Shown: positions 1-64,000 of the stretch, in pieces | Position numbering within the stretch: the first letter of the stretch is position 1 | How the letters are laid out: each line of letters begins with the position of its first letter | Assembly (NCBI GenBank): GCA_036172245.1 | Contig: JAYWIR010000025.1 | Coordinates: forward strand, 2,356,001-2,420,000 | Direction: 5' to 3' | Length of the DNA stretch: 64,000 nucleotides | Source: Raillietiella orientalis | Lineage: Eukaryota | Program-made: the position numbers and the translations under genes | Notes under the pieces: model-generated | The model's database searches: none | What the model was told of the DNA's origin: nothing | What the model saw: the letters and a program-made list of their open reading frames with translations, nothing else

Positions 1-290
1 GTTGACGTGGAACCTATGCTTCTGTGCTGCTGCCGTGGTAACTATGGCACTGCTAAGTCTAAATAGCAAGAGCGGACATTCTTGAACGGGGGTCCCGAAA
101 GGGCCCATGGAAACCGTTGGAAACGCTGAAGGAATTGATGGCGGACGACATCATCATGTCCACCTCCACAAGTCTTAACAATACCTTGGCAGCTTTGGTT
201 AACAAAGAAAATCCACTGATCATTGTTTCCATATCGATTTAGAAGCCATTGTACTGGCGCTAAAAAAGTGTGGATGAAATGTAAAACAGT

Positions 291-312
291 AAAAAAAAAA
301 AAAAAAAAAAAA
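291..312 (+). repeat. poly(A) tract (22 nt), possibly a retroelement 3' tail
   Basis: Run of A's seen directly. The upstream sequence could not be assigned to an element. Confidence 0.5.
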
Positions 313-3300
313 CCTCAGATTTCTTAAAGGCTGAAGGTTGGCAATTCCTTCGAGATCATTCTGTACGGTAGATCTGATTTGGCCCCAACGGTGGTCAGTT
401 CATCAGGACCTTCATCAGGACGCTGCTTGGTCCCCAGAACAAGATTCTGCCGTCTTTTCCCCTTTCGTGCCTCCTTCACATGCACCTAACAGACACTGCC
501 GATTTGTGTATCGAATGAGATTGCTTTCCATATTCCTCATTCCCATACACATGACTACGACTCTGGCAGAACCTGTGAATGAGAGGACCTTCAAACTTAT
601 TTTAGAAATTCCAAAAAGGCTGACATTTTCCGATTCTTAAATAAACGCAAGAGCTACGATGAATACGAAAGCAAAATGGAGATGCTCTTTGAGAAAACGG
701 GGATGGTGAAAGACAAAGGAAACGGTCGTCATCTTTGTTGCCAAGTGCCTGAGAAAAGATGAAAAGGAGCCAGTCAACTGGAACGCAAAATCGCTGAAAC
801 ATAAACCGAAAAAAAGGAGTAATGACAAAGGTTTTACGAGGGAAAAAGCAAGCATAAAGAGAGTAGCGGCAGCGTATCAAATGCATTCTTGCTATGATTC
901 ATATGTATGCTACAAGGATTCGTAAGTATGTATCTTCTTGATTGTACACATATGCGTAGGTACACGCAAGAGATATGGTATCATCTTGATCTTATGAAGA
1001 CCATCAATGCTGGAGAGGCATCTAAGTAACTGCACCAACTGGATGAACCTTCCGTTCATCATTCCGCGTGCGCGAAAATAAATGGCGCCGCAGGCGAATT
1101 TCCTCACGCAAACCATCTTGTTTTAGAGTATTTCTTATTATCATGCTTTCTTTATGAAAGACTGCACAGGTATGCTGGGGTAAGGCGATTCTTTCAGCCA
1201 TGAACTCAGAATATGGACGCCCTCCATGTTTCCGAGGGTCACCTGGTTTGTGCGGGGGTTTCCATCCACTCTTTTGTGAGCATGCATGCAGCACAATGGG
1301 GAGAACTTGCTTTGGGTCAATTTGTTTGGATACATCCTGTTCTCAATGTTACTCTGGATGCACGAGACATAAACTGCGTATTATATGCATTTCATAAAGA
1401 TAGCATGCCTTTTTATCTTAGGCATCTAACCAAGATTGAAGTCAGCAGACTTCAATCTTGGTGATAAATGACAGGTGATATGCATTGGGGTTCCGTGGTG
1501 GTGGTGTTCTCTCGCTTCATCGTCCTCCAAGGTATGAGCAGCCCAAGAGGCATATGAAAGGTAGACTGCAACCAGCAGAACGGGTTGTACGAATTCGTTC
1601 TCATTCACAGGTTTATTAAGAAGTTTATAAGCCCATCATCTTGGAAAGTACATCTTTTGTATATGAATCAGTAATAATTCTCTCTGAAATCCCACACGGA
1701 TGAGGTTGAGAACTCGTAACAATCTCTCACAACGTATCATTGAATGGGTGGGGTCGAGTCTTCACCTACTCTATACGTATGAGGAAATTCTTGAACAGAC
1801 TGAAGGCGTAGAAAACTATCAAAGGTTTCACTAAGAGGCGTCACTAAGATCTCTCCTACAGATCCATAGTATATCTGTTGAACACAGGAGGGAAAAAAGG
1901 CCATATTCAATCTGAGCTTCCTTAGTGGAACCACATTTAATCTGAAGAGCTCGGCCTTCGTTGGCCAGTGGGTTTTTTATCCAGAGATGTATTTTGTGAT
2001 GTGCATGAATGTGAGATGTATGAATGCTCAAGCTTTGTAAATGCATCAACCCAAATCAGTTCCACATGCCTGAGCACGAGGATGCTTTAATGTATTCCTT
2101 CTGCTCTTCTAGTTATGGAGTCATATGAAAGGAAAGGGAGAGTAAAATTAGTAACCATAATTCACTTCTTGGTTTGTATACTAATACTATAAAAGATGTA
2201 TCAGATTTAAGGATTAAGATGAATACTTTCGTAGCATACAAAGACAGTAAGTATATAATTACTTATCTTCTCCAGAGGTTTATTAACAATTCTCTGCGAC
2301 GTCTAGCTTGCAATTTAAATAGTCTAAATTATCCTGTATAAGTAAGTGAGCACGAGCGTGTATGCTAACAGTGCATTTTCATGATACACATAATGCACAA
2401 TCCTAAGAAACAGTATCCCATGTTGCATGGAATCCTTGGTTCCATTCTTTGTGTCGAAAATTCGCCTTTTCAGACTGGTTCAAAGTTATAGATTTCAAAG
2501 GATTATTCATGCTAATTGACTAGTTTACTTCCCTGTGAAGCGACGGCTAATGGAACGGTCTCTTTCTCCTGATACCCTTACTTTAATCTTCTGAAATGAA
2601 GGCATGCGTAAAAGGGCTAATAATGTCCCATTACATGGAAGAATGGCGATAGCAGCGAGAAAGAACCATAGATCCAGGCAACGAGAGCAGTGATTATCAG
2701 ACTTCGGGGATCACAGAAGGTGCTTTTTAGAAAGCTTTCATCCTACACTCATCTATTTGCTTCAGGCAGACCTTGAAGTCAATGAGGTGAAACCAAGTCC
2801 GAAGAGGCATCCCTGCAAAGTAGCTTCGAGGAGATTGCGGAGGATCACTGGCGAGAATGTAAAATCCAAATGATTTTTTGGAGGGCATCTGCGGGCAGTA
2901 AGAAAGTGGGCTGTACGATGTGCGGTGAAATGAGAGGCTTATCTCCAGGACACTTTCTTTTCTTTTTCATAACAAAAACGAACTTTAGAGAGAAGCAGGT
3001 GAAACGAAAGTGGAAGTGGCGTTTTGTCGTTGTACTTGCTGGAAAGTGAAGGAGCGACTCTAAATACTTCGAAAGAGGATATCTTTCTGAAAGGAAACAT
3101 CGAAGCTGCCTGTAAAGTTGAGATTTGCAGCTGAATTTTTGCAGTGCTTTTCTTCGGGAAAGTGTTGCCACAACACCAGCTGACCGAATTATTACTATCA
3201 GCGAACTACGCGGCATTGAAAACCTGTAATCCAAAAACTTTAGATTAAAATTCAAGAATGCAGATTTCAATCAGCTCGAGAGATGATTCTATATTTTCTA

Positions 3301-4459
3301 TTTTTGCAGCAATGGATCCGACAATTACCGTGTTCAAATACGAAGGAAACTTAGCTTGAACTTATTTCGCCAAGAACAGAAATTTGCAGCTTTCCAACAC
3401 ATTTCAGTCAAACAGATTTGTTGAAAGGTGCCACTGGTAACCATAGCTTCAAATCAAGTATGTCTGGACACTTTGCTGTGCTGTTGTTGGGAAGGGAAAG
3501 TCCCTCAAACAACCTCAGAAAACGTCCGACAGGATTGCCCGATGCAGTCCTGGAAGCTTTTATCGAGTTATGGGGCAACTGCAGATTTTAGCTTTAAAGC
3601 CCATAATAACATGAAAGTTCCTTGAAGTTGGTGGATGAATAAGTTTCAGGATTAATTTTGAAATTTCCTAAAAGCAATGTCGAAGCAATTGGTTCGCATT
3701 GCGTATACTATTCAGCTATTTAGGGATCTTCTAAATAATCTATGTAAGATGTGGTTTTCACGATAAACCACATGAGGTACATCGAGATACCTCACAAAGG
3801 TTTGCCGTAAAAAGCTCCGTTAAACGATGGAATGCAAATTTTAAATAATAGCATTTTGCATACGGGATTGCTTTCAATGTGGTCGTTTTCATTTGTTCGG
3901 TTAAACATCCCTTATAATTTTCTTAAATTTTCATTTCCATAAAAAAATCCAAAACTACGCTCGCAATGTTCTTTTAAAACCACAAATAGTTCTTTGATTT
4001 TATCCCGTCCAAGACACAGCATCTGAATACATCAACATTTGCCATTTAAACTGAAAGCCTTCTATTGCAGACCACCACAAGTTGAAAGTTGCTGTGTAGC
4101 GTGAGAGCATTAGCATCAAGGTGTTTGGAACAGAGTCTCTGTTCGAATGCATCCAAACTGTCTTATCAAATAGAAGTTAGCAAACTTGGAAACTATTAAA
4201 AGATTAAAAGCAGATGTATTCCTAATTGCTACAAATGTTTAATCTGTGATTATATGGGACAGCTGCCTACCTTTTGTCTGTGTAAAATGCTCTGATGCCT
4301 CTCTGCATCGGGACCTATCCCAGTCATCCCGATGCTCATCGAAACTAAACACCATCATTCTCATCGTCGATGACTGGTACGCGCCGAAGCATGTTGCTGT
4401 ACCTGTCCTGAGATCTGGGTCAACCTCTTGCGACCGATCGCGCCAACGGTGGTCTATTA

Positions 4460-6500
4460 CGAAACTATCCGGGAACAGAGTTCCCGGACAAAGGACACAG
4501 AAAAACGAAGGGAGGGCTCCCCGACACGCAGGTCCTTAAAACCGAAAGTCCGGAACGGGAGGGAGGAGACCACAAATACATATTTAAAAAAATATAAATA
4601 AAAATATGGGGAGGGTAGGGACAGGGGTCTTTGGTTTTGGCCGTTCCTTCCTTTCAGAACCGGCGTTGGATGCTGTAGATCTCCTTCCTTACACCTTCTG
4701 GAAGATGAGGCCACCTTGAAGCCGACGTCATGTTCTCGTCGGCTATTCCGGTGGCCTCTCCACGAATCGCCTGCGACTCCAGCTGTAGGTGGGCCTTGTC
4801 GATGGTGCGAATGCAACAGACCGTTGCAACAACCGCACCCAAGGAAAGGCCGCCTGGCGTGAAGAAGCGGCGCATCAAATCCCTTGCGGTGTCCCCCTGG
4901 TGCAAGAGAGCTGAAGTCAGACTGTGCCACCGTCCTTGGAAGACACCGCAGTCGAAAAGCAGGTGCGGGAGCGTTTCTGCTTCTCCGCACCTTTTGCAGT
5001 TCGGGTAGGCAACTCCCCCGGAAACAATGTTCGAGAGCTGGTTGCAATGAAAGCCCCAATGCACCAGCAAGATTGCGTCCTGTTTCCACGAAAGGGGGAA
5101 CACAGAAGTGTAGTGTGAAATAGTGTCCACGCGCGAGGGAAGGACCACTAGATCTTCGGGGGGCACACTAAGCAGTTCGCTCCACCGGAAGAGTGCCTTC
5201 GGGATGTTGCGAGGCGGCGTCTGCCAGCTCGCTAGTCCTCCAGCCGCCCATGAGTCGGGTTGCTCCTGCGATCGTTCAGGCGACCTCCCACCTTCCCGGT
5301 AGGCAACTGTCATCACTTGCCCTTAGTGCAAACAGCGCTGCGGCAAGGGGCGTGGCGGCCAGACTGACTCACTCGCCCTGGTCTTGCATCAAATCCTCCA
5401 ATGGAAGGGGAAAGGTGCACGCAACGAAGTTCGATTAGCGGTACTTCCCGATGCACTTCCTGCCTCCAGGCGTTAAAGTTCGTTGGGTGGCAGGAGATCC
5501 AAGTGTGGGCTAGGAGCCGGCAAAGCGGTTTCAAGGGGAAACCGATGCTTCTCGTGGCGCACTCCGTATGCGGCAGGAGCGACAGAAGTCCTTCGCTGAC
5601 GGTGCAGCGCCGCAGTAGCAGGCGCGCGGGAGCACACCACGGAGTGAACTAGAAGTTGGCGCAAAGAGCCAACATCCGAAACTGCACCTGCAGTTCGATA
5701 CTCTCCAACGTCAGGATGCCTAAACCGGCATCCCGACGCGGAGCTGCCAAGTCTTGGAGGCACATCCTGGACCTCGCGGGTCCCCACAAAGCGTTCCTCA
5801 ACAGGCGTCTCGCCTGGAGCTTGGTCGAGTAGGGGGGCGAGCAAACAAAAAACAGGGGGCAGAAGAGGGGGAGACGAAGGTGTTCCAAACGGAGACCTGC
5901 TCCGGCAGGACCAGCCTGCCAGCTTGGAACGGGCCCAGAGCACTCTCAGCCTTCTGAAGGCAGTCCGACCATGCTTCCACTGGACTGATGCTCCCAGCGG
6001 GACGCCTGGGTGCTTCAAAGACCTGGCGGTCGGGATCCCGAGGCGGACTGCTCCCCCACGCCGCACCAACAGGGACGACTACACTCTTGCTCCGGTTTAC
6101 GCTCACGCCCGCTCCCCGGAGAATCAGCTCGAGGAAACCCTCGAGACTGGACACCGGGGTGGTCATGGGTAAAAGGAGAAGCAGGTCATCGGCATAGGCC
6201 TCCATGGACGGCGCACCTGGACAAGAGCTCGGCAGGTTGTCCAGTTACAGCCTGTACGCTCTCAACACCAACTCAAAGAAGATGCTGAAGAGCAGAGGGT
6301 TTAAACTGTCTCCCTGCCTCTGCCCCGCCGCACCGGCACGCCGTACACGTGGCAGCCGCTGAAACAGATGGAGGTGAGCGCGTGGCGCTAGCATGCGCGC
6401 AAACCCAGCTTTCGTTGGCTGCTGGTGGTGGGTGAACAATCCAACGCTTGGCGAGTTCTTCAGCAACGACAGGAAGAGTCGATATTGAAGGATTAAAAAG
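4460..6500 (-). mobile_element. Degenerate Tx1/L1-clade non-LTR retrotransposon: ORF2 (RT plus C-terminal zinc knuckle) and 3' UTR
   Basis: Minus-strand RT motifs RQGDSLNPLLF (~6310) and EAYADDLLLLL (~6190), GLGILTL (~5720), and C-terminal CKRCGEAETLPHLLFDC (~4950-5000). Many frameshifts. No endonuclease domain found. Confidence 0.85.
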
Positions 6501-8300
6501 CGATGCCACTGTGAACTCTTAACCGGCACAAGTCAGTTATCCTTGCGGTGACTTTCCTGACACCTCTTCGTAGTGTAGCTGGCTCTCCAGGTGTGATGGT
6601 GCTCGTTGCTGGAAACCCTTTTAAGTATCGCGTCGTCCTGAACTTCACAAATTCGGTGCAGAAAGTTATCTGTTCTCTCCTTACTGGCACTTTCTTTCAC
6701 GTCCTTGTCAAGTTGTGGTATTTCTCTTCTGCATTCTTGGATCTGCTGCATCTTCTCGCTTGCCACGCCGGTTCCTGACACCTTTTGTGAGCCTGACTGC
6801 TCTGCATGCTTCTTTGTCCTCTTGTTCCTGGTTTTCCTCTTTTGCCTCAGAGAATGGTCGCTGTCTCCGCAGCGGGGGGGTCTTCCTTCCCTCCGCTTCC
6901 AGCAACATCCTTTTCAGGGATGAGAGGAGTTCTCTGTAAGACTACCCACTACTTCCTTCAGTCTCGCTTGTTGTAGTCTACAGATGTAAAACTTCTTCGG
7001 TTAGGTGCATGAGTGCAGCAAGCGCCCCTGCCGGCCACACCGGTAACACCTCTTTCTGGATTTCGTTTTCTGCCCTGAGCGCAAGCACTGCAGAACGCAA
7101 GCTGGCACCTGTGCCCCAATGTGGATATTGGCCACCCCTGGTTATCGTGGCCTCGTCCTTTAGGATCCCTCTCCTGGAAAGTCCCTCTGCATGCTGTTCC
7201 GCAGTTCCACATGTTTGACTCCCATATGTTGTGAGAAGAATTGCCAGATGACTCTGTCTCGTGACGCAGTGGATCCCGGCCAGGAACACCGACGTCTTAA
7301 GGATTGCGCACAGTACTCGTCCAATGCGGCTAATTCCCTGCTACATGAGCGCTTCCATAAGCTGCCGAAGTCAAAGACGAGTCGGACACCATCATGGGAG
7401 AGTTTCTCTGTTGCAGATTCGTCTCATGAGTTTTCCGACAAGGTAAAGAGTGAGAGAGAGAGAAAAAACCATCGCCTGCAATTCTACAAATCATTTCATT
7501 CTGAATGATATGATTTGTCATTAAATCTTTAGTTCTAGTAAAATTAATATTTAATCAACATTTGTTTTTGTTTCTTCGGGATCAAAAGAGAACAAGGTGA
7601 CTTGCACTTTTCCAGAGAGTTCATCCAGTTCGATCAGATTGGGGATCATGGTTCCTTTTTCCATTCCAATTTTCATAAGGGTCTGTCCCCCGGAACGTCC
7701 ACCACAAAGGTACAGAGCGACTTCCCGTATGGCTGGAAGTGTCTCGTGATGGTGAGCTTTTTTGTCCTGACTTCGAGGTCGGCCAGACGTACAGTCGGCG
7801 CGGCCTTCTCAGATATTCCGTAGAGAATCCTCTCGTTGAAGAGCAGTCCGTTTTCGACGAGATCGTCGATCCCCGTTCGTGCTGTCTGTGTAAATGGAGG
7901 ATCCCACAGACGTCATGGCTGCCTTGGTGCGATCGGAATTCATCCTTTTCCGGTTGATGGCAAGGTATGTGTCGCTCACCGCACTGCTGGTTAAAAGACC
8001 CATGGGAAAAGTGACTGCGGTCACTTCCAGACCAAGTTCCCCGAGGGGCCGTCTTCGTTTTCGACCAGAGGTCCGGCGATCATGCCGTTTCCTGTGGTTT
8101 CTCCAGCGGGTCCGGTAAGCAAGGTCGCTGCCACCATTGTGTAGGACAACGCGAATGCCCTGGCATGGCAGTTACAGCCGCCTCGGTCTCCGCCGGTAGT
8201 TGCTGCCTCAACGACTCCACATTCCATTTCGGCTGTTGGAACTGCTTGCGCCACTTGTGGTCCACACGCCGCATTCAATACAAGACTAGAAGGCAATTGG
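6500..8300 (-). mobile_element. Degenerate ORF1 (gag-like, CCHC knuckle) remnants of the Tx1/L1-like element
   Basis: Minus-strand CYRCGRQGRLLHSC (degenerate CX2CX4HX4C) at ~7007-7048 and a basic low-complexity tail. Further GC-rich decayed coding sequence at 7600-8300. Confidence 0.6.
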
Positions 8301-10973
8301 CAGAGCAACAGAAAGTTTCCTATAGTCCGCGACTATTAACGCAAATCGAAGTCTTGGGGGATCTAACGGCAATCAAAGCAGTTGTAGTGTTTCTGTTCAG
8401 TTGATACATACAAATATCATTACCGTTCTTTCGTCTAAAATGTAAACATGTTGAAGTTTTGCGGCCATATACCCAAACGAAAGCTTGAAGTCATGCTGCA
8501 TGATAACTGAGCTAAACTTTTTTAAAAAACTGCTTTTGCTTCCGAGTTGGATTTTTCGCTGTTTCCCCCTCGCACATCTACCGCTATTCATTTCATGGAT
8601 TTTTTTCCTAATCCTTCCAGTAACTTCATGTGCTAAAAAAAAAAACGTGCAAGCACAACATCTTTCCATGGCATTTAAAAAACAGGAATCCATTTTTTTC
8701 CTTGAGAAAGCATCGAGCACCCCCAGCCAAAATCGCTGTTTCTACTGCCTAATTTTTCTCTTACGAATTTCCGTCTTTCAGATTCCTACATCCGTGTTAG
8801 CTGTAATCTAATTGCTATGAAGTATCATCAGGAAAATTCCTGCCACGTATATTTCTTACTTAGTTCTCTAAACAAGTTTTTCATTACATTTTAGCCTGTT
8901 CTCCGAGTTTCAATATATAATTTGTAGAATAGTAAATGTGGCACTATAGACTCTATGTTTTTCAATATGCCACACTCTTCAGTCCTAGCTTAAGTATAAT
9001 CACGGATAATTAATTTATTTTCATTTATTTTTTGTTGTTACTATCGAATGCTCTAGTTATTGGAAATAGTAGCAGTTGATATCAGTGAGTAATGGATGAA
9101 GCAGATTTCTATGTGGTATGACTTCTATGGAGTGTTTACATGAACAGCAAGAACAAATATGCTATCTCAACCACCTTAACTTTCAATGCATACTGCAGTC
9201 TATTGATCCCTGAGATAGAACACAATTTTTAAATGTATCAGGTCCAAAGATGTCAAGATTACTTGGTCAGAATACTGTTTTGCACAACAGAAACAAGTGC
9301 ACGGATTGTTATTGAACTTAGTATAAGTTTTTAGAAATATACCATTAATCAGCATCACATATGTGCTAAATGCAGAATTCGGCTACCAAATGGGGAAACT
9401 TCAACTGGGAGCAAAAAAATTTAGATATGGATACAAAGCACATTTTGAAAATTTTAAAACGTTTGGTTTCATAAATTAAATTAATGGACAGTGAAAGCAG
9501 TTATGTCTGCCAAATATGCTTCTTGACTCGAATCATACTGAAGAAACTGAATTCGAAAGAAACTAAAGCGACGATATGCCTTTATACAAAGGTGAAAACA
9601 GTTGGTAACTAATACAACTAACCACATTCATTAGAAATGTTATTTATTCTTTACTTCTGCTACAGTTTTCTTTGGTGCTTAATTGGATATATGAAAGAGA
9701 ATATGGTACACTTGTAAACAGTGTTAGTATTTCAACAAAATCATAGAGCTAGCATCTGGCAGTTTTGAAATACCTCAGGTACTAAATGGAAATTGAAACT
9801 AGGACTCGTTTTCTGCTAACTGTCACAGCATGAAAAACTCACCTTGCAATCAGACACAAATACAAGCACACATATCCAATCCACTTCAATGCATGTTCAA
9901 GAGAAATGCACACACATACACGTTTCGCTAATGCATGGTTTGACTTCGGGGTGTTCAAAGAACTTTGCTTGACTATGCAATGTTACTGAATGGTGCATAA
10001 AACTATAAAACACCACATGTGGATATTGCAACTCACATACAAGATAAGAGAAGCTGCTATTGGAGCACATAAAAAAAAATAAAGAGAAACACTCAATTAC
10101 TTGTTACATTCACTGTGTTCTGTCAGCATCCCTAAGTGTCCCACACTAAAGTAGCATTGTTGCATTTTTGAAAGTCATTTATTAGTCTTGAATATCTCTT
10201 GAAAGAGTTACTAGGTGCTATTTTGTTTTATAATAATGGTTGTTAATGGTAAACTACTAACATAATATCCAATTAATCCCCTGGTATAAAACTGTATTAA
10301 TACAAATTTGGTGGTAGAGAATTCATCATCTTAGAAAGACTCATTAACAAACAAACTATCACCAATGACTAAAAGGATTTTTTACTCCTTGCTATTCCTT
10401 CATAAATATTTTTATGAAGATTAAAATGGGAAAGTATTTATCAGTCGGATTATATGGGACAATGTTTGTATTACGGCTTCCGAATGATGCACGCATAAAT
10501 AGGAATCCCTAAAAAAAACTTTTAGATTCCTCTATTACGAAAGTGATTTCAAAGGCACAATGATGAAGCAGAATAAAAAACAAGCATCTAAGTTGTCATC
10601 GAAATCAATCTCCACTTAATAAAAGTATTATCATTAAAGTTATTCTGAAGTACATTCTGATTCCATCCATGTTAGAACTGTTGCTAACAAACACTATATG
10701 ACCTATCAACTCAGTTCATTTTGGGAACTGACAAAGAAATAATCACTGTGTAACTAACACTAGGCGTAATGTCACTGAAAAATAGTTTATTGTGTGATGA
10801 GGAATTCAGTAAAAACCCTAGTACAAGCGAAAAAGTCTAATTTTCATACCAAATCTCACTATGAAAAAGTATATTTCAATTATCCAAAAATATACTGATT
10901 ATTCTACTACATTCTACTACAGAAATCATGAATTACTATTTCCACAGATAAAGGTCAAAATAAAATCTCAGTT

Positions 10974-13900
10974 TCATATCAATGCTGGAAGGTAAAACTG
11001 CTGGGCAAATTCTTCTACTTTGTGTCTTAAGCATTCTACTTTTTCAGACAAATGACTCTCTTTCATCTTTGTACAAAAATCAACGAATTTGACTCCTGAT
11101 TCACTCTGAATTTCCTTTGCAAGTTGCAAGGCTGTTAATAACAAACTCAGTTAAAAAAAATTTTTAATCATTGAAAAAACCTAACCTTGTGAAATAAAAG
11201 AAGCGACTATTTTCATATCTTCTTCATTTAGTCCTCGTGTTGTCAAAGCAGGTGTTCCTAGGCGGATGCCACCTGGATTAAAGGCACTCTTGTCTCCTGG
11301 CACTGCAGTACTATTGTTCCAAGAATCCAGTATGAAATTTTTAGTCGCACCTGTATTTTTATTGCAGGCTATCGATATCTCTTCAAGAATTTTCTCAGCT
11401 TTGGCACCAGAAACACCATAAGGACGAAGATCAAGCCAAACTAAATGATTGTCTGTACCCCCTGTGACAAGTTTAAAACCCATATTCATTAATTCTTCAC
11501 TTAGCACCTTAGCATTAGAAACTATCTGAAAGAGACAAGAGTCAGAAAAATTATTTGAGAAAGTTTTTCTAAACAAAACCTGATGTCCATATTTTTTAAA
11601 GTCTGGTGTAGCAGCTTGTTTCAAAGCAACAGCAACAGCAGCAATAGCATTATTATGTGGCCCACCTTGCAGTCCCGGGAAAACAGCTTGATTAATGAGT
11701 GACTCAAGCTCATATGGTTTTCCTGTGCGATCACATATCCCTATAAATACACTTACTTCAAATTCGAAAATACATTCTCACTGTAATAAATTACAACAAA
11801 ATCTCATTTGACATGAATACCACTTGATAATGCAGATGAAAAAAAGCTTTTACTCTTAATTCCTTTCCGGATTTGTACAAATTTTGTGCAAAACTAGCAC
11901 ATTTTCTGATAACAAAAGCATTTATTCCCTTTAATTAATTTTTCATTAGCATTCATTTTATCTTGGGGCTTACTACAACAATGTTGCTGAGCTTGCCTGA
12001 AAAACAAATAGACAAACCTGAAGAGCACTTGTAAGGATTTAAGATGCCTATGAACTAGGGAAGTATTACTCGGAAATTTTTTTTAAGTGAAGTTTTCTCA
12101 CAAACCTTAGTTTCCTACAAAAAATTGCATAATAAAAGATTTTAAAAGTACTCAACTCAACACAGGGCAGACAACACAACTAAGTATGAATAAAGTAAAT
12201 ACAGACTTGGAGGTACAATGTCAATGTATAATAGTTATCAGTGACAGCAAACAAGAGAAATCAGAAAGAAAAGGATACGAAAAGGTATAAAAAAGCTCTT
12301 GTTTACAAACACATTTGCTTTCACAATTCAGAATAGTGTTCATATAAAAGTTGATTCCTAGCTCACTGTGTGAGCCACAAGTAAACAATAAGAAACACAA
12401 TTTTGAATATGGTTCTTACAAAGGTTCTAAAATCTTGGATGAGTCAATTCCATTTCATTCATAATTAACGTGATTTTCATTGAAAGACTATAGACATAAC
12501 TGTTCGTACAACCACACCTTTGCGAAAAAAAATCATTGCTGCTCTTGGTCCACGTAAACTTTTGTGTGTTGTTGTGGTGACAACATGTGCATGGTGAAAT
12601 GGAGATGGTGCTGCTCCAGCAGCTACTAATCCTGATACGTGTGCCATATCTGCCATCAAATAAGCTCCACAAGAATCTGCAATCTGACGGAAACGTGCAT
12701 AGTCCAAATTCCGTGGATAGCAGCTAACTCCTATTAGAATGTGAATGGATTTTCTTTTGCAATCTTACTAGCCTGCAATAATAACATTAGGAAGAAACAA
12801 CTTAGAATTCCGTGACAGCTGCTCATAATCAATCATTCCAGTCTGGATATCGATTTTATAAGGCATGGATTCAAAGAACACTGATGTGGCTGATACTTTC
12901 TTTTTGGCAGTCATAAATCCATGAGTCAAGTGTCCTCCATCAGGGAGGTCTAGCCCTACAAGCCGATAAAGTCAAAAATCAAAGAAAAATTACCCATTAT
13001 TCTTCCATGTGGTTTTGCCAAAGCAGTATAAACAGCAAAATTTGCAGGACTGCCTGAATAAGGTTGAACATTCACTCCCCAATTTTCAGGATCAAGAGAG
13101 AAAAGTTCTAATGCTCTATTCTGGCACAAAATTTCCATTTGATCAATGAACTGATTTCCGCCATAAAATCTTCATAAAAAGAACCATTTGCATTAGTCCA
13201 GTAAATTGCATAATACAAACATTCACAGAAAATAGTTTTTCAAAGTGTGATTGCCTAGCTATAAACAAACAAAATTGGTGTAACTGGTGTTTGAGCTCTT
13301 AAAACCAATTCAAATGCTACAACGTCAAAATGCATTATGTCTGTAACATCGCCTGTATCTTCTTATATCGTAATGACTTCTAATGCTCTCTATTATTTAA
13401 CTTTCCATTAAAGTATGTTAACTTCTCCCTGCCACGAAAGTAACAGAAATAATTTGAGATTGGTTATTAATTCACTAATCTTTTCAATTATTAAAATAAT
13501 CCATTATATTTATTTAATGGTTAAGGAAAATGCTATTCTGATAATTTCCTACTGACATGTTCCACTTTTCAATCTGGATGATTTCACATATCACAATTTA
13601 GAAACACATTTTGAATATTCAACTCTTTACTCCCTTTTATTAAACGAAATTTCGTCATTGCAGTGAAATTTTGTAGTCAATAATCTTTCTGCTGAGAATT
13701 TACGGGTTTGTGCCCGTATCCCCACTTCAACATGCACTTTGATCATTGTTTTTCAAAATTCTACTGAATCTTCCAAATTTTAGTGAACACTAGTAGCTGT
13801 CACCAAATCAAAGAATCCAATCTGTTCCACCTTCGAACGTGACAGATTGAGTTGTGTCAATATTTTCATGGTGAACATTGAAATTCACAATTGCTTTTAT

Positions 13901-15925
13901 TTTGCATATAATAATTTGACCTGAGAATTCAAAACCATATGCTCAACAATGAAAATCTTCGTATTTGGTAAGTTTCCACATGTAAAATCAGAATTTATTT
14001 TGTGTGTGTTATTCTTCCTTTTCGAACAACCCTAAAAGATATTTTACATAGCACTTTCAATCCAAAAGTCGATTTTCTTTGAAACATCATTTCGGAATAG
14101 TTTTTAGCTCACAGAAAATCTCATCGATCATTCTTTTTCCATCATAGAAATGTTCATCACATCAGATCACTACCAAATGATTATTAATTATATTATCATA
14201 GCTTTACCTTTTTATTTTATGGTCCAATGCACTATTTGTAATCAGCAGTCACCAATAATGTGTTCCTGCTGAGAGATAAATTAAAAAAAAATTATACATT
14301 TCACATTTAAACTTTGCTTATTGGATACGCTATCTTCGAATCTTGCAGCTGGTCACTGTCAGATATCTTCAAGCATAAGGGCAAAACTCGTTTTTAAATA
14401 TAATAAGCCTTTAGCATGTATTGCATTTTTTTGCTTTTGTTTATGTTGCATATTTTCCTGAATGTACAGCTAAACAAGTTCCTGTTAAAGCTTGGAGTAT
14501 CTCTGCATAGAGACATACATGAAACATGCATGAACTTTTTTCATGAAAATAGTGCTGCATTCACTTGTTTTCACAATAATAAAAGGTGAAAAAACTAAAT
14601 ACATCACTAACTTACATATTTTGCTAAATCCATTTTAAATGACATTCCCTTAATAGATTCCATGCAAATATATGCTTCATATATTGCATTGGAAGACTTG
14701 AGTTCATAAAAATAAGAATGAAATGAAAACAAATGTTAGGCACCTATTAAATGCTATGCAACACAGATAATAATGACACACCCTATTGCATTAAGAAAAT
14801 GAATACGATGTTCAATAAAAACAAAAAATGTATTGATGAGCACAAACTTTTTTTTTTTTTAACAGAAAAAAGAGATTAAAGACTTGAAAAACACTTATCA
14901 GTACCAGAGAGCTTTCCATCAAAAAAAAACTAATAATGATACTGCAGCAAGATTAGTTTATTACGACTAATATAAAGTTATTATAGCTAATATCACCTTA
15001 GCAGCCTAGATTAAGAAAAACCAGTTATGCAAGTGTTTAATGTCAATTTAGTAATGGAAACGAAAATGTGTAAAGAAAAAAACGACATCTCTTACTAATC
15101 AACAGACTATCATGTTTCAAATCATTTGAAACTGGAGTAAAATCAATTAATTTTCTATTAAATGTGACCTTTATGTCCTGAAAGAAGCTACAAAAAACAT
15201 AAAACAGAGATATTTTACATTTTTAAAATATTGATTTCATGGATAAAATCAACAGTTTTAAGATGTAATTCATTTATGTACAATCACAGATTCACTTTGT
15301 TACTTCAAAAGTCCTTTCTACAATGTATAGCAGACTGAATGAATTACAGACTCATAATATCCTGTCAAATACTAATTGTAATCTATGTTTTTAGGTACAC
15401 AAACTGAACAGTGTTCCTTTATCTTCTTTCAAACGATAGTTTACAAATGAATTAATGGTAATTTGTAGCTAAAACTATAGCAATTCAAAATACCATAAAG
15501 CTATTAAGTTTACCACATTGAGTAGGATACTTTGACATGAACATAGAGTAGAGAATGCTATTTCTGGAAAAAAAAAAAAAAATGAACAAAACAAAAGGGC
15601 TGTTTATGTAATTTTCCACACTAATGTTAGGAAATGAATTTGAAACAAATATTGGCAAACTACAAAAACTTTGATTTACCGAGCACCAGGTAATCCTTCT
15701 GAGTACTTATTATGCAAACAACAGCCAAGAGTTTCCAATACTGCCACAGAAGTAAAATTTTCTGATGCAATCATCTCCAAGCCAACCTTTTGTCTCTCCT
15801 TTTCATTTTGAATGATAGAGAAAACCTACAAACAAACATAACCATTATTGTATCACAAAAAAATTACTTTACTGCATTACTTCTTTATCTGAGCTTTCTA
15901 AACTGGACTGCAATAACTCGTTCAT
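10974..15925 (-). CDS. SHMT: Serine hydroxymethyltransferase, 9 coding exons: 15881-15925, 15680-15825, 12994-13169, 12773-12955, 12518-12730, 11580-11740, 11351-11525, 11186-11302, 10974-11131
   Basis: Spliced translation gives [51 protein letters not shown], the PLP-lysine motif [25 protein letters not shown] and [13 protein letters not shown]. Introns are GT-AG except one GC-AG, and phases are consistent. Confidence 0.95.
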
Positions 15926-17359
15926 TTTGTGAGATTTCCGGACAACAACAACAATCTATAAATACATTACATGCTAAGACAACTATAGAAAATCTTTTAA
16001 ATTATTAATTGTATGATTTGTTTTTACTTGTTATTACAGATACTAATGTGGTTTTCATTTGCGTTGTCTCCTAGTATGTTACGTAATTGTTAATAAAGAA
16101 AGAATTGAATAAGTATTATGAGTAGTATTTTTCCATTTATCCACATGCTTGGTTCAATGCTTCACACGGCTACTATTTTTTAAGCAAGCAGAGAATATTT
16201 GTACATGTCTAATTTTTCTCCTTTTTACACAGAAATCTCATATACGGGGCACAACTGTTCACATATACTAAAACTACGCCAAATCACGTAAACATTATAA
16301 TATAAAAATAAAATTCACGTAATGCCCAAACTGCAATTTTACGCTGATAGTAACAATAAAGGAATATCAATAGTATAATTCATATTTCCTTGGACTTTGC
16401 TTACGAGCAGGTTTTATCTATGCAGCATGTGAAATGGAGGAAGACAAAGTAAATTCACTGCAAACAAAACACTCCTTTGTAGACATAGTAATACAAAAAA
16501 GAAAAAAAGAGAGACTTTGTAACCAAGGGGCAACAGCTGTACCAAACGTCCCGCGCCTTTCCCGGATAGTCCCTTTCCAAAACGTAGGTCGCCACGGTAC
16601 GTCTCTTGTGCCAAACCTCTCATCTCTCAAGTTATAAGATTATGATAAAGAATTACATTTTTTGTTCAAAAATATAAATCCTTCATCATGAAGTGCATCG
16701 GAATGTACTGGTGGATATGGACTTATTGACTGATGTCACTCCAGAATGGTAATAATAAAGTATAATAAAGTTTAAAAGAAATAATAATAAAGCTTTTCCA
16801 AAAATAATCACTCAGTGTGTTCAGTAGCAGTGATCGAAACGAAGATAAAAAGTAAAACTCAAGTCAAAGTCGCAGCTTAATGGGGGATAAAAGCAGTGTT
16901 GAAGTAGACATGCAGTCTGTATACGTGAGTTCTGAAACTAGACTATGAACCTATCAAGAAAAAAGAAATAGAATTGGAGATTTAAGTACTCATCAATGTG
17001 CCGTGTAAATTCAGTGTTTTGAATCTTTGAATCTTTCTTAACTCCATAAGACAGCTCAAGTATTTCGTATCACTAAGACAATCTTGAAAATTATAAAAAT
17101 TTCTTCCAGAGCTCCTCGAGTCCCATGGCACTGTTTCCATGAGTACTTCATAGTTTTTTTCCTTAAAGAAAAATTCTTTTTTAAATCACACATTTATTGT
17201 TCTCGAATACACTTTCAATCAAATAATTACGCATATTCCATGTATGTCACCATCATATTCTGTGGCAAGATACATTTTTACGAACACTTTTATAAGTAAC
17301 ATTTCTGCTAGTTACATTTCCATATCAACATTATATTATTGTCTACTTCCAAGAGAAAG

Positions 17360-20300
17360 GGTCCTGTAATCCGGGATTCCGGAAGTGGCCAACATCAACG
17401 CTACTGCCAGGACGTCCTAATCAAGAACAGGTAACAGCCTGTGTTCTGATTAGGGTACGAGATGTTCGGGCACCGCGTGAGGGCTTGCCCAAGGGCACGG
17501 TGTTACCAGTGCGGCCAGCAGTGTCATTTTCTGAAGGCGTGTAACTAGCCGATGCTGTGTTACTTCTGTCGCTTGTCTGGACTTGCTAAAAAGGAGTGCC
17601 AGAGGTACGCGAACTGGAGGGAGGTGCAGGGGCTGTTGCCCATTCGGGAAGCGCCCGCGACAAAGGAGAAGCAGGCTCTTTTGAATGAGGAGACTGCCAC
17701 GATGGCAGCGCAGTTCACTGAGGTCAAGAGGAGGAAATGGAAGAGAAGAATGAGGCAGCAAGCCTAACAAGTCTCCGAAGAGCCAGCAAGAGTTGCCGTG
17801 TTGAGCGAGGAGTTGGAGCAAGTAGCGCAAACTGAAGAAGAGCTCGAAAAGTAGAGCAAAAAGTGCGATCAGTGGAGGAACTGCAAGACTCCCTTGAGCA
17901 CATCTGCGGCGTGGCGGTCTCAATCAACCAGCGCGTCCCCAATGGGCGCCACAGCTTCCCGCAGGGAATCGCTCTCGCTTGCTTCCTTGTGCACACTCTG
18001 TGAAGAGGCGACGACTCGGAGGGACCCCCCAACAGGAGGAGTCCGCTCCTTTGAACAACTGGAGAGGTGCCCGTAAGGGCTCCTGCTCCATCTTGAAACC
18101 GGAGGCGGTCCCCCGGTGACGGGGGTCCACTCTATGTTGCACACCGGAGGGGGAACTCCCCATTCCTTTATGCCTGGGAGGATCCGAAGGTCGACTCCCA
18201 TTGTTCCGGCCATCATCTGGAGGCCTCCGGCTTTATCCACCGCCGGGGCCACGCCCGAATGTCTCGGCCAACCAGTGCCGTTGCAGGAGAAACTCTGAAC
18301 CCAAACGACGCAGTGGCGTTAAGTTATCTGCCGAAGTATTCGAACCCGCGATGCATGGTGCCACGCGCGGAAGCCTTAACCACAAAGCCTCCGAGGCGTC
18401 CCCAATGAAGAACAACGGTTTGCTATGGAGGACAGACTGCTTGAAATCATAAAGAGTCAAGCGTGGAGTCCACGGGGTTGTCCTCCGCAACCTACAGTGA
18501 GCATCCAGACACTGATAGCAGCGACTACATCGAGTCCTAAAGCAACGTGGGTGACGAGAAAACCGGGAAGAGGAAGCTGATACAGTCTCCTAAGAAAAAG
18601 AAAAGCAAGAAGTGCGAGTACTCGAATCCCCGATGGCCACCTTCCTATCGACGGCCAGGAGCAGAAAGATCGCCTTCTGGATTGTTAACGGGTTGTGGAA
18701 CCAAGAGAAACGAGCCTGGCTTTTACGCAGAACATCGAACCTGATCACATAGTGTGCCTACAGGAAACCCACGATCTCGGTTACCAAGCCATCCTAGAGC
18801 TCGAGCGACTACTAGACGTCCAGCTGTTCCTGTTCGCGGGCCAGAAGAGAACCAAAGATGTGGCGATCCTCGTCAAGAACAACATCGCGCACACCGTCCT
18901 GGAGTCCTTTTCGTGGCCCGGCCGCATCGTCGGCGTTCGGATTCCCTGGTTCGGAAGCGCCCACCTGTTTCTGGTGAAAGTATACGGGCCGCATAGCGGC
19001 AAACAAGAAGCCATTGGGGCTCTGCTGTGAAACAAGGTCACGGCAAAGAACATTGTGATGGTCGTGGGAGAACGGAGCATGTAGGATCGCATCACCCAGT
19101 CCAAGGATGCTAGGGGAAGAACGGCCTATCAGCGGCTGTCCGAAGAGTACGGGCTGCTGTGGCCCATGGCGAGCCACAAGCCAATAGACTACGTCCTCCA
19201 CAGCCAGGACATCGCGAATTATGTGCAAGGCTTCCGGGACATCCCATTATTGCTCTCGGACCACCCCCTGACACAGTTCACGCCGCGAATGGAGAATCCT
19301 CGGAGGAAGGCAGGTGCAAGGGCTGCGCTCATCTGCATGCCCACCTGGTTCGAGACGCATCCCTTTCACCAGGAGCTCATCGAGGCGATTCTGCAGAACG
19401 CCACCATCCGCAGAGTTGCCGACAAGGACAGGTTGAAGCGGACGATTTATTTGTTCAGCAACCTGCAGTTCGGCGACAGGAAGATGAGAATGGAAGCTTA
19501 CCGGGAGCTCAACATCCACGACCATTCCTTCTCGAGGTACTGGCAGTAGTACGAGAGCCGGTAAGTTTTCAAGAACGTGAAAGGGGAAGTCGGTGTGCTG
19601 GAGAAAGACATCGCCACCAATGTCTTCTGCATCCAGTACGAAGATCAATTTTGGCACACGTCGGAAGGAATCGCGGAGGTTTTCCATCAACACTACGCCT
19701 CACACTTCTGACGTCAAGATCTGTGCCTGACTGAACAGGAGAACATCTTGCGCACCTGTATAAAACATTAAACATGGAGCAACAAGAAAGACTTCAAGAG
19801 GAAATCTCCGCCGAAGAAGTGAAGGGTGTTCGCGGGACTGCTCAAGCATGTGGAGGATGGTATACCGCCGATAGTGTTCCCATCTCGCACTATCAGCGGT
19901 ATCTGCACGCCTACCTGCGGTTGTTCCACGAGCTGGCTCTTCGCATCCAAGAAGAAGGAAGGCTCTCTCCATCGTTCCACGAGGGTAGGATGAGACTGCA
20001 GCCGAAGGAAGGAGACCTGATGAAGGTCACCTAATGGTGGTCCATCTCCATCCTGAACACGGATGCCAAGTGGTTGGTGAAGATTTGGACCAACTGCTTG
20101 AGCAAGACGATGCCATCAGTCGTTTCTCCGACACAGACGTGCGCGATGCCCGGACGCAGCATGTCGGCGAACGTGAAGTGTGCCCAGGCCACCATCGTTT
20201 ACTGCCGATACGTCGGCGAAAACCTGGTGCTGGATACAATCACCACACGCAACGTAAACCAAGTCTTACTTACAGTGAATTACCAAGAGCACGCAGAATG

Positions 20301-22680
20301 CCTTACGCACTTTTTTTTAATTGGTGCATCACCTTTTGCAACTTTACCGAAGACGACCTGAAAGATATCAAAGACTGGTGCAGATGCAACTGCTTCTTCG
20401 CATGCATAGGAAAAGAAACTTCAAGCACTGGCACGCCACACCTTCAGGGATATATGCAACTAAAGGAACCACGCACATTACCTGCCTTGAAGCGCACACC
20501 CTTCCAGAAGTGCCACCTAAAAAAAGCACGCGGTTCACCACGGAGCAACCTACGGTACTGCACAAAAGAAGATAAACAAGCATGGACATATGGAGCTATC
20601 CAAGAAATTAACGAACCAGCTACATACCAGGACCTGGTAAGCCAAAAATAATTAACAAGATCAAAAACCATGTCTCCACTAGATACTTCAACTCATAAAA
20701 GATGGCGCCGACGAACTCTTCATACTCAACAACCACACAACGTTTTATTCCAAAAACATCAATTTTGTAAAAGAATGCTTCCGCCTTACACGAAGCAGAG
20801 CACACCCCAACCGCCTCGCCAAACTTCAACTCAAGTCATGGCAAATGGACCTACTTAAAATCATACGCCTAAAACCTGAACTCAGAAAGATATACTGGTA
20901 CCATGACCCAGTAGGAGGCACAGGCAAAACAACCATGGCCAAATTCCTCTACTTGAAAAAGGGTGCCATATGCATGCACTCGTGTAAGAAGGCAGACGCG
21001 GTCCACATCTAATGTTCACTGGAGAAAACCTTTGACACCATGGACCACGGGATGCTCCTGAAGATCTTGCGGAAATTGGGCTTCCCAAGACACTTCATCC
21101 ACCTTGGGGACGCCTCCGCAGCACAAATGTTGTGGAAGGAAATTCTGGGGAAAATTAAAGAAGAGGCCATCAAGTACATTCGGGTCGACTTCAACATGAG
21201 GCGGAGGGCCACCTTGTGGAATAACGTTCTACTTCCCAAGGTGCTTTACGGAGCCACCTTCGGCAGAATCGACAAGAAGACGCAGGAGGAAATCGAAAAA
21301 CTGTAAAGGAAGATTTTTTGGAGAGAATTTAAGCCGAGGGTCAGGCTCGTACCATTGTGCCACCCTTGAGAGGAAGGTGGGACCGGAATGAAGCCGTTTG
21401 AACACCTTGTGGAAACCATAGACTGGCGGCAACTTTTGCATCTCACCGTGAAATGGGACCAGTGGCCTTTCTCAGAGCATAGAGCCTACTGGAAGCTGCT
21501 GAACAACTCGAAAGGTCTGATGTCTGCCCTGATGGGCTCCACTTGAGAGTGGGTGAAAGTCGATCTCACTTGGAAAAGGAAACAAGCACTAGTGAAGCAT
21601 CACCAATTCAAGATGGTGCCTAGGAGCAAAGAAATCTGGGATGAAGAACTGACCCTGGTGATACCCTACTTTGTCCCCGTTCCGAGGAAGACTTCCATGT
21701 AGATACACCAGAGGCAAAGATTGAGAATGTAGCATTGTGAGCAGTTCGTCAACAGAGGGAATCGCCACCAAGTGTGACAGCACGGACTACGTCGAGCCCG
21801 AAGCAACGTGGATGTTTCGCTTTAATAGAGAAATGAAAGGAAAGTTTCAGTTATAAAATCCGGGAGTTTTAAAAACATCTGTCACATCAAGAGGGCTTCT
21901 GATGACCAAGGCCAACATAAAAGAAGGAACATTGAAGAAATGTCAAGACGTCGCCGCCCTCGGAGCAGCTTCGAGCCGATATGGATGTTCACATGCAAAT
22001 ATGCAGATGGTTGGAAATGCACTTTGGAGGAGTGACCTTCCCCCGGACATGCAGGACGAGCTCTTATTGTTCTATCACAGAAGGATCCTGAGTGGTTCCT
22101 GACTTCAACACTGGACCGGGAAAATCCAAGACGGAGACTGCAAGGCGTGGAGCAGAAGAAACGCAGCTCTTCATATTCACTTGTCCCACGCTATGACTTG
22201 ATTAGCAGACGGTGAAGGCAATGACAGGCCTGCAGACAAGCAAATCGGAAATTATGGCGGGCTTGTTTCAGGGAAACGGAAACGCACCCCTGTGTAACCC
22301 GATGGTTCGAACGACGCTTGCCCTCTTCATCACAGCAATCGTGATAAGAAGGGCAAAGATTCCCACACCTCGAAGAGGAACAACTGCTTTAGAAATCTCG
22401 AAAGGACTCGTGCAGAAAAAGTTAGGAATGAGGAACTGTGGGAGGATCGCCGCCTGAACATAGCGTTACATGCTGAGGAAGATTGACGACTACGTTTAGG
22501 CAAAAAGAACAATCCTCTGAGCCCAAACTTCAAAAGATGCAGAAGTGTTAAAGTGAAAGTGACGTGAAGTGAGCAATGCAAAAACAGTGCAGTTGTTAGC
22601 AATGAAAACATTGAAAGGACTGAAAAGACTTGAAGTTTTTTGTTAAAAGTTAAAAGTATGCTTTAATAAATTCATCCCAC
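17360..22680 (+). mobile_element. Near full-length but decayed Tx1/L1-clade non-LTR retrotransposon (ORF1 knuckles, APE endonuclease, partial RT, C-terminal knuckle), interrupted by a viral Rep insertion
   Basis: ORF1 CYQCGQQCHFLKAC and CYFCRLSGLAKKEC (~17500-17600). APE motifs IVCLQETH, VAILVK, VYGP, IDYVL, SDH (18690-19265). RT N-terminal SISILNTDAK...QTCAMPGRSM (20040-20165), resuming as EKTFDTMDH...LGFP (21020-21090). C-terminal Cys/His remnant at ~22140 and AATAAA at ~22665. Confidence 0.88.
20298..21012 (+). CDS. rep: Endogenous CRESS-DNA virus Rep (copy A), spliced join(20298-20636, 20683-21012), 222 aa, open but truncated after Walker A
   Basis: HUH motif I WCITFCN, motif II TPHLQGY, motif III YCTK. 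Removing the 46-nt GTAAGC...CACTAG intron keeps the frame open through LKSWQ...RKIYWYHDPVGGTGKTTMAK (SF3 Walker A) to a TAA at the junction with the LINE. Confidence 0.9.
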
Positions 22681-25600
22681 CGATTGTCGGACTTGAGGAC
22701 AAAGGGTCCTCATATTTTCGTCTCCAAAAGCAGCTCACTGAACTCACTCCTCTCCATCGTTCGATTCATACATTCTCACAGTTTGCTCTACAATCCAACA
22801 TTAGGATCCAACACTTTTATTTAGCAATAGTACTATGTAATCCTCTATTTGCCAAGTGTAATCCCACAATTATTTTTTGTTAACAAATATGGTTCGAGAG
22901 ATTGTTGCTTATGTTCACGCCGAGAATCCCTTAGACAAAAATGAGAGGAATAAATCCATTAAAATAATGCAGAATCAAGGCTGAAACTCTTAGCACATCA
23001 GAATTAGATTAGAGTTGAGAGAGTACACAGGAGGTTGACAAGCACTAAATGAAAAAGAAATAAACTTTAGGAAAGGAAAGAAATATTTAAATAATATAAG
23101 GACTATGCTTTGTCGGCAAGTGTTGTCCAGAACTCCGGTGTGGCATTTGTCCACGACCCCATTAGACGGATGGTCAGAAGAAAATCAGCACGTGCACATC
23201 AAGATAGAAGAAGACAGTTATGTTCTATGAGTATTTATTGCGCACCAAAAATGCAGAAATATCTTAGAAAAAGATCATCTGTCAAATTCAAGAAATTTAG
23301 TTTATGCAATATTGAGCTAATGTAGAAACTGGACTTATTTGACTACAATCATAAGTAAAAGCTCCAGCTGAGAAAGATGAAACAGATATCAACCGTTAGA
23401 GACCTTTTCTGAAGAAATATTCCATAGGGAGAAATATTTCATCTGGGAACTTCCTTTCTCAAACAGATCACTTCAAGATAGCATATAAGTGAAGTCAGTG
23501 AGTCAGTGAAGGCATATTTTATGAGAACTATTTACTATCAAATTTTTATACGCATTGGAAAATGTCCTTTTCATTAGTAAAAATGAATGCAAAGATTTGA
23601 TACGAAAGGATTATGGATGAAACTCCGCTTTCCATCATTAGCTTAGGGAGAAAGTGTGGAAGAGGCCTAAACGATTCATTGTTTCCCTTCCATTAGAATA
23701 GCAATTAGTTTCTCTATTCAGTTACTAATAGCAAGAGGGTCCATGTAATTTCTCAATTTTTCAAGATTTTGGAGACCTGTATAAAAAATAACCAGGAGCT
23801 CCTAAAACAGGATGGAAAGAGATGTTCAAAGATAAAACTGGACATTTTTTTGAATCCAATTCAGTCAAATAATGGAGAGCGAGATCTGAAAGTTATCTTT
23901 AAGACTTAACTTACTCTCAAATCCTTTACAGAGTCTTCTTAATTTTGTAAAAATTTATCTATAAAATGCTCCAAATACATTTATTTAGAGAATAAGCTTG
24001 CACTCATATTATAGGTCCAGGTTACATTGAATTTCTAGAACCCATGCAAATCTTATGTGGCAAAGCAAAGCATTCATATCTAGCTTGTTATAAATGGCCA
24101 ATGTGACAGCACTCTCCTCAACTGCACAATGTGCAAGTATCAAACGATAAGCTGGAAAGTTTATTAAGTCTAAAATTAAACATTTTGATAAAGACACCCT
24201 TTATACCTAATCAATATGATCTCGCCCGTTAGACTCTTACGATTTAAAATCCAATACGTTTCAGTTGATATTTGTTAAAACCAATATTTATTCTACGGAT
24301 TGAATTTGATTAAAACTATTTGTTGACATGAAAACGTAAGAGCAATAATCATTTTGCAAGCGAGTAATGGAGTTTACCTAGCAACATCCATTTTCCAGCA
24401 TCCATTTCCAGTAAAGTAATCACTTTGTTAAAGTAATATTTATAGATTGTACATTATGTAATTTGTTCTTTACTTTGAATCTCTTAAAACCCTTCAAATT
24501 TCTCTTCATACAAGTTATTTTTGAAGGGGATTGTACGATATATTCAGATACTTTGAGACTTTTTCGTATGAAACGATGCTTGTCCCATAATGAAATAAAT
24601 TATTTAAAATGTAATTTTCTAAGTTATTACGTGTATCCTTAGGATGTCGTTTTGTCTCGTTTGTTAATTCCATATTGAATAAGTTCTATTTCGTAATTAA
24701 TATGTTAATTACGAAATAGAACTTTTATTCTTGACATTAAGAATATATTCTCACTAGTGTGATTGTGTAAAGTTATTAACTGGAAGAATAGGCATTCTCT
24801 TCCAGACCCTGAAGATCTGGCATGTGTACTTAGTAGTTTTCTGATATGTAACTTTGGGACTATTTCAATTGTTTTTCAATACTGTTGTTAAGCCTCATGA
24901 AGTTGTGCATTCTCATATTTTAGCCTGGTACTTGAAAAAATTGTGGGATGTATGTGGATGATAATTCAGTTGTCTCTACTTTGAGACTTACTTCTAGGTA
25001 TTTGTGGTTTTGATTCATGAAATTTTGCACTCCCAGATGTTGGTTTTCTTAGATTTTAGTTAAGTTTTATTATAACTGCTTCTTTTCCATGTATGTTGTT
25101 AAATGATAAGATATAAAAATTTACTGCAATATTTAGAAAAATTCACAGTACTATAAAAAGTCTTAAAATCCATACCGATTAAGCTTTAAAAATTATCCTT
25201 TTTTTACGTATTTCAATAGTTGATGGTAGTATTTGAATTTAGTATTGCTTTTTTGAAACAAATGATTATATTAAGATGATGGCATCTCTGAATAAGATTT
25301 TTTCAACCGTATGTGGTAAGGAATGTTGCAATTTTCGTCTTTCTTGAAAGTGATGCTTTAGTACTGAATGGCCAAGGTTTGTAAATAACCGAAACTTGGG
25401 TTGCTCTGGAGATGGACATTATGCTGAAGAATTGAAAGAAGAAGAATTGAAATTCTGTGGTTCTCAATTCCCAAGCCAATTTGGTAGGTTTTCTGTATTC
25501 ATAAATAAGTAATTTCTTTGGTCTATTGCGTTGGTTTGCAATCATTATAAGCTTATTATGGAATTTACTAATTCATCAAGCAGTTTTTTTTCCCTAAGCA

Positions 25601-26442
25601 CAAATACTCCTTGTGACTCCTTTTGTGACATGCTGAACTTTGTTCGTAAAGCCTTCCGAAGTAATTGAATGCAAGTTAAAACATAAAAGTTAAAAATAAA
25701 AGAAACACGACAGCATATTTGGTTTATATCTGGAGTTAAGAGTCTAAATCACATTAAGGAATTTAAATCCCAAATCAGTATCAATACTCTATAGACTTAG
25801 GACAGTATTCACATTGATTTTTATACTTTCATATGAATGCAGACAGTATGAGGATATTACAACAATGCAATGTACCGTACAGCCTCTTTTTTTCTTTTTC
25901 ATATATTATATGCAATCTTAATTTCATGGTGATATTTCGCAAATTTTGTTCTTTTAAACTTCCTTGAAGAGAGAGGTACTACTACTAGTGCATGAGCATG
26001 TTATTTTGATATAATAACAATGCACTTGTACATTGTGAATTCAGGTTTGCGAAGATTCCAAGACTTCAAGTCATCATAAGAAGAAGCAATTTTAAGAAAA
26101 AGTGGAGATATTTTTTCACATTGTGTTTTATATATAATTCTATCAAAGCATTTTGAAGTAAAAACATCAGTCAGCTGGGACTCTCAGAGAACCTCAGTGC
26201 AGCAGACTGTGTTCTCTGTACAAGTCAACAGTTCTTAGATGTTTTTAAGTTATTCAATTAGTTTTGTATAATGCATTTGCAGAAGTTTTATTAATTTGTC
26301 ATTCAAGACGTTCAGCATACATGTGAAGGGTTCTTAGTACTAAATGTGTTTGTGTCAGAAATTTTTCAAGTCTGCATCAATTCAACCACTATTTTATTTT
26401 TCCAGGATTCTCAGTTGATTTTTGAACTTTTTTAATTGATCT

Positions 26443-28039
26443 ATGGAGCTAATGCAAAAACCTATATTTTCATCAACGATATCACTATTAAGGAGGAGTT
26501 CTGGGAAAACATTTTGTTTAATTAAAAGAAATGGAATTTCATCAACTCCTAGTTATTTGTCTGATGGTGAAAAGCGAACAAAAGTGGATGCAGATCAAGT
26601 AAACCAAGATTCACCAACATCAAAAAAGGTAATGGAATTATGATAATATAGCAATATCCTGAATAAATCTTAATAAAACTTGTCACCAGAAATAAGTAAG
26701 TTTTGATGTATGGGCAGAGTAATTTTCAGAAATATTGTTGTAGTTTTGGTATTCTTAGAAGTATTTATGTCGATGTTTTTATTTTTGATTGTGGCTGTAA
26801 TTACATTTGTATCATATTTTAATAGCTTATTAGTCAAGTGAAGTTATGTGATATTTGTGTACAAAGTATTTGATCTCTGATTTATTATTTAATTTGAAGC
26901 CAACGGATACATGTGAAAAGCCCTCATCTTCAGGAATAACTCTACCATCTTCAAAAATGAAAAATCAAAGAAAATTATTGAAAGATTCCACAAATTCATC
27001 AGATTCATCACAAGCAAATGGTGATTTGTTAGAGTTGTTTCAAGTTTGATTATTTTATTTATGTCATTTCACTAATTTCTAGTTTGTTCTCTCCTTTCCA
27101 TTTTTATTTTTTCTTAACTTTGGGCATTAATTTCACATATTATGCCAGATGTTGAAAAAGCTATTGAAAAAATTGTTACACACGTTGAAAATGAAAATGA
27201 TAAGAAAAAAATGAAAACAGAACTCCTTGATCAACTGGCACAGCACTCTAGCACCAAAGTTAATCTCAGGTAACCTAAAAATAAAAATGCAAAGGCCAGG
27301 TTGGTCATTTTGTTTAAGTGAATTGTTTTCTACAATGAAAATAGATGTATCCAAAGAGTCATCGAAAATTGAAGATCAGTTGCCATTTAGGCAACCCGTA
27401 AAGCTATTTTCTGAAGGCAGCAGTACGAGAGAAAATATTAGCAGTTTTCGGTAATTTGCAGATTTGTTATTGTGATGAATGCATAATATTACAGAGCACC
27501 TGCAATGCCTCAGAAAGCTGGCTTGTTTGCTGCCAAACCATTAGGTGTATTTTCTTTTGGTCCAGACATACAAAAAACTGAACATTCTAATTGTCCTTTG
27601 TGGGATGATATACATTTGAAAGAGCTGCAACTGATTGCAACTCATTCTCCCGCCAATGCATTTGAAGAGCAGATTTTATGGACAGAGCAGGGAAAACTTT
27701 GGAAGTTTCCTATTGACAATGAACAGGGTAGGGTTATGATTTAATATTTTTACCTAGTGTTTTGGTCTTTGATACTACATGTATCTGATCTGACTAATTT
27801 GTCTGTTGACAGATATAGGTGAAGAGAAGAATGTTAGTTTTCATGAACATATATTTTTGGAAAAACATCTAGAACCTTGGTGCCCTAAAGGACCTATCAG
27901 GCATTTTATGCACTTAGTGTGTGTAGGTCTATCAAAAAATCCATACATGAGTTTGAAAAAAAAAAAAGAACATATCTTTTGGTATAGAGATTATTTTAGC
28001 AAAAAGCAGGAGCTCCTGAAATCTTTAGATACTTCGTGA
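26443..28039 (+). CDS. MRPS31: Mitochondrial 28S ribosomal protein S31; exons approx. 26443-26628, 26900-27020, 27149-27269, 27319-27450, 27495-27727, 27813-28039
   Basis: Conserved C-terminus [24 protein letters not shown] / [36 protein letters not shown]. Basic, Ser-rich N-terminus fits a mitochondrial presequence. GT-AG introns with compatible phases. The 5' exons are less certain. Confidence 0.9.
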
Positions 28040-29996
28040 ACAAATAAAGAGGATTCTTATGTAATAATGCATAGTAATATTATTGTTTTGTATGAGGGGC
28101 AAGTCAAGATTTCAGTTTAATTTGCATCACCTGGATGCATCTCCATAAGATAAAGCAAATGTTGAAAAGTCTACTCTATTTTCAATCATTTGGTATGCAA
28201 ACAGTACAGCTTTTGGGGGATTGGGGGGGGGGTGCATGTTACTGTTTCTGCTTATGAATTTAATAAGTATTTGTAAAGAGGGTCTCATTTATACAAAATT
28301 TAAAAGTTCATTACTAAATGTTCAGTCTCTATGACCAAATGATTTGGAAGCTTTCTTGCAGCAGTTGGGTGTTAAATGTTTATTAGCACAGTGAATTACA
28401 AAGTAAATTTTGCCATTGATTTCAGAAGGAAATGTAGGATGATCAAGAGTGAAGTTCCTATTGATGAATATTGAAAATCTCTTAACTGCACTTAGAAAGA
28501 AACTGAAAGGTAAAAACAAAACCAACTGTTTGGATGTATGCTACATGTTCCATTGTTAACCAGAAAGATTTGAAATATTTAATTGTCAAATGAGTAGGAA
28601 CTAATCATTCCTCTTGTGGATGTTACCTTGATTTTTGTTTTCTTTGAAAATGAGTTTGGTCTTTGAAAATGATGTTTTTACTAAGCTTAGATTAAGCTTA
28701 GCTAAGATTCTAGCTTATGAGGTAATTTGAAATTAAGGCAGTGGGCTTCTAGTCCCTTGCCTATGTAAACATTAAACTATTTTGCACCTTATGAAAATAG
28801 ATGAAGGGGTTATTTATGTTTTAGGGATTGTTTACTTTACTTTCTTGATTGTTTGCTAATTCAAATTCAAAAATTTGAATTTGAATAAGTAACAATTGCA
28901 GATCTAATTTGTGTTTTGCCTTTGGCACAGTACAGATTACATCTATCCTCTTTTTTTTTTTTTTCGTTTTAAACAGATCATTTCTTCAATCGGTCCATGG
29001 TACTTCCAGGGTGAGTTGTAATTTTTGCAAGAGGAGAGTTTTGTAGTAATCTTTCACAAATAAAAGTACCCACTCATTGTATTAGACAGCTTAGATGTTG
29101 CTTTTCAGAATAAAAAAAAATGCAGTATTTTATGTATTAAATACTTTTGCTATAGATATTAGTTTTCTTTTATGTATATAGTTTTATTTTTGATCAATCA
29201 AGTAGTTCTTGTTTTCCAGAGTGAAAGCAATAAAAGCACATGTTCTTTTAAATTGGATAATAAAAAAGGAAGCTTTAAGCATATTATTAGGATATTTCGC
29301 AAAAATATGCCAAATAATTTTGCATGTGTGTGACATAAAGGAAACCATCAAAAAATGTGCATGCAACCAAGTAATTAATACTGTCTGATGTCTGGCATTC
29401 TGAAGAACATATGTGCTCTCCATGAGATTTAATTTCTAGTTCTTATATATATGAGAAAACATTGACAAAAATAATCAGATTACACTTTGATACATTTGCA
29501 AGAAAGAGTATAATATTTAAGAAATATACCTTTCATTATGATTATACAGTTTTGAAGAAAAAAAATACTGACTCACAAACAGAAAAATCTACAATTTTTG
29601 GCATACAATGGAAAACTTGAACATTTAATTAGTTTGACCGAAGAAATGATATTCTGAAAACTAAGCTAATTATTCAGGTTGAACATAACATTTTTTATCC
29701 ATGTATGTAAAAAAGTAAACTGACATAAAATAATTTGACCACATGAAATTTTGAATCGTAATCAATGACTTCAGTTTTAGACTGCTTACATTAATGTAAT
29801 TTCATTAAATGCGAAAGCACTAAAAAAGGAAAAAAATAAGGGAAGGGTTACTTCACCTTTCCAGTGCAATTATTTTGTACAAAAAAATAACTTGCTTGCA
29901 AAATGCCTGACATATCAAAATGTACAACACAAACAAACTCCTGGAAATGAGCAAATAGGTCCGTCTAAATATGCTTTCTATCTTTCGAATTATACT

Positions 29997-30025
29997 GCAC
30001 GACACTTGTATGACAAGTGTCGTGC
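29997..30025 (+). promoter_or_regulatory. Putative degenerate rolling-circle origin stem-loop of the endogenous CRESS virus
   Basis: GCACGACACTT-gtatgac-AAGTGTCGTGC is a perfect 11-bp stem. TTGTATGAC matches the TAGTATTAC nonanucleotide at 7/9 positions and ends exactly at the 3' stem arm. Confidence 0.55.
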
Positions 30026-30059
30026 TTCCAGTAATTGCTTCCAGTTTTTTAGTTTATTA

Positions 30060-30800
30060 ATTCTTTTCTTTCCTTGTTTGACGTCCATGTCCTTTGACAT
30101 CTACAATCTTGGCCACCTCTAAAGTCATCCGTTCTCTGTCCTACCGGCCTCACGAAAAACCGTAGACTCTTTACTCCGAAACATCTTCTCCAGCTTCCAC
30201 GATTTTCGTCATAAAACTCCAACGCTTCCGTTATATTTTCATAAGTCTTTCCCTAATAAAAAGAGTACAACAATTCCGTCACCCAAGGGGCATCGGATGC
30301 AATCAAATTCCTAAATGATACCTTGAAACCTATGGTTGCGGTCCTGCCCCAACGACACCACTCCAGACCAACCCAGCCTCAGAGGTTCTATCTTGGATCT
30401 TACTCCCACGAGCTTCGCCTCATAAAAAAAAAACTTGCTCATCTCTTCCAGATTGCAATTCAAAACTGACGTCTTCAGCGGGTCTATAAAACTCTGTTCT
30501 ATGTGCATCCAACTGCACTGGTACGCTCCCCTTGTGGCAAAAACGTACACTGGCATACCTATACGCCTTTACTATCTGATCCCTTTCCACAGTCCTTACT
30601 AAACCGTATTTCCAATTAAACTTATTCCTAAAAACGCGATGACCGCTCCTTCGTCTTCTATCTACATACTTCCGGTACGACCTCACGCTGATCGTCTTTC
30701 GACGTTTTCCACCTCCGCCTGTCACCCTTTTCCGGGAGCGAACCGCCGTAGCCTCCTGCCCTCGGTAGACTTGACTACTACCTGCTGGCTACAGTCGATC
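30060..30800 (-). pseudogene. cap: Putative CRESS-DNA virus capsid protein gene (frameshifted)
   Basis: Arg/Lys-rich N-terminal arm (RSRKRVTGGGGKRRKTISVRSYRKYVDRRRRSGHRVFRNKF), as is typical of ssDNA virus capsids. Oriented divergently from rep, with minus-strand AATAAA at ~30053-30058. Confidence 0.65.
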
Positions 30801-31111
30801 CATTACCATTATCTTAAACCATTCTCGATCCCTCCCCCTCCCTCCCGTTTATCCTTTCACGTTCCACAGATTATCATTACAGTCCTTCACATCTGCTTCT
30901 GCGCAGTCTACACATTCTTTCACACTTTCTGCCCAGCAAAGCACTTATACGGTACGGACATCCGCTCCTTATCACTGCTGCTGATCACGCAGACTGTTTC
31001 ACCAAACAGAATTCCCTGGAAAGAAACGCGCGTGGCTCTGCCAGATGGGTAACACTCCCTATAGATACTCTTTCACTCACCGCGTTTTCCAGACCACTAC
31101 TTGCAATTATC

Positions 31112-32053
31112 ATGCCTTACGCTGCTTACACAAATTGGTGCTTTACTGTGAATACTCGGATTCTGAAACCATCAAAACCTGGGCTAGAGGACGTCCGTCC
31201 TTCATCATCGCCGCAAAAGAGGAAACAGAAGCTACCGGCACGCCTCACCTCCAAGGCTATATGCAATTGCATGAACCTTTCCCGTTGCTGCTACTGCAAA
31301 GACCGCCTTTTGCAAGAGCTCACCTCGGGCACGCTAAAGGCTCCGCAGAATCTAACTTGGCATCTTGCAGGAAGCAAGATCCACATCCCTGGACATTCGG
31401 ATCACTCGACACAAACCCTACAGAAGATAATCACGAGAAACACGTAAGCTCTCTTTTCACATTTCCTTTATTTTCCTTCAGATACTTCAACTCATACAAT
31501 CCGGAAAGTCGGGGCAGTTTGTATTTGAAAACCATACGCGCTTTTATGCGCGTAACGTACACTTTATCAAGGAGTCTTTTGGCCTCTACAGAGCTAAGCA
31601 CCCCTAACCCAATGCAAAACCTCCGTCTTCGAGAATAGCAGCTTGAGATTCTCGATCGTAGAGCAGCCAAACCTCCACATCCCAGAGAAATTTACTGGGT
31701 CAAAGAAGAACGGGGGAACGGGGGCAAAACCTTTGCCAAATAGCTTTTCATCAAAAGGAATGCCATCTACCTACAAAGCTGTAAAAAGGACGATGATGCA
31801 CATCCGTACAACGGGGAACGCATCATCATCGTTGACTTCACCAGAGATGCCGGGGAGATAGTTCAGTACGGTTTCATCGAGTCTCAAAAATGGTATCGTT
31901 TTTGACCCAAAGTACCAAGTCAGCATAAAATACTTCCACATTCCTCACGTCGTAGTAATGGCCAATTGGAAACCATCAGAAATTGTTTTAAAATGCTACT
32001 ATTTACTATTTCACCATGATAGAACTTGGGATATCCGCTTTCTTGGAAAATAA
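31112..32053 (+). pseudogene. rep: Endogenous CRESS-DNA virus Rep (copy B), full length, with intron 31444-31481 and several frameshifts and stops
   Basis: MPYAAYTNWCFTVN (motif I), TGTPHLQGYMQL (II), motif III with the Tyr lost (ASCRK), REIYWVKEERGNGGKT (Walker A), IIIVDFTR (Walker B), KNGIVFDPKY, PHVVVMAN (motif C), DRTW. Stop at 32051-32053 followed by AATAAA. The helicase half resembles nanovirus/alphasatellite-type Reps. Confidence 0.9.
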
Positions 32054-32151
32054 GAATAAAATTCGTCAAAGTTATTCAACTTGAAAGTATATCTACATAC
32101 TATTCAATTAAATACAAAATATCAAAGCAGTCTTGTGAACCAAATAAGCTT

Positions 32152-33119
32152 TTATTGTTCCAAATCTTGTTGAAATACACAAACAGATGGGCGTAGTTTA
32201 CATTCATCTAATTCAAGATCGTCTAAACTTTGAAACAGTGACTCATCTACTTCAATTTCACCACCCTCTAAAATGTCAATAAGATGCATATTCAAGGGTT
32301 TGGTTGCAATTACGAAAGCCAAATTAGACATACCAAAATCCTCCAAAAACTTAAGATCTGAATTATCTAACTGATGGTTTTGAAGAAAGAGTTGTTTTCC
32401 AGTCATTTTTTTAGCAGAGTTGCTATCTTTATGTGTTTTATTTTCTGCTAATCTTTCTAGATCAAACTGTAGTTTCCATTTATTGAAAGACTCAATAGTA
32501 ACTCTTGTGCCTTCAAAATGCTTCTACAAAATTACTAATGCAACCAACATTTATGTACAGGGAACCTTTTCTGCCTCATCCAATTCCTCACGGCGTTTAA
32601 CTTCCAGTAATTCAAGATCCAAGATCTTTTTTTCATACAAGTCATTTAAAAATTCTTGGGCAGCTGCTACCAAAGTATAGATCATGACTGTCCCTACATT
32701 ATCATGAGCCTAAGTATTAAAGCAAGCCAGCTTAATTAATGTTCTTAAATTAACAAACATTAATGGAAAAAAGATTTCAAACCTGGTTATGAAGGCAGCT
32801 CAAAATATGCTCGGCATCTTCATCATTAATGTTTTCCGATTTGAAAATTTCAATTCTGGGTGGCTTATCAGGGTATTCTTCATTGAATTCAAATGATAGC
32901 ACCAAAGAAAGCCTCTCTATTTGTGTGTTCTGGTTAAATTCTGAGCTAAACAGGGTTATTTTAAATTGATGCCAAGGATTTACATTACTAACTAAAATTT
33001 GAAATGGCTCTGTAGCAAAAGTATGACTGATATTCAAAAATATTACTTTCTAATTCTTGTGAATATATTGCTTGCAAAGCTTCAATTTCATTCAATTGTT
33101 CTTCTTTGTAATTAACCAT
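32152..33119 (-). CDS. RWDD1: RWD domain-containing protein 1; exons 33047-33119, 32783-32991, 32566-32709, 32334-32523, 32152-32267
   Basis: MVNYKEEQLNEIEALQAIY, EEYPDKPP, GTVMIYTLVAAAQEFL, FEGTRVTIESFNKWKLQFD, MTGKQLF, EVDESLFQSLDDLELDE. GT-AG introns. The extreme C-terminus and the exon-2 acceptor are uncertain. Confidence 0.92.
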
Positions 33120-36100
33120 GATGCATTAACTACCAAACCCAAGTCATCCTTCTATGTAGTTCAATATCTTATAAAAAGTCTTTGATTCTCTCTGACCAAA
33201 GAACCACTAAACTTTAACACATGCCAAATAAACATGATCACAGCATAAAGATGAACCAAATGGTTCTGTTATTCTCTAGTTTACTGAATCTATATGTAAA
33301 ATCTTTGATACATTCACAGTTAAAGCTGGGAAAACACTTTCAGTACTATAAATTTCAATACCTATTATTTTATTTCAAAATGCAGATGTTGTCATACATT
33401 AAGTACCTCCATACAGTTTTTCCAAACTACTTTTAGTATTCCTGCAAAGAAAATCCACAAAAATACCAAATAAATACATATCTACGTTGTGCAGGATTTA
33501 ATCTGTTTTAGCTCTCAACATGGTTCACACAAATTATTTAACACATTCAACAATCAGTACAGATTTATGAGACCAAACATGATAATCATATGAATTCTAA
33601 TACAGTTTTCCGAACTGTAGTAGTATGCTAACTGCAAACGAATTTTATTTTATTTTTCTGAGCAATTGAAGTTCACATTTTTTCCAGGGTGCTTTTAGTG
33701 TCTAGTATTGAATCTGGAAAAATTGATCTTATAGGCAGGATAAGTTCATCATCATCATCTTTAACATATACAATCTTTAACATAACAAATTTCAATTATA
33801 AGATTAAAGTGAATGAGTTATCTAGGAGAAAAAAACCATGCTCTAGAGTAGTATTTTCATTACCTCATGGAAATTCAAGACCAGAAGTGTTCACAAAATT
33901 GTTACATGGAACTACAATAGAAACAAAATATTAAACTCTTTCAGTCTCAGAAAGATGACCAGAATTCCCCTTTTAGGTATTTTTTTTGTAGATCAATGTT
34001 TCTATTATTTCTTATAAATTTTGTTCTTTTTTTTTGAAAACAGAAACCATTTAGAATGTGCAAACCCAGCAATAATGATCAAGAAAAGCATCACTTCTAC
34101 AGGTAAGGACTAATGATTACTTCAGTGCTTCTGGAACTGTAAAGTGAAAAATCAAAAAAGAATTGCAAAAGGTCTGGATACTATGTGCTGAAACTGAACA
34201 TGAATTTTGAATCAAATCAAGAAAACAAGAAATAACAGTGAAGTCTACTCATCATTTATTCAAGAGGAAAAATGAGAGGGAAATATTTTAATAGCTCAAG
34301 AAGCAGTTATCCCTTACTACTGATGTTTCACATGAAATATGTTTGTTCTATCTGGTTTCATATTCTTGATGATGTCTCTTATATAGTGAAATATGATACT
34401 GTTCAACAACAAATTATTTTGAGTGCTGCATCCTCCGTGATCCTTCAAATCATGCAGCAGCTTACTATAAAGTGCTTCATTTGGAGAAAACAAGAGATAA
34501 TTGACAGTGGTAGGACTAATCTGCAGCACCATGTTATACCATTTACAGCCTAAGTGGGGATTGTAGATTTAAATTGAACTACCAGATGTCTGAGAAACTT
34601 ATGGTTTGCAAAAACACAATGCAAGAAAACTGATGAACACGTTTTTTGGGAAATATTTTAAACCTTCTTAAAATGATAAAGAAAGGCATGTTTCTAATGG
34701 TTGTCAAAAAATCAACACTTCAAAGGGCCCAATTTAGCATTTAGTTGCATGCAATGGATTTAACTATGTGGATATGCAATTCTATCCAATTTGGCACATA
34801 TCAACAAGGAATCAAAATGAAGTCTTACATTTGCAGATCAAATATATGAGCACCAACTACAGATTACAACTGAATTGGCAAAATAATTACAATTTCATGA
34901 TGTGGTAATGTAATGCATAGAAGCTCAAGCAATGATCACTGAAAATTAACAACTACTTGCAAAGGAAATCCTATAGAAACAGGTGGCTGTGCTCACATTT
35001 TTCAAACACTGACTACACTGCTTGAGCATATGACATCCATATGACATCGAAACTGTTTTGATCAGGGTACAAACCAAAGATCAGTCCTGATGATGGAGTA
35101 ATGATTAAATTTAAAAGCTCAGATCATAGTATGGCAAGATTGTGAGGTCAGAAAACCGACAACCGAACTAGTTACAGACTTACTCCGACTAGCAACACTT
35201 AGTTTTCTAAACATGAGAAAGTTTTCGAACGCTGGAAGCACTACAAACCTGCTGAAATGCACGCGCAGGACTAATTATTCAACACGGCTGTTTGATAAGT
35301 GATAAAATATAATCGCATTTAAATGTCGAACACAAATTCCCCAGATAAATTAAGGCCCGGATAAAATATACAGTTTATTTCTTTCCTTGAATGAATTCAA
35401 CTGGGAACACAGTGACAGCAGGCTGCGAAAACAATCTGAACATTTACAAAACTGAACCACGCATCTACATGAATGAGACATTATTTGAAAAAAGTACAAG
35501 TATTCCAATGGTATGCATGGAATAAATAAATAGGAAAGGAAGCAAGTATGAGTAAAGCACGAGAAATAAATGCAACCTAAATATTGATTTGGAAGGCAAA
35601 ATCACTCACTGCTCAAAGGAAGTCTTGCAAAAGATAGAGGGATGGAAAAAAGATAGATGCGTGTTTGCAACCTTGGAAAATGATTTTCTTTTCTTTTTTT
35701 AATCTACAAAGAGCAAGTTGAAGACACAAAGAATTTGAAAAACTGGTCGACGGATGAAGTTCTCAGAAAGGTCAGAGCACACATTACGGCTAGAACAAAA
35801 ACAACCGACTCGTGTTCGTGAATTGTAATAAGGATTCTAGGTAGCATACTAAATCGAGCAATAGTATTCTGAAGTATGAACAAAAAATAGGTAAACTATT
35901 CAAAGCACTGGGTAATAATGGGGAAATACACAAGATATTTCCGTATGAATCTCACTTTCTTAATACTTCATTAGACAATGATTGGATTGCTATTATAAGG
36001 AATGATTATGCTATGAAAAGAAAAATTTTGAGGAAAAGAATGTTTCATAAAAATTCAGTGGCATATGAAAAAAATTAAGGCAAAACTCTCAAGTTCAATA

Positions 36101-39100
36101 ATTACTGCGAATTAGTAAAATTCTGTTTCAGCCGGACACTGCCTTCAATTAGTTGCATGCAGTTCAGTACAATCACAAAGCTGCAGATCAAGAGAGAGTT
36201 TTCATATGTGATCTATTATTGGAGAAAGGTCTCAGCTACGAAAATGACAGAAAAATAGGAGCTCGAATAAGATATGAAATAATGAATCTTTATAAACAGT
36301 ACTTGAAACCATTACCGTTTAATTTTTTAAAATGCCGTCTATTCAAAAACAACATCGGCAGAATGACTGCTCTCCGTTTAATTAATACATGGAATGAGTA
36401 CTTCATATTAATCAAATTTGTTTTAAACGTGGAACTAAACTTTGAAATCGAACTATATCTTTTACATATGAACTATCACTAATGTGGTATCACTGCAGCA
36501 ATTTGTGATCGTTTCTGAATGTTATGCGAAATTTTGCTTAAATTTAATGAGCAAACAGGAGTCATTTTGTCATATAATATCTCGATTGGAACGAATTAGG
36601 GAAATCGATAGAAAACTGGACAAACTAGAATAAGCAAATCTTTGCAGCTGCTTTTAAAAACTGATTTGCAGAGCTCTAAGCCTTTTCCTATTCATGAACC
36701 TCAATAATCTAAGAGTAATCTGAGAATATAAAAAGCATCTTCGCACACAGATAAGAAATGCATATTTATATCTGCCTACTACAGAAAACAATATAAATAA
36801 ACTGTGATATTCATAACTATGCTGTATGTGATAATTTCCGTGGTACAGAAAGTTCAATTGTAATGTAGTTATTTTGCATTTCTTTATATAACTCTTACAA
36901 AATCATGGCATCTGCATTCTCGTTACTTCGTTGGTATAATTACTGATGAATAGATTGCTTATTTATGTATAAAACACAACTTATTCTCTTTCGCGAGCAA
37001 CATAAACCATCAGAGAGATCGAGATTTCGAGCTTTTTATCCATTGTAGGGGGAAAGAAGAGGTTGAGTAATACAGAAAAAGTCTTTGCCACATAAATGGC
37101 TCACATTGTGTGAAGTCCCCATCGAAAAGCATGCCTTCTGTTCTTCAGATTCTTAAAAAGTCATGGCAATCTACATCTTCCTGGTGCTACGATTTTTGCA
37201 AGCATCCAGCCATGTAAAATGTAAAATGAAAAGAGAGTTTTCCGATTTATCTGCTTCCAAATTTAGACCAAGGCATCAGCTGAATTTCATCGGATATTGA
37301 AAAAGAAGACTTTCGGGTCGGATGAGAGAATCAGCAGTAAGATGGAGTTCAATCATGCGTTGTCCTTCCTGGAACACGGAAGTTCTGTACATCGAAACGT
37401 AATGGACTGAGTTGACCTTGGCGGATATTCCCATCCGTGACACTGGTCATGTGTTGGGATGACGTCACATATAGACAGGGATTCAGCGTTTCCTGAAAGA
37501 TTGATGCTTCACGTTAATTCTGATCTGCTGACATGTAACCACGGATTGTATTCCTCCATCATGTTCGGAATGTAAAGATCTCCTCAAGACTGTGTTCAAT
37601 TTTTCGTGATCAGAATATCTACATAAGAAGGTTTTTCTTGTTTACCCTTCGAAAGGGAAGTATTCTTGAAGATGATGATGATGAATCTCTGTATGATGCG
37701 ATTTGACTTTTATCATTAGAGTTGAGGTGCCTTTCTAGCTACATTGCCTTCATCGCAAAGCAGTTGGTGTGAAAGATTGGAAGCTCAGCGTTTTTGCATG
37801 TTCTTGATTCTCTCCATCTTCAAAACTAACATGTAATGTTTCCATTCCTATTTCGAAAATCCTTTAAAACTGGCTGAGTTTTCTTACTGATTTCGTTAAG
37901 GCCAGGTAGATACAGTTCTGTGGCCTTAGGTGAGAGTTTGCTCAATGTTGCCATGCAATGTTGTTTGCCTGGAAAGTCTGCCATCAAATCTTTTCAGTGT
38001 AAAATCAATCAGAAGGTAGAACAAGAAGTAATAAGATAAGACACATTGGAGGCAGTTATTAATTTCGATGACTGTTCCTCTCACTTCCGCATTTAAATGA
38101 TTTTATTGAACTGATGCACTTTGAATTTCATTTCTTTCTAGAGTTCTTTGATATGCTGGAACCCAAGTGTACAGAATTTTTGAATAATTCCAGCGTCATA
38201 TTACTCAAGCTTGATTGTATAGTTCCTTTCGTTAATTTGGAAAAGTCGGACAAGTTACTTGTTAGCTATGGAAGGAAGGAAATGCAATTCACAGACATTT
38301 CCAGTAAGTAGGAAAAACAATTATTTATGAGAATTCGTAACGGATAGAGGATCCTGAATATTTTTCTAGTATCCTTATTCACGATTCATATTTTTCAATT
38401 TGAGATATCTAGCAAGCATCCACGATTATGACTGCAGATCTTCCGCGGATTTTGAGGTGGAATGGAAATATGAAAATATTTACGAACTAATCTACGAGCG
38501 CGTGTCTGTGTACCACACAGCAATGTGTGAACAAAGCCTTCAGCTCTCGAGTTGTGTCTCTTGGAACATTCTGGAATTTTTCAATATATCTTTCATTGTA
38601 AGATTATCGCTGGGCGTTCAGTTGCATACTCATAGCAGCATCGGGTGAGTTGCCAGCGAAATATGCACTCTCTGTGAAATTCATGGATCCCTTCATCCAC
38701 TAACCAAGTTTGCATAGTGGCTTTTTCGCTTCCAACAGTTTGCTGCTGTGAGGTTGGGTTGTACGCAACAAATATGCCACGTTTCTGCAGTAGACTTTTA
38801 TCATACATTAATAATAACTTATCATCTCTTTTCAACTTTTCGCGTTGAAGTTTCAACCGTGAGCTTCCACATGCCTAGGTGTCAAACGAATTTAGCCTAC
38901 TAGCCCACAGCGTCCCTTCATGAAGATCAAGTCGATGACGCTCGGCTGGAAGCTGGTGAAGCATGTGAGGTCGTTGGAAAGGTTGTAACCTAGATGACCA
39001 ACCTGACTCTCGACAATGTGCAACCTGCTGATGAAATCATGTGGACAGCTCGAACTGTCATTTGCAGACGAGGAAAGCATAATGCCACATGAGCTTCTCT

Positions 39101-41579
39101 TACATGATAATGCAAGGAGTGCACCAGTCTGTGGAAACCGCCCACGCTATAGTGTGGTCCTACGCATATGAATCCCATATTTGGCATACCCGAACTCCTC
39201 TCTGTGTCGTCCAACGAAAGATGCCGCATTCGTACACAGCAGTCCAGGAAAAACATACCTTCGGCTATAGAGCTCTTTAATCAGCAAGGTTCTTTGCGGA
39301 TGGCAGAAAGCCGTAGAAAAAAGACAGGTGAGGAAATAGTCTTAAATAAAATATGTGATTACTCCTAGACTGAGCTGAACTCTTTGCGATTGCAAAACAA
39401 ATGTGGGACGAGACTTACCGGGCGATTCTCGTATCTGTAAGCCTACCCGATATAGTGATCGGAAATCGCTTTTTTCCCTCTAATTCTGGTATACCGTGTG
39501 AAAGCAAGACCTCGAACTGTAATGTACACCCCGTTTTCCAAGAAACCTTACTTGCCTTTGCTAACTTCGATTCATTGAAGAACTTTGCAAATCGTAGGTT
39601 GAGAACACAGTACGAAAACGAGCCTTCCTAGAACAGTAAAACGAATGCTTCTTTCTTGACGGCACAAATGCGGTGAAAACCGTCATTTACTTCATTCACG
39701 GAGCACTTCGCAAGATGCGAAGGCAACGGGATGCAGGAGGAAGCATTCTGTTTCATGCTTCTATTCTGTAACTCCAATACGGGACTTTCTGTTCTTCGGA
39801 TGAGAACTCAAGCCGAGCATGAATCCCCGATGGAACGAAGAACTGTTCATCTGTACCTTGGAATAGTAGCGATGGGAATAGTGGAGTGGACAACTGCAGG
39901 CTTCTCGCCCTGGTCAAGTCGTGCTGTTGGAATAGCCAGGTGACACATACATGTGCAATGCATGTCATTCCGAAACGAACCTTCTGTGAGTTTGTTCTTT
40001 GGAATGTTCGATTCTCATTTAGGAGAACAACAACAACAAAAAAAGACTCAAAGACACGTTTCTTCTAGATTATGTTACTTCTGTCGGGCTTCTCTCGGTC
40101 TCCTGTGACAAGCATTGCTGGAAATAACTAGAGTACTTTACGATTTCGAGGGGTATTACTCCTGCAGATGCACCCCTGCGAACGAAGATGAAGTCTTTCC
40201 TTCAACGAGGGTGACCCCAAAAATGAGTTTGGCACATGACCTGAGTTTGGCACGCTAGCACGCAGAAAGTTTTCCGGTAACTCGAAGGTTCACGCAAAAG
40301 CTTCCCTCCTATTTATGCTAGAAATAGAGACCTCAGAAGGAGCTTCTATTTCTGAATGTGTAAAATGTCACTCGCAGAAACTAGGGTTATCATGTTATCA
40401 ATGTATTCTTGTCACACTATTATTATGAGATTACATGACTATTATGGTTGACGTATCAAATGTGTCATCACGATTCATCCGTTTCATTTTGTTCTGCTAC
40501 GAAGGAACGAGCAAAACATTGTGCATTTTAAATTCCGAGTGGTGACTTCATCAGATTCCCGCATTTTTTAAAGTCTCCAAGAAAATATGGTTTCAGAACG
40601 GATGTGACGGTTTTAATCACGAAATCTTTATCGACCATTGCCTTATTGTTTTGTCAAACAAGCATAACAAGTTTTCAGCCAGAATTCTTACTGTAGCTCT
40701 CGAGGCACTTATACAATTAGCTTCTCTTGTTATTAAGGCAAACATTAAAAATACTTTGGAAACATGGATGGACCAAAGTTTGGATAACTGCAATAAAAGA
40801 CAAGTATTAGAAGCCGAAGAGGAAATTTCCATTCAGAAAACTGAACACTTGCTAACTTGATTAGACCACACTTACTTAGAGCGAGAAGGTAGAAGATGGA
40901 TCATGGGAATTCATCCCTCAGAACTTCACAATACCAAAACAAAGTGCGCTAAAGCGCTAGAAAGCTAGCAGAAGAAAGCTATCAGTCACCTTGCATTTAA
41001 TTTTTCTGTTGCAATTTAAGAATTGCAACTACTCTGTGCACAGCCGTTATTGCATTCATTTCCATCGCAGTAAGTAGTCGGCAATCCTTGAATCATCCCT
41101 AGCATTCCAGAAATCCTTTTCTTTATCCATAGCGTTTGAAACTTGTTAGTTCTATATACGATTAAGGTAGCCTAAGTTCAGTCTCGTGGAATGCTTTCCA
41201 TACAAATTTTGTCGACTGCCCTAATGAGGTCTCGATTGGTCTTTTTGTTTCTCTTGATCAAACAGACAATTATCCCCAAATATCTTCTCATATAGATGAG
41301 AGAGACTTAGGAATGCTTCGCTACAATCTCGTGCGAAGAAAGGGGAGGGGGGTGACGAGTTCCTTCAATTATCGCCAAGGGAGACCCCATACTATCAGTG
41401 GGATATCCAGGAAAACTATTAAGCAGAAATATACCTGGTATTAGGCATAGCGTATGCCGCCATCTGATCTCAACTAACTACACTGTGTCGGATTTTCTGG
41501 TTGCCTTTTCTTTAGGAAGATTTGAGCAATTTGTTCGCCGGAGCCAAGAGCTAATACTGCAATGATGAGACACGTGAGC

Positions 41580-42401
41580 ACAGGGCACTACAAGCTTATC
41601 GGACCAGAACGGGAGTTTCCTAACCTTCCTTCATCAATCGCTGTGTCCATTGCTGATAAAGTGGATGATTTAATTTGTTTAATTGCAGAACGTGAAAAGA
41701 TCAGCTCGGTCTGCGGAGAATGACAGTTGGTAAAATTAGAACATTCTCGAAAATCATGTGCATATTCTAACTCCTGCTGATAGACAACTCCGTCTTTTCA
41801 CATTCCAAGTTTGCATTTAGAAAAGACGTCAGCTAGAAAGTCTCATAAACCAAGTAGGAAACGAATTGCAGATCGCGTACACGTGTTCTGCTTACAAAGA
41901 TTCAAGGTCATTTTAAGGAGATCCCATACTGTATAAAGTTGATGTTAACGATCTGCTGATAGTAGAAAAGCAAACTGCTATAATGGAAACGTTATCCTTA
42001 GTACGCTAGAAGATAAGCAGATTCTAAGCACCTACAAAGGTTTAGTTAACAAAGCAGGAAAGAGTGGCAATACTACTTAAGGTGCATATTATGAAAAACT
42101 TTTGATTAATTGATAGTACATTTGATAGTGAAGGAACAGCACCATGAAGTTGTGTTCTAGCTGCGTGTGAAAACATTCAGCAATCAATGGAAAACGATCT
42201 CTTCAATTCAGCGCTTGATTTAATTGCAGGTTTTGCTCCACTTATCAATCCATCCGTGGATAATATAGAGATCAACTGCGATTCCTAAAGGCCAAGGAGA
42301 AATAGGTCATCTTTGGTTGCGAGTGTTAATTCTACCTTTCGTTTAGTAGGGAATTCCGATTTTACGCAGGTAAATCAATGGATAAATGTCAGGCAGTATA
42401 A
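41580..42401 (+). pseudogene. glyS: Wolbachia-like glycyl-tRNA synthetase beta subunit, 3' half (nuclear endosymbiont insertion)
   Basis: HYKLIGPEREFPNLPSSIAVSIADKVDDLICLIA, GLRRMTVG, FCLQRFKVIL, QILSTYK, ALDLIAGFAPLIN, RRNRSSL, QVNQWIN. Recognised from recall as Wolbachia GlyS-like. Intronless, with many indels. Confidence 0.8.
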
Positions 42402-43555
42402 GGAACGAATCGGAACATCCCAACAGTCCTGTGGCGTGTATAAGATGGTTGGAAATAAGGGTGAGCTTTGGTACGGAGAAAAACTTGAAATCGAGGTCGT
42501 CTAGCCACCTTCCATTAGAAAACCTTTCTGTGAGAATCAAAATTATGCTCTCACAAGTTAAGATGAGACCTAAAAATGAAATCGAAGTGCTGCTTCTTGA
42601 TGCTGTACTCAGGGATGGCAAATCCCATCCTAATACGGCAATTTCCGAACATGATTACCCAGGAATAGAAAAAGGTAGAGGGGAATTTGAAAAGAGTGAA
42701 TCTCCCTATTTCCACCTGCTGCTGCCATTGAGAAAAGCTTTCCTCTTGAGAGTTGTGTCCAGATCGGCATTTTTTCTAAGCAAAAAGGCGATGTACTGAA
42801 CATCAAATTAAGCGCTGCTTAGCCCCACGCATTGGTAAAATCACATAAGATGTCTACTGCCAGCCAATGACACGTGCACTGGTATATTTTCCTTCGAAAA
42901 TCAGAATGAATAATTACAGAGACATCTTTATTTCGTTAAAAACTTCAGTGGTTGCCCAATGATGCCGTCTTGGCCATCTTTTTGATCAACTTGTCTAATC
43001 ATATTAACACACCACCAGTTAAAGTTTGTGTTCCAGATTTTATTAAGATGGAAATAATTATACGGAGCAAAGCTAATAAAAGTTGTACATGCAAAAAACA
43101 GTGAAGGGCGTGTTGGACTTGTTTACAATAATTCTCAGCATAGCTTGGGAAAAACTATTCTAGATTATGACATCAATCTAGAGAAACCCGAAAAACTGAA
43201 CAAAATTCGCTCGCTACCAAATATTCCAAAACGTATCGAGGGTTATGGTAATAGGCATATAGCCGAAGATTAAGTTGGTGTGCTGGTGGTTGCTGGACAG
43301 AAAGGTTTTTTTTTTTTAAAGAAAGAATACGGAAAATTTCCTATAAGAGGAGAAATTTCAGGTGATGACTGCAAAATGGTGAGAAAAGCACTGACCGGAC
43401 GTTTCTCCGGAAATTTAAAAGACATAATATCTGATTTTCTACTGATTGAGGATGGACCTACGCATGTATCCTTGGAGCGTACGGAAGCACATAGTCTTGC
43501 AATGACTTCACACGGGGAAAAAAAGGGATAAATCGTTTACAGTTTCGCGATTATG
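42386..43555 (+). pseudogene. uvrC: Wolbachia-like excinuclease ABC subunit C (nuclear endosymbiont insertion)
   Basis: GIY-YIG region QQSCGVYKMVG...KNLKSR, NEIEVLLLDA, LRDGKSHP, KAFLLRV, LPNIPKRIEGY, VVAGQKGF...SGDDCKMVRKALTGRF, DFLLIEDGP, EAHSLAMTSH. The start overlaps the glyS end, as in a bacterial operon. Confidence 0.85.
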
Positions 43556-44661
43556 CAAACGCTCAGTTGCATCCTACGTGCAACTCCTATGCACAACTGT
43601 GTTCATCTCGTGCTTGATACTCTCCCTGGTAGAGTTGCACGTCTTCCCTACTCCAAAAACGCCAATTTCGTAGAGCTACCAAATTTTAATTTCCCATCTT
43701 TTCCCACAACATCGCACCCGTTCTTTCGGGAGCTGCTGGGAACAGTCGTTTCCTCAGTGTATTTTGCAATCGTGTCGTTACAGAAATGGATGGATTTTAA
43801 TGTTTGCAAGGCTACCGAGTTCTCTTCCTTAAATGACACCGCTAAAGGATAAAGTGAGAATGTTCTAATCAAAAACTGAAATGCATGTGACATCCTTTCC
43901 TTATGTGTAGGGCTTCAACTACGAAAACAATTTTTTACGAGCAGTATTTTAGTTAGTAGTCTCTACATTGTATTACATTGTACCACGAAATGCAGACCGT
44001 TTCCGGGCTCCAGCTTACACTGCTACAGGATAGAACCTATCCGTCAGTCGCAAAGCAAATACGCTCCAGATTGAAGTGGAAGTATTGATCCAAGCGGTGG
44101 CTGCCACACGTTGCATTGGAAGTGGGCGTCTTCACAGAAAGGAATGTTAAAACAGAAAGTGAATTTTGTGTTGCATCATCATACACGAAAGCATTGAAGA
44201 CTATGAACAGATGGCCACAGATGCAAACTAGTCAATGACAGTTAGCATGCTAACGTAGAAGAATCGCGCTAACGCCATGGCAATTCTAAGTTTACCAAAT
44301 AAACAGATTCGTTGCTCCAGGAAAAAAGTTTTAAATCATATTTACGTAAAACCTTAAAACGGGAACACAAGCATGATATCCAAATGTTTAAAAAATACTT
44401 AATCATGTACTTCCCATGGAGGACATTTCGGATATACCCCCACATACGTTATGATTCACCTACCGTGAAACAAAGAGTCTTTAATTATTTTATGTTCCAA
44501 AACTCAGCACTAGCTATTCACACAAAGACTTTTATTATATCATAGAAACCTGTCAAATCCGTCACTTCAATACCACTTTGGCATACTTTTACAAAGAACT
44601 AAGCAATCCTATGAAAGACATGGAAAGGTTGGTGGTGCAATTTTTCATTGACTGAACCTCT

Positions 44662-47600
44662 TCATTGAGAAAGGATGTTTCTAATACCAGTGAAATCTTG
44701 CAGGCAATATTTCAACCAATGTTGATAGCGCACAGCTTGACTGAACAGCTGAGATAACGAATTCTGCTTTAAAATCTCTTCAACCTTCTTTAGTTCATCT
44801 TGAACTAGTTGTTCTTTGGTTCCATCTTCGAATTTTGGACGCTTATTAAAAATACAAACACCATTCTTTGATGAACTTTGACAAAGTCTTAACTGAGTGA
44901 AAACAAATCGGCGATGATACCACAGAGCTTCATGGTCTGGAAATTGCTGTAACAGTTTATAATTGCAATCCAATTCTTCATCATATAAGCTGACTGCATT
45001 TTCACTTTGCTGTGCCATTAATTTCAATAGGTACTGCCGATACCGTAAAGCACTGTGATCTGATACTTGCTGACAAATCCAAATGTTGGATTGGTTTAAT
45101 TCTTCTTCATACATATGCTTACAAGCGTTCTGTTGCAATAGCCACTGGCGATGGGACCAAGCAGCATAATTATTAGGATATCTTCTGGCAGCAAGAGTGC
45201 AGATATCAAGTTCTTGTTTCAGTGTTTCCTTGCGAGATAACAGTAGAAGTGCATAATGACTCCAAACCCATCTAGAAATCAACTCACTAGTAATAATTTT
45301 GACAACAATCATTACCTCTTTTGACAATATGGCTGAGTGGCTTTAGGGTTCCTAGTTAATACAAGATCAGTAAGGTGTAATTCCCAGAAAGGATTAATGT
45401 GACCATCCAAAAGCATCTCCTTATGAATATTCCAAACTGTGCTGATCTCTGGATTGAGTAAAATAAGAATAGTTGTCATGTGTTGCAATTGTTCCGGATC
45501 TGCAGTTGGAAATAGGAGATGAAAAACAAAAATGAAAACAAAAATCTGAGATATTTTAAAACAAAACTACATGAAAGTCTTCAGAAAATGATCCTCTAAT
45601 CATCTCTACATACTCTACATAATTAGCACACATACACAAGTTTAGTAGCATTATCCGTTCATTTTTTTCATTGCATTCTCCGGTTATAAACATTAGAACT
45701 GATAGAATTGTGAGCACATGAGCAGAAAACAGTCACAACCAGCATTACAGATATAGATATACAAGAAACTACAAAAACAATGCATAATGAACAAGATCTG
45801 AATTAAGATACAGTATTTCAATTACTGCTTTCCAGAATATTGGGTCCCAATAACTTTTAATGAGGGCTTTTGAATCAACAAGTTTCACGGATCTGAAGTT
45901 AAGACTGATTAGTGATGTGTTGTGTGAAAGAAATTTGGTACAATATCACCTCTTCAAAGAACTTTTGCATTAATTCTAAGATTTGATATCCATTAATGCT
46001 TATCAACCTTTCTATCTTAGCCCATTTCTTTGTTCAAAAGTAATTTCAGCTTTCCATTAAGTCATTTAAATATTCAGTTTTTGCACTTTGTTATTTCTGT
46101 AGAACTACTTTTAAATTTTCATAGACCTGCCTTTACTCGGATATTTTTCCAATTAAATGCATTCATAGATTTACTTAATGACAACATAGCATCATAAATA
46201 TGGGTGGACATTCACCCATAGTAAATAAGGGATTGGTTTTCTTCACTTTTTGGCATGGATTATCATTAAAACAACTGTATTTTTACCATCTGTACTTTGA
46301 ACATATCCTTTCTTAGGAAGAAATCCATAAGCAAAGAGAAGCCTTGTTTGTTTGTTTTGTTCATTTTCGCAATTCGAAAGTACTTATTTATCCGGATTCC
46401 ATCGTGCATTACTTTTTCTCACACTTTTAATTGGTGTGAATAAGTTGAATTCACATGCATGCATGTGAATTATGACTGAAACAAATGACTAAATTTCCAA
46501 AGCTTTCATTTCCACGAACTTTTTATGAGTTGGCATTTCTTAATGTACAAATCTTAGCATTTGTAATTTTCATTTGAAAATTTCCATTAAAGAAACATTC
46601 TTTTTGTGAATTCCTTTCGGAAGCATTTGAAAAATTTTGGCACAGAATGAATTACATTGGTCATGTACCTTATTCAGGAGTGTTTAATGCATGGAAATAT
46701 TTAGATATAGTAGTAACTTTCGAATAGTACGTTCTTAATGTACAATGCAATAAATGTGGGACAATTTAGAATCTTGTGACTTCATGCATGGTTTTAGCAA
46801 TGCAGGTCCCTAAGGAGAATATCATTGGGAAATTATCGCTTATGTATTATATTTTCGGATAGAGGCAACAATTAATGTCCACTTCATCAACTTTGATAAA
46901 TAACCCTTTGTAAGTACTCAAGTATCAATTGTCGTGCTATGATCAATTTTCATGGGAAAAAATAAAATGTAGTGTACCAATACATTTGTTTGAGCTGAAA
47001 TGCAGACAGGAGCTTTCAGTACATAATACTTTCCGTAACAATGATTCCTTTATTGTTCTTGTGTTTGTTTTTTAAACAGTTATGAATGGTACTTATCACT
47101 CATATCCTTTTCCTTATTTTTCATGAGAAAATAAATTTGATGAAATTTCTCTTTTCCCCTTTAAAAGATCATCATCTGAGAAACGAGGTATCAAACTATC
47201 TTAATCAAAGCTCGGTTTGGATTCATAGTTTTCATCTTTATGAATATTATCTGTTATTGTGTGCAGTTATTGCAATCAGTAATTCAGGAGTGATACTAAC
47301 TATTAAATAGTCCGAAATCATCATACTTATTTGGGAGAAACATATCTGAAACATTACCAGAATTCTCATAACAATGTAATAAAAGCATTAGCAATGAAAG
47401 AATTTATTCTATGGCTTTCAAAGACAATTTCTGTATGCTAGAAGTTTTGACAAAATGATCATGACTTTATATTTTGACTGACCTACCCCACTTCCCTTCT
47501 CTTCTTAGATGCATAGTCAGTTTGTATGCATACAGAAATACAAGTTCCACACACCAAGATTCTAATGCCAATTTGTTGTCAACATGAACAACTGGACTTC

Positions 47601-49756
47601 TGTTCTTCTCATCCGGTATGGAAATAATGTCAAATTCATCTCTGGAGAAACAAAATACTAAAATTTAGCAAAATCTTATAGTTAGCAAAATCTTATAGCT
47701 AAATTTTGGAATTCTTTGATTCATACTTAAAGAGTGAGCAAGTTTCCAAAACATGCTTTACATCAACATCCACCATTGTTATTCATTGTCATGTAATTCA
47801 TTATAACATAAGATTAACAATCTCAAAGATAATAGTAACTGTTAGAACTAACTACACACAAGTAAAAACGCTTTTACTCAATATCATACGTGAGTGCAAC
47901 AATACTCTTGAACAGTAGAATATTTTTTTTACTACAAGAAAAATTAAAATTGATAGCAGTTGCTAACTTTCTTAAAAAAATTCCTTTTGCTTTTCGAATT
48001 TATGAAATAAACTGATATCAACAAAACAAATACTTGGGATTGAAACTGAAATGAAAACCATGAACTGCTATGGTTGGAATTGAAAAAAATACATACACAC
48101 ACACAATGTGTAAAAAAACACAGACACTTCTCCTAAATATCATGGTAAACAGAAATGAGCACTCATATGAAATGCAAAATAAGATCCTGAAGAATTCCAT
48201 GGAACAAATTATAGATGTTCTACTCTCTTATAAATAAATTAAGTCATAAATGAAACCCCCTCAAGATTTATGTAAAGGAAAACAAGAATTCTAGGAGTAA
48301 GCTCTTTTTAACTTATTGAGAACTTTCCTTTAAAAAAAATATATGTGGAAATGTTGCATCTTGAATGCTAAGAAATGGAAAACCAACACACTGTTTTAAT
48401 CAACTCATGATTAAGAATGCAAAATACCGAGAAAAATCAGCACGACTTTTGCTAAATTCAACAATTGAAACAACAAGGTCAAAAATGAAATAGTTGATGA
48501 AATAAGTCAAAAGTGTCATCACAGAAAAGTAAGGGTGATAAAGTTGTTGTAAAGGCACTTGTTGCTTGAGTACGCTTGGCTTATGCATACTTCTTTGTAG
48601 AAACCATGTGCCACAATTTCAATTTGTCTGATAACTCACTTTCTAAAGATTGAAATTTGCCAAATTAACACTACAAGAGAATAAGCACAACATAACACAT
48701 GAAATCCGAAAATCCTGTTTGTGCAACCACAAACAAGCCACTTGAGATTAATGAAATTTTCAACCAACACCTGATAACTACTCTCAAATAAAATGATACA
48801 ACCAGAAAGTGTAATTAAAATCTTTATTCCAGGCTTCATGCTGATATAATGTGATTCCACATTCAATATTGTAGTTTAATATTGTACAATAAATGCAATA
48901 TCATAAGTTATCTGTTAAATTGTATTTACGTATTTATATAGGCATAGTTTTATGAATTATTGTTGATAATTAAGCAATCATGTTTTAGGCAGGGCAAATC
49001 AATCATGAGGACCGGAATACTATTCAAATATTTAGAAAAATTCATGGCTATATAGGTTATTTTCAGTTCAAACCTTTTGAGACACATAAACAACACAGCA
49101 TTACTAAACAACTATCCCACAAAAGTAAGAGAATTTCTGATCTCTTTATTTACTTTATGAAAACTGAGCTTCCAGCTGAACCCAAGAAAAGTTTTTCTTT
49201 TTAACCTCTCACAAAATTTCCAAAACGTATTTCTTATGATCTAATTTGTAGAATTTGTATTACTAGATGTCTGACTCGAGTTTCAGTATTTTTTTTTTCT
49301 TTTTTACCCATACAGAACTGAACCACTTTAACAAAGTTGAATAAGCATGTGCATGCTAATGTATAATAATGTTTAAACTAAATAGCCGCAATCCACTACC
49401 CCAATAATCTGAAATTTGTTCTAATAAACTGAACTTGTAAATTTCTGCAAAACTACAACGCAAAACACTCTCCATGTCTGTGAAGTACAAAGAAACAACA
49501 AGTATAATATTATCCAATATTTTTCAGTCCATTCACAAATTAGATATTGTCGTGCATGCATTATTTTGAAGTCAATATTTGCTGAAATAATATCCTTACT
49601 TAACCAATATAACGATTCCAATGATCAAAATAACACAGAGTGCAAGTTTTAATTACACACTCACATATTGGCATTATTTTGCAACACATTAACCACATCA
49701 GATATGATTTTTTTTGCTAAATCTTCTGTATCAAACCGTGGCATTTCAAAAGACAT
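44662..49756 (-). CDS. PTAR1: Protein prenyltransferase alpha subunit repeat-containing protein 1; exons 49665-49756, 47487-47641, 45316-45499, 44662-45271 (346 aa)
   Basis: Spliced ORF is open: DEFDIISIPDEKNRSPVVHVDNKLALESWCV, ILLNPEISTVWNIHKE, RYPNNYAAWSHRQWLL, VSDHSALRYRQYLL, FPDHEALWYHRRFV. GT-AG introns with consistent phases. Confidence 0.92.
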
Positions 49757-49959
49757 TTTGTTCAGTCGTCCACTATGCCTAGATGTCTAAGACGTTCACC
49801 TACTACTGAGAGCTTTGGAACTCTTCTTTGGGTTACCATACCAATTATCCAGATGCCACGATATCAAGTGTTTATCTGCAACACCAGTTGATTCGACTCA
49901 TTACATAGTTAACTAAACAAATGCATCAAAAAAGCGGGAACACGAACAACATGAAACAC

Positions 49960-50140
49960 CAAGTGAAAGCATTTCATGCCGACGGAGTTCCACTTCACCG
50001 CACGCTGCTGCGCCCGCGAATCCTCCGGCCCGTCCGCCGAAGGGCTCCCGCGGGCGCCCCGGCGGCGCCCACCAACCACTCGTCCACACTTCCTTCCGGT
50101 GGGCTCCTCCTTCCAGCTGCACACGCCAAGTGCACAACCT
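49960..50140 (-). mobile_element. GC-rich 3' fragment of an RLE-type non-LTR retrotransposon
   Basis: Minus-strand SVDEWLVGAAGA and QQRAVKWNS resemble the VGALG...IKWSR tail of Utopia/NeSL-like endonucleases. Weak match. Confidence 0.35.
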
Positions 50141-52783
50141 GAAACCAAGGGCAGAAGGGAAGGAGAAGGGCAAAAAAGGGAAACCGAGCATGGGTGTGTT
50201 CTCTCTCTCTCTCTCTCTCCAGTGCAGTTGCATGCTCCTAGAGCTGTGTTGCTGGAATCACTTCCTTGTACTCACGTGCGCCACCGTGTCCATTCTTTTC
50301 CCTCATACGCACCAACGGAAGAACTGAGAAAGAGTGAAGTTCTCTTGCTTAGATACGTAAAGGTCTAATGCAGAACAACATCCTCTCCCCCTCCCCCTGT
50401 GGTTTTGAAGCAAATAAGCTGACTGTTCCGATTCATCCTTCAATCTGAACATAGATTTCTTAATATAGGCTTCCTTCTCGTCTCCTACACTGTTGGACAC
50501 TATTTGCAATGATAGTGTTCGCGATACTTTTGAAAGGAAAAAAAAAATCCAAAAGAGATTCCCTCGACTTCGATTTGATACAGACTGGATACCAACCGGA
50601 TTTCATTCAAATTGGTTTCATTCAAGTGGTACGTGAAAGTCTAATACCGAAAAGCCATGTTAACCTGACATTTTATTCGTATTGATGAAACATGTTTTGA
50701 CACACTGTAGCACAACATTGTACTTAATAAGAATTTAAGAGGAAATCGTTCCTTCACAAGACACTCAAACTTGTGAAGAAGCAGCAATCCATCCAACTGT
50801 GCGTCCCTTCGACTGTGGCACACCTCCCACTACACACACACACACACACACAAAATACAACATTCATTCGAGACTCCTTAGTGGACGGAACTGCATCTGC
50901 AATCTCTCATTCCACCGAGCTTCTAATCCATGTTCCCGTTCAATAAATGTAGGGCGTCATCTTTTGCCAATTCTTTGCTCAAAACGAAGCAGAACATGGT
51001 ATTCCTTACCATGTTCTGCTTGCCATCAGAAACGCGTGTAACCCAATGCGAATGAGAATTCTCACTCTGAAAATCATCAATACAGAAAAGTAAATTGTTG
51101 ACTCATACAATAAAACTATTTATTGTATGCACCTTAAACTTTTTTAGATGGCAGATAATGCAATTGCTGAGAAAAACATGCCTTGAATGCAAATAATGAG
51201 ATTACAATAAAGAATGCAATAACATTAGTGAGGTTCATCTCTCATGCTTTTAAGATGCGGAAAAGATTTTACGAGAAATGTTCTTATGAATTCCAAACAT
51301 TCCACGGACCACGGATTAAGGCATGAAACAAGTTTATTTGGGAACAAATTACAAAGGGATAGAAATCCATTAGCCTGGAAAACAGAAACAGCAATCTTCA
51401 TTCAGTTGTAACCCAACTGCATATACGATGGTTGTTCATTTATTATACCCTCGCTGTTCTCTATCTTCGATGCTTAACAGCCATCACACTTGAAGAAGGA
51501 GTCTCAGGCAGACTTCCAGTTGTAAAATGGCTGCTGTGGGTTGCAGCTGACATGCCCTCAAATGCCATGGTTTAGAAGATGCATCAGCAGAAAAGTGGAC
51601 ACCTTCCGGCTTCCTTTCTAGCCTTGGGAGAACGAAATCACATGATGGAAGGCCAGAAGATAGGTACCGGAAAGGTATTTTTCAGGCTGGTTTTCGTTGC
51701 AACCAGATGCCATTCAGGAACGGAGCATCAATAGAGTGAGACGACACCTACCTAGTAGCTTTCATCTCGCTACTCCAATCTCCTCAATCTCTTCTTTCAC
51801 GGACCTCATACCAAAGGACTTTTGAGAACAAGACTTCAAAGCAATACTCTCCATTCACCACAACATTCCACAGGATGTGACTACAGTAAAAGAATGTCTT
51901 TCGTAATCGGAGAAACAGCTTCCCTTTGTTTTGTAGCAGCCTTCTCAGTGAATAGAAATGCCTTCATAGCGTCGGTGATTCATTTGTTCCCAACATCCTA
52001 ATCACGGTGTTATTGGCAACAGCTGTGTTCGCGAGTAGCCTCGTTATTTTGCTCAGGTGTCCCCCCCCTCCCCCTCATGCATTTTCACTCATCGCAGCGT
52101 CCTGTTGATTTGGTTCTTCATATTTGCGGCTCATTCTTCAAGCCAGTATCGGGACGAAGAGGAGGATGAGAGGTCTACGGATACAGAGACGGATGGCGCA
52201 GATGCGATGTTCTTTCTTCATGGTTTTTTGCACGAGCAGCTTTATTTGGGGGGTAACCAACTTTCATTGACTATCCGACATCCTAGTCGTCCACCGTGAA
52301 TAGTCGATCCTCTTCAGGCAGCTCGTGCCACTTCAAACGCTGCTTAACGCCAAACGCTTCGCAAATCTGAGTCATCTTGGAAGCCCAGAGGCATAGAAAC
52401 GAAGTACTCCAGCCTGAACAGCTTCGCCGAATGCACACACGACGACTGAAAGGTTAAAGCTCAATGCACCAGTATGAAGTACAATCTATGAAGATGCAGA
52501 CGTATATAGATATATTTTTGTATATCCTTTGTATGTGTGGTTCACATCGTTTTCTATTTAGGGACACAATAAATACACATCACTTTCTCACTCACGTTTA
52601 TGTGTACCTAATTTGCTTATATTGTCCTGTATCCATCGACATTGGTGTCTGGAATGCGTGGGTAAGCCCTTCTTTCAAGGTTTTCGTGAACTCAAGTCTT
52701 GAAGACAAAAGGAATTCACCTAAAGATTAGTTGATGTTGCAGCAGACTGGATTCCATTCCATAGTGAGTAGCCACGTTTTCAA

Positions 52784-53388
52784 TACGGTGGACCCGCGTA
52801 TAACGAAATTATGCGCTCCGGGTGATACGCATCCACGTTACACGAGCCCTATGGGTTTTGAGATAGATACGATAGCATTTATAAAAGATATGCATGCATC
52901 TCAAAAGGCGTGTAACAGTAGAGTATTTATTTCCACCTGAAACAAAAACAAACAAATTAAAGGTGTTTATTTCTCATTTAACTTGAAGTTAAAAAAAATT
53001 ACAACAACAACTTAAATTCGAAAGTTCAGCCATGTCTTTCTCCTTTTTACTCAGAGAGTCAAGCTCTTCTGATCTGTGGCTTTTCCTCATCCTCTTTCGG
53101 CACAACCAAACACCTCAAAGACTTTCCTCATGGAGGCTTCGCAATGACCTCGAACTGAGGTTGTGCTTAGAGGTTTGTTGATGTTCAATCACTTTAAACT
53201 TCAGTTCTGTAATTCTCGTTGTTCAAAGATCACATGGTCGTTTTCTTTTAAAAACAACTCAATTGAGACTCCACCGCAAAGTGAAAACGCGTCCGCAGTA
53301 TTTTGACAGGGATGGTTTGCACGGCGCCACACGATGACCCGCCGTTTTTTTTCGTTAACACGAATCCGCGTTATACGGAGATGTGCTG
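52784..53388. mobile_element. Possible pogo/Tigger-like DNA transposon remnant
   Basis: Left end TA-CGGTGGACCCGCGTATAACGAA and the inverted right end (rc CAGCACATCTCCGTATAACGCGG) share CGTATAACG, resembling pogo-type terminal inverted repeats. Degenerate. Confidence 0.3.
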
Positions 53389-55254
53389 CGTTTACACTGA
53401 AGAGTTCTTCGAGGATTTCCAGATTAAGATATCCATTCCCCCTGCCCTTCTGTCTGGAACAGTATGGCTTTTCAAACTTTCCTTTGTTCTTAGATTCCAT
53501 CTTTCGTCATCAAGTTGAGTGGCACTTATGTTTGACGAGGTGAATAAAGCTGTGGCTCGTGACAAGAACTCACATCAAACACGCACGGCTTCTTGAATGC
53601 TGAATTTCACGAGAACCATTAAACCATTCAGATGCACCTCATGAACTGGTCTCTCACATTCTTCCTCATTCAAGCCGTGAGCCGCATTAAAACACTCTAG
53701 GGGGAGGATGATCGTCTCAGGTTCTGCATCGAATGGTTCTTTGAACCATGGGAACTCAAAAAAGGTGCAAAGAAGAAAAGTCGACGTTCCTGTTCGCCCA
53801 CTTAGTTTGGAGGATCTGATTTTTCTTGACCCCGAAAATCATTCTCAGCATGATGAGTCTGCCTTTGAACTTGAGCAAGAATTCGCCGGTCCTTGTTTTG
53901 CTGCTTTTCAGATCCTGCGGGATCGACGCGGTGAACTCAACCGCGATGCAGAATCGATGGTTCTCGAACAACAGTCCACAATTCCATCCAATCCACGTGG
54001 TTACCCGCAGCTGCTCTTGATTCAAGCCGAATAGAGAATTTGTGCTTGGCGCGAGGCACACGGGACCACCAGTCACAGGAAATTTGGCTCCTTCAGACGA
54101 ATCCTGCTTCATACGGGTAGCACTAAGCATCGAATTGGATCTTAAAAGACCTCGGTCGAATTCCTACTGAACTTAATTACAAATCGAATGAATAAATAAA
54201 CAGGAGCATTAAAATAGAATCCATTACTAAAGATTGCTCAAAGCCGAGTACTTCGAGGGCACTTACCAATACAAGTACACAATCCACTTCCCTAGCCAAA
54301 TTCCAGGACAAAGTGGGAGAGAATGTTCTATTTCTTCTTATGCAAGGAAAGAAAGAAATGCTAGAAGACAAGATCGCACTGCTTTAGTCTTGCGAATAGG
54401 GGAGATAGGTAGTAGGCGCTCAATGCGACTCCGCTGCTTGGTTTGGTCGCCTTCGTCGATCGGCTCCATTCTTGTTCTTTTCCCATTGACAACCCGGAAG
54501 ATGTTTGTTGCCTTCAAACGCTGCCTGACTTGTGCCCTGGCACGGATGGTGCATTTCACTTTGGCTCATCTCAGAGTTTTCCCTGCCCTAAGAGCGTATT
54601 GTTTATCCAGCTTATTCAAGACTGTTTCCAGTTTCAAGTCTTTATTACTTTAGAAGATGCAGGGTTCCTCCTTTGGAGGGAGCTCGTGTACAAAATGGAC
54701 GGAAACGAGACTGATGTTGTTGCTTCACGGTATCCATAGCACCATTCTCGAGTTGAATGTTCCGGAATGCTGGATCTCTTTTGGCGGGACGTCACTCGTG
54801 GTCGTGGGATGTTTTCGTCCGTTGATCCTGAGGGCGAAGATCTTGAGAAGATCTCTTCGAAGAAGCTGGAGTGGAGGTTTTGCTATTCCACGGCAGCTCC
54901 TTCGTTTTCAGAGGGCTGCGGAAGGGAAACAGGAAGCGGCATGGGTTAGGGAGGTTCTCACTTTCGAGGAGGTTCACAAGTGGGTGGGGGATCGAATTCT
55001 TCAGGGCGATCGCTACTAGCTGAAACCTCGTACCAGCTAAGGTTGTCATCTTCCACGGTCTGTTCCTCAGGCGCGCGGTCCAGTGTTGTCGGCTCCGCTG
55101 CAAGATGTTCTGGAACATAGTGAGAGGACGGGGCTGCGAACCGCGTGTGCAGGCGGCAAAAGTGGAGTACTGGGAGTGGGGTCGGAGTTAGGGCTAGCTG
55201 GGCGGGAGGGGTCGAGGTTTGTCAGGGGAGAAAACGCATGCAGAGCCTTGGTGG

Positions 55255-55594
55255 ATGGTTGGTACTCGATGCGTAGATATCTCTGGATGCTCTTATGACG
55301 GCCACGATCGTCCTGCCCCTAGGGGCTTTCGTGTGCGGCTCGGGCGTGCCAAGTTTGGCAGTGACTTCATTGTTCCTCGGATGCCAGGCTCGGACCGTTG
55401 GGGAAACAGTGGGCAATTTGAACAGACTTTTTGACTGTTTCTGCCCGCGCAACTCTGAAGGAGTCTTGACGGTTCTCAGAGGGGATGGCAACATCAGCCT
55501 GGGAGTCGTCATAGACAACAAGGTCGGGTCGGAAGGAGGAGTTTGAATTGTCCACTTGTTGGTCGGCTTGAAGTCTGAGCCAGTAAGGGCTCAA
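55255..55594 (-). mobile_element. C-terminal restriction-like endonuclease fragment of a Utopia/NeSL-like site-specific non-LTR retrotransposon
   Basis: RPDLVVYD...DVAIPSENRQDSFRVARAETVKK fits the PD-(D/E)xK RLE pattern RPD..D...PFEN...AR..K..KY, and the fragment ends VIRASRDIY. Confidence 0.7.
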
Positions 55595-56349
55595 CCAGTA
55601 ATGAGCAACCAGTCACAAAAAAGCAACTTTGGCTGCACGTTTGGAGACGCCCTTTCTTTCTACATTGAGAAGTTCCTTAATTTTTGCCTTTTCCCTTGGA
55701 TGAGGAACTTCATCATTTCGAGGGATCATTAGCCAGGAACTGCCGCTTCCGGTATTTCAGGGCTGTTCCGTAGATCGTAGCTGTAGGGTCTTGTTTTAGA
55801 TTTTTTCCTAGTCTCTAATAGTAGTTTGATATCTTTACCCATATAGGGAAGCCCAGACAGCACAGGGAAGGCTTTTAAAAATAAGCGTTACGTTTAAAAT
55901 GACTTAGATCTTAGACAATTTCTCAGATCACAATGGAAAAAATAGAGTATTTCCGTAACACTGAAATGAAATTCTTTAAATGAATGTTTATTTGAAGGAT
56001 TTAATTAAGAGAGGAAGACTGGAAAAGAATACTTCAACGCAGTGTCCGTAACGGTGCCAAGCCACGGTATGTTTTGATCTCGAGAGGGGCAAAAGGGAGT
56101 AGGACAGCAATCGCATAAATAGGAAAGAAGAGAAGATGGTAGAAGAGCCGTGGTCTCTTCTCTCATGAGCTTTTGGTGCATCCCTCTGTTCCTCGCAACT
56201 GCGCTTGTCTGCTTTAGCGTGTTGGGACCACTGGCAGGCTGGCAAGTCCCTCCCGCAGATGGCGCACTACCGAAAATGAAGGGGAAAAATACTCTCTCTT
56301 TGGAACAAGGTGATGCAAGCGTCTCACAGAGGCAGGGAATAGGTTTCCA

Positions 56350-58420
56350 TGGCTTCATTTGTCGGGACTCAAGTTCTGTAGTCCAGAAGCACAGCAAGAT
56401 TACTTTTTCATCAAAATGAAGGCTTCCAGTCGACTCCAGTGCATCCTTCTTCCCCTTCTGGCCCGCGTCGGAGGCCACGTGGTTGGAGTCTCCGCCAGTG
56501 ACGCCACCAAGCGTCGCAGATTCGGATACTCGGAAAGAATCGACGCCGAGATGGGGGATGCGTCGGAGGTTCGAGTTCTCCCGCGAGATGACGCTGACTG
56601 GTAGAAGCTGGTAAAAACCTAATGCCCCCGATGAGTGGCCGGGATTGGGAATCGATCCTCCAGGGTTCCTCCAGGAAACTGAATCATGGAGTCCGGTTCT
56701 CTTCGGGGTTCCCCTCCGGTCGTGTAAAGGAGGGGATCCCTCCTTTGGGGGAGGACCTTCCTTCTCGTACTATGGACTGAGGATGCCTCTCCAAAGAGCG
56801 CACAGAAGCGTGCCACTCTCTTCGTGGATGTCCTTCTGAGAAATTTTGGAAGCGTCCCCTCGGAGTTCTCTTCAGAGGAGGAGAAGACAGGAAGCGGTTC
56901 CCTTGCGGGCTCCCTTCGGAGAAGAAAAAATGGAGAGGACCCCTTCAGAGGTCTCTCTGGAGAGAATAAGGAAGGAGATTCCCTTTGGAGATCCCTTCGG
57001 AGACAGCCAGGGCGAAGGGTTTTCCCTTGGAGGATTCCTCCCAGGCGCGAGAGGAACGGATTTCCTTTTCCAGAGACCTTCCTGGATACATAGAGTGGAC
57101 CCCTTCCGGGGCACCCCCTACCTTGAAGAATTGCACGCTCCCTCGGATTTCCTGGGAAGGTCTTAAAGAGCTGCGTGAGTACCCAGGTGCGCGACGGCTC
57201 TTGAGATACTTGGCGAACCCGAAACAATGGAAGTCCGAAAAAGAGGAAAGAAATCTGGAGGGAAAGCAGCGAAGACAAGAAAGAACCCCAAGAGGATCTC
57301 CACCACCTGGAACTGCGCACGAGCAAATGGACTGGTGCTGAAGTTCTCCGAACAAAAAGACCTTCTTGGCGACAGACAGTTCGAGTTTTCCAATCGGACC
57401 AGGACTCCTGAGGTTCCATGTGAGTCACTGCGCTCCATTTGCTCTCACTCAAAAGCTCAGGCATCTCCCTTCCCTTTCTTGCCTCACAGCCTCGGGCTCT
57501 CGGACCCCTGACTTTCCCTCATGCTCTTTCGGGCTTCCCCTTTTTTGGGGGGTTCGCTAAGCACCCCGTCCTTCTTGGGACCCACGAAGCTCTTTAACCC
57601 TGTTACACGCCACCAGATGGTGCGAGTGGACTCTTCAAGATAAGGGATGCCCGGGAGGGGGTCACCCTATGAATTCAAGAAGGGTTCCGGAGGAAGGAGT
57701 GTGTTCCTCTTGCGCTCGGTAGGAAACTCCGAAGGAAACCTCTCCCTTGTTCTCTCCGGAGAGACCATCCTGTTTGCGGTTTCCACTCATTTTTTCTCCG
57801 GAGGGAACCCGGAAAGGATCCGCTCCCTGTCTCATCCTCTGGAGAGAACCCCGAAGAGACACCTCCAAATTCCTCTATAGGGCGCTCCCCGGAGGGAGCA
57901 GCGCGCTTCTCGTGCTCTGCAGAGGCAACCACCCTAGGAGGGGGGGTTCAACCAGCTCCATAGTATGCGGTGGCTCCATGGCTTCGATTTCGCAACCGAA
58001 GGGAACTCCAGGGACCTCCATTCCTGGAAGGACCCCGGAGGTTCACTTCTAATCCCGGCCAGTCGACGCGGGCATCCGGTTTCCACCGGCGCCGCATTCG
58101 AGACCCTCAGACCAACTGGCGTCGTCCTATGGGAGGGGGGAGACTCGAAACCCAAGACGCCCCCCCCCCCTTTATTTCTCGGCGTCGATCCTTCCCCGGG
58201 TGGCGTTTTGAACCCGAAGCGCTCGGTGCCACGTGCGACAGAAACACCTCTTCCAGTGCAACCAAACAACTCAAAGAAGCGTGACTCGTGAAGGCTTTGC
58301 GCTGAACACGAAGATAGGGGAGTCTGGAGTGCTCGACATGGAAGTTTTCTCTATGGAAAGGAAGGTCAGACGCGAAGATTCCTCTGAAGTCCTTCGAAAG
58401 CTCAAGAGCGCTGAATTTAT
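56350..58420. repeat. Diverged inverted duplication (arms ~56350-57130 and ~57630-58420)
   Basis: Collinear blocks match on opposite strands, e.g. GGTCTCTCTGGAGAGAATAAGG vs rc GGTCTCTCCGGAGAGAACAAGG, TGGCCGGGATT, and ATCGACGCCGAGA. Confidence 0.8.
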
Positions 58421-59536
58421 TTATTTTCTTCCCTTCCGATTTCTCCAGCTCATCTCGCCTCGAGCGAAGTCCAGGACGTTTCAAGTACCATGGTGCCTTG
58501 CGTTCATCTTGCATTTTCTTGAACACATAGCTCTGCATGCGTCTTGCTGAGCGAGTCGGTCGGCTTCTCCGCGTCCGTCGGTCTTCCACGATTGGCTCTG
58601 CCAGGCCACGTTTCGTTCTTGCGTTCTTCTGTCTTAATCCCAGGAGATGCACGTCGCAAAACTATCGGGAACTGATGCAGCAGGCTCCGAGGAGGAAGAA
58701 TCAGGTGAGGAAGTGCGTGGGAGGACTTCCGGAACTGTTAGGGTAACGTGTTTCGAGTTCACTTCTGCCACGGGTGGCACCGATGGCACAAATCACCGGT
58801 CACTAATCACCTGTCGAAATGCTCGGGTTCCTCCTATTCAAAGAAGATGACTCACCTCCTTTCTGGCATCTGGTGAGCGGCAGCACACCGAACACAAACA
58901 GCACATCCTTCCACTTACATACACGTCTTTTTTTTAAATAAAAATAAAATAAAATAAAGGAATTTATCACTTCAGTTACTGTGTGGTTCCAAAAGGTGTG
59001 TGAGAGAACGTTCGACGAAAGTTCTCGATTTCCAGTCTCCTCAGGAATTCAGGGACCCCCCCTGTCCCATCTCAGATGCAGTGTTGGAACCGCCTCAGTC
59101 TTCAAGGCGAAGTTGCAGCGAAGGAGATGGTGTGAGTCCACGAGAGACGACCCCTAAATCGACGATTACTCAGGACGGTTGCCTCCAACACTCGTTCCAC
59201 CGTTTCCCCATCGTTCCGGGCCGGTTTCGGTAGGATTTCTCCATGCTGCGGGGCTCCTGGAGACTTGTCTTCTCCTCTTGCACCTGTCCCCCTCCCTTTT
59301 GTTTAAAGAAAGCTCACGCGTGATGGAAACGGCAGAGTACAATGGAAACCATTTGAACGGAACTCCTTCTCTAGGCGCGTCATTGCGTGATTTCTCACCC
59401 GGTGACCCCGGGGCGTTTATTTCACCCTTTGAGTGCTATGGGATCACAGATGCGTCCAACGTAAACTCCCAGCGTGTTATGGACGCATCGATGCGTCTGG
59501 AGAATGTTTTCACCTTACACTCGCGACAAAAGTTAA

Positions 59537-59942
59537 CACTATCAGTGTTTGAGATGGATACATGCATTTAAACGTTCCTATAGTTACCTTAGCAACGACA
59601 GCAAACAAAATTCTGTTTATATGGACTAACTATTCTCTCTCTCGGTGTCGTATAGAATTCATTGTATTGTTTTTCATCCTTGTGATATCTTAAAAACGTG
59701 AAGGAATTACCATTTTTAAATGAATTATATATGTTTGAGAAAAATGAAAATATTTTATTCAATGTGGTGTAAACAAACAATTACAGTAGTAACTTTAATC
59801 GGCACTTTATGTAGTCAGTCGGTGGCACTTCTGACAGAGCACGCGGTATGCGAAGAAGCTTTCCGTCCACAGAGGTCGCCACTGCGACTCGCGTGCCGTC
59901 AACACTGAACGTTTAAACACGATGAGCTCCGCACCCAAAGGG
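59537..59942. mobile_element. Possible piggyBac-like MITE
   Basis: Flanked by TTAA on both sides (59533-59536, 59943-59946). Imperfect terminal inverted repeats share TTTAAACGTT. AT-rich non-coding interior. Confidence 0.3.
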
Positions 59943-59949
59943 TTAATGA

Positions 59950-61290
59950 AAGTAAACAAGCTGGGAACACAGCTCCCGAAACAACAACAAGTTTAAGGGA
60001 GGGTTCACCGACACGCAGGTCGTTTGCTGAGGCATCCGAGGGGGAAGGAAAAGGTACAAAAACAAAGAAATAGAGACAGGGCTAGGACCGGGATCTTTGG
60101 TTTGAGTCGCTTCTTTCTGCTCAGTGACAGTGCAGAATGCCGATGGTCTCTGTCTTCTTCCTGTAGGTGAGGCCACATCGCAGCCGTCCTCATGTAGGTG
60201 GCTGCGTAGCTGGTGCCCTCCCTTGTCTGCGCCCGACTCTAGCAAACGGCGAGCTGTGAGGATGGCGTGGATAAAACGCATCGTCGCGATCACGGCGCCT
60301 GTCGTGACTTCGCCTCTCTCAAAGAAGCGCCCTGCAGCAGGTCTCCGGCATTTTGGAGGTATTCTGAAGCCAGACGTCGTCAAAGTTCCTCGAGGGCACC
60401 GCAGTCCAATAAGGGGTGTGGAAACGATTCCATGTTCCCTCAACTCAAACACTTCGGGAATGCAAATCCCCCGGAAACGAGATGCCTGCGCTGGTTGCAC
60501 GGGAGACCCTAGTGGAGAAACAGCAGGAGTGGTGGTGTCCGCCAGCTCGCTCGTGGCTTCCAGCCGCTCAGCAGTTTGGTCACCTCTGTCCATAGTGCAG
60601 AAGAGCTCCCACCTCGCCGGCTGGCAACTGTCGTTGTTTGACCTTAAGGCAGGCAGACAACCCTTAGGACAAGGGGTATGGCGGCGTGAAGTCGGGTGCT
60701 GAAGAACATATCCCAGTGGAAGGTCATGGAAAGAAGGCAGAGGTCCAAGTATTTCTGGGCTTACTGCTAATGTTGAAGATCAGGTCACGAAGGACTGCTG
60801 ACACTTTCCTTTTTGCACGGGTATGCATCGAGCCACGGTCGCGGAACTCAGCAGCAGACAACGAATCCGAAATGCCTGCCGATCGGAGACTGTCGCGGGT
60901 CGTTTCTCCTCGTCACTGTCCTTCGCCCCAGGGTGATGAAGGAGGAGCCGACACAACTGCTTCTTTCCTCGCTCGCTCCCACTTAAGCGAGGGTTTTCCT
61001 TGCATCACAGTTTGGCAAGGCAGATGTACTGGATCCCTCCTCATCCCCCTCCTCGCCGTGGAAGGTTTTCTTCCAGCCTGGACCGCCGGCTCCTCTTGTA
61101 GTAACGGCCGCACCTCCAGCCGCCGGTTTCGCTCGTCCTAGCAGCAAGCAAAGCCTCCCGGGAACGCGAGGGTTTTCTCTCTGACCTTCTGGGACTCGCG
61201 CAAGCAGAGTGCTGCTTGCCGTTTCCACGCTGCTGCTCTTTCCCTCTCCGATGAGCGGAGACTGCAGTCCCATGATTCCAGTCAACGGGG
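59950..61290 (-). mobile_element. Second, diverged copy of the 3' part of the Tx1/L1-like family seen at 4460-6500
   Basis: C-terminal peptide RFFERGEVTTGAVIATMRFIHAILTARRLLES aligns with RFFTPGGLSLGAVVATVCCIRTIDKAHLQLES. The 3' UTR blocks are shared. Confidence 0.75.
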
Positions 61291-61914
61291 AGCAACCGCT
61301 CTGGAACCAGAGTTTTCTGGCTGCTCCCTCCTGGAGCGCAGAGTCGGGCGTTGAACTCTGTGACTTTCGGTCACACCGCGGCGTTTATCACAACCTGCAG
61401 CAATAAGCATATATAGAAATAAATAAATAAATAAAAGAATGCATAGCAGGACGCCAGCTCCTACGAGATTGCGAAGAATTTTTCTGGATGAGCTATTCTG
61501 GGGAAGGGAAACCAGCAGACGTGCCAATGAGGATCGCCTCGGGGAAACAAAGGAGTGGATACGAAGAAACGAAACGAAATCGCGCAGCTGTTTCTGTGTT
61601 GGGGCTGGGGGGGGTGGAGAGGAGGAAACGAAGGAAGGAGGGTTCCCGGTGATCCCTTGGTGGTTCCTCCTCGTGCTGAGAAGAAATGCCGGCAAGCCCC
61701 CCACCCTCAATTCCACCAGGTGGGGATTATCCCGTTGCCTTCCCAAGGAAGGGGGTCACGGTGGTAAAAGCACTCCCGTCCCGACTGGGTTACGCGCCGC
61801 GACCGCGTCTCCGAGGCCGCAGAAAGTGGGTGATGGAGTCATTGCGCGAAGAAGTCCTCCGGCATTCGCTGGGGTCGTCGACCAGGGGTTTGGTTCAAAA
61901 TCCCAAACCATCTT

Positions 61915-62690
61915 AAAAATATTATATATATATATAAATTTATATATTCATATATAAAGTGATATATATTATAAAGATCGTAAAAACATATAAGTTTATT
62001 ATATACATTAATATCTATATCTGTCTATCTACATCTATATCTATCTATGTATATGAATTTAAACTTATATATGGAATAATATACAGATCTGTTTGAGCAG
62101 AAATATTTGTTGTATACGTGAATATAAATTAGTCTATCTATTCATCCATCTATCTATCTATCCATCTCTAATGTAATTTGTTATTCTAACAGAGGAATTT
62201 ATCAATATTAATTAACATAAATATTAGTAATGTAATTAACAGTATGTTTACTAATAGATCAATACGCATACAGAGTGATACATATTTTAAATATTATGAA
62301 AATAAATATATGTTTAATATGTATATGTATATTTATTATATATAAATTAACATGGATTAATGTACAGAATCTTTAGAATATATACAAACCTATACATTAA
62401 TATATATAATAAAAATGTGTATTTATTTTTTATAATCTTTATAATGAATATTTATCTATACATTAATCCATACATGAATTCATGATATACTGCTGACATG
62501 ATTAATAATACGGTTGTTATATATTCATATTAATAAATATTTCTGCTCAAACAGATCTGTATATTAATCCATATATGAGTTATATTCGTATACATGATAA
62601 ACACACATATTTATTTTTTATAATGTTTATAATATGCTATCCCTTAATCTATATGTAAATTTCTATATTACTGTATACAATAAGCCTCTG
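61915..62690. repeat. Extremely AT-rich low-complexity island with (TATC)n and an internal ~60-bp inverted repeat
   Basis: ATACAGATCTGTTTGAGCAGAAATATTT (62081-62108) is the exact reverse complement of 62535-62562, and the match extends outward imperfectly. Confidence 0.8.
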
Positions 62691-62699
62691 CATTTGTCT

Positions 62700-64000
62700 T
62701 TAAGATGGCTCGGGATTTTGACTGGCACCAGTCGACCGGGAGTAGCGGGGCCACCGGAAGACGCCCTCGCACGCGCCGTAGAGCGGCGCTACCCAGAGGC
62801 ACGTGCGGTTCCACTTGTCCTCATGTGGGACGGCTCCGGTGCACTCTCCTTCTGGTACACGCGAGCGTTGTGAGGACGGCCCCGATGAAGCGTCGGCATC
62901 GCCGAGTGCCTCAGCCGCGGGGGACGTGTGCAGGAGGTCAGTTGCAGCGTGAATCCCTGGGTTTTCTGGGAAGGTTCCAAAATCTGCTAAGGTCCTGCTG
63001 TCTAGGACGCGGGGAACGACTTTCCGGTCCACTTTCGGCCACCCAGCCAGAAGACACCCTTCAGGTCGAGAGTGGTGGGACTCTTTCTCAGGAGCCAGGG
63101 GTCTCCTCAAAGAGGGGTACCGGCGGGTCAGATCCCAGAAAAACACAAGGAAGGAAGACCGCAATCGGTGTGCGCTTGAGCCTTCGCAGTCTCTGGGAGG
63201 CGGCTTGGTGACCTACGAAGGAAGCGGAGACTAAAGCAACCTAAGGTTGACTTCCACCGCGTTGCTTCTGAGGGACGAAACGACCACCGGCGCGTTTCCA
63301 ATGAGACGGATGAGCACTCATTCACTCGTCGTCGCGAGTGAATGAGTGCTCATCCGTCGCTTCCGCAGATGGGACGTCGTCCACGTCTCCGGCAGCGAGA
63401 TCTCTAGGTGTACTGCGAGGCTCGGCTCCCCACGCGATGGATGGTCCTGGAAACTCTGGCGGAAGGCAAGCTCCAGCTGCTGCTGCGGCGGGCACCTGCC
63501 TCCAGAGACGGGTGCGCGTGCCCTCAGGAGTCGTGCCTCCCGCCCTCGTGAAGCCAACACAAAAGTGTGCACACTTTCGTGTTGGCCAGGGCGTTCCACC
63601 CGGTTCGGTGGATGCGGCAGAGACAAGAAGCAAGCGCGTCGTCGGAGTACTTTCGGAGAAATCGGCGGCAGCAGTGGAGGGGGGCGGGGGCGTCGAACGG
63701 AACACTCGCGGAGGACGGAGAAAGCAGCACAAACTGCCTACAGGAATCCCGACGCCGGATCGAATGGTCGATGGCGCGCAGTTGCCCACGCTTCCGGTTC
63801 CGGGGGAATCCCCATTCCCGCTGCTGCTCCTGCTCCTCTCGCGCATCCACGATCGGTGGCGTTCGCGGGGGTGGTGGTTGGCCGGGAGAGTGGTTTGCGT
63901 CCGGCTGCCCGGAGCATCGCACAAGGCGTCGCGCTCCGTGGCCGGATCCACGCCGGACAATCCACTGCGATCGCGAGGCCAGGTGGAACGCGCAACCGGC
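62700..64000. mobile_element. GC-rich decayed retroelement fragments in opposite orientations
   Basis: Plus-strand ALARAVERRYPEARAVPLVLMWDG resembles R4/Dong-type RLE C-termini. Minus-strand Cys/His remnants (CAHFCVGFTRAGG) resemble N-terminal zinc fingers. Weak. Confidence 0.35.

Follow-up and report, generated by a model that had tools for sequence, protein, structure and literature searches.

A circovirus-like Rep fragment inside a decayed LINE is probably captured viral DNA

Introduction

Why does a viral Rep frame without a single stop lie within the RT of a decayed LINE, and does its openness mean that the host has kept it? The DNA in question, 20233-21012 on the + strand, is a 780-nt circovirus-like (CRESS-DNA) Rep fragment in a eukaryotic chromosome; positions are those of the window, the whole 64-kb stretch of DNA that was analysed. 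Endogenous CRESS-DNA Rep elements are described as common among invertebrates (Rosario et al. 2018, PMC6186406). Rep-like endogenous sequences are reported inside host genes and transposons, where an intact ORF possibly reflects recent insertion (Liu et al. 2011, PMC3198968). We propose, with a probability of about 0.72, that the fragment is a neutral endogenous viral element, in which circovirus-like rep DNA was captured by end joining into a resident LINE.

Results

The insert contains a leader, two exons and an intron.

20233..20297, + strand: viral leader, 64 nt upstream of the Rep ATG, read from the sequence
20298..20636, + strand: Rep exon 1, HUH endonuclease domain, 113 codons, with HLQ and YCTK
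20637..20682, + strand: Rep intron, 46 nt, GT-AG (GTAAGC...CTAG), with an in-frame stop inside
20683..21012, + strand: Rep exon 2, linker and SF3 helicase start with Walker A (GGTGKT), 109 codons (20683-21009), then TAA

An earlier note on this DNA had described an uninterrupted Rep within these limits, and its coordinates and content are borne out, with exons, intron, motifs and stop all located. Spliced, the frame runs for 222 codons with no stop and carries HLQ, YCTK and Walker A; the unspliced product would be 117 aa. The left junction of the leader is uncertain by a few bases.

Exon 1 matches Pfam Viral_Rep PF02407 over residues 8-91 (E=4.9e-13; 49.6 bits, against a cut-off of 26 bits), and shares 31-45% identity with 12 Rep proteins of 270-442 aa and 35-43% with five viral contigs of about 2.0-2.15 kb. 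It holds the three motifs of an HUH-superfamily nuclease domain (motif I, motif II HUH/HUQ and motif III YxxK), here as a variant CITFCN, HLQ and YCTK, respectively. The latter two align with their counterparts in nine relatives, while motif I has C in place of the first N, a residue present in 8/9 of them. The best protein relative reaches 45% identity, one match (40%) falls in the 64-205 aa range, and the exact 117-aa ORF is absent from a 15-billion-protein collection. Exon 2 has no Pfam match. Three of the nine aligned relatives (P0003, P0004 and P0008) align with it through the linker and Walker A, as far as their GK.xD..H stretch, which lies at about residue 185-190 of the 270-aa P0003 as estimated from alignment coordinates.

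The ORF stops before the Walker B position of these three proteins, and the gene is a fragment. It ends about 25 residues short of that position, so that roughly the last third of Rep is absent; of the parts of a complete SF3 helicase (Walker A, Walker B, motif C and arginine finger) it has Walker A only. The TAA occupies 21010-21012, at the junction itself, leaving a Rep with an intact 5′ end and a cut 3′ end. The base composition of the insert (A 36%, G 17%) is unlike that of both the LINE and the background. Neither the origin stem-loop with its nonanucleotide nor the capsid gene of a whole circovirus-like genome was found: 20150-20310 holds no inverted repeat or stem-loop, the ORFs of the five related viral contigs gave no capsid match, and the nonanucleotide, searched only as NANTATTAC, is absent from 19500-21500 and 29000-32500. 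The same NANTATTAC occurs in 3/5 of the related contigs.

Removal of the 46-nt intron restores the Rep frame, and exon 2 then continues the linker region of the relatives. The window holds a second Rep element (copy 2; the insert is copy 1) with an intron of its own.

31112..31980, + strand: copy 2, a degraded Rep-like element in the same orientation as copy 1 and 10 kb downstream, located by tblastn
31444-31481, + strand: copy 2 intron, 38 nt, at the same site as the copy 1 intron

The copy 2 intron is also GT-AG and lies between conserved exon ends, yet it cannot be aligned with the 46-nt intron. Since a divergent copy is interrupted by an intron there too, and removal of either one restores the frame, the copy 1 intron is genuine. 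Host introns, by our reading, are very short (37, 73 and 42 nt), and the two Rep introns fit these lengths. Two of the five retrieved viral contigs (L004 and L005) match both exons in a single reading frame and thus need no intron.

The LINE lies on both sides of the insert.

17350..20232, + strand: LINE 5′ part, degenerate non-LTR retrotransposon, from three-frame reading; left boundary approximate
near 17480-17600, + strand: CCHC knuckles in an ORF1-like region, from three-frame reading of the LINE
18689-19300, + strand: APE-like piece of the LINE, with a weak Exo_endo_phos match below the cut-off
19735-20232, + strand: N-terminal RT part of the LINE, ending ...YCRYVGENLVL
21013..22650, + strand: LINE 3′ part, where RT motif A resumes (..SLEKTFDTMDH...); right boundary approximate

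A HMMER search of 1.84 billion proteins with the 5′ flank (19735-20232, its single stop read as X) finds 1055 relatives at E<=0.001, the best at E=6e-23 and 38% identity. Five of these relatives were scanned, and RVT_1 is present in 5/5, zf-RVT in 4/5 and Exo_endo_phos in 3/5. The window's own flank pieces have no Pfam match to RVT_1, and the assignment to RT rests on the wide HMMER search; the Pfam Exo_endo_phos match covers 18689-19030 (E=0.00096, below the cut-off). A PDB sequence search gave 0 matches for the 5′ piece and only chance-level ones for the 3′ piece, among them an L1 RT chain (E=0.9). In ORF2-like proteins of 1100-1300 aa, the blastx counterpart of the 5′ region is about residues 430-590; on this mapping and the 1055 relatives, the RT domain is collinear with APE-RT proteins. 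GC rises from about 0.3 to 0.47-0.56 in a step beginning near 17001.

The 3′ part skips to the post-RT region from about 21100, with about 140 residues missing, including the RT core. In homologues with RVT_1 at 515-764, the blastx match of 21076-21492 is to residues 761-900, and no Y/FxDD motif occurs in any frame of 21013-21800. The LINE thus has no intact ORF2 with a catalytic RT core. It had been called full of stops and frameshifts, and both are present, but the wording was somewhat overstated: besides the deletion from near 21100, there are nine in-frame stops in 736 codons (four within the 3′ part) and at least one frameshift (near 19708-19741).

Both flanks belong to one non-LTR RT and read in the same frame (position mod 3 = 1), which the 780-nt insert, in LINE orientation, preserves. 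In all 29 homologues that match the search pattern, out of 150 retrieved, Q..GR and KAFD are spaced by exactly 39 residues. In the window, 33 of these residues lie before the insert, and residue 39 is where the LINE picks up after it; therefore 2-5 LINE codons are missing, in good agreement with the earlier claim that almost no LINE sequence was lost. Capture of DNA at a single break gives just this outcome, a clean insertion whose two junctions fall in adjacent codons. Each junction carries a 5-bp CTGGA (20230-20234 and 21019-21023), which may reflect microhomology or have arisen by chance; unlike a simple target-site duplication, its two copies are not one LINE position. There is no A-run or poly(A) in 21000-21030. 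Some blastx alignments (17-47) carry LINE homology on into 20233-20360. We rejected this as chance extension, because the frame soon meets a stop, the spacing to motif A does not fit and, judged by eye, its nucleotides resemble the true 3′ flank hardly more than random sequence would.

Could the LINE itself have made the chimera? An RT might have switched template onto a Rep transcript, or a master LINE might have carried the fragment into many LINE-Rep copies. An insert in LINE orientation that preserves the LINE frame, beginning 64 nt before the ATG at what is a plausible transcript 5′ end, would suit such a history, and carnivore circoviral elements with non-LTR flanks are described as having reached 10-20 copies (10.1101/207399). 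Two template switches returning within 2-5 codons of the point of departure are hard to credit, however, and the carrier has no RT core. The 64-kb window holds no further copy of the LINE or of the LINE-Rep chimera, and an RT domain is present in 0/12 of the longer Rep relatives. We consider this origin unlikely.

The unbroken Rep frame raises the matter of age. At the lesion density of the LINE, 3.1-3.7 lesions would be expected in Rep and none is observed (P(none) = 0.026-0.047). The insert must postdate its LINE copy, and its intactness therefore needs no selection. The Rep fragment is probably younger than the LINE copy, which would explain why the LINE has stops and Rep has none. The earlier suggestion of a much younger integration fits these counts and is enough to explain them. 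A probability of 0.03-0.05 of no lesion under LINE-like decay is also expected from weak purifying selection, and the contrast between decayed LINE and intact Rep is weak evidence. Copy 1 keeps 21/28 conserved HUH-domain columns (0.75), against 0.72 in copy 2 and 0.75-0.87 in eight independent Reps. Copy 1 thus sits at the low end of exogenous Reps, and retention of these columns does not separate drift from constraint.

As a domesticated gene, the truncated Rep would be kept and expressed by the host as an HUH domain with partial helicase, and might act as a dominant-negative product or through antiviral small RNAs. Its 222 uninterrupted codons with HLQ, YCTK and Walker A, its intact splice signals and host-like intron length would all suit this role, as would the low probability of escaping lesions were it as old as the LINE; the co-oriented Rep nearby hints that viral DNA accumulates in this region. 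Expressed circovirus-like endogenous rep is reported from a tapeworm (PMC8384839) and from other eukaryotes (PMC3198968). Against this, the insert needs only to be younger than the LINE, and the stop at the junction makes the C terminus an accident of insertion. The absence of the ORF from the protein collection, with no relative above 45% identity, gives no sign of orthologues or paralogues. Domestication is thus distinctly unlikely. It is slightly less likely again that the host retains a spliceable truncated Rep specifically against a virus lineage that repeatedly enters this genome. Such a Rep would serve either as a dominant-negative HUH or oligomerisation fragment or by supplying the sense arm in a small-RNA region that has gathered, within 11 kb and in one orientation, two or more Rep fragments of different lineages.

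Copy 2 continues as far as the part of Rep that holds Walker B and motif C, with several frame changes and in-frame stops. Against copy 1, it shows 46.7% identity over 92 aa (tblastn, E=7.9e-24), 36-50% in exon 2 and only loose similarity in the leader. Over 139 codons, pS is 0.83 and pN 0.33, in codon blocks chosen by amino-acid similarity, which lowers pN. Copy 2 is from a different viral lineage than copy 1, and two Rep elements of different lineages, in the same orientation within 11 kb, are not expected from rare random integration. No hairpin lies near either copy. An arginine-rich ORF near copy 2 (30423-30788, - strand) was at first a promising capsid candidate; we set it aside, as it has no relative in the viral contigs, no usable Atlas match and no match to the ORFs of the five related contigs. 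The window also contains an SHMT exon, and its only Rfam match is a 28S rRNA fragment.

The two copies might instead be paralogues of an old host Rep family, acquired early and duplicated, with an intron gained or kept and one copy later moved into the LINE. The common intron position and host-like intron lengths are compatible with this, and a saturated pS of 0.83 beside a pN of 0.33 would place most of the divergence under purifying selection. Two replicating viruses would give the same pattern, though, and the choice of codon blocks lowers pN. With copy 1 truncated inside a transposon, copy 2 riddled with frame changes and no related host proteins found in the protein searches, such a family is very improbable. 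Least credible is an assembly artefact, in which the LINE was misjoined to a contaminant read or to viral DNA from an episome: the deviant composition of the insert would fit, but a false join gives one breakpoint, not a 780-nt partial gene between adjacent same-frame RT codons, a truncated gene without origin or cap is unlike an episome, and decayed copy 2 shows that this virus lineage enters the genome.

Discussion

Capture of viral DNA accommodates these observations as follows. A non-LTR copy would already have been resident in the chromosome when a break occurred within it, and end joining, non-homologous or microhomology-mediated, would most likely have sealed 3′-truncated rep DNA into the gap. 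The fragment would have brought its short leader and native intron, at the cost of a few LINE codons, and would afterwards most likely have been a neutral fossil. The marks of a processed retrocopy (intron removed, poly(A), 5′ truncation) are missing, and of a target-site duplication there is at most the 5-bp CTGGA repeat. The retained intron, the lack of poly(A) and truncation at the 3′ rather than the 5′ end point to end joining of viral DNA and away from retrocopying. The same features, with the intron now known to be genuine, strengthen the earlier view that Rep, with its intron kept, more likely came from DNA or pre-mRNA than from spliced mRNA. Rep-mediated integration was considered and rejected, with no nonanucleotide or stem-loop near the junctions. 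With no origin, no capsid gene and the last third of Rep (from Walker B on) gone, the fragment cannot replicate or act as a helicase.

As it stands, the Rep fragment is a real but ordinary viral fossil of a kind already known. The fossil record of circovirus-like viruses consists mainly of endogenous Rep fragments, and copy 1 adds to it a divergent lineage (at most 45% identity). The locus also illustrates, in clean form, the capture of viral DNA into a transposon. The same-site introns of 38-46 nt, fitting host introns of about 37-73 nt, suggest that such a host supported replication of the virus lineage, which was then no mere passenger. If fixed and expressed, copy 1 would be a candidate for Rep-based antiviral co-option.

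Truncated geminivirus Rep, expressed in plants as an engineered dominant-negative resistance transgene, interferes with virus. By analogy, an N-terminal Rep fragment without a working helicase, such as copy 1, could interfere with a related virus; the geminivirus protein is an engineered, expressed transgene, whereas copy 1 is known here from sequence alone. Other counterparts are the CVe/CEV elements of animal, fungal, plant and protist genomes, described likewise as chromosomal Rep fragments, often truncated and sometimes with an open frame (PMC3198968; 10.1101/207399; PMC6186406). Copy 1 differs from them in its identity of at most 45% to anything retrieved and in the intron it has in common with a second local copy. 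CVe-Carnivora-4 is described as circoviral elements flanked by non-LTR sequence, in 10-20 copies, apparently through retrotransposon-mediated duplication (Dennis et al. 2018, 10.1101/207399). It resembles our locus in embedding a circovirus Rep in a non-LTR retroelement, but there the link is drawn from copy-number expansion, while here one copy is visible in the 64-kb window and the carrier LINE has no RT core. In the tapeworm Taenia hydatigena, endogenised Circoviridae are reported with several integrations per genome, some of them transcribed (PMC8384839). These too are circovirus/cyclovirus-like rep in an invertebrate genome; as described in that report, they have rep and cap opposed and comprise a whole viral genome, whereas copy 1 is a rep fragment only. 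Exogenous CRESS-DNA viruses, cycloviruses among them, are described with a Rep intron between nuclease and helicase (PMC6186406), as in the locus studied here. Compared with those spliced exogenous Reps, the introns of copies 1 and 2, at 46 and 38 nt, are very short and host-like.

The Rep insert and its LINE carrier

The window is N-free across its 64,000 bases and has a GC content of 40.8%. A 780-base insert at 20233–21012 (+) differs in composition from its surroundings (A 36%, G 17% and GC 0.44; the GC of the flanks is 0.50–0.55 and that of the AT-rich background 0.31) and is organized as follows.

Features of the Rep insert (copy 1)
5′ of the ATG at 20298, +: leader, 64 nt, from sequence reading
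20298 (ATG)–20636, +: Rep exon 1, 113 codons, with a Viral_Rep match and the HLQ and YCTK motifs
20637–20682, +: intron GTAAGC...CTAG, 46 nt, with an in-frame stop inside; its removal restores the frame
20683–21009, +: Rep exon 2, 109 codons, with GGTGKT, in the frame restored by intron removal
21010–21012, +: TAA stop, at the end of the insert

Exon 1 matches Pfam Viral_Rep (PF02407) over residues 8–91 (E=4.9e-13, 49.6 bits, cut-off 26). Exon 2 has no match in the Pfam scan; it can be aligned to the linker and Walker A region in three of nine aligned Rep relatives (P0003, P0004 and P0008), and the insert ends about 25 residues short of their Walker B position. From alignment coordinates, we estimate that the truncation falls at about residue 185–190 of the 270-aa P0003, and the helicase of copy 1 reads as incomplete.

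A word-based search of proteins of 199–2000 aa returned 12 relatives of the Rep at E<=0.001 from 71 candidates (270–442 aa, 31–45% identity). All 12 contain PF02407, seven contain PF00910 as well, and none contains a reverse transcriptase domain. Five IMG/VR contigs of 2033–2153 nt also code for relatives at 35–43% identity, three of them with the motif NANTATTAC, and the 64–205 aa protein range contains a single match at 40% identity. The exact 117-aa unspliced Rep ORF is absent from a collection of 15 billion proteins. We therefore assign the insert to a divergent circovirus-like (CRESS-DNA) Rep gene.

Searched against 1.84 billion representatives, the translated 5′ flank (19735–20232, P0013, with its one TAA read as X) yields 1055 relatives at E<=0.001, of which 14 pass E<=1e-10. 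The top relative reaches E=6e-23 with 38% identity, and many relatives are 1100–1300 aa long and are matched at about residues 430–600. RVT_1 is found in all five relatives scanned, zf-RVT in four and Exo_endo_phos in three. The LINE pieces of the window themselves have no Pfam RVT_1 match; their sole Pfam match is a sub-threshold Exo_endo_phos at 18689–19030, and an ORF1-like region with CCHC knuckles lies near 17480–17600. The domains of the relatives and the CCHC knuckles identify the flanks, by homology, as a non-LTR retrotransposon on the + strand, which extends from roughly 17.35 to 22.65 kb as judged from the GC step and reading.

By blastx, 19747–20208 aligns to residues 432–584 of the LINE homologue P0059, whose RVT_1 domain spans 515–764, and directly 3′ of the insert the LINE is collinear with the next homologue residues. 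In a second homologue, P0101, the alignment of the 5′ flank stops near residue 213 and that of the 3′ flank begins near 216. In 29/29 homologues fitting our pattern, out of 150 retrieved, Q..GR and KAFD are always spaced by exactly 39 residues. Thirty-three of these residues precede the junction, and the LINE restarts at residue 39 (E), followed by KTFD; at most five LINE positions are unaccounted for, and the three codons ahead of the E may also belong to the LINE. This ruler and the blastx collinearity bear out the earlier claim that almost no LINE sequence was lost, leaving 2–5 codons missing. Both flanks are in one frame. The observation of a Rep inside a LINE reverse transcriptase is confirmed.

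Decay of the LINE and of the Rep

Over the 736 codons of its homology path, the LINE contains nine in-frame stops, and the stretch 19708–19741 holds at least one frameshift. From about 21100, it skips from homologue residue about 620 to about 765, so that ~140 residues including the RT core are gone, and no Y/FxDD motif occurs in any frame of 21013–21800. This deletion starts just ~90 bases 3′ of the insert. The spliced Rep, as the earlier note stated, is stop-free through its 222 codons (here resolved as 113 + 109, with HLQ, YCTK and GGTGKT present). We scaled the LINE lesions to 222 Rep codons and corrected for stop-proneness (5.0% of single-base changes yield a stop in the Rep vs 4.4% in the LINE). 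At the LINE rate of decay, the Rep is expected to carry 3.1 stops, or 3.7 lesions counting two indel events, and the probability of none is 0.047 or 0.026, respectively. The contrast is nevertheless weak, because the insert is necessarily younger than the LINE copy that carries it, and because some LINE lesions may predate the insertion of the LINE itself. The earlier interpretation is partly supported: a younger, DNA-level integration fits, and co-option of a truncated Rep, a possible alternative, is not needed to explain an intact Rep in an insert younger than its LINE copy. Among HUH columns conserved in at least 8/9 relatives, copy 1 keeps 21/28, eight independent Reps keep 0.75–0.87 and the decayed copy 2 keeps 18/25, a measure that cannot tell drift from divergence between lineages.

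A second Rep element with a shared intron

A tblastn search of the window with the two exons located a second element (copy 2) at about 31112–31980 (+), about 10 kb downstream of copy 1 and in the same orientation. The exon 1 match covers 92 aa at 46.7% identity (E=7.9e-24); for exon 2 the identity is 36–50%. Copy 2 is interrupted by several frame changes and in-frame stops, and reaches further into the helicase than copy 1, into the region of Walker B and motif C.

Intron of copy 2 and host genes
31444–31481, +: copy 2 intron GTAAGC...TTCAG, 38 nt, at the same site as the copy 1 intron
32152–33119, −: host gene with RWD and DFRP_C domains, neighbouring copy 2
11184–11777, −: serine hydroxymethyltransferase exon, host gene (E=6e-54)
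44665–45342, −: prenyltransferase alpha-subunit repeat protein, host gene

The intron interiors of the two copies cannot be aligned, whereas the exon ends align on both sides. Neither intron length is a multiple of three, and removal restores the frame in each copy. The shared site and restored frames show that the Rep intron is genuine. We read introns of about 37, 73 and 42 nt in the RWD/DFRP_C gene from GT–AG pairs and frame continuity, which points to very short introns in the host; the viral introns (46 and 38 nt) would fit such a host.

Across 139 ungapped codons, the copies share 51.8% protein and 56% DNA identity. Synonymous differences are saturated (pS=0.83) against pN=0.33, in codon blocks picked by amino-acid similarity. 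With that selection of blocks in mind, these values suggest that purifying selection acted during most of the divergence, a pattern to be expected of two replicating viruses rather than of a duplicated fossil, and they place copy 2 in a viral lineage other than that of copy 1.

Copy 2 lies within a roughly 2-kb island (30000–32000) of 46% GC amid DNA of 28–32% GC; a complete circovirus-like genome would be about this long. An arginine-rich ORF of 122 aa at 30423–30788 (−), divergent from rep, occupies the expected place of the capsid gene; no capsid homology was found for it.

How the insert arrived

The simplest account is end-joining capture of viral DNA in a resident LINE copy. A break would have occurred in the LINE after it was already in place, and a viral DNA fragment would have been captured there through end joining, with a small loss of target sequence. 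A 5-bp direct repeat, CTGGA, is present at both junctions (20230–20234 and 21019–21023); no single LINE position accounts for it, and either microhomology or chance could explain it.

A template-switch chimera is unlikely, as it needs two switches that land back within 2–5 codons of the point of departure. No nonanucleotide or hairpin is found at or near the junctions, and Rep-catalysed joining at an origin is therefore unsupported. A false assembly join would be expected to leave a single breakpoint, whereas here two fall in adjacent codons of the same RT motif. Against a LINE-made retrocopy of spliced mRNA stand the retained intron, a 3′ junction with no A-run, a 5′ end that is intact while the 3′ end is cut, and the absence of a real target-site duplication.

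Other features of the window

Non-repeat host DNA is AT-rich, at about 30% GC. A GC-rich island at 4200–8800 contains LINE-like RT matches (5448–6402, −), a CCHC-like match (6953–7057, −) and a 156-nt eukaryotic 28S rRNA fragment at 6386–6541 (−; Rfam LSU_rRNA_eukarya, 82.7 bits, model positions 2825–2984). This island may represent an rDNA-targeting retroelement that has picked up a piece of its target. Further GC-rich islands at 50000–64000 reach 63% GC, with long open frames on both strands and in several frames. The ORFs scanned there gave no Pfam match at E<=0.001, and the islands are probably unclassified repeats.

Comparison with known endogenous elements

Liu et al. (PMC3198968) report Rep-like sequences that lie in host genes or in transposons, where an open frame may point to a recent integration. 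Carnivore circoviral elements that have non-LTR retrotransposon sequence on their flanks and have been amplified to 10–20 copies are described by Dennis et al. (bioRxiv 10.1101/207399). For Taenia hydatigena, the genome paper (PMC8384839) records rep and cap among the endogenised Circoviridae sequences, some of which are transcribed. Rosario et al. 2018 (PMC6186406) mark those exogenous CRESS genomes in which an intron splits the Rep ORF, and describe endogenous elements in mites and helminths. The locus lists in the supplements of these papers might hold relatives of the insert. Two features of the locus are mildly unusual: the very short, host-like intron shared by two divergent copies, and the occurrence within 11 kb of two Rep elements that have the same orientation but belong to different lineages.

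What the first reader, a model, noticed from the sequence alone, without database searches (positions are those of the whole stretch)
20637..20682. Conserved spliceosomal mini-intron in the Rep genes of a possibly undescribed CRESS-DNA virus lineage
Seen: both divergent Reps carry a phase-0 intron at the same site. Copy A is CTG|GTAAGC...CACTAG|ATACTTCAACTCATA (46 nt) and copy B is CAC|GTAAGC...TTCCTTCAG|ATACTTCAACTCATA (31444-31481, 38 nt). The intron interiors are unrelated, while the spliced frames align (ILQLIKDGADELFILNNHTTFYSKNINFVKECF vs ILQLIQSGKSGQFVFENHTRFYARNVHFIKESF). Unspliced copy A stops inside the intron (20649-20651), giving an endonuclease-only protein. Known: mastreviruses and genomoviruses use splicing to make Rep and RepA, whereas nanovirus/alphasatellite-type Reps, which this helicase resembles, are normally unspliced. 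Inference: an animal-infecting ssDNA virus group with a Rep/RepA-like splice switch between nuclease and helicase, with intron size matching this host.
Basis: partly seen in the sequence, partly recalled or inferred. Interest (0 to 1): 0.88.

Follow-up and report, generated by a model that had tools for sequence, protein, structure and literature searches.

The report
Short intron in two fossil virus Rep genes
Two dead, chromosome-embedded copies of a small circular ssDNA virus replication gene both carry a tiny host-sized intron at the same codon, which most likely was part of the living virus; this is a new example of things already known rather than a new kind of biology.

Summary
Both Rep copies have a GTAAGC...AG gap at the same codon boundary: 20637-20682 (46 nt) in copy A and 31444-31481 (38 nt) in copy B. 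Removing the gap restores the frame in each. Copy A has no other defect over 113 + 109 codons. Related Reps run colinear through the junction with no extra residues.

Both copies are endogenous viral fragments in a eukaryotic, apparently animal, chromosome. Copy A is truncated and sits inside a LINE-like reverse-transcriptase frame. Copy B has at least three frameshifts and two stops.

The copies are about 50% identical in protein. Synonymous sites are saturated (pS 0.83, pN 0.34), so they diverged as working genes. The intron is therefore most likely ancestral to one viral lineage.

Five host introns in this window measure 38-66 nt, so the size match is real.

Not supported or untested:
- The nanovirus/alphasatellite assignment. 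The nuclease is closest to circovirus-type solved Reps, and the named relatives are unclassified Cressdnaviricota.
- The Rep/RepA-like switch, because no RNA data could be obtained.

Introns in CRESS Reps and CRESS endogenous elements are both already published. This is a new member of a known kind, of modest interest.

The parts
20298..20636 (+). Copy A, Rep exon 1: HUH endonuclease domain, 113 codons, intact (motifs CITFCNF, PHLQGY, YCTKE)
   Evidence: Pfam Viral_Rep E 4.9e-13; translation; matches solved circovirus-type Rep nuclease domains at E 3.5e-14
20637..20682 (+). Copy A putative intron: 46 nt, GTAAGC...CTAG, GC 0.33 against 0.45-0.46 in the exons; in-frame TAA at 20649-20651
   Evidence: homologues have no residues here
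20683..21012 (+). Copy A, Rep exon 2: linker helix (ILQLIKDG...) plus the start of the SF3 helicase with Walker A (GGTGKT), 109 codons open, then TAA. Rep homology ends here, so the gene is truncated
31114..31443 (+). Copy B, Rep exon 1, with a frameshift near 31155-31162; PHLQGY kept, motif III Y changed (SCRKQD)
   Evidence: (Viral_Rep E 4.6e-06)
31444..31481 (+). Copy B putative intron: 38 nt, GTAAGC...TTCCTTCAG, pyrimidine-rich, GC 0.34
31482..32050 (+). Copy B, Rep exon 2: linker plus the whole SF3 helicase (Walker A GNGGKT, IIIVDF, KNG..., PHVVVMAN). Broken by a 1-nt frameshift near 31600, TAG at 31636-31638 in place of the invariant W of WQ, TAG at 31741-31743, and a frameshift near 31880-31900
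19735..20232 (+). LINE-like reverse-transcriptase reading frame, left flank of copy A
   Evidence: Read from the sequence. Pfam RVT_1 is only marginal, E 0.16. Atlas gives weak leads only: 10 of 30 hits in clusters with RVT_1 on 13% of members. The motif reading is recalled
21013..21303 (+). LINE-like reverse-transcriptase frame resumes (CSLEKTFDTMDHG...), right flank of copy A
   Evidence: no Pfam hit; the motif reading is recalled
30420..30788 (-). Arg-rich ORF divergent from copy B Rep; possible remnant of a capsid N-terminal arm
   Evidence: Weak. tblastn E 0.006 in a 4.6-kb database against the putative Cap of IMG/VR contig L054. No Pfam hit even at E 10
29997..30045 (.). Perfect 13-bp hairpin (29997-30025) followed by 2 x TGCTTCCAGT, at the left edge of the GC-richer block that holds copy B; possibly an origin remnant
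   Evidence: z -7.0, 0 of 200 shuffles fold as well. No canonical nonanucleotide nearby

Best explanation
The window holds two endogenous fragments of circular Rep-encoding ssDNA (CRESS) viruses from one otherwise unsampled lineage.

In that lineage the rep gene was split by one short phase-0 spliceosomal intron. It lies between the HUH nuclease domain and the linker helix that precedes the SF3 helicase.

In the living virus the host spliceosome would remove 38-46 nt. That joins the two reading frames and makes full-length Rep. Unspliced RNA could encode only a nuclease-domain protein.

Both chromosomal copies are now dead. Copy A is a 5' fragment of about 780 nt lying inside a LINE-like element. 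Copy B is a near full-length rep, possibly with capsid and origin remnants, carrying several frameshifts and stops.

Shown: the anatomy, the frame logic, colinearity with homologues, divergence under selection, and the host intron sizes.

Inferred: that the gap was actually spliced, and that it was present in the virus rather than gained in the chromosome.
For: 1. Both copies have GTAAGC at the donor and AG at the acceptor, at the same codon boundary. Each lies 18 residues after the conserved WT(Y/F)G start, and each is followed by ILQLI.
2. The gap lengths, 46 and 38 nt, are not multiples of three. Removing them restores the frame in both copies.
3. Copy A has no other stop or frameshift in 113 + 109 codons, so its only defect sits exactly here.
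4. In the alignment of 19 relatives, those with a linker run straight from G.R.DL into the helix (e.g. RNDLEELRQAIREG against YQDL|ILQLIKDG). None has about 15 extra residues.
5. A and B are about 50% identical in protein, with pS 0.83 (saturated) and pN 0.34 over 164 codons. They therefore diverged while coding was under selection. The gap interiors are unalignable.
6. The gaps are AT-richer than the exons, GC 0.33-0.34 against 0.43-0.50.
7. Five host introns read from SHMT and an RWDD1-like gene in this window are 38-66 nt.
8. The 17 nt at the acceptor are identical with no synonymous change, the longest run in the alignment: 50 of 20000 shuffles.
9. Two exogenous IMG/VR contigs with this helicase type (L016, 71 nt; L086, 89 nt) have GT-AG gaps whose removal leaves an open Rep frame (L016) or one with only the terminal stop (L086). 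Introns in this inter-domain region therefore occur in free CRESS genomes.
10. Introns in Reps of geminiviruses, genomoviruses and some circoviruses are described in bioRxiv 10.1101/687855 (passages read). Predicted introns in cycloviruses, one of 56 nt, are in PMC8622408 (passages). Arthropod-associated CRESS genomes with introns are in PMC6186406 (passages).
Against: - There is no RNA evidence.
- Only two copies were available, both dead. They lie 10.8 kb apart on the same strand, which also fits an old tandem duplication.
- GTAAGC reads in frame as Val-Ser in both copies, so the donor could in principle be inherited coding sequence.
- None of the 97 IMG/VR relatives that show both Rep domains has a gap at this exact codon. 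These relatives are only about 30-40% identical.
- The spliced product is two residues shorter between DL and the helix glycine than the relatives that have the linker (my reading).
- Copy A's acceptor (CACTAG) has a poor pyrimidine tract.
Confidence: 0.72

Rival explanations
1. The intron was gained in the chromosome. A Rep gene captured and used by the host acquired a host-type mini-intron, then duplicated in tandem. The copies diverged under selection as host genes and later both decayed.
For: The two copies are 10.8 kb apart on the same strand. pN is below pS, which only shows selection, not where it acted. The intron size and AT-richness are host-like. No free virus with this intron was found.
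Against: Copy B lies in a block of about 1.95 kb, the size of a whole CRESS genome, with a divergent Arg-rich ORF and a hairpin with direct repeats. That looks like a viral genome rather than a gene duplicate, though the evidence is weak. Copy A is a fragment inside a LINE-like frame, not a tandem unit. Introns in CRESS Reps are documented, whereas I recall intron gain in captured genes as rare.
Confidence: 0.13
2. There is no intron. The segment is a hypervariable inter-domain linker in which both pseudogenes happened to collect indels and, in copy A, a stop.
For: Both copies are pseudogenes, and copy B has at least three other frameshifts. GTAAGC is in frame as Val-Ser. The region between nuclease and helicase varies in length among Reps.
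Against: Copy A would have its only two defects, a stop and a frameshift, inside 40 nt, while 666 nt of flanking coding sequence stay intact. Both copies would need frame-breaking changes bounded by the same GTAAGC and AG. The 17 nt right after the AG are perfectly conserved. No relative has extra residues here.
Confidence: 0.05
3. The full-length protein is made by recoding (programmed ribosomal frameshift or bypass) rather than splicing.
For: Two overlapping frames must be joined. Small viruses do use frameshifting (recalled).
Against: The shift needed differs between the copies, +1 in A and +2 in B. Copy A has a stop 12 nt past the junction. No slippery site is shared, because the interiors are unrelated. 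The boundaries are canonical GT-AG.
Confidence: 0.02

Closest known systems
Endogenous CRESS-DNA viral elements (circovirus-/nanovirus-like Rep insertions in animal and protist genomes; Liu et al. 2011, PMC3198968; Rosario et al. 2018, PMC6186406)
   Same: HUH nuclease plus SF3 helicase Rep sequences embedded among host genes and retroelements. They are degraded by stops and frameshifts and fall outside the established virus families.
   Different: The word 'intron' has 0 occurrences in PMC3198968. In the passages I read from PMC6186406, introns are mentioned for free genomes, not for endogenous copies. Here two diverged copies keep the same mini-intron.
Spliced Rep of mastre-, becurto-, capula- and grabloviruses and of genomoviruses (Rep/RepA)
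   Same: One intron separates an N-terminal nuclease part from the helicase part. Only spliced RNA gives full-length Rep.
   Different: The protein families differ: there is no Gemini_AL1 hit for the window's exon 1, and relative P0020 scores only E 0.1. Homology of the intron position could not be tested. The unspliced product here is a bare nuclease domain, 117 aa in copy A, and its tail is not conserved between the copies. No evidence exists that it is used.
Predicted or shown introns in Circoviridae Reps (porcine circovirus Rep/Rep'; putative cyclovirus introns, e.g. 56 nt in PMC8622408)
   Same: The nuclease domain is circovirus-like. The GT-AG introns are short and were predicted from broken frames.
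   Different: The helicase half of the relatives' profile (A3) does not match the solved circovirus Rep helicase; the match stops at profile position 150 of 301. No NAGTATTAC origin was found between the 5' ends. The positions of the circovirus introns were not compared here.
IMG/VR contigs L016 and L086 (unclassified CRESS genomes of 2.8 and 3.0 kb)
   Same: The same helicase type. A GT-AG gap lies between motif III and the linker helix, and its removal leaves an open Rep frame (L016) or one with only the terminal stop (L086).
   Different: L016 has a 71-nt phase-1 gap about 25 codons upstream of the window's site. L086 has an 89-nt phase-1 gap about 4 codons upstream. Neither is close kin of the window's copies: neither is among the 8 best-scoring loci for any window exon, and the best of those are 31-45% identical.

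Membership tests
Cressdnaviricota Rep (HUH endonuclease + SF3 helicase) | Rolling-circle motifs I, II (HxQ) and III (YxxK) in the N-terminal domain | tested here: met
   Copy A has CITFCNF, PHLQGY and YCTKE, with Pfam Viral_Rep at E 4.9e-13. Copy B has PHLQGY, but its motif III Tyr is replaced (SCRKQD).
Cressdnaviricota Rep (HUH endonuclease + SF3 helicase) | SF3 helicase with Walker A, Walker B and motif C downstream of the nuclease | tested here: met
   Walker A is GGTGKT in copy A and GNGGKT in copy B. Copy B also has IIIVDF and PHVVVMAN, read across its frameshifts. There were 652 hits at E <= 1e-3 to Rep-like proteins. Exon 2 alone has no Pfam hit.
Endogenous viral element | Viral sequence contiguous with host chromosomal genes, and non-functional | tested here: met
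   Host SHMT, DFRP_C and PPTA exons lie in the same window. Copy A is truncated. Copy B has at least three frameshifts and two stops.
Spliceosomal (GT-AG) intron | GT...AG boundaries whose removal restores one open frame | tested here: met
Spliceosomal (GT-AG) intron | No coding counterpart in intron-less homologues | tested here: met
   Alignment A3: the relatives that have the linker run colinear through the junction.
Spliceosomal (GT-AG) intron | Junction seen in RNA | not testable with these tools
   No sequencing run was listed for the window, and no genome is held.
Nanoviridae / Alphasatellitidae Rep | Nuclease and helicase closest to nanovirus or alphasatellite Reps; components of about 1 kb; TAGTATTAC origin | tested here: not met
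   The nuclease matches circovirus-type solved Reps at E 3.5e-14 to 4e-10, against 2e-4 and 3e-4 for the two chains I recall as nanovirus. No nanovirus name appears among the best 120 listed relatives. No TAGTATTAC within one mismatch lies near either copy. No named nanovirus helicase was available to compare, so the helicase part is untested.
Circoviridae | Circovirus-type helicase (Pfam RNA_helicase) and an NAGTATTAC stem-loop between the 5' ends of rep and cap | tested here: not met
   The profile of the relatives matches solved circovirus Rep only over positions 4-150, i.e. nuclease plus linker. No stable hairpin lies upstream of the copy B ATG (z -1.4). No nonanucleotide was found.
Mastrevirus/genomovirus Rep-RepA splicing | Gemini_AL1-type nuclease, an intron at the family's position, and a functional RepA from unspliced RNA | tested here: not met
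   No Gemini_AL1 hit for exon 1. The unspliced products are not conserved between A and B. Function is not testable here.

The most novel reading that the evidence does not exclude
An unsampled lineage of invertebrate ssDNA viruses uses a host-sized mini-intron as a real expression switch between a nuclease-only protein and full-length Rep. The perfectly conserved 17 nt at the acceptor would act as a splicing signal. Copy A, with about 65 nt of leader, exon 1, the retained intron and part of exon 2, sits seamlessly inside a LINE reverse-transcriptase frame on the same strand. It would then be a fossil of the unspliced viral mRNA, captured by LINE template switching, and so physical evidence that unspliced transcripts existed.
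Probability: 0.12. Interest if true: 0.6.

Novelty: new member of a known kind. Interest (0 to 1): 0.36.

Why it matters
If the intron is viral, it shows that this CRESS lineage replicated in nuclei whose spliceosome handles 40-nt introns. That ties an unclassified virus group to a host type by two independent lines, integration and intron architecture. It would also add another Rep lineage with an intron at the nuclease/helicase boundary. That bears on the published argument that intron-containing Reps arose once (bioRxiv 10.1101/687855). In practice, endogenous and metagenomic CRESS Reps that look frameshifted at this boundary should be checked for mini-introns before being called broken. 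It does not open a new mechanism.

Tried and rejected
- Whole-genome search for more copies: no genome is held for this window.
- Sequencing runs: none was listed and no RNA holder was listed, so no reads could be laid.
- Earlier findings of this scan: nothing by place, sequence or words.
- Close relatives:
  - Exon 2 gave no hit in the word-indexed protein search and none in IMG/VR.
  - Exon 1 gave only relatives of 35-43% identity.
  - P0020 found nothing in IMG/VR.
- Pattern GTAAGC, gap of 20-50, then the 17-mer:
  - 0 hits in viral contigs.
  - 2 hits in metagenome contigs (L006, L007). These are the same bacterial-looking sequence with no Rep, so they are chance.
- Cluster look-up of the best hits was switched off.
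- Capsid test: no Pfam hit for any minus-strand ORF upstream of copy B, even at E 10. The only hit is a weak Arg-rich match to a putative Cap, so I treat the capsid as a lead.
- Origin: no canonical nonanucleotide near either copy. The hairpin at 29997-30025 is strong but has a 3-nt loop.
- LINE identity of copy A's flanks: no paralogue in the window by DNA or protein. Pfam RVT_1 is only E 0.16. The Atlas gave weak leads only.
- Host phylum: Atlas rows name Chordata, Streptophyta and Platyhelminthes on a handful of members. I draw no conclusion beyond 'eukaryote, animal-like gene set'.
- Apparent split Reps in L003, L032, L047, L058 and L081 are overlaps at contig ends, not introns. L055 is a frameshift inside the helicase.
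- A family-level phylogeny was not built, because no named reference Reps could be fetched.
Full report
**What is there**

Copy A starts with ATG at 20298. It reads MPYALFFNWCITFCNF...PHLQGY...YCTKE...YQDL for 113 codons to 20636. Pfam calls this Viral_Rep at E 4.9e-13.

The next 46 nt (20637-20682) begin GTAAGC and end CTAG. In the exon-1 frame they give VSQK and then TAA at 20649-20651.

From 20683 a second frame is open for 109 codons: ILQLIKDGADELF...SWQMDLL...IYWYHDPVGGTGKTTMAKF...KKADAVHI. It ends with TAA at 21010-21012.

Copy B has the same layout:
- ATG at 31114, with a frameshift near 31155-31162.
- ...PHLQGY...EDNHEKH up to 31443.
- A 38-nt GTAAGC...TTCCTTCAG gap (31444-31481).
- ILQLIQSGKSGQF... 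from 31482.

Copy B continues through the whole helicase to about 32050. It is broken by:
- a 1-nt frameshift near 31600;
- TAG in place of the invariant Trp of the WQ motif (31636-31638);
- TAG at 31741-31743;
- another frameshift near 31880-31900.

A tblastn of the Rep pieces and 12 related proteins finds only these two copies in the window.

**Is the gap an intron?**

Several independent features say yes.
- Both gaps sit at the same codon boundary. Exon 1 ends 18 residues after the start of the conserved WT(Y/F)G in both copies, and exon 2 starts ILQLI in both.
- Both gaps are phase 0. Their lengths are 1 and 2 mod 3, so the downstream frame is reached only if they are removed.
- Copy A has no other defect in 222 codons. 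Under a 'decay' reading its only stop and its only frameshift would fall within 40 nt.
- I aligned exon 2 with 19 related Reps. Those that possess the linker pass straight from the G.R.DL motif into the amphipathic helix (RNDLEELRQAIREG, ADLEDVAALIKEG and so on), where copy A has YQDL|ILQLIKDG. None has room for about 15 extra residues. The spliced product is two residues shorter here than those relatives, which counts slightly against a perfect fit.
- The gap interiors do not align with each other, although the donor hexamer is identical. The 17 nt AGATACTTCAACTCATA at the acceptor are also identical, and they form the longest identical run in the 769-column alignment (next longest 11). This length is reached in 50 of 20000 column shuffles.
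- By contrast, the 11-residue PHLQGYMQL block, identical in protein, has several synonymous differences.
- The gaps are AT-richer (GC 0.33, 0.34) than the exons (0.43-0.50).

**Viral or host intron?**

Over 164 aligned codons the two copies are 50% identical in protein. pS is 0.83, beyond saturation, and pN is 0.34. Two sequences drifting apart as pseudogenes would show pN about equal to pS, and neither would keep long open frames. Most of the divergence therefore happened while the genes were working.

The simplest reading is two integrations of two related viruses that both already had the intron.

The alternative is a domesticated host gene that gained an intron and then duplicated. It is kept alive by one fact: the copies lie only 10.8 kb apart on the same strand.

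Against that alternative:
- Copy B lies in a GC-richer block of about 1.95 kb (30070-32000), the size of a whole CRESS genome.
- That block holds a divergent Arg-rich ORF (30420-30788, minus strand). It weakly resembles the N-terminal arm of the putative capsid of IMG/VR contig L054 (E 0.006 in a very small database).
- At the block's left edge is a perfect 13-bp hairpin followed by two TGCTTCCAGT repeats.

These are leads, not proof. Pfam finds no capsid, and there is no canonical nonanucleotide.

**Host context**

The window carries these host features on the minus strand:
- SHMT exons, 11181-15825;
- a DFRP_C/RWDD1-like exon, 32152-32523;
- a prenyltransferase-alpha repeat ORF, 44662-45342.

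It also carries a 28S rRNA fragment.

Reading SHMT and the RWDD1-like exon against their conserved protein sequence gives five short introns of 38, 42, 54, 48 and 66 nt, with GC 0.28-0.38. At least one intron is about 2.5 kb.

**What kind of Rep?**
- Exon 1 matches solved circovirus-type Rep nuclease domains at E 3.5e-14 to 4e-10. It matches the two chains I recall as nanovirus at 2e-4 and 3e-4 (virus names are recalled, the table gives only molecule names).
- A profile of the relatives matches the solved circovirus Rep only through the nuclease and linker (profile positions 4-150 of 301). The helicase is therefore of another type.
- In 1.84 billion representative proteins, exon 2 finds 652 hits at E <= 1e-3. 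Only one is below 1e-10 (36% identity). Exon 1 finds at most 45% identity.
- The relatives come from contigs of about 1-2.3 kb. The only source names among the best 120 listed are 'Cressdnaviricota sp.' and 'Hermit crab associated circular virus'.

The lineage is thus unclassified and distinct. I could not show it to be nanovirus- or alphasatellite-like, and I could not build a family-level tree.

**Introns in relatives**

A degenerate pattern for this helicase type pulled 122 IMG/VR stretches. With the five earlier loci, 127 were screened using HMMs for the two halves.

| Class | Loci |
|---|---|
| Both domains in one ORF | 89 |
| Split across two ORFs | 8 |
| Helicase only (mostly short loci) | 25 |
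| No helicase hit | 5 |

Of the 8 split loci:
- five are overlaps at contig ends;
- one is a frameshift inside the helicase (L055);
- two have clean GT-AG gaps whose removal leaves an open frame (L016) or one with only the terminal stop (L086): L016 (71 nt) and L086 (89 nt).

Both of those gaps lie between motif III and the linker helix, but at other codons and in phase 1. L016's is about 25 codons upstream of the window's site and L086's about 4 codons upstream. So inter-domain introns recur in this Rep type, and the window's position is its own.

**Literature**
- Intron-containing Reps are described for four geminivirus genera, genomoviruses and some circoviruses (bioRxiv 10.1101/687855; passages read).
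- Putative introns, one of 56 nt, are described for cycloviruses (PMC8622408; passages).
- Rep ORFs interrupted by introns are marked among arthropod-associated CRESS genomes (PMC6186406; passages).
- Endogenous CRESS elements across eukaryotes are described in PMC3198968, where the word 'intron' has 0 occurrences.
- My searches found no paper describing an endogenous CRESS Rep that retains an intron. This covers only the held library.

**Copy A's setting**

The flanks of copy A read as one LINE-like reverse-transcriptase frame on the same strand:
- left: ...ISILNTDAKWL...GRSMSANV...GENLVL, up to about 20232;
- right: CSLEKTFDTMDHG... from 21013.

Nothing obvious is missing between the two flanks. 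Support from tools is thin: RVT_1 at E 0.16 and weak Atlas leads. The motif reading is from recall.

If this reading is right, a Rep piece of about 780 nt was inserted cleanly into a LINE. The piece holds 65 nt of leader, exon 1, the intron and part of exon 2. It could have entered by end-joining of viral DNA, or by template switching onto an unspliced viral transcript. I cannot tell which.

**Verdict**

The intron reading is well supported short of RNA evidence. The elements are dead endogenous copies of an unclassified CRESS lineage. The splice-switch idea and the nanovirus affinity are not supported.

Spliced CRESS Reps and CRESS endogenous elements are both known, so this is a new member of known kinds, of modest interest.

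Noticed in passing
window 19735-20232 and 21013-21303 (+): The copy A Rep fragment lies inside what reads as a single LINE-like reverse-transcriptase frame on the same strand, with no obvious loss of LINE residues. This could be clean insertion of viral DNA or RT template switching onto viral RNA. Tool support for the RT call is marginal (RVT_1 E 0.16).
   Followed up: partly
window 29997-30045: A perfect 13-bp hairpin with a 3-nt loop (z -7.0), immediately followed by two TGCTTCCAGT repeats, at the left edge of the GC-richer block of about 1.95 kb that holds copy B. It may be an origin remnant or unrelated.
   Followed up: partly
window 30420-30788 (-): An Arg-rich ORF divergent from copy B rep. 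It gives a weak match (E 0.006, tiny database) to the N-terminal arm of the putative capsid of IMG/VR contig L054, and has no Pfam hit.
   Followed up: partly
window 6386-6541 (-): An isolated 156-nt fragment of eukaryotic 28S rRNA (model positions 2825-2984) inside a GC-rich, transposon-like block. A marginal zf-RVT hit lies nearby (4654-5322, minus strand), which suggests an rDNA-targeting retroelement remnant.
   Followed up: no
window 12731-12772 (-): One of the host SHMT mini-introns (42 nt) appears to need a GC-AG boundary to keep the conserved IIAG|VSCYPR reading.
   Followed up: no
L016 1871-1941 (+); L086 reverse-strand 1800-1888: Two IMG/VR CRESS contigs have predicted GT-AG introns (71 and 89 nt, phase 1) between the Rep nuclease and the linker. 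L016 also shows a textbook stem-loop with CAGTATTAC just upstream of rep.
   Followed up: partly
P0013 (354 aa): The best-scoring relative of exon 2 is a predicted protein holding two tandem, near-identical Rep helicase halves. It looks like a gene call across repeated Rep sequence, perhaps another endogenous array.
   Followed up: no
L006 / L007 3001-3059: The only metagenome matches to the donor-gap-acceptor pattern are one identical bacterial-looking sequence in two contigs, with no Rep. They are chance matches.
   Followed up: yes

Follow-up and report, generated by a model that had tools for sequence, protein, structure and literature searches.

Genomic setting of the insert

The window analysed here, a 64,000-bp stretch of contig JAYWIR010000025.1 of Raillietiella orientalis, contains a 2,064-bp island of elevated G+C content at positions 29997–32060 (0.46 versus approximately 0.30 in the surroundings). 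Across 30001–32000, G+C values of 0.459 and 0.460 were obtained; those of the adjoining kilobases are 0.283 and 0.323. The island is located in the spacer of two convergent host genes, MRPS31 and RWDD1, both of which had been named as its neighbours by the original prediction and are now supported by Pfam matches. The last exon of MRPS31 (27794–28036, plus strand) matched the MRP-S31 profile with 136 bits and reached profile position 303 of 304. RWDD1 (32155–33125, minus strand) possesses the DFRP_C and RWD domains.

Every feature described in the original prediction was recovered at its position, and the predicted length of about 2.06 kb agrees with the measured 2,064 bp. The island carries two genes in ambisense orientation, namely rep on the plus strand and a cap-like gene on the minus strand. 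The presence of an ambisense, two-gene, genome-size CRESS-DNA virus sequence in the germline was thereby borne out: the identity of rep is unambiguous, and the layout fits. Both genes are disabled. Jointly, they display five frame changes and four premature stops, and the catalytic tyrosine of Rep has been lost. The level of decay is alike in the two genes, as is expected if both were inactivated together.

The rep gene

The rep gene of the island (copy 1) extends on the plus strand from an ATG at 31112 to a stop codon at 32051–32053 and is followed by a plus-strand AATAAA (32055–32060). A full rep had been predicted at this site; the gene is indeed complete in extent, but its reading frame is broken by frame changes and stops. 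Exon 1 (31112–31443, plus strand), which was delimited by a match to Viral_Rep and by alignment with a second rep copy in the window (copy 2, see below), encodes the HUH endonuclease domain. It contains a frame change near 31160, visible as a gap in the alignment with copy 2. Exon 2 (31482–32053, plus strand), recognized by means of the Reps of related viruses, encodes a linker and an SF3-type helicase with Walker A, Walker B, and motif C. The reading frame of this exon shifts near 31597 and again near 31885, and premature in-frame stops occur at 31636–31638 and 31741–31743.

One frame piece of rep matched the Pfam family Viral_Rep (PF02407) with an E value of 5e-6 and 27.0 bits (cut-off 26). 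In tblastn searches, Reps from related 2.0–2.15-kb viral contigs gave E values of 1e-12 to 1e-13, with both the endonuclease and the helicase covered. These Reps align to 31201–31845 and 31868–31978, and their helicase parts to 31627–31845 and 31868–31978. A phmmer comparison with the 268 ORFs of 82 related contigs yielded 77, 16, 7, and 48 matches for rep pieces B, D, E, and F, respectively, while the rep fragments had no match to the Pfam family RNA_helicase. The identity of rep to anything found is 45% at most. No closer relative was revealed by a word-based protein search with a piece of the copy 1 rep, and a metagenome scan for closer relatives returned only two loci, at 30% identity and with a 21-residue match.

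Rolling-circle Reps are characterized by motif I, motif II (HxQ), and motif III, which contains the catalytic tyrosine in YxxK. Motifs I and II are kept in copy 1, in different frames, and the position of the motif III tyrosine is occupied by a serine. This replacement is consistent with decay.

Second rep copy and the shared intron

A diverged rep fragment (copy 2) was identified on the plus strand at 20298–21012, separate from the 29997–32060 insert and 10 kb away from it. It consists of an open exon 1 of 113 codons (20298–20636), a 46-nt intron (20637–20682), and an open exon 2 of 109 codons (20683–21009), which reads through Walker A. Copy 2 ends abruptly at 21010, i.e. it is a truncated rep fragment, and its flanks contain no cap-like sequence. 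Exon 1 matched Viral_Rep with 49.6 bits over profile positions 3–82 of 82, and the best matches of copy 2 among solved structures were circovirus Rep domains (43–56 bits). Motifs I, II, and III are all retained in this copy.

Copies 1 and 2 share 46.7–50% amino-acid identity (E = 8e-24). They are sisters on a long branch in a tree of 85 rows constructed without named reference Reps (SH-aLRT 93). An IMG/VR search with exon 2 of copy 2 revealed no closer relative. The block around copy 2 is G+C-rich and includes a stretch resembling an endonuclease, whose match to Exo_endo_phos is borderline (24.4 bits, cut-off 24.5). Interpretation of the copy 2 flanks as a reverse transcriptase was unsupported by Pfam, solved structures, protein search, and the ESM Atlas, and was discarded. 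Nor did these flanks resemble any other block of the window.

The two exons of copy 1 are separated by a pyrimidine-rich, phase 0 intron of 38 nt (31444–31481, plus strand) with GT..AG ends, which joins the frame of exon 1 exactly to that of exon 2. The 46-nt intron of copy 2 occupies the same codon boundary, each intron restoring its own frame, and is the sole interruption in the 222 open codons of that copy. The donor hexamer of both introns and the 15 exon bases past the acceptor are identical; the interiors are not alignable. Introns of the nearby host genes SHMT and MRPS31 are also short (48, 54, 54, and approximately 86 nt). The rep gene was probably read through a short spliceosomal intron. 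An intron that is common to two diverged copies and has the size of host introns provides independent evidence of viral expression by a host nucleus of this kind. Copy 2 is a sister that has the intron in common with copy 1, and one viral lineage would have entered the genome at least twice. Apparently split Reps in six related contigs were traced to terminal redundancy of these contigs and are uninformative with regard to introns.

The minus-strand gene

The cap-like gene occupies 30049–30803 on the minus strand, from an ATG at 30803–30801 to a stop codon at 30051–30049, and comprises about 250 codons in a broken frame. Its last codons are overlapped by a minus-strand AATAAA (30058–30053). 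In-frame stops were found at 30791–30789 and 30255–30253. Frame shifts occur in a run of ten A residues (30424–30433) and then between 30378 and approximately 30340. The N-terminal arm contains 16 R/K among 40 residues; the first 50 residues of 53 candidate capsids from relatives contain a median of 18 R/K. The size of the gene falls inside the range of these candidate capsids (178–500 residues). Its longest open piece, 122 codons on the purine-rich strand, has a P value of 0.0125 in 2000 shuffles, and, if up to two frame switches are allowed, a path can be followed that meets no more than 2 stops (P = 0.008). Since a 2-stop path also exists on the antisense strand of this region, the evidence from open frames is less strong than it seems.

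The original prediction interpreted this Arg-rich gene as a divergent capsid gene. Its position, size, and basic arm agree with that interpretation, but sequence searches revealed no relative. Namely, nothing was obtained for the cap-like frames in Pfam or for the cap-like sequence in an IMG/VR pattern scan and an ESM Atlas search. A HMMER search with a cap-like piece against 1.84 billion representative proteins gave 0 matches, as did phmmer with the cap-like pieces against the 268 ORFs of the 82 related contigs at E values up to 10. Profiles of ten capsid clusters, built from the 53 candidate capsids, were compared with 72 six-frame pieces, and none of the cap frames scored better than E = 1.2. 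The best capsid-profile matches (E = 0.004 and 0.008) were located outside the cap frames and were regarded as noise. The capsids of the 82 relatives themselves fall into 19 clusters that are mutually undetected at E = 1e-5, and a lack of capsid matches is therefore to be expected. Structure prediction, suggested earlier as a way to recognize the jelly-roll fold of a capsid, was run on two pieces of 122 and 109 residues, but the single-sequence AlphaFold2 models had mean pLDDT values of 35.5 and 47.7 and contained no usable fold.

In view of its location and length, its basic N-terminus, the open frames that remain in it, and its poly(A) signal, we regard the minus-strand gene as a probable capsid gene. 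Were only the rep half viral, the segment 30049–30803 would be a non-coding viral spacer or unrelated co-inserted DNA, and its coding features would be accidental. That minus-strand pieces have neither a homologue nor a usable fold, that the antisense strand also attains a 2-stop path, and that the plus strand is pyrimidine-rich here and has longer stop-free frames (149 codons, 30603–31052) would agree with such an arrangement. It is nevertheless improbable, given that the G+C content of the minus-strand half equals that of rep and differs from that of the flanks, and that a 122-codon open piece on the stop-prone, purine-rich strand arises in just 1.25% of shuffles. Moreover, the length, divergent orientation, 308-bp spacing, Arg/Lys-rich start, and terminal AATAAA match the two-gene genomes of relatives, and the missing capsid homologue is what their mutually undetected clusters lead one to expect.

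Hairpin, repeats, and putative replication origin

A perfect hairpin, the candidate origin stem-loop, was identified at 29997–30025. Its 13-bp arms (29997–30009 and 30013–30025) are 100% complementary and enclose a 3-nt loop, and its DNA fold z-score of −7.0 was equalled by 0 of 200 shuffles. The loop contains no canonical nonanucleotide. Opening of the inner 4 bp would leave a 9-bp stem and enlarge the loop to 11 nt; the apex of this loop (30006–30014) corresponds to the circovirus nonanucleotide at seven of nine positions, but matches with two mismatches are common, numbering 207 in 64 kb. Two iteron-like 10-nt direct repeats with a period of 13 (30023–30045, plus strand) begin in the last bases of the right arm. 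In the whole window, the 8-nt core of the repeat was counted 10 times; the two copies at the hairpin have a spacing of 13 nt. Repeats of at least 10 nt were found next to the origin hairpins of 4 of 56 relatives, compared with 2 of 560 random places; for repeats of at least 7 nt, the respective numbers are 29 of 56 and 63 of 560.

The start codons of rep and the cap-like gene are separated by 308 bp (30804–31111) that contain neither a canonical nonanucleotide nor any stem of at least 7 bp; the fold z-score of this region is −2.1. Just two nonanucleotide matches with two mismatches were detected there, both without arms. The canonical hairpin is present in 56 of 66 relatives of 1.7–2.7 kb, and in at least 34 of these 56 it is located within 200 nt upstream of rep; the insert has nothing comparable. 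The viral genome had been proposed to be linearised near its origin. This is plausible since two 10-nt direct repeats follow directly after the hairpin, as is seen by the origins of relatives, but the loop is devoid of a nonanucleotide and the origins of relatives are mostly upstream of rep. By analogy with the smacovirus layout, we slightly favour the view that the hairpin and the two 10-nt repeats constitute a replication origin between the gene ends. A Helitron-like reading of the hairpin was rejected, as inspection by eye revealed neither a terminal signature nor a large gene of the Rep-helicase type.

Comparison with known viruses and endogenous elements

Members of the Circoviridae (Circovirus and Cyclovirus) resemble the insert in their size of about 2 kb, divergent rep and cap genes, HUH motifs, and SF3-type helicase, as described in PMC8622408. 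The size and layout characteristic of this family (ambisense, two genes, about 1.7–2.1 kb) were found here as well, with 2,064 bp and two genes diverging from the 308-bp region. Putative introns have been reported in ORFs of several cycloviruses (PMC8622408). The circovirid origin described in that source, a stem-loop with NAGTATTAC between the start codons, is absent from the insert, from which it may have been lost by decay. Unlike in the Circoviridae, the only strong hairpin is located between the gene ends.

Smacoviridae of the ambisense 'type IV' share with the insert the divergent genes and a stem-loop predicted close to the rep 3' end (PMC6453971). If the circle is closed, the hairpin comes after the rep end, a position as in this family. 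A Walker A of the G-N-x-G-K-[ST] kind is also common to both. The smacovirus motifs II (H-W/F-Q) and III (Y-E/V-x-K) given in PMC6453971 differ from the H-L-Q of the sequences examined here and the Y-C-T-K of copy 2. The apex of the hairpin matches the smacovirus nonanucleotide of the NAGTNTTAC type at seven of nine positions but ends in GAC instead of TAC; the smacovirus nonanucleotides in that source end in TTAC. The smacovirus genomes tabulated there are larger (2.5–2.8 kb versus 2,064 bp).

The original prediction stated that most described endogenous copies are rep-only, which agrees with both surveys of such elements (PMC6372831, PMC3198968). Only four endogenous cases with both genes are given in PMC6372831, and 302 Rep-like versus 3 capsid-like sequences are listed in the genome survey of PMC3198968. 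The vertebrate CVe, including the full-length tandem genomes of cyprinid fish, are likewise decayed germline copies among host genes, and a few of the reported cases retain more than rep, as does the insert (PMC6372831). The insert differs from the tandem array of cyprinid fish in being a single unit. Further differences from CVe are the 38-nt intron in rep, the identity of no more than 45% to anything found, the lack of a detectable relative of the cap-like gene, and the location among host genes with introns of 48 to approximately 86 nt. Rep-like sequences of invertebrates and protists occur in several copies per genome, some of them open (PMC3198968), as is copy 2 here. In contrast to those scattered sequences, the copy 1 rep resides within a genome-sized unit.

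Origin of the insert

The insert is a nearly entire endogenous CRESS virus genome, the ends of which, 29997 and 32060, are probably approximate. It is an endogenous viral element in that a viral sequence is joined to host genes and both viral genes are disabled. We are fairly confident of the overall account, in which the inserted viral genome consists, in order, of the hairpin/repeat module, the minus-strand gene, the 308-bp region, and rep followed by its poly(A) signal. Within this account, the identification of the capsid gene and of the origin is probable. The viral circle would have been opened by a break adjoining the hairpin rather than at the site nicked by Rep, and its ends would have been joined to the chromosome by host end-joining. 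It has since decayed in the host genome without a function.

Instead of direct viral integration, the rep could have been captured by a host mobile element, such as a transposon with a rep gene or a portion of a retroelement. LINE-1-carried Rep-derived sequences and geminivirus-like transposons have been published (PMC6372831, PMC3198968), and copy 2 is located in the G+C-rich block with the borderline Exo_endo_phos stretch. This origin is very unlikely for the 29997–32060 segment, which has no terminal inverted repeats, no flanking direct repeats, and no adjoining retroelement sequence, and which corresponds to a virus genome in size and in the arrangement of its two genes. The retained intron shows that it is not a processed copy, and copies 1 and 2 have only rep in common, at 46.7–50% amino-acid identity. 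An assembly artefact, in which contaminating free virus was fused to host DNA, has the abrupt composition change as the sole point in its favour and is hardly credible, since the genes of a replicating virus are not expected to have so many frame changes (five) and premature stops (four), and host sequence runs on at both sides within one window.

For most CRESS-DNA viruses, which are represented by metagenomes only, no host is known. A fossil of genome size in a host chromosome provides a host link for an otherwise unsampled virus lineage and offers a rare view of the half of the viral genome that lies outside rep. A minimum age of the insertion will be obtainable once the empty site is located in related species. 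A more far-reaching account remains tentative and is, in our judgement, rather doubtful: the lineage would be unsampled as a free virus, the host-sized micro-intron would tie it to this host group, the germline would have been invaded repeatedly, and copy 2 might be a selected host gene. Endogenous circovirus-like elements are a well-established kind, and their general picture is unchanged by the insert. New here are the 38-nt intron in rep and the second rep fragment, whose 46-nt intron has the same location, in a setting of short host introns.

Location and general features of the element

The element at 29997-32060 (copy 1), a probable fossil genome of a CRESS-DNA virus, comprises 2,064 bp and has a G+C content of 0.46, with values of 0.28 and 0.32 in the adjacent kilobases. 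Pfam profiles place the last exons of MRPS31 at 27487-27741 and 27794-28036 on the plus strand (81.5 and 136.3 bits; the profile match reaches 303 of 304) and RWDD1 at 32155-33125 on the minus strand (DFRP_C and RWD domains). These host genes thus converge, and the element occupies part of the 4.1-kb spacer between their 3' ends, with about 90 bp separating its own end from the stop codon of RWDD1. All features named in the original prediction, i.e. the hairpin, both AATAAA signals, the Arg-rich cap-like gene, the region of about 300 bp, and rep, were found where it had placed them.

The plus strand of the element is C-rich across 30001-32000 (GC skew of -0.37 for the cap half and of -0.16 for the rep half), even though one gene is encoded on each strand. 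Strand-biased mutation in a single-stranded virus may have left this trace. An exact 12-nt direct repeat was observed at 30659-30670, inside the cap-like gene, and at 32090-32101, 30 nt past the rep poly(A) signal. A rough estimate gives about 0.3 chance pairs of this kind in 3.1 kb, so the repeat is probably an accident.

The rep gene of copy 1

The rep gene is complete in extent, from the ATG at 31112 to the stop codon at 32051-32053, and the C-terminal motif of its relatives is still recognisable in the last residues. The Pfam Viral_Rep profile (cut-off 26 bits) matched the piece at 31141-31446 with 27.0 bits (E = 5e-6). The Reps of five viral contigs of 2.0-2.15 kb, retrieved using the better-preserved second rep fragment of the window (copy 2) as the query, gave tblastn alignments with 31201-31845 and 31868-31978, at a combined E of 1e-12 to 1e-13; these alignments span both the endonuclease and the helicase. 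In a phmmer search against 268 ORFs from 82 related contigs, the single-frame translated pieces B, D, E, and F of the broken gene matched 77, 16, 7, and 48 ORFs, respectively, while piece C (41 residues) matched none of them. The predicted 'full rep' is thus confirmed with regard to its extent but not its integrity: the frame changes near 31160, 31597, and 31885, and in-frame stops are present at 31636-31638 and 31741-31743. These lesions, together with a serine at the position of the motif III tyrosine, mark the gene, as read from its sequence, as dead.

A putative intron shared by two rep copies

In copy 1, a 38-nt segment (31444-31481) separates the endonuclease part from the helicase part, and the change of frame coincides exactly with it. 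This segment begins with GTAAGC, is pyrimidine-rich, and has a terminal AG; its excision unites both rep frames in phase 0. Copy 2 (20298-21012, plus strand) consists of two open exons of 113 and 109 codons. Exon 1 was recognized by Viral_Rep (49.6 bits) and by solved circovirus Rep domains (up to 56 bits); exon 2 extends through Walker A, after which the copy ends abruptly. Between the exons, a 46-nt segment (20637-20682) sits at the codon boundary that the 38-nt segment occupies in copy 1; its donor is likewise GTAAGC, and its acceptor is AG. This segment, which itself contains in-frame stops, is the only interruption of the 222 open codons. When the two copies were aligned, the donor hexamer and the 15 bases past the acceptor were identical, whereas the intron interiors were unalignable. 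Their lengths also differ modulo 3 (38 = 3n+2; 46 = 3n+1), yet excision restores the frame of each copy. Taken together, the unalignable interiors, the shared donor and boundary, the different lengths each restoring the frame, and the sole break in copy 2 provide strong sequence-based evidence for a real spliceosomal intron carried by the virus.

Host introns in the window measure 54, 48, and 54 nt in the SHMT gene at 10900-12100 (minus strand; Pfam SHMT, 183.6 bits) and, as read from the sequence, about 86 nt in the MRPS31 region at 27380-28100 (plus strand). The putative viral introns are therefore in the size class of the host. An intron in Rep as such is not new, since Rep introns are described for four geminivirus genera, genomoviruses, and some Circoviridae (10.1101/687855), and putative introns are mentioned for various cycloviruses (PMC8622408). 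The same intron was not found in the contigs of the relatives. Split Reps seen in six related contigs proved to be the product of contig terminal redundancy in doubled sequences and count neither for nor against it.

The amino-acid identity between copies 1 and 2 is 46.7% in exon 1 (92 residues compared) and 50% in the initial 42 residues of exon 2. The top identities outside the window were 45% (12 Reps on contigs of 1.6-4.2 kb), 43%, and 30% in word- and pattern-based searches, which are non-exhaustive for rep. In a quick maximum-likelihood tree of the endonuclease domain (85 rows, 123 columns), the two copies were sisters with an SH-aLRT of 93, which is below the star threshold of the tool. 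The stem of the pair was 0.90, and the end branch of copy 2 (0.17) was much shorter than that of copy 1 (1.3). If copies this divergent had arisen by a duplication of host DNA, the 222 open codons of copy 2 would have needed selection to persist. The copies would accordingly represent either separate integrations of related viruses or a case in which copy 2 was preserved by selection.

The minus-strand gene

The cap-like gene runs from the ATG at 30803 to the stop codon at 30051-30049 on the minus strand and includes about 250 codons, which fall into three frame segments. Two in-frame stops interrupt it (30791-30789 and 30255-30253); one frame change lies at a stretch of ten A (30424-30433), the other between 30378 and about 30340. 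Sixteen of the 40 residues in the N-terminal arm are R or K; 53 candidate capsids of relatives, 178-500 residues long, have a median of 18 R or K in their first 50. Of 2000 dinucleotide shuffles, 1.25% produced an open piece of 122 codons on this purine-rich strand. A path that switches frame no more than twice and meets only two stops was obtained in 0.8% of 500 shuffles, a figure weakened by the fact that a two-stop path is also possible on the antisense of the region.

No relatives of the product were detected by any search (Pfam, IMG/VR pattern scan, ESM Atlas, 1.84 billion representatives, the 268 ORFs of relatives, and capsid-cluster profiles). This is weak evidence against a capsid, since the candidate capsids of the relatives themselves form 19 clusters without mutual detection at E = 1e-5. 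Single-sequence AlphaFold2 models had a mean pLDDT of 35.5 for the 122-residue piece and 47.7 for the C-terminal piece of 109 residues, in which one stop was entered as X; the latter model consists mostly of strands and is untrustworthy. The divergent capsid of the original prediction therefore fits in basic arm, size, and layout but has neither a detected relative nor a reliable fold. Based on these three features, the rep-like composition and decay, and the poly(A) signal, the gene probably encoded a capsid.

Hairpin and candidate origin

The left edge of the element is formed by a perfect 13-bp hairpin (29997-30025; z = -7.0), the sole strong stem within 29900-32160. The exact NANTATTAC motif is absent from the element. 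Opening the inner four pairs gives an 11-nt loop with a 7/9 match to the circovirus nonanucleotide; the window contains 207 matches of this quality, and the chance of one inside the loop is roughly estimated at a few percent. Stronger evidence for an origin comes from adjoining 10-nt direct repeats (30023-30032 and 30036-30045), which begin within the right arm of the hairpin. Direct repeats of at least 7 nt within 45 nt of the canonical origin hairpin were present in 29 of 56 relatives versus 63 of 560 random places, and those of at least 10 nt in 4 of 56 versus 2 of 560.

The position of the hairpin counts against this reading. Among 66 relatives with lengths of 1.7-2.7 kb, 56 have a canonical hairpin; in at least 34 of these 56 it lies within 200 nt upstream of a rep ORF start, the arrangement given for Circoviridae in PMC8622408. 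No comparable hairpin or origin was found in the 308-bp region between the gene starts of the element. In a closed circle, the hairpin would come directly after the rep end; for smacoviruses, PMC6453971 notes a stem-loop close to the rep 3' end. Hairpin and repeats are quite plausibly the replication origin; alternatively, the hairpin may be a viral 3' structure or a product of joining. Since it is intact, the circle would have opened beside it and not at the Rep nick within the loop, which puts the break in the short stretch separating the ends of the two genes. Linearisation near the origin, as originally proposed, is thus plausible from a break beside an intact hairpin with direct repeats; the missing exact nonanucleotide and the upstream origin of most relatives count against it.

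Classification and inferred history

Endogenous circovirus-like elements are well known. The counts reported in PMC3198968 are 302 Rep-like versus 3 capsid-like sequences, and among the cases covered by PMC6372831 only four retain both genes; the predominance of rep-only copies assumed at the outset agrees with these figures. The latter source also describes full-length tandem endogenous genomes in cyprinid fish, as well as carnivore copies borne on LINE-1. Our element adds a case that is fairly complete and belongs to a divergent lineage; it carries an intron, and a sister copy is located close by. It differs from Circoviridae in the origin position tested, and the smacovirus Rep motifs tabulated in PMC6453971 are unmatched; it is therefore filed only as an unclassified CRESS-DNA virus remnant.

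The element is a fossil, in which nothing is likely to be functional today. A CRESS virus would have replicated in a germline-cell nucleus of this host lineage; its double-stranded form, after breakage next to the hairpin, would have been joined into a broken chromosome between the two convergent genes. Neither terminal nor target-site repeats were found at the element, for which reason we infer integration by host end-joining. Both viral genes would then have gathered disabling changes at a similar density.

Other G+C-rich blocks

Copy 2 is surrounded by a G+C-rich block (about 17000-22300; 0.43-0.57). Its part at 18689-19732, with stops read as X, gave a borderline match to Exo_endo_phos (24.4 bits; cut-off 24.5). 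By eye, copy 2 is flanked on both sides by reverse-transcriptase-like motifs that share one frame, which resembles an insertion of rep into a non-LTR retroelement; none of the tools confirmed a reverse transcriptase in this block. The blocks at 4400-8400 and 50000-64000 are also G+C-rich, with long open frames on both strands, and show no DNA or protein similarity to the block at 17-22 kb. The sole match in them was a weak one to zf-RVT at 4654-5322 (minus strand; E = 0.015). A prenyltransferase alpha-repeat gene is located at 44662-45342 on the minus strand.
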